Under the pieces are notes generated by a model that did no database searches, was not told where the DNA came from, and was given only the letters and a program-made list of their open reading frames with translations. Below, in pieces: positions 1 through 64,000 of a stretch of DNA of 64,000 nt. The position numbers were made by a program, and so were the translations under genes. The DNA comes from a virus. Within the stretch, counting starts at the first letter, position 1, and each line of letters begins with the position of its first letter. The stretch lies in IMG/VR virus record IMGVR_UViG_3300047470_000395, positions 1-64,000 of that record; one strand, given 5' to 3'.

Positions 1-42
1 GCGGCCTGGCCGACGGTCTGGGCATGGACCGTTCGGCCAGGC

Positions 43-73
43 CGCGACACTAGATCCCTCCGGGCTGCACCTT
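43..73 (+). promoter_or_regulatory. Putative late promoter CGCGAC-N19-CACCTT, leaderless start at 80
   Basis: One of about 12 copies of the same bipartite motif upstream of structural genes; ATG lies 6 nt after the -10-like box. Confidence 0.65.
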
Positions 74-79
74 CCGGCC

Positions 80-1876
80 ATGTCCCGCACGCAGCCCCCC
101 ACCTCGAGACTCCGTGTCGCCCCCGCACGCGAGGAGCTGCAGCGGGCACGGAAGCCCGGCGTCGTTTCCCGTGACGCCGCCAACGTTGCCGACATCCTGC
201 TGCGCGCCCCGGTCGCCGCCCGCCGCCACGCCTTCAAGCACGACATCAGCGTCCGCGAGCGGCCGTACGTCATGCGGGAAGTGGAGCGGGCCACCGGCTC
301 CCTGTACGGCCTGTGGCGGGACACCCCCTCGGGCTTCGTCGAGGACGTCCTGGGCGAGTCCATATGGAGCCTGCAGCGCGAGGTCCTGGACGCGCTCGTC
401 GACCACAAGCGCGTCGCCGTCCCCGCAGGCTTCGGCGTCGGCAAGACCCACCTCGCCGCGCGCGCCGCCGTCTGGTTCGTCAACGTCTACCCGGTCGGCA
501 CCGCGCTCTGCATCACCACCGCCACCCGCTTCCGCCAGGTCCAGCGGCAGCTCTGGCCCCACATCCGCAAAGTCGTCCCCCGCGCCGGCCTGCCCGGCAC
601 CTGCGACACCGTCCAGTACAAGATGCCGACCCCGCAGGGGCACGACTTCGTCGCCGCCTACGGCTTCTCCGCGCCCGCCAACGACGAGGCCGCGATGCAG
701 GGCATCCACATGGCCCACATCCTCCTGATCGTCGACGAGGCGGGCGGTATCGCCCCGATGATCGGCCACGGCACCAACAACCTCCTGACCGGCGGCCACG
801 CGGCGATGCTGGCCATCGGCAACCCGGCGATGGACGACCCGGCGAGCTGGTTCGAGGAACTGTGCATCGAGGGCGACGACCCCGACGAGCCGACGACCAT
901 CACCCTGCCGATCTCCTCCCTCGACTCCCCGGCGATCACGGGGGAGCGGGTCCCGTACTGCACGGACTGCCCCGACTCCACGCACGACCGGCACACCCTC
1001 GCCCGGCACATGCCAGACCAGGACTGGGTGGACCGCACCATCCGCTCGTACGGCGAAGATCACCCGTACGTCATTGCGAAGGTCTACGCACGATTCCCGA
1101 AGGGCGGAGGTGGTCTCGTCCTCCCGCCCACCTGGATCGACGGCGCCCTGAGCGCCCCGAACCCAGAGGGCCCCGGCTGGCACCGCCTGTGCGACCTCGG
1201 CCTCGAGGGCGAGACAGCCACGCACACCGTGAAAGAGGGCGCCTGGGTACGCCTGGGCGTCGACGTCGCCGCAGATGGCGGCGATGAGTTCACCATCGCC
1301 CGCTCCGTCGGGGACGTCATCGAGAACCGGCACGCCTCCGCCGGATCCGTCAACGACAACCAGGTGAAGGTCGCCGAGCGCGTCCTCGAGGAGATCCTCG
1401 CCGCGCAGCGCCTGGCCGACGCCCTCAACAGCCCGCACCCCGTCCGCGTCAAGGTCGACAAGAACGGCATCGGCCACGGCGTGACCGGCATGCTCGAGCG
1501 CTGGGCCGAGACCGGCCGCCACAAGGCGCAGATCGTCGGCGTCATGGTCTCCGAGAACCCCACCCAGGACGACCCGGGCGCCGTCATGCGCCCGTACCGC
1601 AAGCGTGACGAGATGTGGCTCGCCACCAGGGCACTCCTGCAGCCGGACCCGTCGACCGGCACCGGCCGCCTGCGGTTCTGCTTCGACAAGAAGACCGCGG
1701 CGCAGCTCTCCACCCCGAAACTCCTGTCGAACGCCGGCGGCTACTCCGTCGTAGAGTCCAAGAAGCAGATGAAGCAGCGGGGCATGAAGTCACCCGACCG
1801 GGCCGAGGCTGTCCTCCTGGCCCTGTACGAGCCGGAGCCGATCAACCCGCCGCGCCGCCGCGGCCTGCTCAACTAG
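80..1876 (+). CDS. terL: Phage terminase large subunit
   Basis: 598 aa; Walker A AGFGVGKT, Walker B LLIVDEAGG, motif IGNP, RNase H-like nuclease GVDVA...D and C-terminal KSPDRAEA. Confidence 0.9.
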   Translation: MSRTQPPTSRLRVAPAREELQRARKPGVVSRDAANVADILLRAPVAARRHAFKHDISVRERPYVMREVERATGSLYGLWRDTPSGFVEDVLGESIWSLQREVLDALVDHKRVAVPAGFGVGKTHLAARAAVWFVNVYPVGTALCITTATRFRQVQRQLWPHIRKVVPRAGLPGTCDTVQYKMPTPQGHDFVAAYGFSAPANDEAAMQGIHMAHILLIVDEAGGIAPMIGHGTNNLLTGGHAAMLAIGNPAMDDPASWFEELCIEGDDPDEPTTITLPISSLDSPAITGERVPYCTDCPDSTHDRHTLARHMPDQDWVDRTIRSYGEDHPYVIAKVYARFPKGGGGLVLPPTWIDGALSAPNPEGPGWHRLCDLGLEGETATHTVKEGAWVRLGVDVAADGGDEFTIARSVGDVIENRHASAGSVNDNQVKVAERVLEEILAAQRLADALNSPHPVRVKVDKNGIGHGVTGMLERWAETGRHKAQIVGVMVSENPTQDDPGAVMRPYRKRDEMWLATRALLQPDPSTGTGRLRFCFDKKTAAQLSTPKLLSNAGGYSVVESKKQMKQRGMKSPDRAEAVLLALYEPEPINPPRRRGLLN

Positions 1877-1926
1877 TCGGCGACAAGTGCATCCGCCAGG
1901 GCGGAAAGCGTGCAATATCTTGTGCC

Positions 1927-2973
1927 ATGAGTTCGACCGCTCATCACCCCAGCGATAGCGGCGACCGCCCAACCCCGGCGGCCGCCCTTTCCGCAGTGCC
2001 CCAGCCCGCGCCCGCGCTGCGCGAGCTCGAGCGGGTCCTGGACGTGTTCCGGACGGTCAACCGCAAGGCCAAGGACGTCGTGTCGGACTCCCGCCTGCAG
2101 CAACTCGAATGGGTCGCGGGCGAGCTCGCCCTGGCGCTCCCCCTCGGCCTCACCGAGACCGCCGGCGACTCCCTCGCCGAGCTGCTCGCCCCGGACGCCG
2201 TGCACGCTTACCTGCTCTACGGGCGCGGCGGCTACCTGCGGACCGCGCCCATAGTGGCCACCGACCCGGCCAGCTACGACACCTCGGAACGCATCCGGAT
2301 CTTCTGCCTCGGCATCATCGCCGAGCAGGCCCGGATCGAGTTCGAGGCACCCGACCTTCCACCGTGGGGACTGCGTCCCACCGTCTCCCCGAAGAAGGCC
2401 GACCTCATCACGGACCACCTGGAGGAGCAGGCCAAGCAGTGGGCCGAGGTTGACCGGCCGGACGTCATCGTCCGCGGCCTGGCCATGTGGGGCGTCATGC
2501 GGGACACCCTGCCGCGCCTGGGCGAGCTGGAGTCCATGCTCGTCGAGGACATGGTGCTCGAGGGGAAGACCCCTGTCGCGCTCACGATCGTGCGCCAGCC
2601 CCAGGGAGGCCTTCGCGGGAAGATGCCCGAACCGGAGATCGTCGGACTGTCCCCGGACACCGGCCGCCGTATCGAGGACTGGCTCGTACGCCGCACCGGC
2701 CTGATGACCCGGCTGCAGGGCGGCGTGCCCCGGCACCTGTGGCTGTCTGCTTGGCACCCCAACACCGGAGTCCCCATCGACCGGCGCGGCATCAGCCGCT
2801 GGTACAAGGGCGTCGCCGACGAGGTCCAGGTCAAGCAGGACGCCGAGGGGACGCCGGAGGAGGAACTGGTGCCGACCAGGTGGGAGACGATGCGCCGCAC
2901 CCTCCTTGCGCAGCGGCAGGCCACGGGAACCGCACCCGACCAGCGCGGGAAGCTACTGCCGCCGCCTGCATAG
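1927..2973 (+). CDS. Degenerate tyrosine-recombinase-fold protein
   Basis: DTLPRLGELESMLVEDM resembles box I (R-x-x-EL); WETMRRT resembles HxLR; the C-terminal catalytic Tyr region appears absent; start at ATG 1927. Confidence 0.5.
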   Translation: MSSTAHHPSDSGDRPTPAAALSAVPQPAPALRELERVLDVFRTVNRKAKDVVSDSRLQQLEWVAGELALALPLGLTETAGDSLAELLAPDAVHAYLLYGRGGYLRTAPIVATDPASYDTSERIRIFCLGIIAEQARIEFEAPDLPPWGLRPTVSPKKADLITDHLEEQAKQWAEVDRPDVIVRGLAMWGVMRDTLPRLGELESMLVEDMVLEGKTPVALTIVRQPQGGLRGKMPEPEIVGLSPDTGRRIEDWLVRRTGLMTRLQGGVPRHLWLSAWHPNTGVPIDRRGISRWYKGVADEVQVKQDAEGTPEEELVPTRWETMRRTLLAQRQATGTAPDQRGKLLPPPA

Positions 2974-2982
2974 GGTGCGCCC

Positions 2983-3567
2983 GTGCTCCTCTCCGACAAA
3001 GACATCCGCAAGGCCATAGCCGACGACCGGCTGGGCATCGCCCCCTTCGACGACGCGATGGTGCAGCCGGCGTCCGTCGACGTGTGCCTGGCCCGCCAGT
3101 TCCGGGTCTTCGAGAACCACCGCGCCACCCACATCGACCCGGCCGAGGAACAGCCCGACCTCACCAGGCTCGTGGAGCCGGAGGGCGACGAACCGTTCAT
3201 CCTGCACCCCGGGGAGTTCGTCCTCGCGTCGACGCACGAGGTCATCACCCTGCCCGACGATCTCGCCGCCCGCCTCGAGGGCAAGAGCTCCCTCGGCCGG
3301 CTGGGACTGGTCACCCACTCCACCGCCGGGTTCATCGACCCCGGCTTCTCCGGCCACGTCACCCTCGAGCTGTCCAACCTGGCGAACCTGCCGATCAAGC
3401 TGTGGCCCGGCATGAAGGTCGGCCAGTTGTGCGTGTTCGCCCTGTCCAGCCCGGCCGAGCACCCGTACGGCAGCACCGAGTGCGGCTCCCGCTACCAGGG
3501 ACAGCAAGGGCCGACCGCGTCCCGCTCGAGCCGGGACTTCCACCGCACTGTCGTACCCCACTCGTAG
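2983..3567 (+). CDS. dcd: dCTP deaminase
   Basis: [45 protein letters not shown] motifs; TAGGGT box 6 nt upstream suggests leaderless transcript. Confidence 0.95.
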
Positions 3568-3724
3568 GGTGATCGGGTGATGGAGCACCGGCCGCCCTGA
3601 TCAGCGACCGGTCCATGGTGGCCCGCGCGAACCCGTGCTCCCGGGAAGGGTTGAACCCTGGGCCACCCCCAAGATCCCCCGAGACGACGCCTGACGGCCC
3701 CCAGGGCGCTGCTACGGTCCCCGC

Positions 3725-3949
3725 ATGGACGTCGCCCAGTCTCAAGCCGCCACAGTGCCTCTCACGGCCGCCGAGCGCGCCCGGGTGGAGATCGCCGCGG
3801 CGGTCGCCGGGAAGACGTTCGACGACTTCGTGCGAGACGCCGTCCTCACCGCGGCGTACGACCCGCTCGTCGTCGCCCTCGATCGGGCCGCCGACACCGT
3901 CGCCGCCCGCGCCCAGGCCGACCAGGTCCAACACGACTACGCGGGCTGA
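3725..3949 (+). CDS. Small ribbon-helix-helix / DUF1778-like protein
   Basis: 74 aa; LTAAERARVEIAAAVAGKTFDDFVRDAVL resembles RHH antitoxin-type proteins. Confidence 0.45.
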   Translation: MDVAQSQAATVPLTAAERARVEIAAAVAGKTFDDFVRDAVLTAAYDPLVVALDRAADTVAARAQADQVQHDYAG

Positions 3950-3978
3950 ACAACCGCCCGGCCCTACACTGCCGCTCC

Positions 3979-4536
3979 ATGAAGCACCCCAAGGCGGGCG
4001 GCGCCAAAGGGCAGACGTACACGGCAACCCCGCGCCTGACGTCGTACATCACGCCGCCCGCGTCCGAGGTCACCATCACCCGTGCCGACGGCACCACAGA
4101 CACCGCGCCCGCCCTCAAGCCGAAGAAGGCCAGCACGCGCGCACCGCGGCGGTCACGGAACCGCGGCTCCCTCGTCTGCGCGTTCTGCGGATATGCCATC
4201 ACCGGCGAGGCCGCCAGCAGCACCGAGCACAAGACCCGGGGCAAACCCATCCACCCGAAGGGGACATGCCCCGAGCAGGCGCCCCCGAAGGTGCCGACGA
4301 AGCCCGACCCCGCCTCCACAATCCCGCGCGGCCGCGGGGGCACGGGCAACCCGTACAAGAGTCCGAACACGCGCGCTGTGGGCAAAGACCAGTGGGCCAA
4401 GGTCACCTGCCCGCGCTGCAGGGCAGTTCCGGACGCACTGTGCGTCGTTCAGGGGGTGACCTCCGCGGTGCCACACCAAGAGCGCATCCAGATCGTGCGC
4501 CGTGCCCTGGGGGCCGCGCAGAAGCGCAAGACCTGA
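3979..4536 (+). CDS. Basic zinc-finger protein
   Basis: CAFC...H...C and CPRC...C...H motifs; TACACT box upstream. Confidence 0.5.
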   Translation: MKHPKAGGAKGQTYTATPRLTSYITPPASEVTITRADGTTDTAPALKPKKASTRAPRRSRNRGSLVCAFCGYAITGEAASSTEHKTRGKPIHPKGTCPEQAPPKVPTKPDPASTIPRGRGGTGNPYKSPNTRAVGKDQWAKVTCPRCRAVPDALCVVQGVTSAVPHQERIQIVRRALGAAQKRKT

Positions 4537-4550
4537 CCCGGGCGCACGAA

Positions 4551-4586
4551 GGGCCCGGTACCGACGGGGGATGCGGTACCGAGCCC
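4551..4586. terminator. Stem-loop between convergent genes
   Basis: GGGCCCGGTACCG...CGGTACCGAGCCC inverted repeat. Confidence 0.6.
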
Positions 4587-4596
4587 TCCCAACAGG

Positions 4597-5769
4597 CTAC
4601 TTCCCGCGGCCGCGTGCCGCCTCGGCTTCGCTCAGGCGTGTCTCCAGGGCGCGCTCCCGGTCCGCGGCCGCGCGGAGCTGCTCCTTCGCCTGGTCCAACT
4701 CGCCGCGCAGTGAGTCGACTCGGGCCTCCTGAGTCTCCAGCCGCTTGCCCGTGCGCTCGAGCTCCGCGGCGAGGCCGGCCCGGACCGTCTCGGCCGCGTC
4801 CTTCGCCGCGGTGACCATGCCCTCGGCGTTCCGGATCGCCTGCCGCCCGTTCTCCTCGGCCTCGCTCGCGCGCGTCTCCGCGGCTACGGCCGTCCTGCGG
4901 GCCTCCACGACCTGCGCCGCGGCGGCCGCCTGCGCCTGCTCGAGCGTCGTGGTCATCTCCGCGATCTGGCGGTCGGCTTCGACCCGGGCCTTGCCCGCAG
5001 CGTCCTGGACGGCCTTGATCTCTTCCGCCGTACGCCGGCGGATATCGGCGATCTCTTGGGCCGCGCCCTGGCGGGCAGCGTTGACGTGCGTCTCGGCCAA
5101 GGTCTTCGCCTCCGCGACCAGGCGCTTAGCCTCTGCGCGGGCCTCCTCCGCCGACGCCTCCGCCGCCTCGGCCCTGGCGTTGGCCTCCGCGTTGATCCGC
5201 TCGACCTCGGCCTGGAAGTGGGCGCGGGCCTCCTCGAGTTCCACCTCCATCTGCTCCGCGGCCTGGTTGGCGGCGTCCCTCTCCCCCTCCGCCGCCTCCT
5301 TCGCCGCCGTCGCGGTGATCCGGAGAGTGCGCTCCCCGTCCGCGCGTGCCTCCGCCGTCGCGACTCGGGTGTTGGCCTCGCTCTCCACGGCCAGCACCTG
5401 AGCTTCGGCCGCCTCCGGATCGGTGACCGTCTGCAGGAGGCCTACGTAGCGCTCCATGGCCTTCACGCTCGCCGTGACGTGGTGGATGACCTCCTCACGC
5501 ACGTTGACGGCATCGGCCGCGGAGTCGGTGACGGGCTTGTCGGTCTCCGGCTCCTCCACGGCGGGCGCGCCGCCCGCAGCCCTGGCCCGCTTCCGCTTCG
5601 CCCGCCACGCGCTGCCGGCGTTGTGGTCCGGCCGGACGCAGTACTCCGGCGCTGGGCCGGGCGCTGACGGGTCCTTCTTCGGTTCCCGCTCGTCCCCGCA
5701 TCCGGGGAACTTGCAGGTCACCTGTTCCGCGTTCTCCCCGGCCGGGGCATCGGCGCTGGGCTCGCTCAT
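4597..5769 (-). CDS. Long coiled-coil protein with N-terminal Cys/His motif (KfrA-like, plasmid-associated)
   Basis: CKFPGC...YC...H N-terminus followed by about 300 aa of Ala/Glu-rich heptads; GGAG RBS before ATG 5769. Confidence 0.55.
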   Translation of the reverse strand: MSEPSADAPAGENAEQVTCKFPGCGDEREPKKDPSAPGPAPEYCVRPDHNAGSAWRAKRKRARAAGGAPAVEEPETDKPVTDSAADAVNVREEVIHHVTASVKAMERYVGLLQTVTDPEAAEAQVLAVESEANTRVATAEARADGERTLRITATAAKEAAEGERDAANQAAEQMEVELEEARAHFQAEVERINAEANARAEAAEASAEEARAEAKRLVAEAKTLAETHVNAARQGAAQEIADIRRRTAEEIKAVQDAAGKARVEADRQIAEMTTTLEQAQAAAAAQVVEARRTAVAAETRASEAEENGRQAIRNAEGMVTAAKDAAETVRAGLAAELERTGKRLETQEARVDSLRGELDQAKEQLRAAADRERALETRLSEAEAARGRGK

Positions 5770-5847
5770 GGACGTTGCTCTCCTGGGTCGCTTCGGTCGC
5801 TCTGGAGGTCCGGCGCCCGAGTTGTACCACACGCGAGAACCCATCCC

Positions 5848-5903
5848 ATCTCATCCCATCTCAACTCATCACGGTGAGGAGATGAGTTGAGATGGGATGA
5901 GAT
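5848..5903. repeat. Perfect 23-bp inverted repeat built from pentamer units
   Basis: ATCTCATCCCATCTCAACTCATC (5848-5870), 10-nt spacer, GATGAGTTGAGATGGGATGAGAT (5881-5903). Confidence 0.9.
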
Positions 5904-6128
5904 CCGATGCGAAAGGTGACCGTCGGGGCGCTATGCGCGCTAGAGTCGGCGCCAGTGTGGTCACGCCGCACAGACCGCCGACCCGCTACCCACGCAGCGA
6001 CGGCACCAGGTCGAAGGCTCGCCGGACACGGCTACCGGCACCCGGGCACACCCGGCGAGGGCCTCGTGTCGAATCGCCTTGCCTTGACACCTGCGGCGGG
6101 CGGCGTGGGGCCTGCCTCGGAGACTCAC

Positions 6129-6722
6129 ATGTCACGGCACGTCAGCAACGACCTCAAGGCCCGAGCCCGCGCGCTCGCCGCCCGGGAAGAGATCCCGTAC
6201 AGCGCCGCCCTCGCCCGGCTCCGCACCCCCCGCGACACGCCCGCCCGGCCAACGGACACCGCAGCGGACAACCCCAGCCGCTTCCTGCTCCCCGAGTACC
6301 TGTACGTCCCCTTCGCCGCGCCCGACCTGGGCGACGCCCGCCCCTGCGACTCCTGCCAGGGATCGGGCCTCGACGCTGAGGGGCGCACCTTCGCCCAGCC
6401 GTCCGACGGCGGCCGGCCCCCGCTCCTGATCGAGGTGGTGTGCTCCGCCTGCGAGGGCTGCGGGCGCGCCGAGCACGACCCGGAAGGCTGCGGGTGGCCG
6501 CACACGGACCCCGACATGGACGAAGGCCTGTACGACGAGGACGACTACGACGAGGAACCGCCCTGCCCCTCGTGCGCAGGCCGAGAGTTCAACTACATGC
6601 AGGGCATGCTCTCCGACGACCAGGGCGAGCCCGTCGAAGTCATCTACCTGCGGCTACCGTGCGGCTGCACCGCCGACCGGATGCGCGTCATCCTCGGCGA
6701 CCTGATCGAGGTGGCCGGCTGA
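6129..6722 (+). CDS. Hypothetical protein with CxxCxGxG zinc-finger motifs
   Basis: GGAG RBS before ATG 6129; CDSCQGSG, CSACEGCG, CPSCAG. Confidence 0.55.
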   Translation: MSRHVSNDLKARARALAAREEIPYSAALARLRTPRDTPARPTDTAADNPSRFLLPEYLYVPFAAPDLGDARPCDSCQGSGLDAEGRTFAQPSDGGRPPLLIEVVCSACEGCGRAEHDPEGCGWPHTDPDMDEGLYDEDDYDEEPPCPSCAGREFNYMQGMLSDDQGEPVEVIYLRLPCGCTADRMRVILGDLIEVAG

Positions 6723-6928
6723 TGGCCCGCCGCGAACGCGAGGACCGCGAGACTCTCCCCGGCGTCGCCGAGGTACGCCTCCGCGCCGACGAGGCGACCG
6801 CCCAGGTCGTGCTGGACGTCCTCCGCGCGAACTTCACCATCACGGCCCCGCGCGACTACCCCGGGAACCGCTGGTACTTCCAGCTCGACACCGGCAACAC
6901 CGCCGCCGACCCCGACGAAGACGAGTGA
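6722..6928 (+). CDS. Small hypothetical protein
   Basis: Coupled TGATG start; typical codon bias. Confidence 0.5.
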   Translation: MARREREDRETLPGVAEVRLRADEATAQVVLDVLRANFTITAPRDYPGNRWYFQLDTGNTAADPDEDE

Positions 6929-6930
6929 CC

Positions 6931-7244
6931 ATGACCCGCCGCCTGGTCTACGGACCGCACTGCCCGCACGACGAATGCGCCTGGACCGGCTGCGACCACG
7001 AGGAAGGGCGCGGCAACGGCATCGTCTACCCCTGCCGGTACGAGAACGACGGGTGCCCGTATTGCGGGCCCGCGGACCAGGCCGCCCCCCTCGAGCCGGG
7101 GGGCCGGAGAGGCACACCTGGAAGTGCCCCGTCTGCAGCGCCCTGACCCTGACCGCGGGCAGCCCCGACGCGCTCGAGTCTCAGGTGGCCCGCTACGGCC
7201 TCCCGCACCTCGCCGAGCACGAGAGCGCGGCCGCGTCCGCCTGA
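6931..7244 (+). pseudogene. Cys-rich small protein apparently split by a frameshift at a G run
   Basis: ORF 6931-7146 continues sensibly in the -1 frame (PERHTWKCPVC...) after G6 at 7098-7103. Confidence 0.3.
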
Positions 7245-7251
7245 GACGCCA

Positions 7252-7284
7252 CAGGGGCCCCGTACGTGACGTACGGGGCCCCTG
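7252..7284. terminator. Bidirectional terminator
   Basis: Perfect 15-bp inverted repeat CAGGGGCCCCGTACG-tga-CGTACGGGGCCCCTG between convergent genes. Confidence 0.75.
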
Positions 7285-7292
7285 CTGTCTGA

Positions 7293-7748
7293 TCACTCGG
7301 CCGGGTGCGCGTCCAGCCACCGCGACAGCTCATGCGCGGAACCGAGGACCGCCGGCCGGTTCGTCCCGAAGGCCGTGGCGCCCTTGTCCTCCCCCACCGC
7401 GATCCCGTCCTCCATCTTGTTGATCAGGACGTACGCCCCCGACCAGAACTCCGGCCCCGTGCCCTTGTCCGCGCGCATCGCCGTCCGAAGAGTCCGCACG
7501 GGCCCCATGAGCGCCTGCATCTGCTTCCAGCACGTCCCCGGCTCCTGCTCGAGGCAGCCGCCGTCCGTATCGAACTTCTCCACCGCGGCCTGGAACGTGG
7601 TGGTGGCCTCCCCCAGGCTCACCGTCTTCGCCTTCGCCGCCGGCTTCGCGTCGTCCTTGGCATCCGAGCTGCCGCAGCCGCTCACGGCCGCCACGGTCAC
7701 GGCCAGGACCACGCCCACGGCCGTCTTCCCCCACGTGTGTCTCCCCAT
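7293..7748 (-). CDS. Putative lipoprotein
   Basis: Signal peptide with lipobox VSGC. Confidence 0.7.
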   Translation of the reverse strand: MGRHTWGKTAVGVVLAVTVAAVSGCGSSDAKDDAKPAAKAKTVSLGEATTTFQAAVEKFDTDGGCLEQEPGTCWKQMQALMGPVRTLRTAMRADKGTGPEFWSGAYVLINKMEDGIAVGEDKGATAFGTNRPAVLGSAHELSRWLDAHPAE

Positions 7749-7828
7749 GACGCGCGATCATCGCACGGCCCACGGACACACGTACGAAAGAGGGCCCCGA
7801 CAGATCGTCAGGGCCCCCAGGAGCACGG

Positions 7829-8266
7829 TCACGCCCTGGTGTTGGACCTGCCTCCCAGCACGTTCACGTTCCTGATGTTGACCGTCTTCGGCCTGCGCAG
7901 CGCAGCCACGATCCTCGCGACGACGATCATGAACACGATGCTGGCGATGGTCGTACCGAACCCCGTCGCCGCGGCGAGGAGCTGACTGGCACCCGTGAGG
8001 AGGTGCCCGCCGCCCCAGGCCGCGACCCCGAAGCCGACGCCGGCGCCGACCATACGCTGAGCCTTCACGTCCAGGAGCGGCTGCGGTGCCAGGTCCCGGG
8101 GCGGGGTCGGCGGCGTCGGCTGCAGATCAGAGCGACGGATCTGCACGGACTTGTTCCGGTCGTACGGGTCCTGGACGTGCACGATCGGGTCGAGTTCGTC
8201 GCGCATCTCCACGGCGCCCACGACCGGCTGAGGGGTGTACGAGCGGATCACAGGCTTGCCGGACAT
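7829..8266 (-). CDS. Membrane protein, Spd(D)-like spread protein
   Basis: Pro-rich N-terminus, two TM segments, directly downstream of traB as in Streptomyces plasmids and AICEs. Confidence 0.5.
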   Translation of the reverse strand: MSGKPVIRSYTPQPVVGAVEMRDELDPIVHVQDPYDRNKSVQIRRSDLQPTPPTPPRDLAPQPLLDVKAQRMVGAGVGFGVAAWGGGHLLTGASQLLAAATGFGTTIASIVFMIVVARIVAALRRPKTVNIRNVNVLGGRSNTRA

Positions 8267-10248
8267 GCGGGGCTCTCCTTGCTGGTGTCGTCGACGTCGA
8301 CTTCGGGGGTGTGCTGGGCTGCGGTGAGGACGAAGACCACCGACCGGTCGCGCTTGCCGTTCTCCTCCACCCAGCCCTGACCGACCCACTGGGACAGCCA
8401 CGGCGAGATCGACGAGTGGTGGTTGCAGATCCCCATGCGGACCGCTTCGCCCTTGGTCAGGCCCTCCGGCCCGGCCTTCTCCAGCGCGCGCCACAGCTCC
8501 AGTCGGTTGTCCTCGATCCGGGAGCCGTCCGGGTACATCGGGACGGCGCGCAGCACCGGCCGGCCGCCGCCCCGCGGGCCGCCACCGCGCGGGGGCGGAG
8601 GGGGCGTCGGGTCCGGATCGGGGTCCAGGTCCGGGTGCGGGCGGACGTCCGCGTCCGTGTCCTCGGCAGCCGGGGAGTGCTCGCGGGACGTCTCGAGGAT
8701 CTCCTCCTCGGTGATCCAGTAGCAGCGGCCTTCGTTCGGCGTCGTGTACCGCTCGGACGAGACCATGCACTTGCCCGGCAGGTCGAGCTCGTCGAGGCGC
8801 CAGCCCTTCCCGTACGCGCCCGTCCCCATGATCATGTTGATGGGGGTCGGCTCATTGACGGGCAGGCCGATGCGCACGCCGAACTGCTGCCGGGTGTCGG
8901 TGCCCTTCCCGCCGAACGCCTGCTCGCTGGGCGACTGGGTCGCGGCGATGATGCGGATACCCATGGCGCGGGACACCTGCATCAGCGTCATCAGCTCGGA
9001 CGCCACGTCGGGCGCCTGGCGGATGAGCTCGGCGAGCTCGTCGATGATCAGGACGATGTACTTGCCGTGCTTCCGGGTCCACTTCTTGACCCGCTCGCCC
9101 TTCGGGCCGCGCAGCGTCGACAGGTGCTTGCCGCGCCGGGTCATCTCGCCCTTGAGCCAGACCAGGACCTGACGCGCGGTGTCCGGGTCGTCGGCGAGGG
9201 CGATCATGTTGTCGCGCCACGGGCCCAGCTCGAGCGCGCCGGGCTTCATGTCGATGCCCGCGAGGTCGACGTCGCCGCAGGCCACGAGGTTCGCGGCGAG
9301 GACGTTGACGGCCCCGGACTTGCCCTTGTTGGTGCCACCGGCGACCAGGACGTGCCCGTCGACGATGTCGACCAGGATCTCGCTGCCGTCGGGGTAGACA
9401 CCGATCGGGATGGGCTGCTCGATCGAGTCGATGCGCACGCCCGGCCACGAGATGCCGGGCCCGGCGAGCGGGTCGGTCGTCTGCAGCCGCACGATCAACT
9501 GGTTCGGCTGCGCGCCCTCGGTGAGACGGAGCCGGCCGGGGAGGTCGAGGTTCGCCTGGAGCTGCTGCCGCTTGGCGATGACGAAGGCCGCGGACGTGTT
9601 CTTGCCCGGGGGCAGCGTCACCAGGCAGTACCAACCGGTCTCGGTGAACACGATCCGGGAGACGTCGACCGCAGGCACGCCCAGGGCCACCAGGGCGCGG
9701 CGCAGCGCGGTCTCCTCCTCGGTGTCGCCCGTGACTCCGGCCTGGCCGATGTTGACGCCCATCCCGTCGGGCAGGGTCGCGGTCTTGGCCGCCTTGATCT
9801 GCAGGTTGAACCGCTCGTGGCGGGACTTGATCAGCCACGGCACGTACACCGCGTACGAGGAGATCGTGACGACACCCGAGGCGATGAGCGACGGGACGGT
9901 CGGGCCGGTGATGGCGCCGATCGCCGTGTTCACGATCGTGCCCGTGGAGGCGACGCCGAGAGAGGTGGCGAGTCCGTTCTTGTGCTTGATACCGCCCCAG
10001 GTCAGGCCGCCCGCGGCGGCGAGCGCCACGCCGTACCCGGCGTACGCGGCCGGTGTGACGCCGGCGAGGTGGTGGAGCCAGCCCAGGCACGTCATGCCGA
10101 ACGTCACCGCGGCCGGGGCCAGTTCGTAGCGCATCCGCCCACACCAGCGGCACACAGCCTCGGCCATGCGGCGCGTACGGCCGTGGGGCGAGACCTCGTC
10201 TATGGGCGGCGGGGTGACGTGATCGGTCTTCTCGCGAGGGATGAACAC
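8248..10248 (-). CDS. traB: FtsK/SpoIIIE-family conjugative DNA translocase (TraB-like)
   Basis: N-terminal TM helices, Walker A GGTNKGKS, IDMKPG, Walker B LIIDELAEL, ATQ motif, C-terminal wHTH-like domain. Confidence 0.85.
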   Translation of the reverse strand: MFIPREKTDHVTPPPIDEVSPHGRTRRMAEAVCRWCGRMRYELAPAAVTFGMTCLGWLHHLAGVTPAAYAGYGVALAAAGGLTWGGIKHKNGLATSLGVASTGTIVNTAIGAITGPTVPSLIASGVVTISSYAVYVPWLIKSRHERFNLQIKAAKTATLPDGMGVNIGQAGVTGDTEEETALRRALVALGVPAVDVSRIVFTETGWYCLVTLPPGKNTSAAFVIAKRQQLQANLDLPGRLRLTEGAQPNQLIVRLQTTDPLAGPGISWPGVRIDSIEQPIPIGVYPDGSEILVDIVDGHVLVAGGTNKGKSGAVNVLAANLVACGDVDLAGIDMKPGALELGPWRDNMIALADDPDTARQVLVWLKGEMTRRGKHLSTLRGPKGERVKKWTRKHGKYIVLIIDELAELIRQAPDVASELMTLMQVSRAMGIRIIAATQSPSEQAFGGKGTDTRQQFGVRIGLPVNEPTPINMIMGTGAYGKGWRLDELDLPGKCMVSSERYTTPNEGRCYWITEEEILETSREHSPAAEDTDADVRPHPDLDPDPDPTPPPPPRGGGPRGGGRPVLRAVPMYPDGSRIEDNRLELWRALEKAGPEGLTKGEAVRMGICNHHSSISPWLSQWVGQGWVEENGKRDRSVVFVLTAAQHTPEVDVDDTSKESPACPASL

Positions 10249-10398
10249 GTCACGTCACCTCGCCAGGAGGGACGCGGACAGGCGGACAACGGCTGCGGTG
10301 CGCGAGGGCATCGGGGTGTTCCTTCGTTCGTGGTCTCGGCGGTGCTCTCCGCCGTGGGGCCTGGCCATGACGCCAGATGTTCGGTTGTCGCGGGTGGG

Positions 10399-10647
10399 TT
10401 ACGGGCCGGGCGGCCCGAGCGTCACGGGGTCGGTCGTCTTGTCGTGCCAGACGTAGCCCCACTGATGACGACTGGTCATCTGTGTTTCGGGTGGGAGCGC
10501 GCGCCCGGCGATGGCTGCCACGGCCGTGGTCATGCTGTCCACGGCGTCCATGCGTTTGGCCGTGCGCACGTTGGTCGGGGTGCCCGGCGGGATCGTGAAC
10601 TGGAAAGTCACTGTGAGCACCCGCGGGGCCTCTCGCTCCGACGTCAT
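10399..10647 (-). CDS. Small hypothetical protein heading the tra unit
   Basis: GAGGGG RBS before ATG 10647. Confidence 0.45.
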   Translation of the reverse strand: MTSEREAPRVLTVTFQFTIPPGTPTNVRTAKRMDAVDSMTTAVAAIAGRALPPETQMTSRHQWGYVWHDKTTDPVTLGPPGP

Positions 10648-10707
10648 TCGTCCCCCCTCTGGATCAGACACAGCCCTCATTGTGCCTGATCTGTCGGGGA
10701 GATTGAT

Positions 10708-10796
10708 AGTTCTCCGGGAGAACTCGCGTCCTTAGTGGCTACGAAACAGGAGTGGCCTGGCCTTTTCTAGAAGGGTTCGCACGTTCTCCGGGAGAG
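10708..10796. promoter_or_regulatory. Two palindromic operator-like sites upstream of the tra unit
   Basis: AGTTCTCCGGGAGAACT (10708-10724) and GTTCTCCGGGAGAG (10783-10796) in an AT-richer gap. Confidence 0.55.
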
Positions 10797-10805
10797 TTGG
10801 GCCCT

Positions 10806-11474
10806 TTACGAGGCGTCCTCCTCGAGGCGCCCGTGCGCCAGGTGCTCCTTGCAATTCGCGCACCGCAAGGTCCCCGGACGACGCGGGTGATCCTCCAGGA
10901 TCGTCGGCCCGCACGTCGGGCACGTGAGCCTGACGCGCTGCAGCGGCCGCGGCACGGCCGGCTCGAGCGGGTCCGCCCCATGCGGGGTCGCCGCGTCGTA
11001 CATGTCATTCCACGTGAACCGCGTGCCGTCCCGGTCCGGTTCCGACTGATGCCAACCGCCGGGCTGGTCTCGCACGGGCATGAGCGACGGGTCGTAGTGG
11101 CCAACCGGCCGCCCACAGGAGACCCGGCCCGCCATGGCGTGCAGCATGGTCGCGCTGCAGGTGGTCACCTCGCCCGTGCACTCCGGGCACGGTACGGGCT
11201 TCGGCTCCCCGTGGTAGCTGTCCCACTGGGTGAAGTCCGGGATCACACCGCGGCCACGGCAGCGACGGCAGGGCGGGGCCGGAGGCTTCGGCGGCGGGAA
11301 TGACACCTCGAGCTTCACCAGGTCCGGGTGCTTCTCCGACGGGCCGAGCGCGTCAACCTGGCAGTGCAGGGTGACCGTCCGCCAGCCCTCGAGGGGCAGC
11401 GTGGAAGGCAGCTCGCCCTTGAGCAGCTCGGGCAGCTCCTCGGCGGTGATCTCACCTCCCGGCCGGGCCGTCAT
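10806..11474 (-). CDS. Hypothetical protein with several Cys motifs
   Basis: CRRCRGRG, CPEC, CPTC, CANC; overlapping stop/start chain. Confidence 0.5.
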   Translation of the reverse strand: MTARPGGEITAEELPELLKGELPSTLPLEGWRTVTLHCQVDALGPSEKHPDLVKLEVSFPPPKPPAPPCRRCRGRGVIPDFTQWDSYHGEPKPVPCPECTGEVTTCSATMLHAMAGRVSCGRPVGHYDPSLMPVRDQPGGWHQSEPDRDGTRFTWNDMYDAATPHGADPLEPAVPRPLQRVRLTCPTCGPTILEDHPRRPGTLRCANCKEHLAHGRLEEDAS

Positions 11475-11917
11475 GACGACTCCGGGGTGTTCAGGAAGCC
11501 GCGGATCTCCCCGGCGAGCGTCCCGATGGCGTTCCCGTCGACCTTCCCGACGGTCACGTCCTCGTACATCGCCAGTGCCTTGCGCAGCAGGTTCTCCGCC
11601 TTCTCCCCGCGGGCCAGTTCCTTGTCGATACGGGCCTTGAGCGGCGCTCCGAACTCCCGTACTGCAGGGTCCGGGGCGAACCGCTTCACCGCCTCCCAGA
11701 AGGCGCCGGCTGCCTTGTCCGGGGCGTAGTTCTCCCCGAACTCCATCCGCCCGTCGGGGTGGATCGTCAGCATCGGTCGGCCGTCGTCGTCGGGGATGAC
11801 CAGGGAGTAGGAGGTGATTGGCTTCATCGCGCTGAGCGTGCTCAGGGGCACCACCTCACCGGGCAGCGCCATGGAGACGATGCCGCGGGACTCGCCGACG
11901 GTGAACGAGCCGCTCAC
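11471..11917 (-). CDS. Hypothetical protein
   Basis: 4-bp overlaps with both neighbours. Confidence 0.55.
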   Translation of the reverse strand: MSGSFTVGESRGIVSMALPGEVVPLSTLSAMKPITSYSLVIPDDDGRPMLTIHPDGRMEFGENYAPDKAAGAFWEAVKRFAPDPAVREFGAPLKARIDKELARGEKAENLLRKALAMYEDVTVGKVDGNAIGTLAGEIRGFLNTPESS

Positions 11918-12372
11918 GCGACCTCACCCCAGTAGCCGGGCAGTGCGTGGACGTTGATGCCGTCCCGCTCGGACACGCGGGCGACGCTCGGGTCGGCGCT
12001 CCACACGGTGAGCCCGCCGAACTGGCGGAGCGCGGCGCGCAGCCGCTCCCCCTTCACCACGGCGGTCGGTCGGAAGTCGCCGCGGCCGCGCATCAGCACG
12101 AGGGTGGCGGGCACTTCGTGGGCGCCCAGCCACGTCACGACGAGCTGCTCCAGGCGCTTATCGCCGCCGGTCATGACCAGGACGGTCTGCCCGTTCGCGT
12201 GTGCCTCCCGGGCGGCCTGCACGACCCTGCGGTTCGGGGGGCATTGGAGGCTGGCACGGTGGAACGCGGCCGCGTCGTTGGCCAGGTGACGGATGCGCCG
12301 AACGTTGATGAGGCCGCCCTCGAGGTCGAAGGCGACGGCCCCGCGCGGCGGGGCGGCGACAGCAGTGGTCAT
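11914..12372 (-). CDS. HAD-fold phosphatase-like protein (PNK 3'-phosphatase-like, degenerate)
   Basis: AFDLEGGL (DxD-like), VLVMTG, MRGRGDFRPTAVVK resemble phage PNKP phosphatase domains. Confidence 0.5.
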   Translation of the reverse strand: MTTAVAAPPRGAVAFDLEGGLINVRRIRHLANDAAAFHRASLQCPPNRRVVQAAREAHANGQTVLVMTGGDKRLEQLVVTWLGAHEVPATLVLMRGRGDFRPTAVVKGERLRAALRQFGGLTVWSADPSVARVSERDGINVHALPGYWGEVA

Positions 12373-12644
12373 GCGACGTCTCCGTTGTAAATGTGGATCA
12401 TCCGGACGGCCTTCGCCTTGCACGAGTCGCACGTCTTGCGGCGGGGGTCGCCCGTGCCGCAGATCGCCGCGGCGAGGGCGTCGGCGGCGCCGGTGGAGGT
12501 GATGCGGAGCAGCGTGGTGCCCTTCTTGCGGCAGGAGTCGCAGGCCCGGACCTTCCCGGGCCGGGTGTTCTCTCCGCACGCGACCAGGGCCAGGCGCTGC
12601 TCGAGCGCGGTGAGGCTGGGGGTTTCGGCGACAGTGGCGGTCAT
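12369..12644 (-). CDS. Small Cys-rich protein
   Basis: Internal duplication ACG...CDSC twice; coupled to neighbours. Confidence 0.5.
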   Translation of the reverse strand: MTATVAETPSLTALEQRLALVACGENTRPGKVRACDSCRKKGTTLLRITSTGAADALAAAICGTGDPRRKTCDSCKAKAVRMIHIYNGDVA

Positions 12645-13297
12645 CGGTTGCAGTCCTTCGGCGCGCGCGACTTGTGGTGGGCGATGGTCTGCAGGTCTCC
12701 CCCGACCTGCTCGTACACGGTCATCAACTGGCAGGCCGTGCATCGGCGGGCCAGGAAGATCCGCAGGGGGTTCGTCGTCGACTTCTGGTGTCCCGAGCGG
12801 CCGCTGGTCATCTCGCCGTGCGTCCGGTCGCCGCACCACTCGCACGACGGGTCGTAGTGGGAGATGACCGGGGCGGGCTTCCACGGGCCCCAGGAGAGCG
12901 GCTGTCCGGCGTGGTCCCTCGGCAGGGGCGCCTCGGTGTACGTCGTCGGCGCAGGAACTGCCCAGAGGTGACGGCCGCGACGGTCCGGCTCAGGCTCCGG
13001 CAGCTCCTCGACGGCGTCGGCCTGGACGAGCCGGGGCTTCTCCGGCTCCGGCTCCCCGCGCAGGGCACGCAGGCAGGCCGGGCAGATGTCGGCCTCGGTG
13101 ACCGGCCCGTCCCACGGCCGTACGCCCGGGGCCTGTTCGGCGTCCGGCGTGCACTCCAGAGGCACGGTGAACACGGGCATCCTGGGGGCCGTGACGCCCT
13201 CCCCCGCGACGTGCAGCAACGGACGGCCCGCGGCCCGTACGACAAGCCGACCGCGCGGGACGATCGCGGTCGGGGTCTCGACGGCCAGGGCGCTCAC
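12641..13297 (-). CDS. Hypothetical zinc-binding protein
   Basis: GTG start at 13297; CPAC, CEWC, CTAC. Confidence 0.5.
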   Translation of the reverse strand: MSALAVETPTAIVPRGRLVVRAAGRPLLHVAGEGVTAPRMPVFTVPLECTPDAEQAPGVRPWDGPVTEADICPACLRALRGEPEPEKPRLVQADAVEELPEPEPDRRGRHLWAVPAPTTYTEAPLPRDHAGQPLSWGPWKPAPVISHYDPSCEWCGDRTHGEMTSGRSGHQKSTTNPLRIFLARRCTACQLMTVYEQVGGDLQTIAHHKSRAPKDCNR

Positions 13298-13551
13298 GAT
13301 CGGCCCCCCGCCTCGGTGGCCTGGAGCGCACCCGCGACGTGGGCCCACATCGTCGCCATGACCACAGCCCGCTCGCGGTACACCTCGAAGCCGTCGGCTG
13401 TCGTCCGATGCTGGAGAGCGGCCTCGTTGTCCCGTGCGCCCTCGTAGCGCCTCGCCTGCATCCGGTGCTCGTCCACCTGCTTGAGGCCCAGCTCGGCGGC
13501 CTCTGCCCAGCCCAGGGCCTTCTCTGCGGCGTCCGCCGCGGTGACGCTCAT
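13294..13551 (-). CDS. Hypothetical protein
   Basis: Coupled ORF in operon. Confidence 0.5.
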   Translation of the reverse strand: MSVTAADAAEKALGWAEAAELGLKQVDEHRMQARRYEGARDNEAALQHRTTADGFEVYRERAVVMATMWAHVAGALQATEAGGRS

Positions 13552-13784
13552 CGGGCACGCCCCGTGAGGAGCTGCACCAGACCAGTGGACTTGGGGTTCT
13601 GCCGGTACAGGTCCCGGCGGGCAGCGTGGACGCTGCGCCGGGCGAGGCAGAGAACACCCGCCGGAACGTGGCAGGTCGGGCACTGCACGGAGTAGGAGCC
13701 GTGCCGGAACCGGGCCGCGGTCTCGTGCGCAGCATCGTGCGCGGCGTCCGCGGCCAGGGACGGTATGACGGTGGAGAGGATCAC
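13548..13784 (-). CDS. Small zinc-finger protein
   Basis: CPTCHVPAGVLC...HAAR, an actinophage-type zinc finger. Confidence 0.5.
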   Translation of the reverse strand: MILSTVIPSLAADAAHDAAHETAARFRHGSYSVQCPTCHVPAGVLCLARRSVHAARRDLYRQNPKSTGLVQLLTGRAR

Positions 13785-14443
13785 GGGCGGCCACCCTGGG
13801 CGGGAATCGGCAGGAAGCGCGGCCGGGAGCCCTCGGCCGGGAACGGCTGCTCGCGGTCGAGCATGTACTCCCACTGCCCGGTGTTCGGCTGGGGCCGCTT
13901 GAGCCGCTTGTAGTAGGCCGTGCCGAACTCCACGTCCGTGGTGTCCCCGCACTCCGTGGGCAGTTCGAGCCGGTAGATCGGGCCGGTCAGCGCGTCGGGC
14001 GCCGGCGGCTCCATCGGCCCCCACACGCCCAGCACGATGCCCATGTGCGGGCCTTCGACGATCCGGACCTCGTGGAAGTCCCGGGTCGGCCCGGAGGCCT
14101 CGGCGGAGGCGTTGCGTATGCCGCGCGCCCAGGTGTTGACGTCCACGGCCGTCGGCGTCGGGGCGTAGCCGAGGATGCTGCGCAGGGCGGCGATGGTGGT
14201 GAGGAGCTCCGTGTACGCGGCGACGGGGAAGTCGTTTTTCCACTGGTCACGCAGCAGGGAGCACGCGGCCTTGTCGACGATCTCGAGGAGGTGCAGGTCT
14301 ACGACACTGCGCTCGAGGAGGGTTCCGGCGGCCGAGAAAGCATTGACGACCAGGTCCACGTTGCGGAACCGGTCCCAGAGCGGCGCTACGGGCATCCCGC
14401 GGTGGTCGTACATCTGGAGGGATACGGGCTGCTTGGTGCTCAT
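13781..14443 (-). CDS. Hypothetical protein
   Basis: AGGAG RBS; 220 aa. Confidence 0.55.
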   Translation of the reverse strand: MSTKQPVSLQMYDHRGMPVAPLWDRFRNVDLVVNAFSAAGTLLERSVVDLHLLEIVDKAACSLLRDQWKNDFPVAAYTELLTTIAALRSILGYAPTPTAVDVNTWARGIRNASAEASGPTRDFHEVRIVEGPHMGIVLGVWGPMEPPAPDALTGPIYRLELPTECGDTTDVEFGTAYYKRLKRPQPNTGQWEYMLDREQPFPAEGSRPRFLPIPAQGGRP

Positions 14444-14534
14444 GGAGGGGCATCTCCTGTTAGCTGAGGCGAGGGCGGGCCAGCCCTCATGTGAGGTACG
14501 TCGAGGTGCCGATTCCTGTTACGGTTTCGGCGTT

Positions 14535-15104
14535 CTAGCTGGTCAGAGGCTCGGTAAGTTCCACGATGACCAGCGACATGCGGGCGAATCCGGTGGTGAC
14601 GGGCTCCCCCATCACGGGGATCGGGCCCATGAGGAACTCGTGGTTGTCGTCCGGCAGGAGACCCCCGTCGGTGACCAGACCGTCGATGTAGGGCTTCACC
14701 GTGGGCGCCCAGTTGCCCGGGTCTCGCTTCCGCGAGAGCGGCCGCGGGTGCAGCACGTAGAAGACGGCCGCGCGCTGCAGGCGGGGCAGGCGCTTGGCCA
14801 TGGCCACGGCGGCGGCATCCTCGCGAAGCTGCTTGCGGATCCGGTGCACGGCCATGTGGTGGAGCCGCTGGTTGCTGTCCAGCATCTCCTCGACGTACGG
14901 CATGAGCAGCGTCCAGGTACGCCCGACGCCGGACAGGCCGGTGAGCAGGGGCTCGACCGCGGGCGCGGGCGGGGTGGACGGCGGGCCCGGGTGCACGGCC
15001 GGCTTCTTCCGAGCCTTCTTCTTCGGCTTCGCGGCGGCGGCCGCCGGGGAGGCTTGTCCCCCGCGGCGGCTCGCCATCAGGTCGCGGTACTGGGCCGCGG
15101 TCAT
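14535..15104 (-). CDS. rusA: RusA-like Holliday junction resolvase
   Basis: RKRDPGNWAPTVKPYIDGL...LPDDN matches the RusA D-x-x-N...K...D...DD signature. Confidence 0.7.
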   Translation of the reverse strand: MTAAQYRDLMASRRGGQASPAAAAAKPKKKARKKPAVHPGPPSTPPAPAVEPLLTGLSGVGRTWTLLMPYVEEMLDSNQRLHHMAVHRIRKQLREDAAAVAMAKRLPRLQRAAVFYVLHPRPLSRKRDPGNWAPTVKPYIDGLVTDGGLLPDDNHEFLMGPIPVMGEPVTTGFARMSLVIVELTEPLTS

Positions 15105-15120
15105 GCGGGCAACCAAGAGA

Positions 15121-16038
15121 TCAGCCCTCCAGGGCAGCGGTACCGGCGTCGGTCAGCCGCCAACGCCACCCCATGCCGCCCGCTTCCGTCTTGCTGTGCT
15201 CGGCGTCGGCCTCCGCCCACCCCTTCGCCTCGAGCTTCGTCACCGCGGCGTCGACCTTCCGGCCGAGGTTTCCCCAGGCCGCATTGGGGCTGCGTTCGCT
15301 GGTGACGCGGATCGTGGGGGCGTTCGTACGGCCCGGCCGCAGCGTGAACACGACGCCCGCCTTGATGAGTTCGAGCAGCTTCTTCTCCGCCGCGGTGGGC
15401 GGCGCGGGGGCGTCGGCGGGGCGGACCTTTCCCATGTAGTCCAGGCAGCGAAGGCAGTTGGCAGGGGCGTCGACCGGCTCGCTCAGGTGCAGCGGGTTCG
15501 ACCGGCCGGGCGTCTCGCACAGGCCACGGTCGGCCGGGTGCTTGCGGGACCGGCCGGAGACCAGGTCGTCCTTGGGCGCGGCGTGCCGGAGCGATCCGCC
15601 CACGCCCGAGTGCCGGGTGTTCTCCCGCACGGTCATCTCGACGCCGGCAGCAGCAAGCGCCTCGTCCCACCTGCGCGTTTCGCGCTCCCGGCGCTCCTTG
15701 GCCTTCCGGGCGATCAGCTCCTCGTATTCCTTGCGGCGTTGGCGCGCCTCGACGACGGACGGCGGCAGGGGCGGGTCCAGGGCCATCTCGTCGGCGAGGA
15801 CGAGCATCCAGCCGTCCACGCTGGAGCTGCGGTCGATACCGAGGAAGGAGTGCCCCAGTACGGCGGTGCACCAGTCGCTGCCGCGCCGGTCGGCAACCTC
15901 GTACATGCTCTTGAGGTCCTCGGGGCCCAGCGGCCCGCGGCTCTTGCGCTCGGCGTCCGTCCGCACCATCTCGTACGCGTCGTACGCGGGATCAGGCACG
16001 GACCGGGGAAGCAGGACAGTCACGACGTGTCGTCGCAT
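15121..16038 (-). CDS. Hypothetical protein
   Basis: 305 aa, strong GC3 bias, possible C-terminal wHTH. Confidence 0.55.
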   Translation of the reverse strand: MRRHVVTVLLPRSVPDPAYDAYEMVRTDAERKSRGPLGPEDLKSMYEVADRRGSDWCTAVLGHSFLGIDRSSSVDGWMLVLADEMALDPPLPPSVVEARQRRKEYEELIARKAKERRERETRRWDEALAAAGVEMTVRENTRHSGVGGSLRHAAPKDDLVSGRSRKHPADRGLCETPGRSNPLHLSEPVDAPANCLRCLDYMGKVRPADAPAPPTAAEKKLLELIKAGVVFTLRPGRTNAPTIRVTSERSPNAAWGNLGRKVDAAVTKLEAKGWAEADAEHSKTEAGGMGWRWRLTDAGTAALEG

Positions 16039-16124
16039 CGGAGGTGTTCCTCTCTTCGGGTGAACAGCGGTGCTCTCCGCTGTGTGGCGCCGCGGCGGGC
16101 GCCGAGGACCTGCGTACGGTCAGG

Positions 16125-16709
16125 TCAGGAACGTCGCGCGGGCTCTGCCCGGACGATCGCGAGGGACTGGACGAGCAGCTCCGCGTCGGTCCGCGGGTCC
16201 GAGCGCCAACGCAGCGCGTACCCGCCGGAGATGGTCGGGCCGTCGACCTCGTGCAGGGTGGGGTGGCGGGCGATGGCTCGCTCCTCCCACCCGTCGGCGG
16301 GCAGTGTCACGCCGCCGTGGTCGTTGCTCGGGCAGGTGATGAACACCGTGCGCTCGGCAACTTCCGCGGAGAAGCCGCCCGCGTACGCGAACCGCGCGCG
16401 CGACGCTGGAGCCTGACGCGCAGGGCGCCGACCGCGCGGCCGGTAGGGCCCGCGGCCCCCGCGGGGAACGGGGTGCTGCTCTATCCACTTCCAGCCGGAG
16501 GCGGTCAGCTTCACGGGGGCGGAGTCGTCTCCCCCGTCGGTCACGTACCCGGCGCTGGTCAGCGGGTAGAACGAGCTCTGATTGACCACGTAGTCGGTGC
16601 CGGTGAGCCGGTAGCGGGCGCGGGGCGCCACAGCGAACTGGGCACCGGTGCTGCCGGCCTCCGCGATGGTGCGCAGGAGGGTTTCGACAGCGGGCGTGAA
16701 GTCGGGCAT
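16125..16709 (-). CDS. Hypothetical protein
   Basis: GAGGAG RBS; 194 aa. Confidence 0.55.
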   Translation of the reverse strand: MPDFTPAVETLLRTIAEAGSTGAQFAVAPRARYRLTGTDYVVNQSSFYPLTSAGYVTDGGDDSAPVKLTASGWKWIEQHPVPRGGRGPYRPRGRRPARQAPASRARFAYAGGFSAEVAERTVFITCPSNDHGGVTLPADGWEERAIARHPTLHEVDGPTISGGYALRWRSDPRTDAELLVQSLAIVRAEPARRS

Positions 16710-16785
16710 GGGGTTCTGCTCCTCGACGGGGCTGAGCGGAGAATCGTTCTGAGCGAAGAATCGAACGCGTCGAACAGCCGGGTTG

Positions 16786-17070
16786 TTACGACTTCACCGG
16801 CAGGATGGCGTCGATCGAGGTGTCCCAGGCGCGGCCGAACCACCGCGCAGCATTGCCGAGTCGGCCGGGGAACGTCTGGGCCAGCAGAACGCCGGCGGCG
16901 AGCGTGAGCGTGAGCGCCAGGTGTGCGAGGAACCAGCCCACGACCGCGACGACAACTCCGGCCAGAACGCCGAGGGTTGCGATGGTGGGCGGGACGATGG
17001 CCGGGTGCGCGATGGCCAGGAGGCCGAGGGCGTACGCGGCGAGCTTCAACTTGCCGAGCCAGTTCGGCAT
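16786..17070 (-). CDS. Small membrane protein
   Basis: Hydrophobic, 2-3 TM segments; GGGAG RBS. Confidence 0.55.
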   Translation of the reverse strand: MPNWLGKLKLAAYALGLLAIAHPAIVPPTIATLGVLAGVVVAVVGWFLAHLALTLTLAAGVLLAQTFPGRLGNAARWFGRAWDTSIDAILPVKS

Positions 17071-17119
17071 CGGGTGCTCCCTCTTGGTGGTCTCGGGCGG
17101 TGCTCTCCGCCCTTCGAGA

Positions 17120-17190
17120 AACACGTTAACGGGTTACTCGTCGGTAGCCGACAATAATCCCAATTGTTGTCGGTAAAGTTGGCGCCACGT
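17120..17190. promoter_or_regulatory. Divergent promoter region with inverted repeat
   Basis: AT-rich strand-switch gap; CCGACAA-taatcccaattg-TTGTCGG. Confidence 0.5.
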
Positions 17191-17216
17191 CAGAACGAGC
17201 CCGGGAGGGGCCAGCA

Positions 17217-17696
17217 GTGGGTCAGTTGCAAGAGGTGCACGACTTCCTCGCCAAGCGCATCGTCGAGGAGAGCATCATCGGCCACAGGGTGCAGCCGAAC
17301 CTTGACGGCGTCTGGCCGGCGGTCTGGTATCAGGGGGCAGGCGGCGCCGACGACGAGTTCGAGACGCTCATCCTTGCGGGACCGGAGGGACCCAACTTCG
17401 ATGCGGGCACCCGGGAGCGGGCCACCTTCGTCGTGCTGAACGACCCGGCCCACGTCATCGACTTCACCGGCTACCTGCGATGGACCGTCGCGAACCACAA
17501 GCCAGTGCTCCAGCCCGCAGAGGAGAACGGCGAGACGGTCGCCGTGGAGGTCTGCCCCATCGACGGAGCCGAGTGCGAGCCACTGCTCCGCATGGCCCAA
17601 ATCTGGCAAGCCCACCCCGAGTTCAAGGAGAAGGAGTGGCACTGGGAGTCGTCCGTCACCATCGCCGAGATCCTCGCGCGCGGAGACGATGAATGA
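17217..17696 (+). CDS. DUF6221-like protein
   Basis: FLAKRI...DPAHV...LLRMAQIWQAHPEFKEKEW resembles DUF6221. Confidence 0.55.
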   Translation: MGQLQEVHDFLAKRIVEESIIGHRVQPNLDGVWPAVWYQGAGGADDEFETLILAGPEGPNFDAGTRERATFVVLNDPAHVIDFTGYLRWTVANHKPVLQPAEENGETVAVEVCPIDGAECEPLLRMAQIWQAHPEFKEKEWHWESSVTIAEILARGDDE

Positions 17697-17932
17697 ATCA
17701 CGAGGTCCGAGCCCATGTGCTCGCCGCCTACGGCCTCGCCGAAGATGACCCGACGTTCCGGGCCCTCGAGGCGCTGCACGCCGCGGCCGACGTAGACCGC
17801 GAGACGGGCCAGGCGCGCGTCCGGCGCGAGATCGACGCGGCCGCCGAGGAACTGACGGACACCCTGCTGCCCCCGGAGCTGCGCGCCGCCGGCGTCCGGC
17901 TCGTGTACGACACCGAAGGACTCCACGCATGA
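17693..17932 (+). CDS. Hypothetical protein
   Basis: ATGA overlaps on both sides. Confidence 0.5.
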   Translation: MNHEVRAHVLAAYGLAEDDPTFRALEALHAAADVDRETGQARVRREIDAAAEELTDTLLPPELRAAGVRLVYDTEGLHA

Positions 17933-18186
17933 ACCACGGGCCGATCCCGCCGGGCGCGATCGTCAGCGGCACCATCTCGCCGGACGCCGTCTCGACCGGC
18001 AACGTCCTCGAGGACATCCGCAACCGGGAGCCGTACGCCGTCGAGGCCGTCATCCTCCACGCACTCGCCGAGTTCAGCATGGGCGGCCCGCCCATGGGCA
18101 AGGACGAGGCCCGCCAGTGGCTGAGCCTCTACCTGCAGCAAGTCGCCGAAGGCCGCTCCCCCGTAGACCCCGGAGTACACGCATGA
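17929..18186 (+). CDS. Hypothetical protein
   Basis: ATGA overlaps. Confidence 0.5.
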   Translation: MNHGPIPPGAIVSGTISPDAVSTGNVLEDIRNREPYAVEAVILHALAEFSMGGPPMGKDEARQWLSLYLQQVAEGRSPVDPGVHA

Positions 18187-18518
18187 ACTACGACGACGAC
18201 CTCGAGGACCGCATGGCGGCCGAGCACCAGAACCGGCAGCGGCAGACGGCTGACCTGGACTACATCCGCCGTTACTACGGGCTCGAGCGGCGCCACGGGA
18301 TCCGTGTGGCGATCGGCGGCCGGATCCGGAACAGCGGGCAGGAGGGGCAGATCGTCGACACGTCCGGCCACTACCTGATGGTGCAGTTCGACGGTGACGA
18401 GCAGCCGGTGCGCCGTCACGTCACCTCGAACATGGAGTACGCCACGGCGTCCGGATGGGTCGCGGCTACGCCCGTCCCCGACCCGTACGCCGCGGCGTCG
18501 GCCGGGGCCGCGCAGTGA
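18183..18518 (+). CDS. Hypothetical phage protein (SH3-like)
   Basis: YIRRYYG...IGGRI...G.IV...HYLMVQFDG motif. Confidence 0.55.
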   Translation: MNYDDDLEDRMAAEHQNRQRQTADLDYIRRYYGLERRHGIRVAIGGRIRNSGQEGQIVDTSGHYLMVQFDGDEQPVRRHVTSNMEYATASGWVAATPVPDPYAAASAGAAQ

Positions 18519-19033
18519 CCGCCGTCGACGAGCAGATCGCGCTCGCCTTCTACGAGTTCATCCAGGCCCGACACGCCGACGAGCTGCGCGAGCAGTACCC
18601 GACGGCGGACAGCACCCCGGCCGTGGAGACGTACCGGGAGCAGTACCGCGAGGCGCAGACGGAGCACCAGGCCCTCGTCGACGCGCTGCACCGCGGCGAC
18701 CAGGAGCAGGCCGCAGACTGCCTCTGGGGGCTGCGCAACCAGGCGTCCAAGTGGAAGGCGCACCCCGACTACCCCGAGCCGATTTCCGACGGCACCATGC
18801 CCTGCCCCGTGCCGGCCCCCGAGACCGGGCACCCCTGCACGAAGCGGATCCCGAAGGGTTGGGCCGCGGCGGAAGGGCACGGCGGCGGCCACTTCTGGCA
18901 GTCCCCCCGGGCGGCCGAGCTCGAGGCCCTCGGCGCGCACTACGACGCGGGAACTCTCCTGTCCGGCCAGCCCACGCCGTGGCACCTGCCCAAGGACTGC
19001 ACCCCCGACTGCTGGAAGTGGAGCGACCGATGA
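18515..19033 (+). CDS. Hypothetical protein with DUF6221-like N-terminus
   Basis: FIQARHADE...WKAHPDY. Confidence 0.5.
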   Translation: MTAVDEQIALAFYEFIQARHADELREQYPTADSTPAVETYREQYREAQTEHQALVDALHRGDQEQAADCLWGLRNQASKWKAHPDYPEPISDGTMPCPVPAPETGHPCTKRIPKGWAAAEGHGGGHFWQSPRAAELEALGAHYDAGTLLSGQPTPWHLPKDCTPDCWKWSDR

Positions 19034-19082
19034 TGGTGGAACGGCGCGGCCAGACCATCGCCGAGGTACGGGAGCCGACGGC

Positions 19083-20228
19083 GTGAGCGCCCACGACGAC
19101 GTCGTCGATGCCGAGATTGTCGACGCGGAGCTCGTCGAGGACGGCGTCCTGGCGCTCGTCGACGACAGGGCGCCGGTCGTCGACTTCAACACGGTTCTGT
19201 ACCCCGGGCAGGAGCTGCCCACCGCGGCGGACGCCCCGAAGTACAGCAAGCGGGACCTGGACGTCAGCGCGGAGACGCAGGCCCTTCTCGAGGACACGGA
19301 CCCGACCGACACGGGGCCCATGCGGGCCTTCAAGGACTGGTGCGCTGAGAACGGCCGCGTCGCGATCCCGTGCACGACGGCCACGTACACCGAGTACAGC
19401 CGGCACCTGATGGCCCGCGGCCTGAAGGTCTCGACGATCAAGAACTACATGTCCCTGATCAAGACGGCGATGCCGCCGGGGAAGAAGCCCGATAACAGCC
19501 TCTACCTGCGGCTGTTGGGCAACTACCGGCAGAACAACAAGCGGGCGCTGCGCACCCGTCGGTCGTTCCCGATCCGGCTGCCGTACCTGATCCCGATGAT
19601 GGAGAAGGCGGAGGCGGACAACCGGCCGATCGGCTGGCGCGACTCGGCGATGTTCGCCTTCGGGTACCGCTTCCTGGGCCGGAGCGTCGAGGACGCGAAC
19701 CTCGAGATCGAGGACCTGACGTTCATCAACGGCGGCCTGCGGGTCTGGCTCCCCGAGGACAAGACGCACGACGAGGAGCAGAACCTCGTGCTGATGGACC
19801 GGCCGGACCTCCAGCTCGTCCCACGGCTCACCCGCTGGCTCGACTACATGGCCGACCAGGGCATCACGTCAGGGCCCGTCTTCCGGCACGTCCTCAAGAA
19901 CGGCATGGTGGCCACCGAGGCGACCCGGAGCAAGACGGCCACCAGCCGCGGCCTGCACCTGCGGGGGCAGACCGTGAACGAGCGGGTGAAGTTCTGGTTC
20001 GATGCGGCCGGACTGGTCACGGACGGCCGACACGTTTCCTCCCAGGGCATCCGCGCGGGCGCTGCGACCGACCTGGCGCAGAACAAAGCCACGGACGACG
20101 AGTTGGAGCGGGCCGGCCGGTGGCGTCCGGGCTCCCGCGTCCCGCGCGAGGTGTACGTGCGTCCCGCGCAGGCGGAGAGGAACGACCCGTTCGTCAGGGT
20201 CCCCGTGCACAATCCGGCAGCGGCGTGA
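19083..20228 (+). CDS. Cre-like tyrosine recombinase/integrase
   Basis: RDSAMF...GRSVED (R), EDKT (K), SQGIRAGAAT (H/QxxR), GRW (W), EVYVR (Y); SAM-like N-terminal domain. Confidence 0.8.
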   Translation: MSAHDDVVDAEIVDAELVEDGVLALVDDRAPVVDFNTVLYPGQELPTAADAPKYSKRDLDVSAETQALLEDTDPTDTGPMRAFKDWCAENGRVAIPCTTATYTEYSRHLMARGLKVSTIKNYMSLIKTAMPPGKKPDNSLYLRLLGNYRQNNKRALRTRRSFPIRLPYLIPMMEKAEADNRPIGWRDSAMFAFGYRFLGRSVEDANLEIEDLTFINGGLRVWLPEDKTHDEEQNLVLMDRPDLQLVPRLTRWLDYMADQGITSGPVFRHVLKNGMVATEATRSKTATSRGLHLRGQTVNERVKFWFDAAGLVTDGRHVSSQGIRAGAATDLAQNKATDDELERAGRWRPGSRVPREVYVRPAQAERNDPFVRVPVHNPAAA

Positions 20229-20326
20229 GAACTTGCGTGCAAGCGGCGCGGTTCTCGAACAAGCGCACCAGAGCGTGCCTACACTGTGCTACGCCCCCTC
20301 GCCCTCCGGCGCTGGGTAGAACGACG

Positions 20327-20365
20327 ATGGCGGCCCCCCTCAATGTCTCTGAGGGGGGCCGCCAT
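20327..20365. terminator. Bidirectional terminator
   Basis: 16-bp perfect inverted repeat ATGGCGGCCCCCCTCA...TGAGGGGGGCCGCCAT between convergent genes. Confidence 0.75.
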
Positions 20366-20384
20366 GCTTATGTGGCGCGCCTGG

Positions 20385-20627
20385 TCAGGCGCGCGGGTCG
20401 ATGGTGATCTCGCCGTTGCCGACGCTCGTCACGAAGGCGCTCCAGGAGCTCCGCGGGAAGATCAGCGCGGGGCCCTGCTTGTCCTTCGAGTCGCGCACTC
20501 CGATCTCCACGGGGAGCTCGGCGGCCTCGATGCAGTTGTTGCCGGTGCCGTCGCTGTAAGAGGACTTGTACCAAGCCGATTCCGGTGCGATGGCGGTGGA
20601 AGGCTGGTGGGTTCGGTGAGTGTTGAT
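20385..20627 (-). CDS. DUF397 domain protein
   Basis: WYKSSYSDGTGNNCIEAA...VRDSK...W.AFV; no canonical start codon nearby, so the start is uncertain. Confidence 0.8.
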   Translation of the reverse strand: MNTHRTHQPSTAIAPESAWYKSSYSDGTGNNCIEAAELPVEIGVRDSKDKQGPALIFPRSSWSAFVTSVGNGEITIDPRA

Positions 20628-20634
20628 GGCTCCG

Positions 20635-21624
20635 CTACTTTCCGGTGAGTTCTTCCAGGAATTCGATGGTCTCCTCGAGGCCGAGCGCGGCCCCGACCAT
20701 CGCGTTGAACCGGCGTGTGAACCGGTCGACTTCGCGGGGCTTGTCCGACGTGGACACCGCCCCCCACGCATTGTCGGTCTGGACACGAGACGGCAGCTCT
20801 CCGAGGTCCAGGATCGTGAAGTCGTTGCTGGCCCGATAGCCGCGCTTGTACGTCAGGACCTGGACTGAAATGTGGTCCTGCCGGGCCAGCTTGATGACCT
20901 CGCGATACTGCTCTCGCATGATGCTGTCGTCCCCGACGGGGATGCGCAGCGCCGCCTCTCCGAGGATGACACGAAGCCGTACGTCCTCGCGCTCGAGAAC
21001 TCTCCGCTTGCGCTCCATCCGCAGGTCCACGTTGCGCTGTATGAACTCGCTGGTGGTGTCCTCGACGGGGCGCTGCACCTCAAATAGGGCCCGCGCGTAG
21101 TCCTCGGTCTGCAGGAGGCCGTACACGACGGTGGGGTGGTACGCGAGGATCTCCGTAGCCTCGGCTTCCAGGCCGACGAAGTGCGGCATGCCCGCTGGCA
21201 TGAAGCCTCGGTACTGGGTGAGCCAATCGTCGTTCGGCGCCTCGCGGTTCAACTCGACCAGTTGCTCGATCAGTTCGTCATCGTCGACGGCGTACCGCTT
21301 CAACAGCGTGCGCAGGTCCCCGACGTTGCGCCGGAAATTGAGCTCGCCGTTCTCGACCCGAGCGAGGGATGCCTCGGACAGTGCCTTGAGGCCACGGACG
21401 GCCGCCTTGCGGGTCATCCCGCGCGCCCTGCCGTCCTCGATGGGCGGACAGTTTTCGCGCAACTGTCTGAGTTGGATGCCGAGCTCCAAGCGCCGCCCGG
21501 TTGCCCCTCGCTTCGCCGCCACCTGTGCACCACCCCCATGCGTTTGCGCTGGTTGAGTATGACCCTGCGCAGAGTCTGACATCCGCTGAGCGCTCACCGC
21601 AGCCCCTTGTGCAGGTTCTGGCAT
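20635..21624 (-). CDS. XRE HTH regulator with DUF5753 domain (Scr1-type)
   Basis: LGIQLRQLRE, LARVENG, GLLQTEDYARA, ILGEAALR; real start may be GTG 21522. Confidence 0.88.
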   Translation of the reverse strand: MPEPAQGAAVSAQRMSDSAQGHTQPAQTHGGGAQVAAKRGATGRRLELGIQLRQLRENCPPIEDGRARGMTRKAAVRGLKALSEASLARVENGELNFRRNVGDLRTLLKRYAVDDDELIEQLVELNREAPNDDWLTQYRGFMPAGMPHFVGLEAEATEILAYHPTVVYGLLQTEDYARALFEVQRPVEDTTSEFIQRNVDLRMERKRRVLEREDVRLRVILGEAALRIPVGDDSIMREQYREVIKLARQDHISVQVLTYKRGYRASNDFTILDLGELPSRVQTDNAWGAVSTSDKPREVDRFTRRFNAMVGAALGLEETIEFLEELTGK

Positions 21625-21806
21625 AGTCCATTTACGCCTCCGCTGAATTTTCAGAGGCGATCCAGTTGCTTACCAATGCGTCCTACCGCCACGGTAGTTG
21701 AGCCAACGCAAGCCGTGACAGGCAAGTGGAGAAATTTCGCATTCCAGTGCGAGCCGTACTCCGCCCTGCCACACCGCCACGCACTGGACGCCCCGGAGGT
21801 CTCGGC

Positions 21807-22700
21807 ATGACACCTGCGTTCCTGACGCAGCGGGACGGTATCCGGTCGGCCCTCGAACTCTCCATCGAGCGGCACCCCGACCCCGATACCGAAGGCCTCT
21901 CCGAGACGGACGCCGCCTGGCCGGAGCGTCTCCGCCGAATCGTTCGCGCGGGCCTGACGTACTGGCGCCGGACTGACCTGATCGACACCGCGGCACTCCT
22001 GCTGACCGAACTCGCGACCAACGCCCTTCGGCACGGCAAAGGGAGCGACATCAGCGTCCGCGTCTTCTTTCGTGACGACCGCCTGGTGATCGAGGTAGAC
22101 GACGGCTGCCCCACCCGCCCCGAACTGCGCCACCCCAAGCTCGACGACGAGGGCGGCCGCGGCCTCCTCCTCGTCGAGGCCATGGCCGCGGAGTGGGGCG
22201 TCAGCCCAGATGGCACCACCACCTGGTGCACCCTCCCCCTGACCAAAGGACCCGAAGAGATGCAACCCGCCGCGGCGACCGCTCCGGTCCTGCGCGAGGT
22301 CCCCATTGATCTCCCCGCCAATGCCAGCGCCGCAGGGTTAGCCCGTATTCAGGCGCGAACCTTGCTCACCGTGTTGAGCTGGCCCGGGAATCAGCACCTC
22401 GCGACTGACGTCCTGCACGTCCTCGTCGACAACGCTGTAGAGCACGCCCTCACGCCCGGCAGGACCGGGCAGCGGCTGAGTGCCTGCCTCAGCGTCACGG
22501 AAGCCCACGAGCTGCTCGTCGACGTCACGGACCCCGTCCCGCAGTTCCCCGAGTTCGACAAGGCTGTCGCTGGCGAATCGGGGCGCGGCCTCTGGAAGAT
22601 CGCGCGACAGGGGGCGGCCCTCTCCTGGTTCGTCGTCGGCTCCGACTTCGACTCCAAGACCGTGCGGGCCGTCCTGCGCCCCGGGCCGGTGAAACCGTGA
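21807..22700 (+). CDS. Tandem HATPase_c (anti-sigma-like ATP-binding) protein
   Basis: ELATNALRH...EVDD...GGRGLLLV and LVDNAVEH...DVTD...SGRGL; in-frame TTA codon at 22338. Confidence 0.8.
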   Translation: MTPAFLTQRDGIRSALELSIERHPDPDTEGLSETDAAWPERLRRIVRAGLTYWRRTDLIDTAALLLTELATNALRHGKGSDISVRVFFRDDRLVIEVDDGCPTRPELRHPKLDDEGGRGLLLVEAMAAEWGVSPDGTTTWCTLPLTKGPEEMQPAAATAPVLREVPIDLPANASAAGLARIQARTLLTVLSWPGNQHLATDVLHVLVDNAVEHALTPGRTGQRLSACLSVTEAHELLVDVTDPVPQFPEFDKAVAGESGRGLWKIARQGAALSWFVVGSDFDSKTVRAVLRPGPVKP

Positions 22701-23236
22701 CCGCCCCGGCCGAGGCGCCGCCGACCGGCGCCGACATGATGCAGCACCTGGTCGAGTCCTCCGGTTCCGCCCGGCAGCCGGCCGCCGACATGGCCGACCT
22801 CGCCGAGGTGATCCGCACCCTCCTGGCCGTCGAGGCGCGCCGCGACACGCGCATACGGCTGGGCGGCAACCTCTTCGACGTCGTCATCACGAGCTCCGGC
22901 CTCCAAGCCCGCGGCGCCGTCACCCTCATGGACGAGATCCAGGGCGGATGCGGGCCCGTGATCGAGGACCCCGAGAACGGTTGGTTCTACTGGCTCGTCC
23001 CGCCCGGCTCCGCGGATCGGTGGGCGCCCCACCCCCACGCCGTGTGCCTCGGGTCGCCCCACACGATCACGCTGCCGTCTCTGAACCGGACCGTGCCGCC
23101 GGGGCCGTACTGGTTCCGGCCGTCGGCGAGCGACCGTCTCGTCCCGGTGGGACCCCTCCGTGAGGCCCTGGCGCAGATCCGGCCCGAGCCGACCCCGCAC
23201 GCGGCTCTCGCGGCCCAGCTCGGCATCGCCACCTGA
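22697..23236 (+). CDS. Conserved Streptomyces hypothetical protein of XRE/DUF397 loci
   Basis: GPVIED...YWLVPPG...W motif. Confidence 0.6.
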   Translation: MTAPAEAPPTGADMMQHLVESSGSARQPAADMADLAEVIRTLLAVEARRDTRIRLGGNLFDVVITSSGLQARGAVTLMDEIQGGCGPVIEDPENGWFYWLVPPGSADRWAPHPHAVCLGSPHTITLPSLNRTVPPGPYWFRPSASDRLVPVGPLREALAQIRPEPTPHAALAAQLGIAT

Positions 23237-23489
23237 GACTCCGCGCTCGTCGATTGCGTGACGGTCGTCGACGAGCACGGTCAGACCCTGCGGCCGGGGA
23301 GGATCCGGCCCCGGCCGCAGGCCCCATCTGGAAACGAGCACTCATGACGAAGCTGCTTCTCCTCACGGCCGTTGGGCTGGTCGGCGTTGCTCTCCTGCAG
23401 CCCGCCCGGACCGACCGCAGGCCGGCGCCTATAGCGCGCCTGCAGGAAGAGGAGAACCGACTCTTCGCCGAGCTGTGCAGGAGGTCGCT

Positions 23490-23987
23490 ATGAGGCTGCA
23501 GCCCGTCCCGGCCGACGAGCTCGATGAGCCGTGGCTGTGGTGGAAGCCCGCGGAGCCCCGCTTTCGGATGACCGCGGACGCGAGGCTGAGCGCCCTGCGC
23601 CGCAGTGTCTTCGGGGACGCCATGGCTGGGGTGAAGCCCGGCCGCCCCATCAGGGTGACGACGTATGTCTTCGCGGCTCCTGGTGTGGACGTCGACGCCA
23701 CGCATGCCCTGCTGGGGCGGCACGCGCGTGACCGTGGGTGGGCCGTTCACCGGGAACGGTTCACGGATGAGCCCCCGGGCGGTCCGCTCCCCATCCGCCC
23801 CCAGTTCAACATCGCGTGCCGTCGCGCCGGATCCGGCTTCGTCGACGGCGTGCTCACGACCGACCGGGGCGCGATGCCCAGCACTGACGAGGCGTACGAG
23901 GCGTATCTGCGCTGGCTGCACCGACACACCGTCTTCGTCGCCTTCATGCAGCCAACTACCGGGGGAACAGAGTGGACAGATCAGTAG
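23490..23987 (+). CDS. Degenerate serine-recombinase catalytic-domain-like protein
   Basis: GWAV...FTD...RPQF......GFVDGVL resembles a resolvase N-domain; GGAGG RBS. Confidence 0.45.
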   Translation: MRLQPVPADELDEPWLWWKPAEPRFRMTADARLSALRRSVFGDAMAGVKPGRPIRVTTYVFAAPGVDVDATHALLGRHARDRGWAVHRERFTDEPPGGPLPIRPQFNIACRRAGSGFVDGVLTTDRGAMPSTDEAYEAYLRWLHRHTVFVAFMQPTTGGTEWTDQ

Positions 23988-24580
23988 CGCCCTACGTGAC
24001 GTCGTGGTCGGGGGAGAACATGACGCCCGCCGCGGTGACCGTCACCGCGGCCGGAGTCGCGTATGCCGACCCGGTCCAGGACGCTCTCGCGCGCGATCTG
24101 GACGGCGCGCTGTGGACGCTGTGCCACGGCCAGGCGAGCGGCAAGCCCGAGTACGCGGCCAAGCTCCACCCCGAGCGGCAGAAGGCCGCGATGGACGGTC
24201 TGCTCTGCGCGGGCTGCAGGAAGCCGGCCGCCCGGGACGAGCGCGGGATGCTGTGGGTCCTCCCCCTCCTCGACGACGCCGTTGTAGCGAGCTGGGAGGG
24301 CGTACGCGCTGGCATCCCGCCCATGTGCGAGGAGTGCGCCGAGCGGGCGCCGCGCCTGTGCCCGGTATTGCGCGAGGGCCATGTGAAGCTCCGCGTCCTC
24401 GAGGCCGAACCGATAGGCGTACGCGGGACGCTCTACCCCCGGCCCGGCGAGGCTGGTGCCCCGCAGGAGGACGCCCTGGTCCTCTACGACCACCCCGATC
24501 TCCCGTTCGTCGTCGCCTGCGAAGCCGTGCGCGAGCTCCGACGGACCACCGTGGTCGCCTTCGCCGCGGCCATCCCATGA
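23972..24580 (+). CDS. Hypothetical Cys/His-rich protein
   Basis: PYVTSWSGE, LHPERQKAAM..LLCAGC, PPMCEECA...CP. Confidence 0.6.
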   Translation: MDRSVAPYVTSWSGENMTPAAVTVTAAGVAYADPVQDALARDLDGALWTLCHGQASGKPEYAAKLHPERQKAAMDGLLCAGCRKPAARDERGMLWVLPLLDDAVVASWEGVRAGIPPMCEECAERAPRLCPVLREGHVKLRVLEAEPIGVRGTLYPRPGEAGAPQEDALVLYDHPDLPFVVACEAVRELRRTTVVAFAAAIP

Positions 24581-24816
24581 CCCCTGTCCGGTGGCCCGGT
24601 GCCGTACGGCCTGGGCCATCGGACAGGCAGCAACTCCGCCCGTCGAAAACGGCATCGGCGCGGGCGGAAGGCGGCGCCGGGGTCACGTCCCCTCGCAGAT
24701 CCCGGCGCCTGCCAACAAGACCCCCGGCGCGGGCAGTGCCCGAAATCCGTCTCCCTGCAAGGTCCGCGCCGGGCCCCGCACCACTTCCGGATCGAACAAC
24801 CAGGAGGACAGAGGAC

Positions 24817-25812
24817 ATGACCGACCTCGGAATCCCGACCGTTCCCCAGCAGCAGCACAGGGAGATCGGCGGAGGCGTGGGCTACGCGTTCAGCGGACAG
24901 CACTTCACGATCGACCCGGGCGCGGACCTCGAGCAGGTCGCCGCGACGCTCCAGCACCCGCTCTCGGTGATCCTCCAGGTCACCAAGCGCTGCAACATGG
25001 ACTGTGGGTTCTGCTCCGAGACCCTGCAGATGCCGGACCCCTCCCTCGAGCAGCTCGCCGCCATCCAGCGGAACCTCGAGGGCGTGAACCGCGTGTTCCT
25101 CTCCGGCGGGGAGCCGCTGTTCCGCAAGGACTTCGGCGACATCGTCGACATCTACCACGACGGTGGGCACATCGTGGCCGTGCCCACGAACGCCGTGTAC
25201 GCCGAGCTCCACGCCTCCCGCATGGCTGGCAAGGTCGCGTACGCCAACGTCGGACTCGAGGGCCCGCGTGCGGTCACCACCCGCATGCGCGGCGACTACG
25301 ACGCCATCATGGCCGGCGTGCGGGTCTTCCAGGAGCACGGCATCCCGCTCGCCATGTCGGCCGTCGTCTACCGCTCGAGCCTGACCGCTCTCCCGTTCAC
25401 CGCCCAGATCGGCGACGTCATCGGCGCCAGCAAGGTGAAGCTGATCCTGCCCCTGCGTAAGGGCAACGCGCTGGGACTGCCGGAGCAGGAGTTCATCACC
25501 CAGGACGAGGCCCTGGCCGCGTTCTCGCGACTCGAGGAGAAGGCCGCGGAACTGCAGTGGTCGCCCGCGCTGCGGATGACGACGTGGACCCCCGAGAACG
25601 AGGGCCACATGATCGTCATCGAGCCGAACGGCACCGCACGCGCGTGGCCCGTGTACGACGCGAAGGACCTGTGGGAGGACCTGGGCAACGTTTTCGAGGA
25701 GCCGATCACCGAAATCTGGAAGCGGTACCGCTTCAAGGTGCAGCACCTGTCCAAGTACGTCGGGAAGTCGATCCACACCACCGTCCAGGGCGCGCTCACC
25801 GGGAAGAAGTGA
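24817..25812 (+). CDS. Radical SAM enzyme
   Basis: CNMDCGFC (CxxxCxxC), SGGEP, TN motifs; Cys-less SPASM/twitch-like C-terminus; GAGGA RBS. Confidence 0.9.
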   Translation: MTDLGIPTVPQQQHREIGGGVGYAFSGQHFTIDPGADLEQVAATLQHPLSVILQVTKRCNMDCGFCSETLQMPDPSLEQLAAIQRNLEGVNRVFLSGGEPLFRKDFGDIVDIYHDGGHIVAVPTNAVYAELHASRMAGKVAYANVGLEGPRAVTTRMRGDYDAIMAGVRVFQEHGIPLAMSAVVYRSSLTALPFTAQIGDVIGASKVKLILPLRKGNALGLPEQEFITQDEALAAFSRLEEKAAELQWSPALRMTTWTPENEGHMIVIEPNGTARAWPVYDAKDLWEDLGNVFEEPITEIWKRYRFKVQHLSKYVGKSIHTTVQGALTGKK

Positions 25813-25814
25813 CC

Positions 25815-26612
25815 ATGAGGTCCTACACCAACCTCCTGCGCCCGGACACCCCGTTCGGGTCCGTCACCGACCCGTGGCGACGGCCGACGAAGTGGCTCGC
25901 CGCAATGTCGCTGCTGTGGGGCGATGCCGGCGGAGACGAGCCGCCCGTCATCATGGCGGCCGGCCTCGTGGTGATGTCCGTGCACCGCACCCGGCCCCGC
26001 ACGGTCTCCGCGCCGCTGGCCCAGTTCGGGTACCGCGTCGTCGTTCCGGAGTCGATCGGCGAGAACGACCAGATCATCAAGGTCGTCGACGATGCCCTTG
26101 TGCAGGGGCGCCGAGAGGCGGAGGTGATCGCCTGGCACAACGCGGCCGACGACCTGCACGTCCTGCAGCAGCTCCCCCGCCCCGAGGGGGCGCCCCGGTA
26201 CGCGGGCATCACTGCCGTGGCCGAGGCCTGGGGCGACCGTGCCGTGCACGAACGATCGACCGCCCACTGTGTGGACTCGGGCCATGACTTGGGCCCCGCA
26301 GCCGGGCACGTCAGCGCCACGGCCCTCGCGCACGACCTGGAGCCGATGAAGGAGTTCGCCGGCCCCGATCAGCAGCAGGGAGCGCAACTCGCCTGCGAGG
26401 CCCTTGCCGAGAACCGGCTCGGGGATTACTCCCCCGACGTCCTCGCGGCGAGCGTCCTGACCTCCGCCGTTACAACCGCGCTCCTCGGCGGCAAGCACGC
26501 CGAGCGGCTGGTGTGGCGGGAGCCGCTGAGCATCACCGAGTTCGTCGGGGCCGTCGCCTGGGAGGTGGCGCCTCCCCTGTTCTCTGGCGTGGCGCCGTCC
26601 CTCAGCGAGTAG
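25815..26612 (+). CDS. DnaQ/RNase H-like exonuclease-fold protein (likely degenerate)
   Basis: IAWHNAADDL resembles ExoII (AHNxxFD), CVDS resembles IDT; ExoI acidic pair is not evident. Confidence 0.4.
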   Translation: MRSYTNLLRPDTPFGSVTDPWRRPTKWLAAMSLLWGDAGGDEPPVIMAAGLVVMSVHRTRPRTVSAPLAQFGYRVVVPESIGENDQIIKVVDDALVQGRREAEVIAWHNAADDLHVLQQLPRPEGAPRYAGITAVAEAWGDRAVHERSTAHCVDSGHDLGPAAGHVSATALAHDLEPMKEFAGPDQQQGAQLACEALAENRLGDYSPDVLAASVLTSAVTTALLGGKHAERLVWREPLSITEFVGAVAWEVAPPLFSGVAPSLSE

Positions 26613-26670
26613 CGTCCGGCGGGGCCGCGCGCACCCGGCGCGGCCCCGTCCTACGGCAGGAACACACCAC

Positions 26671-27531
26671 ATGATCATCAAGAGCAGCTTGCCCACCGCA
26701 CGCTCCCTGCAGCCGCCGCCGCTGCGCACGGGAGTCGTGCGGATCGCGTCCATCGACGTGGAGTGGACGAAGAACTATCGGATCAAGAACGGGCAACGCC
26801 CGTTCTGCTACAGCGTCGCGTGGCTCGACCTGCCCGCCGACCGCACGCCGGACCTGGCGGACATGCCGTTCGAGTGGACGAGCGTGTACGTCGAGGAGCC
26901 CGGCGAGATGGACGAGCTCATCCGCAACGCCGCGGCGACCGTGGCCGCGGCCGCGGAGACGTCCACGATCATCACCGGGCACCAGTTCTGCAGCGACCTG
27001 GCCGTCCTGGAGGCGAACGCCCCCACGGACGCCGCCCCTCGCCTGCAGGAAGCCCGTACGCGGTGGAAGGGCAGGCGCGACGCCAACCCGGACGAGAGCC
27101 ACTACGTCGACACCCGGTTCGACGCCGGCCACCTCCTCACGGGGAAGTCGCGCCGCCTGGTCGACGTGTGCAACGAGCTCGGTCTCGACGTCACCCAGCC
27201 GGAACTCCTCAAGGTGACCATGCCCGCCTGGCACCGCCGGTGGGTCGAGGAGGGCCAGGAGGAGGGCCGGGAGCGCGTCAGCGTCCTGAACCTCCGCCAC
27301 TCCCTCTCTACCGCCTACGTCGCCGCCCACGCGGCCGGACTCGGCCGGTGGGCCGACGAGGGCCTGAACGTGAACCGCCTCATCGCCGAGGGCGCAAAAG
27401 GCGCCTGGGGCTGGCTCGAGAACCCCATCTTCACCGACCTCGTGGAGGACAAGTGCCCATCCGAGAGTGCCGCGTTATCGCCGTCGAAGGCACCCAGGCC
27501 GCAGGGAAAACGACGTTCGTCCACGCGCTGA
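26671..27531 (+). CDS. DnaQ-like 3'-5' exonuclease-fold protein
   Basis: SIDVEW (ExoI DxE), ITGHQFCSDL (ExoII), YVDT, RLVDVCNELGL. Confidence 0.55.
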   Translation: MIIKSSLPTARSLQPPPLRTGVVRIASIDVEWTKNYRIKNGQRPFCYSVAWLDLPADRTPDLADMPFEWTSVYVEEPGEMDELIRNAAATVAAAAETSTIITGHQFCSDLAVLEANAPTDAAPRLQEARTRWKGRRDANPDESHYVDTRFDAGHLLTGKSRRLVDVCNELGLDVTQPELLKVTMPAWHRRWVEEGQEEGRERVSVLNLRHSLSTAYVAAHAAGLGRWADEGLNVNRLIAEGAKGAWGWLENPIFTDLVEDKCPSESAALSPSKAPRPQGKRRSSTR

Positions 27532-28064
27532 CCGCGCACCTCCGGGAGCAGAGCATCGGCGTCACCTGCACCGGTGAGCCCGCGCGCACCAGCCCCTTCA
27601 TGGAGGACATCGTCCTTCACGGGACAGGGCCCTTCGACCTGGTCGCGGAGCTCGACTTGTTCGCCCAGCACTTCACCGTGCCGCTGCGCGCCGCCCGGCA
27701 CCACCAGGTCCTCGTCACCGACAAGACCCCCGCGAACGTCCTGGCCCTGGCCGGTCTGGTCCTCGACCCCACCGAGCCGGGCACCGCTTCCGTCCTCGCC
27801 GCGGCGGAGGCGATGTGTCGGGCCTGGATGCCCATTGCGTACGACGCGATCGTGTACTGCCGGGACCGCTACGACCAGAAGGCCGGCGGCGACCGCATGA
27901 GGGAGAAGGTCCTCAGCATCCAAGACGAGTCCGACACCGCCATCTACGACGCGTGCCGCGCCACGGGCGTGCCGATGCTCGAGATGCCCACGGGCCTGAC
28001 CGTCTCTGAGCGTGTCCAGTGGACGATGGAGCGCGTTGGGGACATGGGGCTGATCGCCGTCTGA
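27453..28064 (+). CDS. P-loop nucleoside/nucleotide monophosphate kinase (thymidylate kinase/dNK-like)
   Basis: IAVEGTQAAGKTT, EPAR, VTDK; GGAGG RBS before GTG 27453. Confidence 0.75.
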   Translation: MPIRECRVIAVEGTQAAGKTTFVHALTAHLREQSIGVTCTGEPARTSPFMEDIVLHGTGPFDLVAELDLFAQHFTVPLRAARHHQVLVTDKTPANVLALAGLVLDPTEPGTASVLAAAEAMCRAWMPIAYDAIVYCRDRYDQKAGGDRMREKVLSIQDESDTAIYDACRATGVPMLEMPTGLTVSERVQWTMERVGDMGLIAV

Positions 28065-28119
28065 TCCCGGCTAGAGTCCCCTACCGGCAAGCGCCCAACC
28101 GGTCGGAGGACAACGCACC

Positions 28120-28563
28120 GTGCCCCAACTGCCCGTGAACGACGTAATGCTCATCCTCGAGCGCGACGGGGCCGTGTGCCTTGCCGAGCGGCAGGGCACC
28201 GGCTACGCCGACGGGAAGCTGAACCTGCCGTCCGGGAAGCTCGACCCGGGCGAGGACGTGTTCGACGCCGCGCTCCGTGAGCTCGAGGAGGAGACCGGCG
28301 TCAGGAGCACCCGGGACGCCCTGCGGATCGTGCACGTGATGCACTTCCGCAACCCCGAAGGGGAGCCCCGCGTGGGCTGGTTCTTCGTCGTCCGGCACTG
28401 GGAGGGGGAGCCGCGGAACATGGAGCCTCACAAGTGCGCGGGCTTGTTCTGGTACCCGGCTGACCAGCTTCCCGAGCACACCGTCGAGTACAACGCGCTG
28501 GGGATCGCCCACTACCTCAAGGGTGAACAGTTCTCCGTGCACGGGTGGGACAGGTCCTCGTAG
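28120..28563 (+). CDS. NUDIX hydrolase
   Basis: Nudix box GKLDPGEDVFDAALRELEEETG; EPHKC. Confidence 0.92.
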   Translation: MPQLPVNDVMLILERDGAVCLAERQGTGYADGKLNLPSGKLDPGEDVFDAALRELEEETGVRSTRDALRIVHVMHFRNPEGEPRVGWFFVVRHWEGEPRNMEPHKCAGLFWYPADQLPEHTVEYNALGIAHYLKGEQFSVHGWDRSS

Positions 28564-28655
28564 AGCCTGGGGTGTAACAGATCACGGCCGTTGACGTTCG
28601 GGCAGTGAAGGGGGTTGGCCTTTATGTCAACCCCGCAGTGACCCGGAGGAACGGT

Positions 28656-29258
28656 GTGACGACCGCGACAGCTCCCATCTCGCCCGAGGCCGGCCGCTCT
28701 CATCTGCAGGAGAGCTTGTTCTCCTGGCTCGAGCCCGAGCCAGCCCCGAAGCCGCGCATAGCCAAGCCCGCTCTCGAGCCCGCGCGCTCACCGGTGGCCG
28801 AGGCGTTGATGCTCGAGGATGCGGCCCCCGCCACCGCGCCGGTGGTCAGGGCCGAGACGAAGACGCTCGAGGAGTCCGACCCGGAAGGCCCCACGGTCGC
28901 CCCGGCCCCGGAGAAGAAAGACCTGTCCCACGTGTGGGTCGTGGCCGCCGAGATCGAGGTCACGCCGAAGATCGCGAGCGTCGCCGACTACCGCGGCAGC
29001 TTCAAGAGCACCGAGGGGCAGCGCGTCGACGCGCTCGAGGTGTATTGCAAGGGCTGCCGTCGCCCGTACGACGAGGTCAAGGGCCGGGACTGCGCCGAGA
29101 AGATCGACAACAAGCACCTGATCGGCGGGGACCAGAGCGTCCGTGCGAAGCGGAAGATCCCCGTGCCGCCCGCGAACGCGAAGATCATTCCCGGCGGCAC
29201 GATCAACCGGCGCGGCCTCGGCGCCTACGTCTCCGGAGTGTCCCGCCCCAAGCGCTGA
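28656..29258 (+). CDS. Hypothetical protein with CxxC motif
   Basis: GGAGG RBS; YCKGCRR...C...HLIGG; basic C-terminus. Confidence 0.6.
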   Translation: MTTATAPISPEAGRSHLQESLFSWLEPEPAPKPRIAKPALEPARSPVAEALMLEDAAPATAPVVRAETKTLEESDPEGPTVAPAPEKKDLSHVWVVAAEIEVTPKIASVADYRGSFKSTEGQRVDALEVYCKGCRRPYDEVKGRDCAEKIDNKHLIGGDQSVRAKRKIPVPPANAKIIPGGTINRRGLGAYVSGVSRPKR

Positions 29259-29302
29259 GCAGCACGCGACACTAATGCCGCCCGCTGTTCATGGTGCGCG
29301 GC

Positions 29303-29698
29303 GTGACTACTCAGCAACCTCAGCCGTCGAGCGATGAACCGATCGCCCATAACCCGGACATCATCGGGCCTGCGGTTCCCGACGCGAAGATCGGCCGGGA
29401 GGCCTTCGGGCTTCTCCTGCTCTCGTTCGGTGTGCTCGGCGGCCTCGGTGCGCTGGGTGCCCTGCACTGGGTCGCCGGTCTGTCAGCCGCGCTCATCGGC
29501 CTGTGTGGCAGTGGCGTCGTCGTCCGCCGCAACAGCAAGCAGCGATGGCAGCAAGACGCCGGCGCCATGGTCGCCTTCGCCGCCTACGCGGGGCAGACCG
29601 CCCTCCTGTTCTACCTGCTGCAGCCGCTCGGATGGCTGGCCGTCAGCTCCCTCGGCATAGCCGCTGGCCTGTGGCTGTCCAGCGATGAGGGGGCCTGA
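29303..29698 (+). CDS. Membrane protein preceding portal
   Basis: About 4 TM segments; leaderless GTG after the motif at 29265-29295. Confidence 0.65.
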   Translation: MTTQQPQPSSDEPIAHNPDIIGPAVPDAKIGREAFGLLLLSFGVLGGLGALGALHWVAGLSAALIGLCGSGVVVRRNSKQRWQQDAGAMVAFAAYAGQTALLFYLLQPLGWLAVSSLGIAAGLWLSSDEGA

Positions 29699-32181
29699 TG
29701 CCCCGCCAACTCTTCCCAGGGCTCCGCGGCCTCCTTGTTCCTCGAGGCGCCGTGGAGCCAGCAGCCGCGACCGCGCCCGTCGAGACGAAGGACCTGCTCG
29801 CAGGGGGCGTCTACTCGTCGATGTCGTACGCCGGCGTCACGAACGTGTGGGGTACCCCGGGCCGCGCGGACGGCTGGGACCTCGAGCGCGTCATCGTCGA
29901 GGGCTACGAGCGCTCCATCTGGACCTTCAAGTCCGTGGAGGCGATCAGCAAGCACGCCTCGACCCTGCCCATCCAGATTGGCCGCGGCGGCGACGAGCGG
30001 CAGTTCGCCGAGGTCCTCAAGGACCACCCGCTGTACAAGCTGCTCAACCGGAAGGCCAACCCGCTCGAGACCGGCGATGTCTTCAAGAAGCGGCTGAGCG
30101 CCCAGTTGCTGCTGAGTAAGAAGGGCGTGTTCGTAGAGAAGACGAAGAACCGGCGCGGGGTGCTGACCCGGCTCGACCTGCTGCCACCGGACCGCGTCCG
30201 CATCATCCCGGACACCGAGAACTCCGCCTATGTGAGCCATTTCGAGCTCACGGAGTACAACGGCCGCATCCGTGAACTGCCGCCGGAAAAGGTCATCTGG
30301 ATCAGAGACCCGCACCCCACGGACCCGTTCTGCGGCGTGACCCCGCTCGAGGCCGCTGGGCTGTCGGTCGACCTGGACGTCAAGGCCCGCACCTACAACA
30401 TCTCCTTTATCAACAATGACGGCCGCCCTGGCGGCATCGTCGGTATCGACCTGGACGGCGTCGACTCGTCAGAGGTCAAGCGGATCCAGAAGCGGCTCGA
30501 GCCGGGCGCGCACAACGCCGGACAGCTCACCCTCGTGGGCACCGGACCCGGCGGTGTCACGTACGTCGACACCTCGGCCCGCCCGCGGGAGATGGCATAC
30601 GAGACGCTCGCCAGCACCTCGAAAAACGAGATCCTCTCCGCATTCGGCGTACCCGAGAGTGTGATCGGCAACGCCAGCGAGCGGACGTTCGCGAACGCCG
30701 ACCGGGAGGAGTACACGTTCTGGGCTCACACCGAGCTCCCCCACCTCAACCTGCTTGCGTCGGCGTTCGACCCGGACCTGTCGGACGAGTGGGTGATCCG
30801 GTTCGACACCTCCCGCATTCAGGCGCTCGAGTTTCCCCGCCGTCAGGCCCGCGAGGAAGCGCGCAAGGAGTGGGAGTCGGGTCTCATCACCATCGACGAG
30901 TACCGGGTGGCGGCCGGGCGTACGCCCTTCAACACCCCGCAGTCCCGTGCGCTGTGGATCAGCCCACAGAAGGCACCCGTCCCCGCCAACGCCCAGGACG
31001 CGGCCGCACTCGGCCTCTCCGACCCGGGCGGCGCACCGGGCGCAGGCGGCGCCCCCGGAGCAGGCCCGGACGCTGGGCCGCCCGCGGCCGGCGGGAACCA
31101 GTCCGCCGCCGCGGCGGTCGCCGAGGCCCGCACCGACGAACCCGGTCCGAAAGCAGCCGACGACGTAGCCGCGGCCCGCGGGCAGGCACCCCTCGAGCCG
31201 TCCGCCGGAGCAGACTCGCCCGCGGCCGGCGCCGTGGCGGATGCCCGCGCCGACGTCACCGACGACACCCCCGGGGAAGCAGCCGACAACGTTGCGGCCG
31301 CCCGCGCCAGCACGGTGCAGCCCGAGGCCGGGCCCGCCGCCGAGGAAGTCGAGCGAGCACGCGCCCAGCTCGAGACCAAGGCGCTCTCCGGCGACGACAA
31401 CGGGTTCGAGGTCACCGACGCCGACTTCGACGCCCTCGCCGCAGCCATCGAGGCGGCCCTCACTGCGCTTCTGGCGCGCCAGGAGGGCGTCATCGTCGCC
31501 CGGCTCCACGCTCCGAAGATCCGCAAGCACACCAGGTTCTGGACGCCGGAGAACGACAACGACACCCGCGGCGGTGACGCCAACCTCGACGAGGACCGCG
31601 TCGTCAGCGCGGCCCGCTGGGCGGAGGAGACCACCAACACCCTCACCCCGATCCTGCAGCAGGCCGCGGCCGCCACCGCTCGCAAGCTGAGCAAGGCAGT
31701 CACCGGCACCGAGACGGTGCCCCCGGCCGCAGTCGCGCCCGCCCTCGTCACCGCGGCGCACGCCGGGGAAGCGATGACCGCGTTCCTCATCGAACTCGCC
31801 GCCGTGCTGCACCAGGCCCAGGCCGACCCGAACCTCGACCTCGACACGCTGAAGCACGTGGTCGGCGGCTTCTACAACTCGGCCGGCCCCGATCTCGCCG
31901 CCCGGGTCGCGGAGACCTGCGCCGTCTCGACCGTCAACGGGGCCGCGGACGCCGCAGCAGAGAACGCCGGGCCCGGAGTCGTCCGGACATGGCTCACCCG
32001 CCAGGACGACCGCGTACGGCCCGCGCACCGCGCCCTACAGGGCAAGACGCTGCCCGTCGGCACGCCGTACGAGATCGACGGCGCCCAGCTCCGTTACCCC
32101 GGCGACCCGTTCGCCCCGCTCGCCCTGACGATCAACTGCCGTTGCCGTCTCCACTACGCCACAGACGAGGACGTGAACTGA
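29698..32181 (+). CDS. Phage portal protein fused to a MuF-like (head morphogenesis) domain
   Basis: HK97-type portal N-terminal half (HPLYKLLN, GVTPLEAA, ILSAFGVP); C-terminal WLTRQDDRVRPAH...LRYPGDP...INCRC. Confidence 0.85.
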   Translation: MPRQLFPGLRGLLVPRGAVEPAAATAPVETKDLLAGGVYSSMSYAGVTNVWGTPGRADGWDLERVIVEGYERSIWTFKSVEAISKHASTLPIQIGRGGDERQFAEVLKDHPLYKLLNRKANPLETGDVFKKRLSAQLLLSKKGVFVEKTKNRRGVLTRLDLLPPDRVRIIPDTENSAYVSHFELTEYNGRIRELPPEKVIWIRDPHPTDPFCGVTPLEAAGLSVDLDVKARTYNISFINNDGRPGGIVGIDLDGVDSSEVKRIQKRLEPGAHNAGQLTLVGTGPGGVTYVDTSARPREMAYETLASTSKNEILSAFGVPESVIGNASERTFANADREEYTFWAHTELPHLNLLASAFDPDLSDEWVIRFDTSRIQALEFPRRQAREEARKEWESGLITIDEYRVAAGRTPFNTPQSRALWISPQKAPVPANAQDAAALGLSDPGGAPGAGGAPGAGPDAGPPAAGGNQSAAAAVAEARTDEPGPKAADDVAAARGQAPLEPSAGADSPAAGAVADARADVTDDTPGEAADNVAAARASTVQPEAGPAAEEVERARAQLETKALSGDDNGFEVTDADFDALAAAIEAALTALLARQEGVIVARLHAPKIRKHTRFWTPENDNDTRGGDANLDEDRVVSAARWAEETTNTLTPILQQAAAATARKLSKAVTGTETVPPAAVAPALVTAAHAGEAMTAFLIELAAVLHQAQADPNLDLDTLKHVVGGFYNSAGPDLAARVAETCAVSTVNGAADAAAENAGPGVVRTWLTRQDDRVRPAHRALQGKTLPVGTPYEIDGAQLRYPGDPFAPLALTINCRCRLHYATDEDVN

Positions 32182-32182
32182 C

Positions 32183-32536
32183 CTGAACACCTACCCCGCC
32201 GCCCTGCTGCGCGTGATCGACGGCGACACCCTCGACGTCGATCTCGACCTCGGCTTCACGATCCGTTCCCGGCAGCGCCTGCGCCTGCTGGGCCTCAACG
32301 CGCCGGAGAAGAACACCCCGGAGGGCAAGACCGCCAAGGCGTGGGTGAGTGACTGGCTCACCGAGCATGGCCCCGACCTGGTGGTCGAGACCCACGCCCG
32401 GGAGAAGTACGGCCGCTGGCTGGCCACGGTCACCGGCCAGGACGGCGCCTGCCTGAACACCGCACTCCTCGAAGCCGGCCAGGCCGCCCCCTACGACGGC
32501 CACGGCCCCCGACCCCTCCCCGAACCCAAGGAGTAA
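32183..32536 (+). CDS. Thermonuclease (SNase-like)
   Basis: VIDGDT, RLLGLNAPE, EKYGRWLA, LNTALLEAG; start at CTG 32183 or GTG 32213. Confidence 0.85.
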   Translation: MNTYPAALLRVIDGDTLDVDLDLGFTIRSRQRLRLLGLNAPEKNTPEGKTAKAWVSDWLTEHGPDLVVETHAREKYGRWLATVTGQDGACLNTALLEAGQAAPYDGHGPRPLPEPKE

Positions 32537-32541
32537 CCGCC

Positions 32542-32754
32542 ATGTGGGCAGCTATCTGGATCGCCTGGACCACCGTCTTTGCCATCGCCGAAGCCATCGC
32601 CCTCGCCAACAAGAAGGACGAGGACACCCTCTCGGAGAACGTCCGCCGCCTGTTCCGCACGAGAACCAGCAAGGCGGGCCGGGCCATATTCGCGGCCGCC
32701 TGGTTCGGATTCAGCGGCTGGTTCGCGCTGCACATCCTGACGGAGACGATGTAA
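32542..32754 (+). CDS. Small membrane protein
   Basis: Two TM segments, DTLSE motif, AGGAG RBS. Confidence 0.6.
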   Translation: MWAAIWIAWTTVFAIAEAIALANKKDEDTLSENVRRLFRTRTSKAGRAIFAAAWFGFSGWFALHILTETM

Positions 32755-32772
32755 CCGGGGGGCGAGAGGCCA

Positions 32773-32801
32773 CTTGCCCAATTGGGCAAGAACGATCTTG
32801 G
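32773..32801 (+). repeat. Palindromic element copy 1 (CTTGCCCAATTGGGCAAG-AACGATCTTGG)
   Basis: Identical to the copies at 44622, 51763 and 51826. Confidence 0.95.
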
Positions 32802-32861
32802 AGTACGGCGCGGCCATTCACCACGCGACGCTAACCACGCGTGATGTGCATGGTCCGCGCC

Positions 32862-35800
32862 ATGCTGAATCGCCCCGCTGCTGCGCACGCTGAGTTGCAG
32901 GACCTGAGTGACGGTCTCGAGGTCAAGGCCGCCCGCCGTTGGAACCCGTCCCTGCATCCTCGCGACAGCAAGGGCCGGTTTATCGAGACGGGCGGCATCG
33001 TCCGCCTGTGGGGAGGCGATCTCGCGCGCGTCATGCGCGCCCTGCCGAACGATCGCATCCTCGTGCAGGACCAGACCGGCCCGGACGAATTCAACGGCCG
33101 CAGGCACACCACCAGCGCCAAGTGGGTGTCCATGGTGGCCCGCCCCGATGGCTCCGCGCCCACCGACAACGAGCACAAGGTCGAGGCGGAGGACGAGAAG
33201 CGGGACAAGGACGCGCGGCGCGGCAACGGCGTCGTCCATGACGACATCGGCGACCCCGACACCCCCAACGACGCCCACGCCGTCGACGACCGCGGCCGCG
33301 CGATCGGCGAGGACGACCACCCGGTCGGGCCTCGCGAGAACGACGACCAGGACGAGCCGGAGCACGGCAGGCACCCGGTCAACGTCCGCGCCCTGCCCAA
33401 CCAGAGCACCGCGGGCGGTAGCCGCTTCCAGGACACGGCGGCAGTCCGTCAGCACTTCCTCGACCTGGCCGACCGGCCCGACACCCGGCCGGAGATGGCG
33501 CAGTTCCTGCGTTCCGTCGCCACTGACGAGGACCTGCGCGTCTCGGGCGACCTGGCCGTCCTCCGCGACGACTCCACCGGCCGCTGGTACCTGACGGCGA
33601 CCGGCACCGGTCAGCGCATGGACCTCGCCGGGGACTTCGCCACCCCCGAGGAGGCCAGCGAGTTCGCGCGCCATCTCAGGCGCACCGCTCCGACCAAGGG
33701 CACTGCGATCCGCTCCCTTGCCCGGGGGTTCGACTTCTCCAACCCCGACCTTGACGCCGAGGCGCGCACCTGGCGCTCGGACAGGGACGAGAACATCGCG
33801 GCCGCCATCAAGCGGGCCCGCGGGGAATTCGACGCTTCCCGCTCCGCCCCCGCCTCCGATGCCGCCCGCGCCCCGCACGCCGACGCCGGCACCCCGGAGA
33901 CGGTCAGCCGCGAGGAGCTCAAGCCCGGCGACCGCGTCAAGGTCACCGTGAGCCGCAGCGACATCGAGTGGCCGACGAGCACCCGCGACCAGGACAAGCC
34001 GGAGACGGTCACCGTCGAGGGCACCATCGCGCCCACCCACTCGGCCGGCCCGGGTGTAAGCGGCGCAACGCTCGTCGACGTCACGCTGACCAGCCCGGAC
34101 GGCACGGTCATGACGTCCGGCGACACCGCACGCATCCGGCGCATGCCCACCCAGGTCGCACGCTCCGGGCACACCGACGGCTTCACCCCGGAGGAACGGC
34201 GTGCCGACCGCGTCCGTGTCGGCGACGTCATCGCCCGCGGGGAGTTCGGGCACGTCGTCACGCGCATTGACCGCGGTCAGGGCGGCCGCGCTTTCACCAC
34301 GCGCAACCTCGGCGGCCGTGGCGAGGTCGACCAGTTCGGCGCCCGCCACGGCGACATGCTGTCCGTCGTCCCGAAGGCCCGCCGCCGGCCGGAGGATGTG
34401 CAGCGCGACACCCCGGGCCACACACAGCAGCACCCCAACAGCAGGGATGCCAAGGGCGCGGCCGCGGCGATCCTCAGCGACTGGGCGAAGGTCAACGAGC
34501 TCGCCGCGCAGCAGTGGCCGGACGGGGCACCGGAGGAGTTCCGCACCCTGGCCCAGCACATGCAGAACGTCACGGACGCCCCGAAGGGCGCCGACGGCTA
34601 CCAGCAGAACGCCGACGCGATGCGCGGCGCCCTGGACGCGCTCCACGGCCTCGACAGCGAGGGCGTCAGCCAGGACATGGTGAAGGCGCTGCACCGGCTC
34701 GAGGAGGGCCTGGACGCCAACGCCGACCGGTTCGAGGCCGACTCCCGGGCGATCACGGAGAACAAGCGGAAGCGCGAGGCGGTCAACGCCCCGAACCCGG
34801 ACGCTCCAGCCGCCCCGAACGCCCCGCAGAGCAACGCCCCCACGAACGACCATCCGACGGGTGAACCGCTACAGCACAACTGGGACCCCGAGAACCTGGT
34901 CACCCTGACCATGCCGGAGGCGCTCGCGAACTTCCTGAACGTCGACGAGACCGCGGCCATGGAGGACCCCGACACCCGGAAGGCCCTCACAGAAGCCGTC
35001 CACGGCCGCAACGGCATCCTCAAGGTGACCGCACCGATCGAGACGCACCGCGCCCTGCTCGAGTGGGCGTGGACGCTCGCAGGCGGCGAAGGACTGGACT
35101 CCGACCCGAAGGAAGTCCGGGCCCACCGCAACTACACCAAGCGCGTCGACGAGGCCGCGGCAAAGCTGGAGCGCGAGCGGCAGCACCGCGGCGCCCCGGA
35201 CGCGAACGGGAACGCACCCGACGCCGGCACCGATGACGGTAAGACGGACGCGCCGTCGGCCAACACCCCCGGCGCCGACACCAGCGAGCCGCAGAACACC
35301 CCGGACACGGTCACCATGACGCCCGACGAGGTGTCCAACCACCTCGACGCGGTGCGCCCCGAAGGCTCCAAGGCGCCGTCACGCATGGACGACGGCGAGA
35401 TCCGCGACGAGATCGTCTCCCTGATGGAGCGGGAGATGGCCAACGGCGGGGAGCTGTCGGGAGTCGACCGCACCCGCCTCCAGGTCCTCGAGGCGGAAGA
35501 GGCCCGCCGCGCCGGCCGCGCGCCGAAGCGCGAGGACAAGCCGAAGCCGAAGCCCGCGGAGGAGCCCGGCGGCCTGTTCGACGTCGCCCCGGACGAGCAG
35601 CAGCAGTTCGTTGCCGACCCGAACAACCCCGACGACCTGGCGGACGACCCGCTGGGCACGCCGGACATGTTCGCCAACCACGAAGGCCGCGACACGTCCC
35701 GGCTGCGCCCCCCGCAGTCCCGCAAGCCTGCCGACTTCAAGCCCGGCGACCGGTTCGTCGACACCGACGGGCGCACCCACACCGTGAAGGAGGAGCCGAT

Positions 35801-38800
35801 ACGGACCCCGCGCGGCCGTATCCGCGTCGTCGATGAGGACGGCGGAGAGCACTTCCTCGCACCGGACAAGGAGCTGCGCGTCCTGCACGAGGGCGAGGAC
35901 GCCCCCGCGGTGCCGGAGACCAACGCCCCCGACGCGAACGCGCCGGAGAGCGGTGCTCCGTCCGCGGACACCCCGGAAACCGGCACACCGGGCGCCGACG
36001 CTGCAGACACCCCCAACAACGCGCCCGAGGGCGGCACCCCCGACACCCCGGACGACTCCGTCGCCCCGCCCGCCCCGGTCGGGGATGCGTCCCCGACGAG
36101 CATGAGCAACGAGGACATCGACGCCGAGCTCGAGGCGCTGCAGGCGTGGCAGAACCGGCACGTCGCAAGCAGCGGGGAAGGCCCGCGCGTTCAGGGCAGT
36201 CCCATGGTCGCTCTCTCTCCTGTCGGCAACCGGCGGGGCGCCCTGCGCGAGGAGCAGCGCAAGCGTGAGGTGGCCCGCCAGGACAAGGAGCGGAAGGAGA
36301 AGGAGAAGCAGGACCGGGCCGCAGCGCTCGCCCGTTCCGAGATCGGCAACCGCGCCGCTGACGGCTCGTACCCGGTGACCGTCGACGGCGAGAACGCCGG
36401 CAGCGTCAGCCAGACCGCCCGCAAGTGGCAGTACACCGACGCCGAAGGCCGCAGGTCTCCCGACTTCTACCCGAGCCGCGCCCAGGCCGTGGCCGCGCTG
36501 GTCAGCAACCGCGACGTCCGCCGGAACAACGACGCGCAGCACGCTCGCCAGGATCAGGCGCGTACGCAGACGCCGAACGGGTGGGCTCTCGGCGACCGCG
36601 CCGACGTGGCCGAGAACGACATCATCCGTATCCCCCGGATGGGCCGTGACCGTGACGGCAGGCCGTACCCCGAGGGCTGGGGCCAGCCGGTCCGCGTCAA
36701 CCGTGTGGAGCGCCGGGACGACGGCACGACGATCGTCTCCTACAGCAACCCGGACGGCTCGTATGCGGGAGGCAGCCCGCTGTTCCTGCGGGGTCCCGAC
36801 GACTCGTTCGCGTGGGCCAACGACCGCACCCGCCCGGAGCCGACCCCCGCGTGGCGGCACGAGCTCCGTCCCCGGATGGCCGACATCGGCGACGACGTCG
36901 CCACCCTGCTGAACCACGCCGACGGCCTCGACGACCAGGACCAGGAGCGGATGCGGCGCCTGGGCGAGCTGATCCGCCGCGTAGAGGACGGCGACACCGA
37001 GGATCTGCAGGCGGACCTCCGCAAGATCCGCGACGAGGCCGCGTGGCTCGAGGAGCAGTTCAGCCGCGAGGACCTGCCGTTCGAGACGCGCAGGTACAAG
37101 TCGTGGGCCACGGCCGCGCACGGGAAGGCACAGCGGTCCCTCGACCACCCTGACTTCCAGCACGGCAGCACGGCCGACGGCCCGGACAACGCCCCCGGCA
37201 ACGCCCCGGACGCGGACGCGCCGAGCGCCGATGGCGTGCCCGACTGGGCCAACGACCTCGGTGACGGTGTCTGGCTCGACGAGCCGAGGAGCACCGGCGG
37301 GCCCCGGAACATCTACGTCGACGGCCAGATTGAGGGACTCCTCGGTCGGGACCGGCCGAAGGGCAGGTACTACTGGTGGCGGCCGGGGGGCCAGACCAGC
37401 CAAGAACGCTTCGACACCCCCGAAGAGGCCGCCCGCGCCTTCGCCCGCGAGATGCGGGAGAACAACCTGCCGAGCCTGAGCACGCCCAACGACGGCGGCA
37501 ACGGCCACGACGACCGCGCCAGCCGTGCCCGGGACCTGTTCGGCGAGGGCATGAACGCCGTGGGCGGCGACTCCCTCCCGGAGATGCAGGAGCTGAACGA
37601 CCGCCTCGGCCGCGCTGATTCCTCGGACGACCGGGATGCGGAGCTGCGCGACGTCGCCGACCGCATGGACGAGCTCGCCGACCAGTACGGGCTCGCAGGC
37701 CCGCAGGGTGAGCTTGCCGCGGACCAGTTCCGTCGCGCCGCGCGCGCCGCCCGCGGTGAGCACGACGACCACAACGGCGACAACGGCGACGGCCAGCCCG
37801 ACGCCACGCCCATCACCGACGGCGAGTCCAACAACGGCCAGGACGACCAGCAGCGCAGCGACGACCAGGGCGACGGACAGCAGGACGACAACCAGCCCAG
37901 CAACCAAGACGACAACCAGGGCGACAACCAGGGCGACGACGAGGAGAGCCGTCGGCGCGACAACCCCAACCCCGACGGTGACGCGGCCGGCCCCGACGGC
38001 GCCCCCGACGGTGGCGGCCCGGGTGCGCCCGACGACACCAACGACTCGAGCGACTCCAACAACGACCAGAGCAACGGTCCCGACAACTCGGACGACTCGA
38101 CGGACGAGCCCAACCCAGACGAGGAGAACCAGGACTCCGAAGAGGAGAAGCGCCGCAAGCGTCGCCGCCGCAATCGTAACGGCGGAGGCGGTACCGGTGG
38201 CCCCGGCGGGGGCGGACCGGGCGGGCTTGGCCTGCCGCACCTGAGCCTGCCGAACCTCAACGTCCCCGCCGGAACGGGCGGCAACGGTGGCAACGGCAGC
38301 CACGGCGACGGCCACCACCCGCGTACGCCTCACAACCCCCGCCCGCACGACGTGGACTCCCTGCGGAACGCCTGGCGATCCGGTCAGGGACTCACCGCGG
38401 GCGAGGACACCCCCGAGCGGCGCGCCCACCTCGCCGATCTGGCGGACCGCGAGGGCCTCACCCTGTCCCCCCAGGGCGGACTCGCCCTGTATCCCGAGCA
38501 GCAGGACGACGGCACCACCGTGTGGCGCTTCGCCCAGGCCCGCAACGGCTCAAACCTGCCCGGCATCACCCTGACCACCGACGACCCCGAGGAAGCGCGC
38601 GCGCTCGCGGGCAGGTTCGAGGAGATCACCGACGCTAACGGCGACCCCTTCGACTGGCACCAGCCGCAGGGACCGGCCAGCGTCGCCGCGTGGCGTGACG
38701 GGGAAGGCCGCACCCTGCCCCAGGCCATCCGCGCGGTGCAGGACGACTACCAGCAGGAGCGCGCCGGAGCGTTCAACCTGCCCGAGGACCTCACGGGCAT

Positions 38801-41800
38801 GGACGACGCCGACCTCGAGGCCGCCATGCGGCAGGGCCTCGGCCCGGAGGACGAGCTCCGCGTCATGGCGGAGATGGACCGCCGAGACGGCTACGTCGAC
38901 GAGCGGGTCCGCGCTGCCGCGCAAGCCACGCCGCCGACGAACGCCGACGAAGCGGAGCGCGAAGGCCGCGCCATGGACGAGGCGCTCCGGTTCGGCGACA
39001 CGGACGTCACGCAGCCCGCTCCGGCCACCCCCGGACGCCTGCGCCGTGAGTTCGACGCCCTCGACGAGGAGCGTTTCCAGGCCGCCATGCAGGCCACCGG
39101 CGGGCGGATGCTCAGCCCCGAGGCCGAAGCCCAGGGCATCGACCCGCGGGCCCTGTTCTCCGGCGGCAAGTACAGCAACAAGCAGGCGAAGGAACTGGCC
39201 TCGCCCGAGCTGAAGCACTGGTTCGACGGAGACGACAACACCCCCGGCAACGGCCGACTCACGTACCCGCAGTACCGGGCGCGGGAGACCGACCGCGCCC
39301 TGCGCGCCGAGTTCGCCGACTGGGACGAGGCCCGCTACCGGCAGGCCGTCGACTTCACGAACGGCTACTTCTTCCGCCGCGAGTACAAGTACGGCTTTAC
39401 CGACTTCAACGAGCGAGAGCTGTTCTCCGGCGGCAGCCTGAGCGCCCGGGACCGGTGGATGCAGTACGCCAGCGACGAACTGCAGGAGTGGTTCGACCTC
39501 AACGGCGGCCGCCAGACATTCGCCCAGTTCCGCGAGGCACGCCGCGCCAACGACCGCGCCGAACGGCACCAGCACGAGGAGGAGGAGCTGCAGCGCGCCG
39601 CCGGGGGCACTCCCGAAGGCGGAGCCCCCAACGGGGCGGGACCCCTCACTGACGACGACGTCACCCCCGCGCCGCCCTTCAACGCCGCCACCCCCGAGAG
39701 CGAGTCCGACGCCTCATTCCGCTTCGGCGGCCGCGACCGTATGCAGCAGTTCGCCGACCGAGCCGAGGTACGCCCGGACGGAGCCACCTCCGAGGGCGTG
39801 TGGCTCAACGGCCGGCAGATCGGCACCATCCACAACGTCAACGGTGCCAACGCCGACCGTGAACCGGTCTGGGACGCCAGCCCGTTCTACGGCCTGGACC
39901 ACTCCGCCAACAGCCGTTCCCAGAGCCGGGACACGGCCATCGCCAACCTTGTCGTCCGCGCCCTGCAGAACGGCCCCACGGACTCCTCGAACCCGAGCGA
40001 GGACATGTGGGACTCGGTGACCCTGCACCTGGCAGGCCTCACCCACCCGCTGCCCGAGCTGCCGGAAGCCCTTCGCGACGACCCGGAGGCGCGCGCCCGG
40101 TACGACCGGCTGTCCAGCATGGTCGACTCCTTCCGGGACCAGCAGTCGCCCACCGGCGACCTGCGCCAGGACCTGGCGCAGGCCCGCGACGACTTCGCGT
40201 GGCTGCACGACGCGCTCGAGGGACAGGCGCGTACCCCCCAGCAGCGCGAGGAACTGTCCGACCTCAAGACCCGCACCTTCTGGGCGGACCGTCTCCAGCA
40301 CGGTCTCGGGGAGCCGAACAGCGACCTGGAGCGCCCCCACGCTCCCGGTGAGCCGCAGGGCGCCGGAGATGCGCCGTCCCCGGCGGTGCCGACGCCGGAG
40401 CCGGCGAACGCCCCGGACGACACCGCCGATCCGTCGGCGACACCCGAACCTGAGCCTGAGCCGAACCCGGACCCGATCGGCGGCCAGCCCGCGCACTGGG
40501 CCCGCGTCGGGGACTTGGCGCAGGGCGACATGGTCCGCATGAACGGCACCACCAGGAGGGGCCGGCCGGTCCAGCGCGCCGGATACGTGCAGAGCACGCC
40601 CGAGCTGGTCGACGTCACCCGCCGCGGCCGCACCGACCAGATGTGGCGTACCTGGGTCACCGAGAACCCGGACGGCACCGGCGCTGCCGGGAACGTCTAC
40701 ACGTCCGCCAACGCCACCGCGGCGCGCGCCGAGGCGCCGGACAACGTCGTGCCCGGATCCCCGGCCAGCGGTGCCCAGGCGTCGCTGCGCTCCGGTGATC
40801 TGCCCGACCAGATCCCCGCCGACCGTGACGGCAACGGCCTGTTCCCCGGCAGCACCGTCCGCGGCACCAACGACCGTGAAGGCACCATTACCGGTGCTGC
40901 CCCCACCACCGTGTCGGTGCACTGGTCCGACGGCAACGACGACGACGCGCTCCCGGCGACCACGCTGACCGTGACCAACGCACAGCGCCCCGACGGCTGG
41001 ACCGCCGACGGGCACCGGGTGACCACACAGAGCATCGTCAGCGACAGCGACGGCGCCCTCCTCGGCCCCGTCGACGACGTCGCCGGAGACAACGTCACCG
41101 TCCACACGACCGACGGCACCATCACCCGCAGCGCGGGCGACCTCCGCGTCACCGGCCAGGTGCGCGACGACGCACCCCCGACCGCACCGGTGACCGGCAT
41201 CGACGAGCCCGCGGCCGCGGACCTCAAGGACGGCGACGTCGTCGTCCTGGACCTCGACGGCCAGCTCTCCACCGTCGCGATCACCAGCCCGCCCCACCAC
41301 GACGGCGACCGCGTCACCCTGCAGTACGCCGACACCACCACCGGCGAGATGGGCGAGATCGACGTCGACGCCCGCGCGGTCCTCCCACGCGCCCAGGGCC
41401 CCGACGGTGGCGCCCCGGACCTCGGCCCGGACAACGCGCCGGAGCCGGCCGACGACCTGACCGTGCACCCGACCCCGCGCACCGTGGACCCGGTGACCGG
41501 CCCGACCGTCGATCCGGACCTCGACTCGAGCGACCGGAACGTCATCGGTGACCACGCCGACGGCCCGGACACCGACCCCGACGCCCACCAGGCGGCCGTG
41601 CGCATCACCAGCGACCTTCCCGTCACCCCGGAGCAGGCGCAGGCCCTGGCGACGCAACTGCGCTCTGCCGCGGACCCGTCGACGCTGGAGGGCCGCGCCG
41701 CACTCCGCGCCGCGGACCACCTCGACCGCGCCGCCGGCCGGACCCCGCCCACGGGCCTTGACCGGCCCCGGGCGTCGAACGCCGCACAGATCGGCGAGGG

Positions 41801-44333
41801 CGACCTGGTGGCCATGCCGGACGAGCGCCACGGCGACCAGGTGCGTGTCTTCCGCGTCATCGACGCCGAGGACGGCCCCGGAGGCGTGCGCAGCTTCCTC
41901 CTGGAGGACGAGAACCAGCAGTGGCGGCGCCGCGTCGTCCACGGGGCCATGCCCGTGTGGCAGCTCCCCGAGGCCGAGCCGGAGCCCGTTGTCCCGCCCG
42001 ACGTCGACGACACCGACGGCGCACCGGACTCTGCGGGTGACTCCGGATTCGGTATCCCCGGGGGCCCGATGCGCCGCGCTGGAGACGACCCTGCCGCGCC
42101 GACCGCCCCGACCGCTCCGACCGCCCCGACCGCTCCGGCCACGCCGGACGGCTCGAGCACCCCGGACGAGCCCACGGCGCCCGTCGCCCAGGTCCGCCCG
42201 GGAAGCCTGCGCCGCGGCGACGTCATCGACGCGCCCGTGAGCCGGACCGGCTACCAGTTCAACGGCCACCGGCGACTGACCATCATCAGCGAGCCGCAGC
42301 GCAACGGCTGGTGGATGCAGCTCACCGGCGTCGACGAGGACGGCAACGTCCACGACTTCGGGCTGCACAACGGCCGTGCCGTGAACGTCTACGACCGGAA
42401 CCGGCCCACCCCGGCCCTGCCTCCGGCCGGTACGCCCCGCGACCCCAACCAGGTGCCGCAGACCGACCTCAACCAGCTCGTCACCGACCACGGACGCGCC
42501 CACGCCGCCCGCATCATCGACGAGGCCATCGCAGGCACGGAGCCGCCCGGCGACATCCACGCCCTGCGTGAGGGCATCGCCCAGCGCCTCACCCCGGATG
42601 CCCTGGCCAACGCCCGCCAGGCGACCCGCCAGGACGGCATCGCTGCCCTCGACGCCGCGAGCATCACCGGCCGGGACCGGGCGAGCGCCCAGCGCCGCCT
42701 GCGCACCACCCGCAACCGGGCCCACGACGACACCGTGCGCGCGGCCCTGCGCACCATCAACGACCTCGAGCCCCTCGACGGCGAGAGCAACGAGGACCTG
42801 GCGGCCCGCGCCCGGGACCTGCTGCGCCTCATCCCGGACCAGGTCGCCGGCCGCCCAGACGCCGACCCCGACGCCGACCCCGACGTCACCCGGGCCGTGA
42901 CGGGACACGCCGACGACGCGGTGAACACGCTCCTGCAGCAGCTCCAGGCCGCGGGCGTGGACCCGGGCGACGCCGAGCGGATCGCCCGCGTGCTCACCCA
43001 GCAGATGGCCGGGACCCGGCAGGCCACCGCCCGCCGGATCGCGCGCCGGGTTGCCGCGGCGAACCCCGACGCCGGACGACAGCCGGGCCTCCTCGCCCGG
43101 ATCGTCGCCGCCCTGGTCCGCCTGGCCAAGCGGTTCGGGGAGCTGGTGAAGCAGGGAGCCCGGACGATCGCCGAGAAGTACCGCGACTCGCGCGAACGCC
43201 TCGCCCGCCTGCGCGCCTTCCTGGGCCGCATGGTGCGCCGTGTCCGGCAGTGGCCGGAGTCCCGCCGCCTGGCCCGCCTCCACCGTGCGGTGAACCTGCC
43301 GGACACGGACGGCGAGTCGCTCGCCGCACGGATCAGCCACTGGGCCGGACTCATGCCGGAGCCGGGCCGGTTCGGGCAGTCGCAGCGGCGCCTCACGTTC
43401 TGGCGGCCGACCACGTGGGCGCGCCTCGCGTCCGGTCATCTCCCGGACCGGTCGGACCGGATCCAGTGGACCCCGGACCGTGCAGCCGACGGCGGCCCCG
43501 GCCTGACCGGGCTCCGCCACATGGCAGCCCTGCGAATGGCCGGCCAGGACGTCGACACCGACGTGACCCGTCGTCTGTCCGCCGCTCTCGGCGACGACTT
43601 CGGGGACGACCCGCACGTCACGCTGCAGCACGCGGACGACTACGTGGCCGCGAGCGAGCGCCGCCTGGTCAACCTGCAAGCGGCCCGCAGTAGCGCGACC
43701 ATCCCGGACGACCCCGACCTCGACATCGAGATCACGGGCGCCCGCTCCGAGCTCGCGGCCGCCCGCCGGGAGTACTCGGACCTGCGGACGCGATACGCCG
43801 CCGCCGTGCCCGACGCCGTGGCCGCGTCCCTGGCCGACATCCGCGACATGGGCCCCGAGGGCACCGCCGCGATCGTGTTCGGCCCTGACACCGACCCGGA
43901 CGCCGAACGCGCCGTGCGAGGCGTCCAGCGGCTCATCCCCCGGTCATGGCTCAACACCGCCGAGGCACGCCGCTTGACGGCCGTGGACGGCACCCAGGGC
44001 CGGTACGAGCCGGAGGGACAGCGGGCCACGGTCGCCGACCTGGCCGACGAGGGACTCGGCACGGCCGGGTTCGCCCTGGGCCAGCACTTCGCCGGACACC
44101 TCGGCGACCTCGACGCCGCGCAGCGCGCGTTCCAGTTCAGCCGGACCCACACCGGCCGGCCGGGCGCCCGCCGGATGCAGCGCAGCCCGTGGGACCGGAT
44201 CCGGCGACGGCAGCAGACGCAACCGGAGACCGGTGACACTCTCGCCCGGTCCATTCAGGCGATGTTTAGTGGCGACTGGTACCAGGACGACGACATGCGC
44301 GCGTTCCTCCTGGGCCTGCTCGCCACGCGATAA
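32862..44333 (+). CDS. Giant (~3,820 aa) multidomain head-module protein, probable internal/ejected virion protein
   Basis: Uninterrupted ORF with strong GC3 bias; N-terminal WNPSLHPRDSKGRF; repeated LxPGDxV modules; leaderless ATG after the motif at 32824-32854. Confidence 0.8.
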   Translation: MLNRPAAAHAELQDLSDGLEVKAARRWNPSLHPRDSKGRFIETGGIVRLWGGDLARVMRALPNDRILVQDQTGPDEFNGRRHTTSAKWVSMVARPDGSAPTDNEHKVEAEDEKRDKDARRGNGVVHDDIGDPDTPNDAHAVDDRGRAIGEDDHPVGPRENDDQDEPEHGRHPVNVRALPNQSTAGGSRFQDTAAVRQHFLDLADRPDTRPEMAQFLRSVATDEDLRVSGDLAVLRDDSTGRWYLTATGTGQRMDLAGDFATPEEASEFARHLRRTAPTKGTAIRSLARGFDFSNPDLDAEARTWRSDRDENIAAAIKRARGEFDASRSAPASDAARAPHADAGTPETVSREELKPGDRVKVTVSRSDIEWPTSTRDQDKPETVTVEGTIAPTHSAGPGVSGATLVDVTLTSPDGTVMTSGDTARIRRMPTQVARSGHTDGFTPEERRADRVRVGDVIARGEFGHVVTRIDRGQGGRAFTTRNLGGRGEVDQFGARHGDMLSVVPKARRRPEDVQRDTPGHTQQHPNSRDAKGAAAAILSDWAKVNELAAQQWPDGAPEEFRTLAQHMQNVTDAPKGADGYQQNADAMRGALDALHGLDSEGVSQDMVKALHRLEEGLDANADRFEADSRAITENKRKREAVNAPNPDAPAAPNAPQSNAPTNDHPTGEPLQHNWDPENLVTLTMPEALANFLNVDETAAMEDPDTRKALTEAVHGRNGILKVTAPIETHRALLEWAWTLAGGEGLDSDPKEVRAHRNYTKRVDEAAAKLERERQHRGAPDANGNAPDAGTDDGKTDAPSANTPGADTSEPQNTPDTVTMTPDEVSNHLDAVRPEGSKAPSRMDDGEIRDEIVSLMEREMANGGELSGVDRTRLQVLEAEEARRAGRAPKREDKPKPKPAEEPGGLFDVAPDEQQQFVADPNNPDDLADDPLGTPDMFANHEGRDTSRLRPPQSRKPADFKPGDRFVDTDGRTHTVKEEPIRTPRGRIRVVDEDGGEHFLAPDKELRVLHEGEDAPAVPETNAPDANAPESGAPSADTPETGTPGADAADTPNNAPEGGTPDTPDDSVAPPAPVGDASPTSMSNEDIDAELEALQAWQNRHVASSGEGPRVQGSPMVALSPVGNRRGALREEQRKREVARQDKERKEKEKQDRAAALARSEIGNRAADGSYPVTVDGENAGSVSQTARKWQYTDAEGRRSPDFYPSRAQAVAALVSNRDVRRNNDAQHARQDQARTQTPNGWALGDRADVAENDIIRIPRMGRDRDGRPYPEGWGQPVRVNRVERRDDGTTIVSYSNPDGSYAGGSPLFLRGPDDSFAWANDRTRPEPTPAWRHELRPRMADIGDDVATLLNHADGLDDQDQERMRRLGELIRRVEDGDTEDLQADLRKIRDEAAWLEEQFSREDLPFETRRYKSWATAAHGKAQRSLDHPDFQHGSTADGPDNAPGNAPDADAPSADGVPDWANDLGDGVWLDEPRSTGGPRNIYVDGQIEGLLGRDRPKGRYYWWRPGGQTSQERFDTPEEAARAFAREMRENNLPSLSTPNDGGNGHDDRASRARDLFGEGMNAVGGDSLPEMQELNDRLGRADSSDDRDAELRDVADRMDELADQYGLAGPQGELAADQFRRAARAARGEHDDHNGDNGDGQPDATPITDGESNNGQDDQQRSDDQGDGQQDDNQPSNQDDNQGDNQGDDEESRRRDNPNPDGDAAGPDGAPDGGGPGAPDDTNDSSDSNNDQSNGPDNSDDSTDEPNPDEENQDSEEEKRRKRRRRNRNGGGGTGGPGGGGPGGLGLPHLSLPNLNVPAGTGGNGGNGSHGDGHHPRTPHNPRPHDVDSLRNAWRSGQGLTAGEDTPERRAHLADLADREGLTLSPQGGLALYPEQQDDGTTVWRFAQARNGSNLPGITLTTDDPEEARALAGRFEEITDANGDPFDWHQPQGPASVAAWRDGEGRTLPQAIRAVQDDYQQERAGAFNLPEDLTGMDDADLEAAMRQGLGPEDELRVMAEMDRRDGYVDERVRAAAQATPPTNADEAEREGRAMDEALRFGDTDVTQPAPATPGRLRREFDALDEERFQAAMQATGGRMLSPEAEAQGIDPRALFSGGKYSNKQAKELASPELKHWFDGDDNTPGNGRLTYPQYRARETDRALRAEFADWDEARYRQAVDFTNGYFFRREYKYGFTDFNERELFSGGSLSARDRWMQYASDELQEWFDLNGGRQTFAQFREARRANDRAERHQHEEEELQRAAGGTPEGGAPNGAGPLTDDDVTPAPPFNAATPESESDASFRFGGRDRMQQFADRAEVRPDGATSEGVWLNGRQIGTIHNVNGANADREPVWDASPFYGLDHSANSRSQSRDTAIANLVVRALQNGPTDSSNPSEDMWDSVTLHLAGLTHPLPELPEALRDDPEARARYDRLSSMVDSFRDQQSPTGDLRQDLAQARDDFAWLHDALEGQARTPQQREELSDLKTRTFWADRLQHGLGEPNSDLERPHAPGEPQGAGDAPSPAVPTPEPANAPDDTADPSATPEPEPEPNPDPIGGQPAHWARVGDLAQGDMVRMNGTTRRGRPVQRAGYVQSTPELVDVTRRGRTDQMWRTWVTENPDGTGAAGNVYTSANATAARAEAPDNVVPGSPASGAQASLRSGDLPDQIPADRDGNGLFPGSTVRGTNDREGTITGAAPTTVSVHWSDGNDDDALPATTLTVTNAQRPDGWTADGHRVTTQSIVSDSDGALLGPVDDVAGDNVTVHTTDGTITRSAGDLRVTGQVRDDAPPTAPVTGIDEPAAADLKDGDVVVLDLDGQLSTVAITSPPHHDGDRVTLQYADTTTGEMGEIDVDARAVLPRAQGPDGGAPDLGPDNAPEPADDLTVHPTPRTVDPVTGPTVDPDLDSSDRNVIGDHADGPDTDPDAHQAAVRITSDLPVTPEQAQALATQLRSAADPSTLEGRAALRAADHLDRAAGRTPPTGLDRPRASNAAQIGEGDLVAMPDERHGDQVRVFRVIDAEDGPGGVRSFLLEDENQQWRRRVVHGAMPVWQLPEAEPEPVVPPDVDDTDGAPDSAGDSGFGIPGGPMRRAGDDPAAPTAPTAPTAPTAPATPDGSSTPDEPTAPVAQVRPGSLRRGDVIDAPVSRTGYQFNGHRRLTIISEPQRNGWWMQLTGVDEDGNVHDFGLHNGRAVNVYDRNRPTPALPPAGTPRDPNQVPQTDLNQLVTDHGRAHAARIIDEAIAGTEPPGDIHALREGIAQRLTPDALANARQATRQDGIAALDAASITGRDRASAQRRLRTTRNRAHDDTVRAALRTINDLEPLDGESNEDLAARARDLLRLIPDQVAGRPDADPDADPDVTRAVTGHADDAVNTLLQQLQAAGVDPGDAERIARVLTQQMAGTRQATARRIARRVAAANPDAGRQPGLLARIVAALVRLAKRFGELVKQGARTIAEKYRDSRERLARLRAFLGRMVRRVRQWPESRRLARLHRAVNLPDTDGESLAARISHWAGLMPEPGRFGQSQRRLTFWRPTTWARLASGHLPDRSDRIQWTPDRAADGGPGLTGLRHMAALRMAGQDVDTDVTRRLSAALGDDFGDDPHVTLQHADDYVAASERRLVNLQAARSSATIPDDPDLDIEITGARSELAAARREYSDLRTRYAAAVPDAVAASLADIRDMGPEGTAAIVFGPDTDPDAERAVRGVQRLIPRSWLNTAEARRLTAVDGTQGRYEPEGQRATVADLADEGLGTAGFALGQHFAGHLGDLDAAQRAFQFSRTHTGRPGARRMQRSPWDRIRRRQQTQPETGDTLARSIQAMFSGDWYQDDDMRAFLLGLLATR

Positions 44334-44342
44334 GGAGGCAGC

Positions 44343-44612
44343 GTGTTCACCGTCACCGGCGCATTCGATGACGGTGCGACCTACACCGTGCAGATCACCG
44401 GGCGGGCAGACCGCCCGGTGATCGGGTCGCACCGGGCCGCGGCCCTCGTGGAGCTCCACCTGGGCGAGAAGGTCCTCCTGTCCCCGACCGGCCCCCTGGC
44501 GGCCGTTGCCGGGGACGACGGGGCGTCCGTGCTCGCAGTGCTGCGCGAGTACACCAACGTGATCGAGGAGAGCGGCGGCGTACCCCGGCAGGCGAGCGTG
44601 CCCGGGAGCTGA
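44343..44612 (+). CDS. Small protein coupled to the giant gene
   Basis: TAAGGAGG RBS overlapping the giant gene's stop. Confidence 0.7.
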   Translation: MFTVTGAFDDGATYTVQITGRADRPVIGSHRAAALVELHLGEKVLLSPTGPLAAVAGDDGASVLAVLREYTNVIEESGGVPRQASVPGS

Positions 44613-44621
44613 TCCGAGGCG

Positions 44622-44650
44622 CTTGCCCAATTGGGCAAGAACGATCTTGG
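44622..44650 (+). repeat. Palindromic element copy 2
   Basis: Same 29-mer and orientation as copy 1. Confidence 0.95.
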
Positions 44651-44709
44651 GCAGTGGGGCGGCGAGGTGGCGGCGACACAAGCCGCTCCGCTCGCTCATC
44701 CTCCGCCCC

Positions 44710-45348
44710 GTGACCAGATACGGATTCGCCATCAAGGCTCTCCCCAAGGGCGCCAAGCCTTTCGGGCAGGAAGACGACAAGAACAAGGAGAACCCGGGGC
44801 TCGAGACATCCAGCCCCGGCGCCTCCGACAGCGACACCTCCCTGGACCCCGCGGACGAGCTGCCCGAGGACCCGACGGCGGCCCCGTTCGCGCCCGCCGA
44901 CGACCCCGCGGCGCCCCCGGAGGACCCTGCAGCCTCCCCTGCCGCGGACGCTCCACCGGCGGGAGACGGCACCGGAGAGGAGCCGACGGACGCCCCGCCA
45001 CAGCCGGAAGGTGACTCCCGCCCCTGGGCCGGAGACGAGTACAACGAGGGCGAGGAGACCGATCCCGACGGCCCCCTGTCGTGGTCTGCGTTCACCGGCG
45101 GCAACGGGGAACAGGCTTGGCTCGACAAAGCCCAGGACGGCACACTGACCGGATGGGTGCGGGACTCCACCGGCCAGGTGTGGCGCTACACCGACCCCGA
45201 CGCGTGGGCGCTCGACGTCGACGGCGCCCACATGACGCAGACGCACCACAACGGCGAGGACAACGCCCAAGCGGCCGGGGACGGCACGCAGGGCGGACAG
45301 CCCCCGGACGACCGGGGCAAGCAGGACCTGATGTTCGCGGGCCAGTGA
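44710..45348 (+). CDS. Acidic Pro-rich hypothetical head-module protein
   Basis: Leaderless GTG after the motif at 44672-44702. Confidence 0.6.
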   Translation: MTRYGFAIKALPKGAKPFGQEDDKNKENPGLETSSPGASDSDTSLDPADELPEDPTAAPFAPADDPAAPPEDPAASPAADAPPAGDGTGEEPTDAPPQPEGDSRPWAGDEYNEGEETDPDGPLSWSAFTGGNGEQAWLDKAQDGTLTGWVRDSTGQVWRYTDPDAWALDVDGAHMTQTHHNGEDNAQAAGDGTQGGQPPDDRGKQDLMFAGQ

Positions 45349-45358
45349 GGAGAGTCGA

Positions 45359-45574
45359 GTGAAGCTCAACCGGCAGGCGTTCCAGGACCTGCTCAACGAG
45401 GGCAAGGCCGCGTACGCGGCGGGAGACCCATCCGACTCGTGCCCGTACAACATGTACGGCGCAGACGTAGAGGAGCGGTTCGGGTACCGCTACTGGACCC
45501 GCGGATGGGTCATGGCCCGGTCTGAGGCCGAAGCCCAGGCTGCCCAGCCTGTAGGAGCCAGCGCAGGACAGTAA
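45359..45574 (+). CDS. Rmf/CrpP-fold small protein
   Basis: EGKAAYAAG...CPY...YWTRGW. Confidence 0.6.
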   Translation: MKLNRQAFQDLLNEGKAAYAAGDPSDSCPYNMYGADVEERFGYRYWTRGWVMARSEAEAQAAQPVGASAGQ

Positions 45575-45633
45575 GGCCCTCCACTCGGCACGGTGCCCGG
45601 CGGCCCACTGTCCACCGCCGGAGGTTCCCCGCC

Positions 45634-47856
45634 GTGCCGAGCGCTGCTCCACCCACCAGATCCACCCGTCCCAGCACCACCCAGCGAGGCACCAGCCGGG
45701 CAATCTACGCCGTGACGGGCGTGGTCGACGAGGTCGATGACCTCATCCTGCCTGGTGCTTTCACCCGCACCCTGGCTTCACGGCCCGTCAAGTCCGTGTG
45801 GCATCACGGGTGGAAGGACCCTGTCGGCGTCGTCCTCGAGTGCGAGGAGTGGCTGCCCGGGGACGTCCGATTCAAGAGCGTGCCCGACTGGCCCCCCGAG
45901 GCCGGCGCGCTCGTCGCCACCGTGCTCTACAACCTGCGCACCCAGCAGGGCCGCGACGCCTACGAGCAGGTCAAGCAGTGGCATGAGCACAAGCAGGCCG
46001 CGTTCTCGATCGGCTTCCGCGTCCCTGAGTGGGGCGCCTCCACCCGCAACAAGATCCGTGTCATCCACGACATGGACCTGTTCGAGGTCTCGCCCGTTCT
46101 GCACGGCGCGCACCCGATGACCCGCTCCCTCGAGGTGAAGTCCGCCGCCGGTAGCGGCCACGACGGGCTCGAGTACAAGTCCACGCCCGGCCCCGTAGAG
46201 ATCGACGTCGTCGCCTCCTCAAAGAGCGATGACGCCGTCAAGGTCGCGGGACTGGTCGTCAAGGCCGCCGACACGGGCCGCGTCCTGATGATCCAGCGCG
46301 CCCTCGACGACGAGGACCCGGCCGCGGGCACCTGGGAGTTCCCCGGCGGACATGGGGAGGACGACGAGGACCCGCTCCAGACTGCGATCCGCGAGTGGGG
46401 TGAGGAGACCGGCTCGACGCTCCCCGGCACCACCAGCGTCGTCGGGTCCTGGACAGCCCCGAACGGCATCTACCGGCTCTACGTGGCAGTCGTCCCGACC
46501 GAGGCGTCTGTACCGATCAACACCCCGCACGACGAACGCCGGATCGCCAATCCGGATGACCCGGTTGGCGACGCGACCGAGGTCACCGCCTGGTGGCCGA
46601 TCACGGCTCTCCCCGATATGCCGCTCCTGCGGCAGGAGTGCCGCGAAACCCCGTGGGACCTCCTGGCCGGCGCTGCCCTGCCGAAGCCCTCCGGGCCGAC
46701 CCTCGACCCCGTGAAGGTCGCGGCCGGGACCGTCGCTGCCCAGGACTTCGCCGACGGTGTGCTGTCCCGATACCGGGCCCTCGCCGCCGCCGAGAAGAAG
46801 TCCGCGCACGCCGCGGTGCAGGGCGCCCGTACCCGGCCGCACCTCGAGCACAAGTCCGCCCGCGTCATCGTCGCCGAGGCCAAGTCCGCCGGCGGCGCGG
46901 ACCAGAACCGCGGGGACGCCGAGCAGTTGCGGCACTGGTACGTCCGCGGTGAGGGCGCAGCTCAAATCGGCTGGGGCACTCCCGGCGACTTCGACCGCTG
47001 CGTGTCCATCGCCGGACGCCACATGAGCCCGGAGAACGCCAAGGGCTACTGCAATCTCCGCCACAAGGACGCCCTGGGCATCTACCCCGCCACCCACGCG
47101 GCCGAGAGCAAGAGCGCTCGCCGCGCTGTCCTCGAAGCCAAAGCACGACTCAGCGCCAGCACTGGAGACCCCATGGACCCGATCCAGACCCTGCCCCAGT
47201 CGTTCGAGCAGATCCGCGACCGCCTCGGCCAGGCCGTCCGCATGCTGCTCGCTCCCGATGACGACACCTGGGCGTGCATCCACGGCACCTACCCGGACCA
47301 CGTCATCGCCTCGGTGCACTCCGGCGAAGAGGGAGAGGAGCACTACCTGGTGCCGTACACCCTCGACGGCGACGACGTGGACCTGGGCACGCCGAAGCCG
47401 GTCACGCTGGCCACCGTCGTTGTCTCCGACGAGGACGACGACGAGCCGCGCGAGGCCGACGAGGACGAGGAGGCCGAAGCCCGCGTCGTTCAGCCCACGG
47501 TCGACGCGCTCAGCGACGCGACCGCGCGGATCAGCACCACCACCGCGGGCCCGAAGCAGCTCGAGGATGTCCGCGACAAGGTCCGTGACCTGATCGCCGC
47601 CCTGTCGGCGAAGGGACTCGACGTCGCCGACGCACAGCCCGCACGCCGCGGGCCGGCGGCCGCAGCGTCGGGGCTGGACCTGTGGGACGAGGACGACGAG
47701 GAGACGCCCGACGACACCGGGGACGGCGATCCCGAAGGCGACGGAGGAGACCCCGCGGGCGACCAGGACGACCCGACCCTCAAGCCGAAGGACGACGACG
47801 CCGTCCGCCTGGACCCCGACGAGGTGAGGGCCGCACTCGCCGCACTGCGGAGCTGA
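45634..47856 (+). CDS. HK97-family prohead protease fused to NUDIX and further domains
   Basis: VDEVDDLILPGAF, WHH, FSIGF, LFEVSPV; Nudix box GGHGEDDEDPLQTAIREWGEETG; WGTPGDFDRCV domain; acidic tail. Confidence 0.85.
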   Translation: MPSAAPPTRSTRPSTTQRGTSRAIYAVTGVVDEVDDLILPGAFTRTLASRPVKSVWHHGWKDPVGVVLECEEWLPGDVRFKSVPDWPPEAGALVATVLYNLRTQQGRDAYEQVKQWHEHKQAAFSIGFRVPEWGASTRNKIRVIHDMDLFEVSPVLHGAHPMTRSLEVKSAAGSGHDGLEYKSTPGPVEIDVVASSKSDDAVKVAGLVVKAADTGRVLMIQRALDDEDPAAGTWEFPGGHGEDDEDPLQTAIREWGEETGSTLPGTTSVVGSWTAPNGIYRLYVAVVPTEASVPINTPHDERRIANPDDPVGDATEVTAWWPITALPDMPLLRQECRETPWDLLAGAALPKPSGPTLDPVKVAAGTVAAQDFADGVLSRYRALAAAEKKSAHAAVQGARTRPHLEHKSARVIVAEAKSAGGADQNRGDAEQLRHWYVRGEGAAQIGWGTPGDFDRCVSIAGRHMSPENAKGYCNLRHKDALGIYPATHAAESKSARRAVLEAKARLSASTGDPMDPIQTLPQSFEQIRDRLGQAVRMLLAPDDDTWACIHGTYPDHVIASVHSGEEGEEHYLVPYTLDGDDVDLGTPKPVTLATVVVSDEDDDEPREADEDEEAEARVVQPTVDALSDATARISTTTAGPKQLEDVRDKVRDLIAALSAKGLDVADAQPARRGPAAAASGLDLWDEDDEETPDDTGDGDPEGDGGDPAGDQDDPTLKPKDDDAVRLDPDEVRAALAALRS

Positions 47857-47931
47857 GTTGCACCCTCGCGACCACTCCACCCCCACGGCCCCGCTCCACT
47901 GCAGTTAACAAAACCGCAGGTCAAACCCCAT

Positions 47932-47967
47932 GCGCTGCCCGCTCTTGACGTCTCGAGCGGGCAGCGC
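47932..47967 (+). terminator. Stem-loop before capsid gene
   Basis: GCGCTGCCCGCTC...GAGCGGGCAGCGC. Confidence 0.55.
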
Positions 47968-48081
47968 GCGACGTTAACCCCCCTCTCCCACTTTCATCAC
48001 GCCTCGCGTTGAGGCGTCCCGGTGCTGGCCGGGCGAACGGCGCACGTCAACCGCCACCCCAGCATCAGGGAGAGCCCCGCA

Positions 48082-49374
48082 ATGCCCACCAGCCGTATTC
48101 AGGAGCTGCAGAAGGCGCTCGAGCTCAAGAGCAACGAGGCCGAGCGCATCAGCCAGACTTTCAAGGTCGAGGACGGCGGCCAGTTCATCGTCTCCAGCGA
48201 GCAGGCCAAGGCCTTCCGCAAGGTCTCCGGCGAGGCGCAGGAGATCAAGGCGCTCATCGACGCCGAGCAGGGTCTGACCGAGATCAAGCAGTACCTCGAC
48301 GCCCCGGACGCCCCGCCGGCCGCGGCCGCCCACTACGCCCAGCGCCACACGGGTGTCGAGGAGAAGTCCCTCGGCGACCTGTTCGTCGAGTCCGGCTCCT
48401 ACCAGCGCGCCAACCAGGCCGAGTTCCGTGACAAGCCGTACATCCGCGCCGACATCGAGGGGAAGTCGATCTTTTCCCTGTCCGCGGGCACCGTGTCCCA
48501 CCAGGTCCTCGGCTCCGCGCAGAACCTCGGCATCGCCGAGCGCCCGTTCCGCAAGTTCCACGTGCGGGACCTGTTCCCCAAGTCGACCACCAAGAACCCC
48601 GTCCTGTACGGCGCGCGTGAGACCGGCTGGACGAACTCCGCCCGCCAGGTCAAGGAGCGGTACGCCGCGGACGGTGTCTCGCCGGCGACCGGCGCGGACA
48701 CCGACACCTGGGGTCGGGCCCCGCGTTCCAAGCTGACCCTGACGCCGGTGATGTACCCGGTCGCAGAGGTCGCGCACCTCCTGGACGCGCACAAGAACAT
48801 CCTCAGCGACGAGCCGCGTCTGAAGACGTTCATCAACACCAGGATGGTGGAGGGGGTCAAGTACGCGGAGGACTGGGACCTCTTGCACAGCGTCGGCGAC
48901 GGCCAGTCCCTCACCGGCATCTACAACACCCCCGGCGTCCAGCAGTACACCGGCCTCGCGGCCGACCAGTACTCCGTCCAGATCCGCCGCGCCATCACCA
49001 AGGCGCTGCTGGCCGAGTACGACCCGACCGGCATCGTCCTGTCCCCGACGATGTGGGAGCGCGTCGAGGTCGAGGAGGACAAGAACGGCGCCTTCCGCGT
49101 CGCCATCGCCGTCGCCATCGGTGCCGAAAAGAAGGTGTGGAGGCTGAACGTCGTCGAGACGACCGCGATGGCCGACAGCGACTTCCTGATCGGTGCCTTC
49201 GGTCTCGGCGCGCAGCTCCACGACCGCGAGAACGTGTCCGTGACCGTCTCCTCGGAGAACGCGGACAACTACGAGAAGGGCCTGATCACCTTCCGTGCCG
49301 ACGAGCGCCTGGCGCTCGAGGTCCCGCGGCCGGAGTCGTTCGTCATCGGCTCCTGGACCCAGCCGACCGGCTGA
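48082..49374 (+). CDS. Major capsid protein (HK97 fold)
   Basis: VRDLF, GDG..LTGI, IVLSP..W, ITFRADERLALEVPRPESFV. Confidence 0.92.
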   Translation: MPTSRIQELQKALELKSNEAERISQTFKVEDGGQFIVSSEQAKAFRKVSGEAQEIKALIDAEQGLTEIKQYLDAPDAPPAAAAHYAQRHTGVEEKSLGDLFVESGSYQRANQAEFRDKPYIRADIEGKSIFSLSAGTVSHQVLGSAQNLGIAERPFRKFHVRDLFPKSTTKNPVLYGARETGWTNSARQVKERYAADGVSPATGADTDTWGRAPRSKLTLTPVMYPVAEVAHLLDAHKNILSDEPRLKTFINTRMVEGVKYAEDWDLLHSVGDGQSLTGIYNTPGVQQYTGLAADQYSVQIRRAITKALLAEYDPTGIVLSPTMWERVEVEEDKNGAFRVAIAVAIGAEKKVWRLNVVETTAMADSDFLIGAFGLGAQLHDRENVSVTVSSENADNYEKGLITFRADERLALEVPRPESFVIGSWTQPTG

Positions 49375-49387
49375 TCCACGCCGCAGT

Positions 49388-49421
49388 GAGGGGGTGCACC
49401 CGGGTATGGGTGCGCCCCCTC
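49388..49421 (+). terminator. Stem-loop after capsid gene
   Basis: GAGGGGGTGCACCC...GGGTGCGCCCCCTC. Confidence 0.6.
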
Positions 49422-49455
49422 CCCCGTACCACCGACACGACGACGGAGGACCCTG

Positions 49456-49728
49456 GTGATCGAGAAGCAACTCACTGGACTCGCGGCAGATTTGGACGCG
49501 CTCACCAGCGCCCCGGCCGCTCACCGGGGGCCGCGGTGCCATATCGGGCTTCTTCTGGAGGGCGTGGACGCCGACGTGGCCGAGTCGCTGCGCGCCGTCC
49601 TGGAGACCACCGTGTCCGCCACGGTCATCGCTGAAGCCCTCGGCCGGCACGGCAACCAGGTCACGGCCTGGACGGTCAACAGGCATCGCAGACGCGGAAC
49701 CCCTAACGGATGCAGGTGCCCCCGATGA
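49456..49728 (+). CDS. Small HTH-like protein
   Basis: C.IG...ATVIAEAL...VNRHRR...CRC; sits directly ahead of the phosphoesterase. Confidence 0.55.
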   Translation: MIEKQLTGLAADLDALTSAPAAHRGPRCHIGLLLEGVDADVAESLRAVLETTVSATVIAEALGRHGNQVTAWTVNRHRRRGTPNGCRCPR

Positions 49729-50972
49729 GCCTGAGCACGGAACTGCAGGCGCTCCTCGAGCCGGCCGCCCCGCAGCAGAGCCAGCCCGCCCAGTCGCAGC
49801 GGCCGCCGCAGGGCGCGCCCCGCGGCTGGGAGTCCGGGGTGCGATACGAGCCGGGCGGCACGATGGTCGTCACGGCCCCGCCCGCCGACAGCCCTCCCGC
49901 CGGAGAGGCCGACTGGCGCGAGCGCGTCGAGGAGATGGGTCTCGCCATCCCCGAGGGCTTCCGTGTCCGCCTGGTCGAGGCCAAGCACGACCCCGCCGCC
50001 TGGCACCGCGACGCCCAGGGCGACGACGCCGTCACCCGCGCGGTGTGGCGCTGCCGGTACGTCATCGAACCCGCGGCGCCCGCATGGATGTCCGCTGGCG
50101 ACGTCGACGCCCTGGTCCGCGACGCGATGCGCCGCCGCCGCAAGGCGCGTCCGGCCATCGACACCGCGGAGCGCGCCCTGGTCGTGGTGTACGCCGACGC
50201 CCAGGCCGGGAAGGTGGGCCGGGACGGAGGCACACCGGAGCTCATCGCCCGGATCGCTGAGCGGTTCGACCGACTCGACGACCACGTCCGGGACTTGAAG
50301 GCCGTGGGGCGCGGCCCGTCCGTCGCCTACTGGGCCGACGCCGGAGACTGCGTCGAAGGATTCGAGAACACCACGCAGCAGGCGTTCACTAACGACCTGA
50401 CCTTGACCGAGATGGTCCGCGTCCACCGGCGCGTGACCTTCGAGGGCCTGGACCGTCTCGCCGGGAAGTTCGGCCGTGTCGTCGCCGCGACGTGCGGCAG
50501 CAACCACGCCCGGGTGCGCCGCGGGAAGGACGCCGTGGGCCCGCCGGTCGACGACTGGGGCATTGAGGTCATGTCACAGGTGGCCGACGCCTACGCCCGC
50601 AACGAGGACGCGTACGGGCACGTGTCGTTCGTGATGCCGGAGCGGTGGCGGGACACCGTGAGCCTGGACGTCGCCGGGAAGATCGTGGGCCTGTCCCACG
50701 GCCATCAGTACCCGCGGCCGGAGAAGGCCGGCGACTGGTGGCGCGGGCAGACCTTCGGGCGGCAGCCCGTCGCGGACGCCGACATCCTGATCACGGGGCA
50801 TTACCACCACTTCCGCACCCAGCAGATGGGCAACGGCAGGCTCTGGATTCAGGCCCCGACCCTCGACAACGGTTCCGACTGGTACGCGGTCCGCTCCGGC
50901 GAGGTCTCCACGTCTGGCCTGCTCGTGTTCAGCGTCGGCCCCGAGGGCTGGGACGACCTTCGCATCTTGTGA
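49725..50972 (+). CDS. Calcineurin-like metallophosphoesterase
   Basis: ADAQAGK, GDCVEG, SNH, HGH, GHYHH. Confidence 0.8.
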   Translation: MSLSTELQALLEPAAPQQSQPAQSQRPPQGAPRGWESGVRYEPGGTMVVTAPPADSPPAGEADWRERVEEMGLAIPEGFRVRLVEAKHDPAAWHRDAQGDDAVTRAVWRCRYVIEPAAPAWMSAGDVDALVRDAMRRRRKARPAIDTAERALVVVYADAQAGKVGRDGGTPELIARIAERFDRLDDHVRDLKAVGRGPSVAYWADAGDCVEGFENTTQQAFTNDLTLTEMVRVHRRVTFEGLDRLAGKFGRVVAATCGSNHARVRRGKDAVGPPVDDWGIEVMSQVADAYARNEDAYGHVSFVMPERWRDTVSLDVAGKIVGLSHGHQYPRPEKAGDWWRGQTFGRQPVADADILITGHYHHFRTQQMGNGRLWIQAPTLDNGSDWYAVRSGEVSTSGLLVFSVGPEGWDDLRIL

Positions 50973-51010
50973 AGAAGACGTAAGGGAGACCGGAAGTTCA
51001 CCGTCCGCGG

Positions 51011-51754
51011 ATGACTTCCACACGACGGTGGCTCCTGACCACCTACAAGGGCACCGGCTACGCCGACACCTACAAGTGGACCCTGCCTGCCTGGGCAGGG
51101 ACCCTCCCCGACGGCCGCAACTACAACACCTGTCCTGGCGCCTCTGTCTGCGCCCCCCTCTGCTACGCCCGTACGGGCACCTACCAGTTCCGCACCGTCA
51201 AGGCGGCCCACGAGGCGAACCTGGTGATGGTCCTGGACGACTTGCCCGGCTGGGAGGCGGCGATGACCGCCGAGCTCCAGCACAAGCGCTACCGGGGCGG
51301 GAAGTTTGTCCGCTGCCACGACGCCGGCGACTTCTTCAGCCCGGAGTACACCGCCGCTTGGATGCGTGTGATGCGCTCCGCGCCCGACGTCACGTTCTAC
51401 GCGTACACCAAGAGCGTCAGCCTCTTTCGCGAGTGCGTGGAACCGGACCCGCCCGCGAACTTCAAGTGGGTGTACTCACTCGGCGGCCGAGAAGACCACT
51501 TGATCGACCTCGAGACCGAGAGGCACGTCGACGTCTTCCCCGACGAGGAAGCCGTCGAAGTCGCCGGCTACACCTCCCGAGGCGACCTAGGGGACCTGGT
51601 CTCGATCCTCGGCCCGCAGAAGGTGGGACTGCCCGCCAACAACATCCGCCACCTCAAGACCAAGCAGGCCGGCAAGCGGTTCAGCGAGCTCGAGCGTGAG
51701 CGGAAGGCGCAGCGCCGCGGGCCCGGCAAGCAGTTCCGCGGCGGACGGCCGTAG
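51011..51754 (+). CDS. GP88-family protein
   Basis: TCPGASVCAPLCYA, VRCHDAGDFFS, FYAYTK. Confidence 0.75.
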   Translation: MTSTRRWLLTTYKGTGYADTYKWTLPAWAGTLPDGRNYNTCPGASVCAPLCYARTGTYQFRTVKAAHEANLVMVLDDLPGWEAAMTAELQHKRYRGGKFVRCHDAGDFFSPEYTAAWMRVMRSAPDVTFYAYTKSVSLFRECVEPDPPANFKWVYSLGGREDHLIDLETERHVDVFPDEEAVEVAGYTSRGDLGDLVSILGPQKVGLPANNIRHLKTKQAGKRFSELERERKAQRRGPGKQFRGGRP

Positions 51755-51762
51755 CGGCAGGA

Positions 51763-51853
51763 CCAAGATCGTTCTTGCCCAATTGGGCAAGCGCCACCCG
51801 GCACCGGATCCGTGCCGGACGGCATCAAGATCGTTCTTGCCCAATTGGGCAAG
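51763..51853 (-). repeat. Palindromic element copies 3 and 4, inverted relative to copies 1 and 2
   Basis: CAAGATCGTT-CTTGCCCAATTGGGCAAG at 51763-51791 and 51826-51853, with a small hairpin between them. Confidence 0.95.
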
Positions 51854-51940
51854 TGCCCCACCCGGCAGGGCGCGACCGTAACCGTCCGGGTGGGGCACGG
51901 TTCCCGCGCCCAACACAGACACGAGAGAGGGGCGTGGAGC

Positions 51941-52432
51941 ATGGGGCTCTACAAGACGGACGGAACCCGGATCACGAAGGCGGCGTTCCCTTCCACCACT
52001 GCAGGCATCACCGACCCCGAGGTGATCGTCACGCAGGACGTATACGCCACCCGTCACAGCGACGAGGGCAGCTACTACACCGGCACCAGCAACGACACGA
52101 AGCCCGAAGGGTCCGTCAAGACCCTCGCCTTCAAGGCCGGGCAGCTCGTGCGACAGTCGGCGATCAATGCCCTGTACCCCCCGGCGGTGATCGACAGCAT
52201 CAGCCCGGCAACCGGCGGTGTCGCCGGAGGCACGGTCGTGACCATCACTGGCAAGAACCTGGACGGCGTCACCTCGGTGACCTTCAACGGAGTCGCGGGC
52301 ACCGCCCTGAACGTCGTCTCCGCCACGAAGCTGACCGTCACCACGCCGGCCGTTACGGCAGGCGTGAGGGACGTCGTCCTGGTCGACGACGCGGGCAACA
52401 CGACCAAGACCGGCGGGTTCACCTACGCCTGA
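51941..52432 (+). CDS. IPT/TIG (Ig-like) domain virion protein
   Basis: IDSISPATGGVAGGTVVTITGKNL...VTF...GGFTY. Confidence 0.8.
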   Translation: MGLYKTDGTRITKAAFPSTTAGITDPEVIVTQDVYATRHSDEGSYYTGTSNDTKPEGSVKTLAFKAGQLVRQSAINALYPPAVIDSISPATGGVAGGTVVTITGKNLDGVTSVTFNGVAGTALNVVSATKLTVTTPAVTAGVRDVVLVDDAGNTTKTGGFTYA

Positions 52433-52441
52433 CCCGCACGA

Positions 52442-52477
52442 CAAGGGGCGGCTTCCTACACAGGGGGCCGCCCCTTG
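52442..52477 (+). terminator. Stem-loop terminator
   Basis: CAAGGGGCGGC...GCCGCCCCTTG. Confidence 0.6.
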
Positions 52478-52555
52478 GCGTAGGGCGCGACACAAGCTGT
52501 ACCCGGAGTGCAGGGTGCGCGCCGTCCGGACCGAACCCCCGAGAGGGAGCCACTC

Positions 52556-53143
52556 ATGGCAGGCACCACCGCCCGCACCCGCAAGACCACGGCCAAGACC
52601 ACCGAGGCCGCCCCCGCACAGGAGACCACCGCCGAGGCTGCTCCCGCGCAGGAGACCGCACCCGCCGAGACCACCACCGCGGCCCCCGCCGAGGAGACGA
52701 CCACCGCGGCCCCCGCCGAGGAGACGTCGCCCGCGGTCGAAGACACCCCGGCCGCCGACAGCACCCCGAAGGCGCCCGAGGCCGCTCCGCTCGAACCGCC
52801 GGCCGTCCAGGAAGCCCCGGAGGCCCCGGCAGAGCCCGGCTACGCCAGCCCCACCGACGTCATCCCCGACGAGGCCAACCTGTCCGATGTGATCATCGAC
52901 GACGCCACCAAGGAGCCCCCGGCCGACCCCGGCAGCGTGTTCCGGCCGCTCACCCCGTACGGCTCCACCCTCGTGTGCACCGTGCGCCTGGTCGAGCGGA
53001 CGTACATCGGGCCGCACTCCAACCCCATCGAGCGTCTCCTGCAGCCCGCGGGCGCGCACGTCGCCGAGGGCATCGCCGCGCGGATCCAGGAACGCCTCGA
53101 CGCCCAGGCCGAGCGGCTCGCCGCCCACAGCAGCGAGAAGTAA
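52556..53143 (+). CDS. Hypothetical protein with Ala/Glu/Thr tandem repeats
   Basis: AAPA(Q/E)ETT repeated about 5 times; GGGAG RBS. Confidence 0.65.
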   Translation: MAGTTARTRKTTAKTTEAAPAQETTAEAAPAQETAPAETTTAAPAEETTTAAPAEETSPAVEDTPAADSTPKAPEAAPLEPPAVQEAPEAPAEPGYASPTDVIPDEANLSDVIIDDATKEPPADPGSVFRPLTPYGSTLVCTVRLVERTYIGPHSNPIERLLQPAGAHVAEGIAARIQERLDAQAERLAAHSSEK

Positions 53144-53154
53144 GGGGGTGCGGG

Positions 53155-54015
53155 GTGGTCTTCGACTATGAACCCATGTACGGCGGGGCGCAGTACGACC
53201 CCGAACCGGCCGGCGGAGCTGTCAGCCGCCTGGATCTGTACGGCACGGCCGATCGGAGCGGGCCGGTAGTCGCCGCGGCGACGACGGTCACCCGGCTCCG
53301 CGCCGGGGTGTACCGGTTCGACCTGCCCGAGGTGCCGCCCGGCCGCTACTGGGGGATGGTCACCTTCACCCCGAACGACGGGGCCCAGCCGGTCAAGGAC
53401 ACGAGTCCGCGCCTGGACCTGCCCATGGGCATGGGCCTCGTCACCTCCCCCGAGGCCGTCGCCGACCAACTCGGTGTCCCCCTCCCCATCACGCCGGAGC
53501 AGCGCGGCGCCCTGGAGACCGCTATCCGCAACGCGCAGGCCGACGTGGTGAGCCACATCAACCGGCCCATCGTGCCGCGGGCGCTCACCCTGCGCGCCGT
53601 GACGCCGTTCTACACCGGCCGTCTCGACGACGCCGACACCTGGCCCCTGCCCGAGCAGGACGACAACGTCGTGGTGAGCGCCTACCGGGCCAACTCGGAT
53701 GGCACATACGACGTCGACTTCCTGATCGGCCTCAACGGGGCCCGCGAGGAGACGATCGTTCGCTACGTCACCGCGGCGGCCGCGGAGTCCGAGCGGCAGC
53801 GCCCCGGCGGGGTCGGAGCCACCGGCCGCCGAGTGACCTCCGTGAGCGCCGAGGGACAGTCCATCTCCTACGAGAGCGCACCCACCGAGGGACAGGCCGG
53901 AGCGGCGCCCACGCTGGCCTCCCTGAACCGGCTGCGCCGCAGCCTCTACCAGCCTCTCAACCGTCCGGCCCGCCCACCGTGGCCGTACTCCACGTACCGC
54001 GGCCGCGGTCGCTGA
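53155..54015 (+). CDS. Putative head-tail adaptor
   Basis: Position after capsid; AIRNAQADV, SVSAEGQSISY typical of adaptors. Confidence 0.55.
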   Translation: MVFDYEPMYGGAQYDPEPAGGAVSRLDLYGTADRSGPVVAAATTVTRLRAGVYRFDLPEVPPGRYWGMVTFTPNDGAQPVKDTSPRLDLPMGMGLVTSPEAVADQLGVPLPITPEQRGALETAIRNAQADVVSHINRPIVPRALTLRAVTPFYTGRLDDADTWPLPEQDDNVVVSAYRANSDGTYDVDFLIGLNGAREETIVRYVTAAAAESERQRPGGVGATGRRVTSVSAEGQSISYESAPTEGQAGAAPTLASLNRLRRSLYQPLNRPARPPWPYSTYRGRGR

Positions 54016-54036
54016 TCCACGAAAGGAGCGTCCCCG

Positions 54037-54672
54037 ATGGGCGACCTCTACCAGTCCTACGGCGAGCTGACCGGCGGCCAGATCGAGGGCATCGACTACC
54101 AACGCACCTGGCGCACGTCCGACGTGTCCACGCTGCTGCACCTGGCCATCCACGGGGGCGGCATAGAGACCGGCACCACCGAACTCGCCGATGCGGCCGC
54201 GGCCGACATCCACGACTTCTACACCCTGGACGCCTTCAAGGCCGCCGGCACGAACACCGACCTGCACATCACGTCGACCCGGTACGACGAACCGCAGGCC
54301 CTCGCCATGGCGGCCGCCGCCACGCACATCGTGTCCTGGCACGGCGCCTCGGGAGCTACGGCCTTCACCTACCTGGGCGGCCGCGACTCCAACCTCCGCG
54401 ACCAGATCGGCCAGTGCCTCCGCGATGCGGGGTTCACGGTGCAGCTCGCCACGGAGGAGCTGAACGGCAACGACCCGACGAACATCTGCAACAAGAACCG
54501 GCGGAGCATGGGCGTCCAGCTCGAGCTGAGCACCACCCAACGCGCCGCGTTCTTCACCGGCGGCGACATGTCCCGGGGCAACCGCAAGAACACCACGGCG
54601 GTGTTCACCTCGTACGTCGCCGCGGTGAAGCTGGGCATCTCCAAGGCCCTCGTCACGGCCGGGGCAGGCTGA
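54037..54672 (+). CDS. Poly-gamma-glutamate hydrolase family (PghP/DUF867)
   Basis: AIHGGGIETGTTELA, HITSTRYDEP, SWHG, NICN, GVQLELS. Confidence 0.85.
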   Translation: MGDLYQSYGELTGGQIEGIDYQRTWRTSDVSTLLHLAIHGGGIETGTTELADAAAADIHDFYTLDAFKAAGTNTDLHITSTRYDEPQALAMAAAATHIVSWHGASGATAFTYLGGRDSNLRDQIGQCLRDAGFTVQLATEELNGNDPTNICNKNRRSMGVQLELSTTQRAAFFTGGDMSRGNRKNTTAVFTSYVAAVKLGISKALVTAGAG

Positions 54673-54674
54673 CC

Positions 54675-55010
54675 ATGGCTGTCGTCCTCCCGAACGCCGT
54701 ACTGACCGTGTACGCCCTCGCCCACCCATGGGCGCGGGACGCCAACGGGGTGCCCGTCCCCCCGAACCCGAACCAGAAGCCGGCCCCGCGCGGCACCTGG
54801 CCCGGGTCGGTCCTGCAGCAGGACGACGGCTCATGGACGGTGCGCCTCGACCCGCAGGCGTGGCCAGTGAAGGACGGCGACACCATCAGCGACGAGACGG
54901 GCCGCTCCTGGACGCTGACCGGCACGCCCCGCAACCACGCGGTACCCGGCTGCCCTGACGTCGACTACGTCCAGGCCGCCGCCACCCTCAACCCGCCCGA
55001 GGTGCTGTGA
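54675..55010 (+). CDS. Putative head-tail joining (stopper) protein
   Basis: Size and synteny; RDANG motif. Confidence 0.5.
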   Translation: MAVVLPNAVLTVYALAHPWARDANGVPVPPNPNQKPAPRGTWPGSVLQQDDGSWTVRLDPQAWPVKDGDTISDETGRSWTLTGTPRNHAVPGCPDVDYVQAAATLNPPEVL

Positions 55011-55546
55011 TGGCGGACGCGAAGTTCACGCCGAACCAGGGTCTCGAGGAGGCCCTGGCCCGGATGCTCGCCCCGTACGTGCAGCGCATCGCGCACCAGG
55101 TCGAGATCGAGGCAAAGCGCCTGGCCCCGCCAACCAAGCGGTGGGTGACCGTCGGCGACGACAAGGTCCGCCCCACCCACGTCGCGGCCCAGGGCCAGGA
55201 GGTCCCCGGGAACCTGCGCTTCACGATCAACTCCATGCGCTGGGACATGGAACACCGCGGAGTCGGGCCCAGCACGTACATGCTCGAGCCCCGCGACGAG
55301 AGCTCCCGGGCCGTGGCCAACATCAAGAACTGCCGCTGCACCACGCACAAGGACCCGCAGGGCATCGCCCGGCACATCAACACCGGCCAGCCGGTCGTGG
55401 CCGGGAAGAAGGTCACCGTCACCGTGTCCGTGCAGGCCCCCCACGTCGTCGAGGCCGAGGTGGGCACCGTGTACCCGGGCAACCTCCGCGCGGACGGCGC
55501 GCACTTCATGTCCCGCGCGGCCGCGATCGTCGCCGCCCGCCGCTGA
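55010..55546 (+). CDS. HK97 gp10-like neck protein with MuF-like insert
   Basis: EAKRLAP...EVGT...FMSRA frame enclosing WVTVGDDKVRPTH...NCRC. Confidence 0.5.
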   Translation: MADAKFTPNQGLEEALARMLAPYVQRIAHQVEIEAKRLAPPTKRWVTVGDDKVRPTHVAAQGQEVPGNLRFTINSMRWDMEHRGVGPSTYMLEPRDESSRAVANIKNCRCTTHKDPQGIARHINTGQPVVAGKKVTVTVSVQAPHVVEAEVGTVYPGNLRADGAHFMSRAAAIVAARR

Positions 55547-55586
55547 CCGCGCGACACAAGCCGGCCGGGCGCCCACAGTGCCCGGC

Positions 55587-55859
55587 ATGGCTACGAACCC
55601 CACCACCAGGAAGCCCGCCGCCGAGGCGGAGGACAACACCGAGCCGGTCGCCGAGACCGCCGAGGCCCGCCCGGAGCGCGCCCGCCGCACACCCGACGTC
55701 GTCGGCCCGCCCCTTGGCGACGGCGAAAAGCCGGTCACCGTCACCCTGTCCCACCACCTGCGGATCAACGGCACCGACCATCTGCCGGGCGTCGAGATCC
55801 GCGTGTCCCCCGACTACGCCCGCGGCCTGCGCGGTCAGGGCTACGTCGCCCGCACCTGA
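55587..55859 (+). CDS. Small hypothetical virion protein
   Basis: Leaderless ATG after the motif at 55550-55579. Confidence 0.55.
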   Translation: MATNPTTRKPAAEAEDNTEPVAETAEARPERARRTPDVVGPPLGDGEKPVTVTLSHHLRINGTDHLPGVEIRVSPDYARGLRGQGYVART

Positions 55860-56284
55860 TGACCGAGCCGACCCTCGCCGACGCCGACCCGGTCTCCGTG
55901 CTCCTGGCGTGGCTGCAGCAGAGCGACGAGGTCGCCGACGCACTCGGCGGCCCCAATCGCGTGTCCGGCATCGCCGAGGCGCCATGGCCGCACCTGGTCA
56001 TCGACCACGGCGCCGGCGGAGACCTGCGTGACCTGAACTGGGCCATCGCACCGGAGGTGACGCTCGAGGTGCACGGGGACCCGGGCGGCTGGCCGGGGAA
56101 GGCCGAACTGCGGAAGATCCTCATGCGCTGCGCCACGGCCGCCAAGGGCGTCGTCGAGGCGCCGCACACGCCCGGCCAACCCGTCATCAACGGGGTGAAG
56201 CCCTCCGGTCTCCTGGTCTGGTCGCCGCTCGTCAACGGCCAACCCAGGTGGCTGATGAACCTCTCAGTGACCCTGCACCCGTGA
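55859..56284 (+). CDS. Putative tail terminator
   Basis: Synteny just before tail tube; 141 aa. Confidence 0.55.
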   Translation: MTEPTLADADPVSVLLAWLQQSDEVADALGGPNRVSGIAEAPWPHLVIDHGAGGDLRDLNWAIAPEVTLEVHGDPGGWPGKAELRKILMRCATAAKGVVEAPHTPGQPVINGVKPSGLLVWSPLVNGQPRWLMNLSVTLHP

Positions 56285-56357
56285 CGACGCGACGTTAACC
56301 ACTCCCGCTCTCCAAGGTGTCCGCGCCCTGACACCGGACACCTTGGAGAGCCCCGTC

Positions 56358-56951
56358 ATGAGTGGCGAGACGATCAACAACAACGAAATCGTTGTCCCCA
56401 GCATCACCCGCGTCTACCTGGGGCCCGTCGGTACGACTGCGCCCGCCGACGCAACCGTGGCGATGCCCGCCGCTCTGCGGAGCGTCGGCCTCACTACCGA
56501 GGACTCGCTCAAGTTCAACTCCGAACCGAACTTCGAGCAGGTCAAGTCCGCCCAGTCCTCGTACCCGACCCGCACGTTCCAGACCTCCGATGCGGCGACC
56601 ATCGAGGTCGACCTGCAGCAGTGGTCCGGCGAGAACTTCAAGGCCGTGTACGGCGGCGGCGACATCGCCGAGATCACGCCCGCCGGCGGCACCGGCACCC
56701 CCAAGCACTACAAGTTCACGCCGCCGCGGATCGGCTCCCGGACCGAGGTGATGGCTGTGGTCGAGGTCATCGACGGCGGCAAGCACTACCGGTACATCAT
56801 CCCCCGCTGCATGCAGATGGAAGGCGTCGCCTCCGACCTCGCGAAGACCAAGGAGGCCGTGCTCCCGTTGCGCCTGGCCGTCCAGGGCGGCGACGACCTG
56901 GATGCCTTCTACGTCCTCACCGACGACCCCGCGTTCGGCCCCGCGGCGTGA
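56358..56951 (+). CDS. Major tail (tube) protein
   Basis: VYLGPVGTTAP, VGLTTED, RYIIPR; actinophage tail-tube pattern. Confidence 0.75.
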   Translation: MSGETINNNEIVVPSITRVYLGPVGTTAPADATVAMPAALRSVGLTTEDSLKFNSEPNFEQVKSAQSSYPTRTFQTSDAATIEVDLQQWSGENFKAVYGGGDIAEITPAGGTGTPKHYKFTPPRIGSRTEVMAVVEVIDGGKHYRYIIPRCMQMEGVASDLAKTKEAVLPLRLAVQGGDDLDAFYVLTDDPAFGPAA

Positions 56952-57049
56952 CCTCTCGCGGCAGCGCGCGACACAAGCCCCACCGGCTTGGCACTGTCCG
57001 CGCGCTGCCGCACCCCGGCAACCCAGCTACTCAAGAAGAGGTCACCCAC

Positions 57050-57574
57050 ATGTCGTTCGTCATCGACCTGGACGCCGAGCGCCGCGAAGTCCAGTACCCC
57101 GACGGCATCCCCGTGAAGTTCGGCGGGGAACAGTTCATCTTCCCGGCAGAGCTGCCAGCGGAAGCTCTCGACCCGATCCTGTCCGACGAGCTGGACCTGG
57201 TCGGCCTCCTGGGCGACGTCCTCGAATCCTCCGACGGCGACGCCGGAATCAAGGAGATCGTCAACGCCCTCTTCCGGCGCCCGTCCCTGCCGCGGAAGTT
57301 CCTCGCCGCGATCCGCGAGACCTACACGATCCTCCTCGGCGACCAGCACGAGGACTTCCTCCGACAGCGCCCGTACATCGGCGACTACGTCCGCCTGACG
57401 ACCGGTCTCACCAAGGTCTACGGGGTGGAACTGGGAAAGCTCTTTCGGTCTGCCGACTCCTCCGAGAACGCTTCGGAGACGTCGAGTCAGACCTTTCCCG
57501 ATACCACCGAGTCGACGCCCGACGAGTCTGGCTCCGCCCCGGACAGCCCGAATTCATCGGCCTCCGACGGCTGA
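57050..57574 (+). CDS. Tail assembly chaperone (gpG-like)
   Basis: Between tail tube and TMP; slippery GGGAAAG at 57433-57439. Confidence 0.75.
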   Translation: MSFVIDLDAERREVQYPDGIPVKFGGEQFIFPAELPAEALDPILSDELDLVGLLGDVLESSDGDAGIKEIVNALFRRPSLPRKFLAAIRETYTILLGDQHEDFLRQRPYIGDYVRLTTGLTKVYGVELGKLFRSADSSENASETSSQTFPDTTESTPDESGSAPDSPNSSASDG

Positions 57575-57879
57575 TCTCCCTCGTCGACGGTCTGCCCGAC
57601 GACTCCCAGGTCCGCTCTGTCCCCTTCGGAGGCTGGAACCGGTACCTCGAGCTCTTGGCGCTGATCGTCGAGGAGATCGGGCTCCTTGCCGCAGACAAGC
57701 GGCGCGAAGAGCCCACCAGCATCGTTCGCCCGCCGCGCTCCGGCACTGCGACGCGCAGCAGCTCCGGCACCACGCCCCAGCCGCCGCAGCCCGCCCCGGA
57801 ACCGCCGGCGTCCCGCATGACCGGCCACAGACAGATGCTCATGGCGGCCATGCAGAGAGGAATGGTCCGTAGTGGGTGA
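57433..57879 (+). CDS. Tail assembly chaperone -1 frameshift extension (gpT-like)
   Basis: -1 frame open to 57879: VESDLSRYH...LRRLISLVDGLPDDS. Confidence 0.7.
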   Translation, partial: GKALSVCRLLRERFGDVESDLSRYHRVDARRVWLRPGQPEFIGLRRLISLVDGLPDDSQVRSVPFGGWNRYLELLALIVEEIGLLAADKRREEPTSIVRPPRSGTATRSSSGTTPQPPQPAPEPPASRMTGHRQMLMAAMQRGMVRSG

Positions 57880-60800
57880 GGGCCTGCAGGCCGGTCGCCT
57901 CGACGTGCCGGTCGTCGCCGACCTTTCGGGGTTCGCGGCAAAGCTGCGCGCGGAAGTCGAGTCGGCCGCCGAAGGCCTGGCCGCGAAGATCAAGGTCGAG
58001 ATCGACTCCAAGGGCCTACGGCGACGGCTCAAGGACGTGGTCAAGGAGGCGTCCAAGGGCGTCACCGCGAAGATCCGCGTAGAGATCGACGAAGACCGGT
58101 TCCGTGCCTCCCTGGACGGCATCCGCCGCCGCATCGACGACTCCGGCCTGAACCTTCCCGTCAGGCCGGACGGCGACGGCGACGGCTCGAACCGCGGCGG
58201 TCTACTCGCCGGGCTGCGGAACCTGATCACTGGCGCCCAGGGCGAAGCCGACCGGAACCCCGTCAACGTTCCGGTCAACATGCGGATGCCGGGGCGCGGC
58301 CGCGGCTCCCTGCGCATGCTCGGCATCGGCTCCCTCATCTCCCTGCTCGAGCCCGCGGTCGCCCTGATCGGCCAGTACGGCGCCGGCCTGACAGCCCTCG
58401 TGTCCGCGGCCGCGCCCGCGGTCGGTGTCCTGGGAGCGATACCCGGGCTGATCGCCGCGGCAGGCACCGCAGCTATCGGCACGAAGGTCGCGTTCTCCGG
58501 CTTCGGCGACGCGCTCAAGGAGACGCTGAAGATTCAGCAGCAGCAGGCCGCCGGGACCAAGGTCACCAAGGCCGAGCAGCAGAAGCTCGACCAGGCCCTC
58601 GGCAAGCTGTCGAAGTCGGCGCGGGAGACCGTCACCACGGTCGCGAGCCTGTCCGGTGCCTGGCGGGACATGAAGAAGTCCGTCCAAGAACGCTTCTTCT
58701 CCAAGATCGCCGACGAGGTCAAGCCCCTGTCGGAATCGGTCCTCCCTCTCTTCAAGAAGACCCTCGGCGACAGCGCCTCTCAGATGGGCAACCTCGCCAA
58801 GCGGGGCGCCCAGTTCATGCAGACCGGCGTCTTCCGCAGGGACTTCAAGACGATCGCGGGCACCAACTCCCGCGTCGTCGGCAACCTGACCGATGGCCTG
58901 GCCAACATGGGCCACGCCACCATGGACTTCCTGGTGGCTTCCGGACCGTTCGTCGAGCGGGTCGGTCAGGCCGGCGAGAAGTTCACCCAGTGGGTCCGGG
59001 CCTCCGTGAAGGCGGGCCGGGAAACCGGCAGCCTCGCCAAGTTCTTGGACCACGCCGGGGACAAGGCCGCGCAGCTCGGCAGGACCACCGGCAACCTCAT
59101 CAAGGGACTCGGCGGGGTCGGCAAGGCCGCGATGGACAGCGGTAACGCCCTGCTCGACGGCCTCGAGGGCAGCATGCTGCGCTTCACGCGCTGGGCCAAC
59201 TCCGGCGTGGGCCAGAAGGCCATGCAAAATTTCTTCAGCGACGCGGCCCCTGCGTTCCACGAGGTCAACCTCCTTTTCGGGGACCTCATGCGCGGGCTCG
59301 GCCGGTCCATGAAGGACGGCGGGATCACCGACCTCGTACGGCAGATCCGCACGGAACTGATGCCCGCCCTCGGTTCGTTCTTCAACGCCATCGGCCACAG
59401 CGTCGGGCCAGCGGTCATCTCCGTGATCTCGAACCTCGCCACGGCGATCGGGAACGTCTCGGCGGCGGGAAGCGGGCTCGCTGTACTGCTCGTGACCTTC
59501 AACGGGCTGCTGCAGATTTTCAACGGGGTCATGCGCGTGATCCCCGGGGCGAACACGGCACTTGCTGTGTTCCTGGGCACGATGCTCGCCCTCAAGGTGG
59601 TCAGCGGCGTCGCCACGATGCTGCGCGGCTTCGGCACCTCCGTCACCGCCGCGGGCACCTCCGTGCGCACGCTCGGCACCACCATGCGGGGCACGATGGG
59701 CGCTGGCGTCCTCGGCCCGCAGATCACCATGTGGCAGCGGATGGGGCTCGCCTACCAGGGCGCCGCCTCGCAGGGTGGCCGCCTCACCGGGACGCTGCGC
59801 GGGATCGGCGCGGCCAACCGTGTCGCCTCCCGGGCCCTCGGCGGCATCACGTCCGCTCTCGGCGGCCCGCTCGGCATCGCCATCGCTGGCGTCACGATCG
59901 GTCTCGGCTTGCTCGCCTCCAAGCAGGAGGCCGCAGCCCGCGCCGCGGCCGCGCACGAGGAGCGCGTCAACTCCCTCGCGCAGGCCCTGGCGGACTCCAA
60001 CGGCCAGATCGACGCCAACGTTCGCGCCCAGGCCGCGCAGTACCTCCAGGAAATCAAGCTCTCCGATGGCAAGGGCAAGCTCGTCGACGTCATGCGGGAC
60101 GCCGGCGTGAACCTCAAGTCGGTCACGGACGCCTACCTGCAGCAGGGCGGCTCAATCGACGGGCTGCAGAAGAAGCTGACCGGGCTCGCCGATGCCACCA
60201 AGCACTACGTGAACTACGCCGGTGACAAGGCGTCCAAGCTCGAGTACACGCCGCAGGGCGAGAAGTACAAGGCCGCGGCCGACGCCCTCGGGGCGATGAG
60301 TGGCGAGCTGGACAAGTCACGGAAGAAGCAGAAGGAACTAGACCAGGCGGTCAACGGCTCGGCTACTACCGGCACGACGTCGTACGACCGTCTGAATTCC
60401 GCCGTCCAGGGCTTCACCGACAAGACCAAGAGCGCGGACGAGCGAGTCGACGCCCTCAAGCGCGCTCTCAACGAGCTGCAGGGCAACACCCAGTCGTTCC
60501 ACGACGCCGAGACCCAGCTCAACGCCGTGATGCTCCAGATCGACGACACGATGAAGGAGAACATCGACCACGCCGACGGCTGGGGCAAGAAGCTCGTCGA
60601 CAACGACGGGTTGGTCAACACCGCGTCCAAGAACGGGCAGACCCTCAACTCGCAGCTCACGGACCTGCGAGACGGCATGCTCGGCGTGGCTACCCGGGCG
60701 CAGGAAGCCGCGGAGCAGGGCCTCATGCCCATGTCCGAAGCAATGAGCAAGAGCCAGAAGGCGATGGAGCAGGCCCGCGCGAAGGCCATTCAACTCGCCA

Positions 60801-61915
60801 CGGACATGGGCATCCCCAAGGAGCAGGCCAAGGCGCTTGCCGATCAGATGGGGTTCATCCCGGACACCGTCACCACCCTGATCACGGCCCAGGGCATCCC
60901 GGAGGCGACCGCGGAGTTCCTGAGCCTGCGCAGCACCCTGGAGAAGATCCCCGCAGGCAAGGGCGTCCAGATCAAGGCGCCCACGTTTGAGGCCCGCACT
61001 CAGATCGAAGCCCTCGGCTTCAAGGTGCAGCGCATCCCCGGCAGCAAGAACATCGTGGTCACGGCCCCGACCAAGGGCGCGCGCATCAACATCGGCGCCC
61101 TCGCCGCGGACATCGCCAACGCCCCGGACAAGAAGAAGGTCACCGTCCAGGCGATTATCAAGCAGGCCGCCGGCGACCTGAAGAACGTCCAACAGAAGGT
61201 CGCGGGCCTGCCCAAGGGCAAGTCCATCGAGGTCAAGACACCCACGAAGACGGCCCAGGCCGCGCTCAAGGACCTCGGTTACAAGATCAAGACCGTCGAC
61301 GGTTCGCACGGCAAGACCGTCAAGATCACCGCCCCGAACAAGACGCCCATCCAGCAGGTGCAGGCGATCCAGGGGAAGATCAACGGCCTTACCGGCAAGA
61401 CCGTCCACGTCACCGTCAAGTACTCGACGCTGGGCAAGCCGTACGTCTCCCCGAAGGCAGACGGCGGGATCGTCCAATACGCCAACGGTGGCATCCGCCG
61501 CATGGCAGGCCGAGTGAAGGCCTTCGCGAACGGCGCGGAGCAGCACATCGCGCAGATCGCGCAGGCAGGCGAGATGCGCCTGTGGGCGGAGCCCGAGACC
61601 GGCGGGGAGGCCTACATCCCGCTGGCTCCGGGCAAGCGCCGCCGCTCCGAGGCGATCCTCGATCGGGTCGCAGAGATGTTCGGCGGCCGCGTCGTCTACT
61701 TCGCCAACGGCGCGATGCGCCAGTACGCACAGGGCGCCGTACGGACGCGCGCCTCCACCGTCCGGCAGCGAGCGGCGGCCGCGCAGGCGGCGGGAGCGCT
61801 CGTCGGCGGTGACCTCAACCTGAACATCGGTGCGGTCGCATCGACTGGAACCGCCCTGGAGGACGCCATGTTCGAGCTGCGCCGTATCCGACTCGGAGGG
61901 GGAGCCAATGCGTGA
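57872..61915 (+). CDS. Tape measure protein
   Basis: 1347 aa, Ala/Gly-rich helical, follows the chaperones; C-terminal ADGG/ANGG and AEPETGGEAYIPL. Confidence 0.9.
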   Translation: MGEGLQAGRLDVPVVADLSGFAAKLRAEVESAAEGLAAKIKVEIDSKGLRRRLKDVVKEASKGVTAKIRVEIDEDRFRASLDGIRRRIDDSGLNLPVRPDGDGDGSNRGGLLAGLRNLITGAQGEADRNPVNVPVNMRMPGRGRGSLRMLGIGSLISLLEPAVALIGQYGAGLTALVSAAAPAVGVLGAIPGLIAAAGTAAIGTKVAFSGFGDALKETLKIQQQQAAGTKVTKAEQQKLDQALGKLSKSARETVTTVASLSGAWRDMKKSVQERFFSKIADEVKPLSESVLPLFKKTLGDSASQMGNLAKRGAQFMQTGVFRRDFKTIAGTNSRVVGNLTDGLANMGHATMDFLVASGPFVERVGQAGEKFTQWVRASVKAGRETGSLAKFLDHAGDKAAQLGRTTGNLIKGLGGVGKAAMDSGNALLDGLEGSMLRFTRWANSGVGQKAMQNFFSDAAPAFHEVNLLFGDLMRGLGRSMKDGGITDLVRQIRTELMPALGSFFNAIGHSVGPAVISVISNLATAIGNVSAAGSGLAVLLVTFNGLLQIFNGVMRVIPGANTALAVFLGTMLALKVVSGVATMLRGFGTSVTAAGTSVRTLGTTMRGTMGAGVLGPQITMWQRMGLAYQGAASQGGRLTGTLRGIGAANRVASRALGGITSALGGPLGIAIAGVTIGLGLLASKQEAAARAAAAHEERVNSLAQALADSNGQIDANVRAQAAQYLQEIKLSDGKGKLVDVMRDAGVNLKSVTDAYLQQGGSIDGLQKKLTGLADATKHYVNYAGDKASKLEYTPQGEKYKAAADALGAMSGELDKSRKKQKELDQAVNGSATTGTTSYDRLNSAVQGFTDKTKSADERVDALKRALNELQGNTQSFHDAETQLNAVMLQIDDTMKENIDHADGWGKKLVDNDGLVNTASKNGQTLNSQLTDLRDGMLGVATRAQEAAEQGLMPMSEAMSKSQKAMEQARAKAIQLATDMGIPKEQAKALADQMGFIPDTVTTLITAQGIPEATAEFLSLRSTLEKIPAGKGVQIKAPTFEARTQIEALGFKVQRIPGSKNIVVTAPTKGARINIGALAADIANAPDKKKVTVQAIIKQAAGDLKNVQQKVAGLPKGKSIEVKTPTKTAQAALKDLGYKIKTVDGSHGKTVKITAPNKTPIQQVQAIQGKINGLTGKTVHVTVKYSTLGKPYVSPKADGGIVQYANGGIRRMAGRVKAFANGAEQHIAQIAQAGEMRLWAEPETGGEAYIPLAPGKRRRSEAILDRVAEMFGGRVVYFANGAMRQYAQGAVRTRASTVRQRAAAAQAAGALVGGDLNLNIGAVASTGTALEDAMFELRRIRLGGGANA

Positions 61916-62951
61916 CGGCGAATGGGTCCTCGGCTACTCCCCTTATGACAACTACCCGGGCGCGTCGCTGACGTTCGGCCGCGAGAGGTCCGGCATCTAC
62001 TGCCTGAGCGAGCCGGACGTCACGTTCGCCGACATGGACCTTTCCGACGCGGCTTTGCCCGGCGAGGACGGTATCCGCATGGGCCGCGACTACCAGCGGA
62101 ACGCCACGGTCACGTTCGAGCTGGGCGTCGACGGCGTAGGGGGACCGATTGACCGGCACTGGCCCATGCGCCCGTGGACGCGAGGGACCCGGGTCGGTGA
62201 CTGGACCGACATCGAGGCGGTGCTCGCCGCCTACAACAAGAAGGACCAGGGGCCGCATCAGTGGGGACTCGACGGCCTGAACATGCTGCGGCAGGTGTGG
62301 CGGGCCGACTCCACCCGTGGGAAGGCCGGCCGCGTCGCCTGGCTCGTACACAGCTCCGGAGGGCGCACCCGCCAGATGTACGGGCGCCCGAGGAAGTTCG
62401 CTGTCTCCCATTCCCGGCTGAGCCGCCAGGGGTACACGCCCGTCGTCTGCGAGTTCGTCGCCGTCGACGATCGCTTCTACGAGCAGACAGAGAAAGAGGT
62501 CGAGCTCTACGACCACCTGTTCCTTGGACTGCCGCCGCGGCCCGGCCGAGTGTCGGGCGGCGGCTGGCTGTTCCAGTCGAAGAAGACCGCGTCATTCCAG
62601 CAGCGCGGCACGCTCAACACGTACCCGTACATCGAGATCCACGGGCCGTGTAAGAACCCGAAGGTCACGCTGACCCCGGAACTGTGGGCGGTGCAGCTCA
62701 ACATGACGATCGGCGTCGACGAGCACGTCACCATCGACGCCCGCCCGTGGGCGCGGACGGTCACTCACTACAAGGGCTCGACGTCGAAGTCGGTGGCGGA
62801 CAAGCTGACGCGGTCGAGTCCGCGGCTGTCGCAGATGTTCATCCCGCCCGGGTACTGGACGGCTTCGCTGGCCTACACGAAGTCGACGGTCCGCGCGTTC
62901 GAGGGGCCGCGGATCCGGATCGCCTATCGCGACGCGTACTCCTGGTGGTGA
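61908..62951 (+). CDS. Distal tail (Dit)-like minor tail protein
   Basis: Follows TMP; MYGRPRKF, IHGPCKNP, TIDARPW. Confidence 0.65.
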   Translation: MRDGEWVLGYSPYDNYPGASLTFGRERSGIYCLSEPDVTFADMDLSDAALPGEDGIRMGRDYQRNATVTFELGVDGVGGPIDRHWPMRPWTRGTRVGDWTDIEAVLAAYNKKDQGPHQWGLDGLNMLRQVWRADSTRGKAGRVAWLVHSSGGRTRQMYGRPRKFAVSHSRLSRQGYTPVVCEFVAVDDRFYEQTEKEVELYDHLFLGLPPRPGRVSGGGWLFQSKKTASFQQRGTLNTYPYIEIHGPCKNPKVTLTPELWAVQLNMTIGVDEHVTIDARPWARTVTHYKGSTSKSVADKLTRSSPRLSQMFIPPGYWTASLAYTKSTVRAFEGPRIRIAYRDAYSWW

Positions 62952-63014
62952 GCACGCGACAGTAGGCGCCGCGGCCGCCCACTCTCTCCTCTCCCTTATG
63001 GAGAAGGAGAACGG

Positions 63015-63984
63015 CATGACGTGGGACGGCATCCCCTGGTTCGTCGAGGGCACCGCAGCGTCCGAGGAGACGATGCGCCTGATCGTCGAGGCGGCCGTGT
63101 CTGGCGGAGAGGGCGTCATCGGCCCCGCTGACCTCCTGGTGACGGCGCTGGACGCCCCGGCCGGCGCGGTCCAGGTGGCACCGGGGGCCATAGTGGCGAA
63201 GCGCCGCGCGGCCGCGGGCGGCGGGAACCAGTCCTACGCGGCACGGATGCCCACGCTTGAGCAGGTGGACATCGAGCCGACTGCCGCCGACGGAGGCAGG
63301 TCGGATCTGATCATCGCCAGGGTGGAGGACCCCTACGGCGGGGAGACTTGGCCGGCGCCCGAAGACCCGACGGTCGGCCCGTACGTCTTCACCCGAGTCA
63401 TCCCCGACGTGCCGCAAGGCACCACGAGCATCCTCGACATCGACCCCGACTCCACCGCCATCACCCTGGCCCGGGTCGACGTGCCAGCGGGGACGACCAA
63501 CATCACCGCTGGCATGGTCACCAACCTGCGGCAAATCGCGCGGCCGCGGGCGCAGGCCTCGCGTCGGTACCTGCCCGGCGCCTGGTCGACCCCGGACGAC
63601 GTCGGCCCCATCACCGACGGGTGGGAGATGTTCCCGCTCGGTGCGACGTGGACGGAGAAGGTGCCGGAGTGGGCGACGCACGTGGCCGTGCACGTGTCCA
63701 TCACGGGCCTGCTCCACCCCGACGCGACGGAGGCCCGCGGCCAGGTACGGGTGTCCTTCGGCGAGCAGCACGGGGTGGGCATGCCGTACGGGGCCACCCA
63801 GGCGGGCCGGCTCGCCGTCCAGGCCGGGCACAAGTTCCTCCTCGACCCGGCCGACCGCGGGCAGATGCGGGACATCGACATCGAGGGCATCGGCACCGCG
63901 GGCTTCACCGGTGTGCTGCGCGCCGACGCGTACACGGTGCTGTCGCTCGAGGTGACCTACTCGCAAGAGCCGGTGAGTGCCTGA
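63015..63984 (+). CDS. Minor tail protein
   Basis: AAGGAG RBS; RSDLIIARVEDP, ITLARVDVPA...IT typical of actinophage minor tail proteins. Confidence 0.65.
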
Positions 63985-64000
63985 TGGCCTGGCGGTACAT

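Follow-up and report, generated by a model that had tools for sequence, protein, structure and literature searches.

The 64,000-nucleotide stretch analysed here (the window) makes up the left half of a Gilgamesh-like Streptomyces phage genome of 125.8 kb, and at positions 24817-28563 it carries a cassette of five plus-strand genes that are separated by short gaps or overlap. The first, g1 (24817-25812; 331 amino acids, with an ATG start and AGGAGG ahead of it), encodes a radical SAM enzyme and is followed by g2 (25815-26612; 265 amino acids), a degenerate DEDD-fold paralogue of g3, by g3 itself (26671-27531; 286 amino acids), a DEDD exonuclease-fold protein with catalytic-type motifs, by the P-loop kinase g4 (27453-28064; 203 amino acids, GTG start), and by the Nudix hydrolase g5 (28120-28563; 147 amino acids). 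A GC3 frame plot together with reading of the ORFs confirmed what had been proposed from the letters alone, namely five co-directional, closely spaced genes with the motifs described below. The g3 and g4 reading frames share 79 nt, and the GTG start of g4 is supported because the N-termini of 28 orthologues coincide. Gilgamesh has the same five-gene order, at 81% nucleotide identity to the window.

A strong GC-rich hairpin (24583..24627, plus strand; -43.7 kcal/mol, z -5.46, equalled by 0 of 200 shuffles) lies right after the stop of the upstream gene, is kept in the phage-type loci (the window, Gilgamesh, L002, L003, L006 and L008) and marks the cassette off as a separate unit. A second, intra-operon hairpin with a 13-bp GC stem separates g2 from g3 (26618..26650, plus strand; -35.6 kcal/mol, z -3.21, equalled by 1 of 200 shuffles). 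The cassette has the integrase/regulator block on one side and the head genes on the other, a placement like that of a moron. Upstream, a Cys-rich 202-residue protein that has no match in Pfam (23972..24580, plus strand) is a candidate optional partner: it clusters with ORFs located 0.7-1.9 kb upstream of the radical SAM gene in nine further loci and, in a tenth, 2.9 kb upstream on the opposite strand, and five of its loci (L012, L015, L023, L058 and L076) show no portal gene. Further out, a minus-strand XRE HTH_31-DUF5753 gene (20635-21624; DUF5753 at 1.9e-43 in Pfam) and a plus-strand HATPase_c_2 gene (21726-22700; 2.9e-13 in Pfam) form a WhiJ-like regulatory pair (20635..22700). The HATPase_c_2 cluster is found near the cassette in 20 loci, and 150 ORFs flanking diverse loci include HTH_31 nine times, DUF5753 six times and HATPase_c_2 three times; because these families are highly paralogous in actinomycetes, the apparent linkage is suggestive only.

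The radical SAM enzyme possesses three cysteines in the whole protein, all of them in its CxxxCxxC motif (CNMDCGFC; C59, C63 and C66). Pfam identified the core domain (PF04055, 1.2e-14) and SPASM at merely 0.033, the C-terminus being SPASM-like without the auxiliary-cluster cysteines. Profile searches against the PDB returned SkfB (2.7e-10), PqqE (1.9e-9) and BlsE (3.9e-6), as well as viperins at 1e-5 to 6e-4 with the N-terminal core alone aligned, and the protein scored under all NCBIfam cut-offs. Judged by these profiles, g1 is an orphan radical SAM subfamily, with identities of 55-94% across Actinomycetota. The parallel with viperins drawn in the original prediction did not extend to family membership: g1 is not a viperin, having scored 29.7 bits against NF038283, where the cut-off is 180, and against the PADLOC pVip model it matched positions 2-94 of 257 alone, the N-terminal radical SAM core. 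A tblastn search of 50,697 phage records matched Gilgamesh and two fecal contigs only, and no similarity to M6-type or other phage radical SAM enzymes was detectable in that collection.

We saw neither a gene for a peptide substrate nor an RRE domain with g1, and the rest of its family includes fusions to a PfkB kinase and to an AP_endonuc_2 TIM barrel, partners that suggest a small-molecule substrate, a sugar or nucleoside, and not a peptide. The same fusions (the TIM barrel is sugar-isomerase-like), the actinomycete hosts and the presence of a BlsE-type enzyme among the nearest solved relatives (3.9e-6) could also fit a compact gene cluster that makes a secreted nucleoside antibiotic, in which the kinase and Nudix hydrolase would tune how far intermediates are phosphorylated, as happens in the polyoxin, oxetanocin and blasticidin pathways. 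We regard such a cluster as very improbable: transporter, resistance and tailoring genes are not consistently linked, the cassette is carried by a phage, and two DEDD exonuclease-fold proteins would be out of place in these pathways.

Both middle ORFs had been predicted to adopt a DnaQ-like fold, and AF2 models, Foldseek and VIA-align agree. An hhalign comparison of the two families (A2 against A3) gave a probability of 99.5 and an E-value of 7.5e-23, and on the modelled folds we are confident that g2 and g3 are paralogues with the DEDD proofreading-exonuclease architecture. The g2 model (pLDDT 90.7) matched Pol alpha exonuclease domains, RNase T, TREX1 and DnaQ in Foldseek, while the sequence has no match in Pfam, NCBIfam or PHROG, is devoid of the DxE motif and retains only five invariant alignment columns; g2 is probably non-catalytic. 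The g3 model (pLDDT 90.1) aligns with the exonuclease domain of yeast Pol alpha with a Z-score of 14.9, and all 50 of the 50 VIA-align matches listed are proteins or polymerases bearing a DEDD-type 3'-5' exonuclease domain; the nearest among them are polymerase proofreading domains (Z 12-15), and one diDNase DEDD structure is included. Across 31 sequences D29-x-E31, G103-H104...D109, H210 and the SRRLVDV and QPEL motifs are invariant, and the g3 motifs are retained in low-GC homologues; the last ~25 residues, which overlap g4, are Streptomyces-specific. The protein has no Pfam match, and none of its 811 relatives bears a family or functional name, nearly all being labelled 'hypothetical protein' with stray UniRef labels of '3'-5' exonuclease' and 'Integrase'. 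One natural protein (P0151) is a g2-g3 fusion, which links the two paralogues.

The kinase contains the P-loop GTQAAGKTT, and its invariant elements are the GKT of this loop, EPAR, DKT and the lid arginines. Its best Pfam match is AAA_28 (9.5e-7, 29.6 bits against a cut-off of 27), the Thymidylate_kin model reaches 19.2 bits, short of its cut-off of 27, and the PDB profile search returned Mycobacterium tuberculosis thymidylate kinase at 1.5e-4 over residues 8-119, a pattern resembling the NMP kinases and thymidylate kinase. In g5 the Nudix box is intact (PF00293, 5.7e-18, 65.7 bits against a cut-off of 21.1; invariant G39, E45, R53, E54, E57 and E58). The PDB profile search matched the MutT/NUDIX protein 4dyw (4e-18) as well as plant NUDX1, MTH1 and NUDT15; at 41.6 bits g5 misses the MutT equivalog cut-off (148), and there is a weak match to the RNA pyrophosphohydrolase family (7.4e-8). 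From these profiles g5 is a MutT/NUDT1-type Nudix hydrolase.

Nudix, MazG and small DEDD nucleases are able to degrade signalling or abnormal nucleotides, and the cassette might conceivably be a counter-defence module directed at host immune nucleotides (cyclic oligonucleotides, NAD-derived signals or ddhNTPs) or a restorer of depleted nucleotide pools. The carriers do include a phage and plasmids, a diDNase structure appears among the g3 fold matches, and AAA_28 is a NadR-type kinase family. We nevertheless find this quite improbable, as most copies are bacterial with no phage genes nearby, a radical SAM enzyme has no obvious signal-degrading role, and g3 is closer to polymerase proofreading domains than to dinucleotidases.

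To define the unit we compared the neighbourhoods of the 66 bacterial loci with enough sequence to be scored. The complete order (radical SAM enzyme, g2, g3, kinase, Nudix) is present in 41 of them, in Streptomycetaceae, Micromonosporaceae, Pseudonocardiaceae, Nocardia, Thermomonosporaceae and Streptosporangiaceae, in keeping with the predicted co-conservation of the set. The radical SAM enzyme, a DEDD-fold gene and the kinase are retained in 62 of the 66; L080, a possible 63rd locus, is unscorable because runs of N mask g2 and the kinase. Frankia loci have no catalytic g3, and nine loci have no co-directional Nudix gene after the kinase; in two of those nine (L053 and L077) tblastn located an opposite-strand Nudix gene adjoining the cassette. 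Recurrence of the order in Gilgamesh and in 41 of 66 bacterial loci is far beyond what chance explains. We give next to no credence to the idea of five unrelated genes that happen to adjoin and have no function in common, which is contradicted by the order and tight spacing in several actinobacterial families, by partial sets in low-GC organisms, and by the g2-g3 and MazG-radical SAM fusions.

Occurrence is patchy: among 201 Streptomyces species genomes, 6 have the cassette, the chosen centre included. The carriers include the phage-plasmid-like phage and a Lentzea plasmid (L034), together with regions that contain Replic_Relax or DUF2637 genes, and most copies reside in bacterial genomes with no phage genes nearby; the cassette is not phage-specific. 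Regulators and a Methyltransf_19 gene flank the cassette most often, rather than defence genes, of which the 150 flanking ORFs contain few (Cas3, QatA, PifA and E1-E2, one each). A quick tree of the radical SAM enzyme tracks host families, indicating that transfer between families is not frequent. The best explanation is that the five genes constitute one horizontally mobile functional unit.

Distant relatives bear on what this unit does. In low-GC loci the radical SAM enzyme is paired with a g3 homologue, no kinase adjoins it, and a MazG pyrophosphatase, which Pfam describes as a nucleotide (NTP) pyrophosphohydrolase, takes the place of the Nudix protein: the small ORFs at L093, L094, L095 and L097 were MazG in four of four cases tested, and P0242 is a MazG-radical SAM fusion. 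In the most distant loci (L101 and L103) a true thymidylate kinase adjoins the radical SAM gene (PF02223, 6.4e-33 and 4.9e-29). The pairing with g3 is the most widely conserved, and no accessory role is universal (g3, the co-directional Nudix and the kinase are lacking in Frankia, in nine loci and in low-GC loci, respectively). The replacement of Nudix by MazG, the fusion and the true thymidylate kinases lend independent support to a nucleotide-level pathway such as the original prediction proposed, and the MutT/NUDT1-like Nudix, thymidylate-kinase-like kinase and proofreading-like g3 fit the nucleotide theme. The cassette is thus likely to be a nucleotide-level pathway, most likely one that makes and handles a modified nucleotide, and the product is probably a pyrimidine deoxynucleotide.

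We consider it improbable that the cassette works on the polymer itself, processing or repairing nucleic-acid ends, with the radical SAM enzyme acting on DNA or RNA like spore photoproduct lyase or M6 gp53, the DEDD pair trimming 3' ends, the kinase phosphorylating a 5'-OH or base, and the Nudix enzyme removing 5' pyrophosphates or caps. Every domain family has polymer-acting members (DEDD exonucleases were matched, and g5 shows the RNA pyrophosphohydrolase similarity at 7.4e-8), DNA-acting radical SAM enzymes and P-loop kinases are named in PMC8989533, and the most widely conserved association is that with g3. Against this, g5 is closest to MutT/NUDT1-type NTP hydrolases, g4 is closest to thymidylate kinase (a true one in distant loci), the low-GC substitute for Nudix is an NTP pyrophosphohydrolase, and ligase, helicase and glycosylase genes are not consistently linked.

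In the nucleotide-level pathway that we favour, g1 would transform a nucleotide by radical chemistry, g5 (MazG in distant relatives) would interconvert its NTP and NMP forms, and g4 would return the NMP form towards the triphosphate pool. The DEDD pair, with g3 as the catalytic and g2 as the degenerate partner, would work on nucleic-acid 3' ends carrying, or barred from carrying, the product. As for its use, we tentatively lean towards a nucleotide-analogue weapon, ranked above modification of the element's own DNA. The analogue, perhaps a chain terminator, would serve the carrying element or its host against competing phages or plasmids, as defence or superinfection exclusion by analogy with viperins and Ophion, and the Nudix and exonuclease may keep self-damage down. 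Such a conflict role is suggested by the patchy distribution, the mobile carriers, the few flanking defence genes, the moron-like site and the viperin and Ophion precedents. Against it, g1 falls outside the viperin family by score, its best solved profile relatives being the peptide-modifying SkfB and PqqE; few defence genes flank the cassette, between-family transfer is not frequent on the quick tree, and no accessory role is universal. Moreover, an antidote that removed the analogue everywhere would also shield the invader, so the weapon model needs a selectivity step that is so far hypothetical.

The same enzyme logic suits DNA hypermodification equally well. Nudix or MazG would turn a canonical dNTP into dNMP, the exonuclease adding dNMPs from degraded DNA; the radical SAM enzyme would alter the dNMP and the kinase would return it towards dNTP to be incorporated, yielding phage, plasmid or integrative-element DNA that resists restriction. 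This pool logic is that of T4 (dCTPase, dCMP hydroxymethylase and dNMP kinase), SPO1 and the S-2L Z-genome cluster with MazZ. The combination of NTP pyrophosphatase, NMP-level enzyme and dNMP kinase, including the swap to MazG, suits the scheme closely; the carriers are mobile elements facing restriction, and the same phage invests in DNA modification (DpdA, 2.9e-81; a PAPS-reductase-like gene; a C5 methylase). Radical SAM enzymes and P-loop kinases also co-occur in thymidine hypermodification clusters (PMC8989533). We still consider own-DNA modification somewhat unlikely. In the phage genome, which is 97% complete, we found neither a thymidylate-synthase-like enzyme nor a DNA polymerase of family A or B; incorporation would depend on the host replicase tolerating the product. 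Most copies are bacterial, where modification at the pool level would change the whole chromosome; low-GC versions have no kinase beside the radical SAM gene, no restriction partner was seen, and the M6-type radical SAM enzyme is not detectably related to g1 in the tblastn search of phage records.

The original prediction recognised no named system in this combination; PADLOC, NCBIfam and the literature searched likewise gave no match, and within that literature we found no published description of the five-gene cassette. Among individual components, g3 has the DnaQ/DEDD exonuclease fold, especially as found in proofreading domains from family B and A polymerases (Z up to 14.9), with the Exo I DxE, Exo II Asp and Exo III His, whereas an Ala is invariant where Exo III canonically has Asp; the cassette pair is also distinct in being stand-alone, in pairing a catalytic-type protein to a degenerate paralogue, in having no Pfam model and in its extra conserved motifs (DTRYD, SRRLVDVC and QPEL). 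The SPASM/twitch enzymes SkfB and PqqE, together with BlsE, are the best solved relatives of g1 by profile, but its C-terminal SPASM similarity is weak, it has no auxiliary-cluster cysteines, and it scores under every curated cut-off.

At the level of whole systems, pre-replicative phage pathways (T4 gp56/gp42/gp1, SPO1, S-2L MazZ/PurZ) share the logic of a dNTP pyrophosphatase, possibly of MazG type, a dNMP-modifying enzyme and a dNMP kinase. Their modifying enzyme is a thymidylate-synthase or PurA relative rather than a radical SAM enzyme, and, unlike them, the cassette sits in a phage with no polymerase or thymidylate-synthase-like gene and mostly in bacteria. In M6, gp51-54 are an aGPT-Pplase, a PLP enzyme, a radical SAM isomerase and a 5-hmdU DNA kinase, so a phage radical SAM gene adjoins a P-loop kinase, both acting on thymidine-type nucleotides; these enzymes work after replication on DNA and require 5-hmdU and an amino-acid:DNA transferase (PMC8989533), and no DEDD pair or Nudix enzyme is known from that system. 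Ophion, from Gammaproteobacteria, comprises OpnA (radical SAM), OpnB (PHP) and OpnC (PRTase), and its authors propose interference with nucleic-acid synthesis (10.1101/2025.09.30.679545). Like the cassette, Ophion combines a non-viperin radical SAM enzyme with a phosphoesterase domain of proofreading type and an enzyme of nucleotide metabolism, but with PHP and PRTase partners in place of the DEDD, P-loop kinase and Nudix proteins, OpnA and g1 being compared by description alone. Prokaryotic viperins have a CxxxCxxC radical SAM enzyme with no auxiliary cluster, in some cases an adjacent nucleotide kinase, a patchy, mobile distribution and a nucleotide-analogue product, as proposed for the cassette; they have neither a DEDD pair nor a Nudix hydrolase, whereas the cassette adds both to a kinase that is thymidylate-kinase-like.

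The cassette had originally been predicted as five co-directional, closely spaced genes at 24817-28563, an arrangement that a third-position G+C frame plot and ORF reading confirmed: g1, encoding the radical SAM (rSAM) enzyme, occupies 24817-25812 (+), g2 25815-26612 (+), g3 26671-27531 (+), the kinase gene g4 27453-28064 (+) and the Nudix gene g5 28120-28563 (+). The source virus record (125,780 bp, completeness 97%), of which the window represents bases 1-64000 with a G+C content of ~70%, is 81% identical at the DNA level to Streptomyces phage Gilgamesh over the cassette region, and genes 39-43 of this phage are the same five genes, three of them annotated as hypothetical. The GTG start of g4 at 27453 is backed by coincident N-termini in 28 orthologues. 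In Streptomyces, g3 and g4 overlap by 79 nt (27453-27531) because g3 has an extra basic, Ser/Pro-rich C-terminal tail, modelled with low confidence and absent from other families, in which g4 adjoins g3 or overlaps it by 4 nt. Upstream, a hairpin that follows the stop of the preceding gene (-43.7 kcal/mol, z -5.5) is kept in phage-type loci, and a scan of 23400-29800 returned no sigma-70 promoter and five short terminator-like hits, mostly within genes. A further stem-loop lies inside the operon, between g2 and g3 at 26618-26650 (+), with a 13-bp GC stem (-35.6 kcal/mol, z -3.2).

The 5' flank of the cassette encodes a tyrosine integrase, three small proteins that match no Pfam family, and a WhiJ-like pair in which an XRE HTH_31-DUF5753 gene is accompanied by a HATPase_c_2 gene. 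The 3' flank has genes for a small protein, a membrane protein and a portal-MuF fusion, along with an ORF of 3,830 aa and a staphylococcal-nuclease-like gene. Directly 5' of g1, a Cys-rich 202-aa protein with CxxC pairs is encoded at 23972-24580 (+); it is also found at 9 other loci, Streptosporangium among them, at an upstream distance of 0.7-1.9 kb, and at a tenth 2.9 kb upstream on the opposite strand, and may be a sixth, lineage-restricted component of the cassette.

The product of g1 matches PF04055 at 1.2e-14, and C59, C63 and C66 of its CxxxCxxC motif are invariant in 16 family sequences. As had been read from the sequence alone, SPASM cysteines are missing: the triad accounts for all three cysteines of the protein, none in the C-terminal domain is available for an auxiliary Fe-S cluster, and the SPASM score, 14.9 bits, lies below the cut-off of 21.5. 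The proposal that the enzyme be checked for viperin identity had a negative outcome, since g1 reaches only 29.7 bits with the full-length curated viperin model NF038283 (cut-off 180), in an alignment confined to model positions 4-95 of 281. The PADLOC pVip model is likewise aligned only at positions 2-94 of 257, and in a family-profile search the viperins of the PDB align with g1 residues 34-119 only, the N-terminal core. Given that g1 reaches none of the curated NCBIfam cut-offs, that viperins align with this core alone and that its cysteines are confined to the triad, it is neither a viperin nor an auxiliary-cluster SPASM enzyme. Against solved structures, the 16-member g1 profile scored best with SkfB and PqqE, followed by MoaA and BlsE, and the hits of an ESM Atlas search were all unnamed radical SAM clusters, without a structure. 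The family is small, with 73 clusters at an E-value of 1e-30 or better among 1.84 billion representatives, and g1 belongs to an orphan radical SAM subfamily.

The two middle genes have no matches in Pfam, PHROG, NCBIfam or PADLOC, and none of the 811 relatives found for the pair is named for a family or a function (the label is 'hypothetical protein' in nearly all). Profile alignment nevertheless identifies g2 and g3 as paralogues (hhalign probability 99.5%, E 7.5e-23), and their predicted structures (pLDDT 90.7 and 90.1, respectively) agree with a DEDD exonuclease fold in Foldseek searches (E 1.5e-4 for g2; E 1.8e-4 and TM ~0.47 for g3), so that the DnaQ-like fold proposed for both holds. For the g3 model, VIA-align gave Z-scores of up to 14.9 against structure representatives, and all 50 of the 50 matches listed come from proteins or polymerases with a DEDD-type 3'-5' exonuclease domain, with the proofreading domains of family B polymerases ahead of Klenow, WRN, epsilon, RNase D and the diDNases among these matches. 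The division into one member with DxE and GH..D motifs and one degenerate member was equally well founded. In g3, D29-x-E31 (Exo I), G103-H104...D109 (Exo II) and H210 are invariant in 31 of 31 aligned sequences; the position of the canonical last Asp (H210 + 5) is an invariant Ala, and one of the further invariant acidic residues, D147, D151 or D165, might substitute for it. In g2 the DxE position is unconserved and the invariant columns are five in all (M1, P13, G72, R99 and G131), and this DEDD fold member is probably a pseudo-enzyme. A natural fusion of a g2-like half and a g3-like half is found in P0151, a relative of 488 aa.

The g4 product, first read as a thymidylate-kinase-like P-loop protein, is a P-loop kinase: its best solved relative is the thymidylate kinase of M. 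tuberculosis, a weak match at 1.5e-4 in a search of its profile against the PDB, but the curated thymidylate kinase cut-offs are not reached (PF02223, 19.2 bits against 27; TIGR00041, 21.9 bits against 83.25). AAA_28 scores 29.6 bits against a cut-off of 27, and the activity of g4 would at best be like that of an NMP kinase. The fifth gene was correctly recognized as a Nudix hydrolase, with 65.7 bits for PF00293 (cut-off 21.1) and an intact Nudix box (GX5EX7REUXEEXGU) in which G39, E45, R53, E54, E57 and E58 are invariant. Both MutT equivalog models score below their cut-offs (NF008044, 41.6 bits against 148; TIGR00586, 37.1 against 97.9), and by its motif and domain matches g5 is a Nudix hydrolase of the MutT/NUDT1 type.

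Scanning the rSAM alignment against one genome per prokaryotic species yielded 80 loci, 79 of them in Actinomycetota (the exception, L047, is a Dormibacterota MAG). Architectures were tallied for the 66 loci with at least 3.9 kb past the rSAM start, the other 14 being excluded because of a contig that stopped short or the lack of a clean rSAM ORF. The full set in the order rSAM-g2-g3-kinase-Nudix was found in 41/66, which bears out the expectation that the five genes are conserved together elsewhere. A co-directional Nudix gene is absent from nine (in L053 and L077 one adjoins on the opposite strand) and g3 from eight; g2 was undetected in two at the tblastn threshold of 1e-5, which divergent g2 copies can escape, two have the arrangement kinase-rSAM-g3, and four are irregular. 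The eight loci lacking g3, all from Frankiaceae (L048-L051, L054, L060, L062 and L068), hold the degenerate paralogue g2 alone, without the catalytic-type g3, and the DEDD-fold protein of such Frankia-type cassettes is probably not acting as a nuclease, to judge from its residues.

Most copies of the cassette sit in bacterial genomes, and the portal or other phage genes adjoin it only in the closest Streptomyces loci. The rSAM gene is present in 6 of 201 sampled Streptomyces species genomes, a count that includes the center genome chosen for having the cassette. The four further copies in IMG/VR all fall inside the Gilgamesh-like crown clade; three are on contigs of 70-128 kb, and the fourth is on a fragment of 7 kb with 94% identity to the window. 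In an rSAM tree (built by a quick method, leaving out ORFs with stops, X or fewer than 300 aa) the sequences group by host family, with the phage copies within the crown Streptomyces clade. A split large terminase, conceivable for a P-loop protein and an RNase H-like domain upstream of a portal gene, was ruled out, as the genes also stay together where no phage genes are near and the matches of g3 are to DEDD exonucleases instead of terminase nucleases. The flanks of 25 diverse loci were surveyed through 150 of their 163 ORFs (the last 13, from L076-L078, were left out); the commonest families among those listed are HTH_31 (9), Methyltransf_19 (7), DUF5753 (6), Replic_Relax (3), HATPase_c_2 (3) and DUF2637 (2). 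This gene content, together with one locus on a Lentzea plasmid, indicates that the cassette is cargo of variable, mobile regions. Defense-type ORFs occur once apiece among the families listed for the 150 (Cas3, QatA, PifA and E1-E2), and the flanks mark no clear defense island.

The phage itself carries several plasmid-like genes in the window and in the record beyond 64 kb, namely FtsK/SpoIIIE (8248-10254, - strand; 6.6e-15), ParA-type AAA_31/CbiA, DUF2637, SSB and a sigma-70 factor, and the contigs that bear near-identical cassettes in Streptomyces assemblies measure 115-128 kb, close to the size of the phage, which together suggests an extrachromosomal (phage-plasmid) prophage. Another nucleotide-pool enzyme is encoded by a dCTP deaminase-like gene at 2974-3567 (+; PF22769, 2.8e-47). 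A Pfam scan of 73 further phage ORFs gave one NUDIX match and one match to prohead protease family S78, with 45634-47856 (+) as their putative site.

A DpdA-type DNA transglycosylase (PF23859, 2.9e-81) is encoded outside the window at 101051-101791 (-) of the whole record (locus L091), its Gilgamesh homologue adjoins a PAPS-reductase-like gene, and a C5 methylase gene is also present in the phage. No QueC was found in the phage, whose virion DNA is probably 7-deazaguanine-modified, judging from this gene content, with the base supplied by the host or another route. That g1 might be a QueE supplying DpdA was rejected: the similarity is a weak PHROG match over the rSAM core only (7e-4), QueC is missing and the cassette is not beside DpdA in other genomes. 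DpdA occurs in 27/201 Streptomyces species genomes, in 3/6 with the cassette against 24/195 without it (one-sided Fisher p 0.033, with positives that are non-independent and include the chosen center genome).

The strongest clue to the function of the cassette comes from distant relatives of the rSAM enzyme, in which full-length homologues include fusions with MazG (P0242), a PfkB kinase (P0337) and AP_endonuc_2 (P0272). Relatives of the MazG fusion are encoded by metagenome loci with 30-44% G+C. In four of these (L098 duplicates L097) the rSAM, 43-49% identical to g1, has directly behind it a g3 homologue that keeps all g3 motifs, and a small MazG protein comes next; in L092, MazG is fused to the rSAM and a g3 homologue lies directly 3'. 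The role of an NTP pyrophosphatase is thus retained while the family that fills it switches from Nudix to MazG. The gene after the rSAM in the most distant loci encodes a true thymidylate kinase (PF02223, 6.4e-33 and 4.9e-29). Members of this distant clade (L101, L103; P0272, P0337) have a PfkB kinase, an AP_endonuc_2 TIM barrel or a true thymidylate kinase as neighbor or fusion partner, and the clade may represent a related nucleoside pathway in other phyla. One of its loci lies on a 2.46-Mb contig; in a pool of the flank ORFs of this locus and five others, formylmethanofuran-transferase genes are present. The retained pyrophosphatase and the link to thymidylate kinase argue for an rSAM that acts on a free nucleotide, alternatives being hard to fit; its substrate is probably a pyrimidine deoxynucleotide, whose phosphorylation state would be set by the cassette partners.

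That the cassette encodes a nucleotide-level pathway in general is, in our judgement, likely. More tentatively, its product may be a nucleotide analogue used as a weapon in conflict, with the Nudix or MazG protein and the proofreading-like exonuclease limiting self-harm, much as the original prediction had it. Viperins offer a precedent for a nucleotide analogue used in conflict. Ophion, composed of an rSAM, a PHP and a PRTase protein, has also been given a nucleotide-analogue conflict logic by its authors in their preprint (10.1101/2025.09.30.679545). We favor the analogue weapon because bacterial genomes hold most copies, because the distribution is patchy and because the phage copy is moron-like, sitting behind a terminator-like hairpin and beside regulators that accompany the cassette elsewhere. 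Hypermodification, in which the cassette modifies the element's own DNA through the nucleotide pool, is the logic of T4, SPO1 and S-2L, and the trio of pyrophosphatase, modifier and kinase fits it exactly; the carriers are mobile elements, and the phage invests in DNA modification through DpdA, the PAPS-reductase-like neighbor and the C5 methylase. Against it, a pool-level change would reach whole bacterial chromosomes, and neither a thymidylate-synthase-like gene nor a family A or B polymerase was found in the phage; we regard it as somewhat less likely than the analogue weapon. End repair on polymers, counter-defense and a nucleoside antibiotic are possible at lower odds.

In the most specific form of the analogue-weapon reading, to which we give little credence, the cassette would represent a class of radical-SAM nucleotide-analogue immunity that is new and distinct from viperins, with a deoxynucleotide-type product and built-in DEDD/pyrophosphatase self-protection; as thymidylate-kinase-type kinases are linked to it, this product would act against DNA synthesis and not transcription. 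Such a system would travel on mobile elements in Actinomycetota, have distant kin in low-GC organisms, and be protected from its own product by a dedicated proofreading-like DEDD heterodimer and an NTP pyrophosphatase; if real, it would give viperin its first DNA-directed counterpart, and it would define two currently unannotated protein families. A new nucleotide would more generally mean a further radical-SAM reaction on nucleotides, together with one of two novelties: a small molecule active against viruses or plasmids, which might serve to inhibit polymerases or terminate chains, or a natural modification of DNA bases. The cassette would also give a role to the conserved g2 and g3 families, which lack a Pfam entry. 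These ideas are directly testable because Gilgamesh is cultured and grows on S. lividans, a tractable host, and the cassette spans only 3.7 kb.

Compared with known systems, g1 shares the CxxxCxxC motif with viperin and pVip, but the C-terminal, nucleotide-binding part of their model is unmatched, and it lacks the auxiliary-cluster cysteines of SPASM/twitch enzymes. The PHP and PRTase partners of Ophion belong to families found neither in the five genes nor in their neighbors. Pathways of the T4/SPO1 type have a TS-family dNMP-modifying enzyme and a phage replicative polymerase, whereas a search of the 125,780-bp record (97% complete) with PF00303 and, for polymerases of families A and B, PF00476 and PF00136 found no counterparts. 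The thymidine hypermodification cluster (5-HMUDK and aGPT-Pplase) is characterized by an aGPT-Pplase or amino-acid:DNA transferase and a 5-hmdU supply; no TS-like hydroxymethylase was found in the phage, and aGPT-Pplase is absent among the 25 listed of 34 Pfam families in 73 phage ORFs. The original prediction recognized no named system in this combination, and indeed none of the PADLOC systems, the NCBIfam names or the main texts of the openly searchable literature describes the gene set; literature of the same scope holds no description of phage Gilgamesh. The cassette falls outside viperin, SPASM, the MutT equivalog, thymidylate kinase (by score), Ophion and the T4-type pathways and within the radical SAM, Nudix and DEDD folds; it probably belongs with the nucleotide-modifying conflict or modification modules, and it contains two unannotated protein families.
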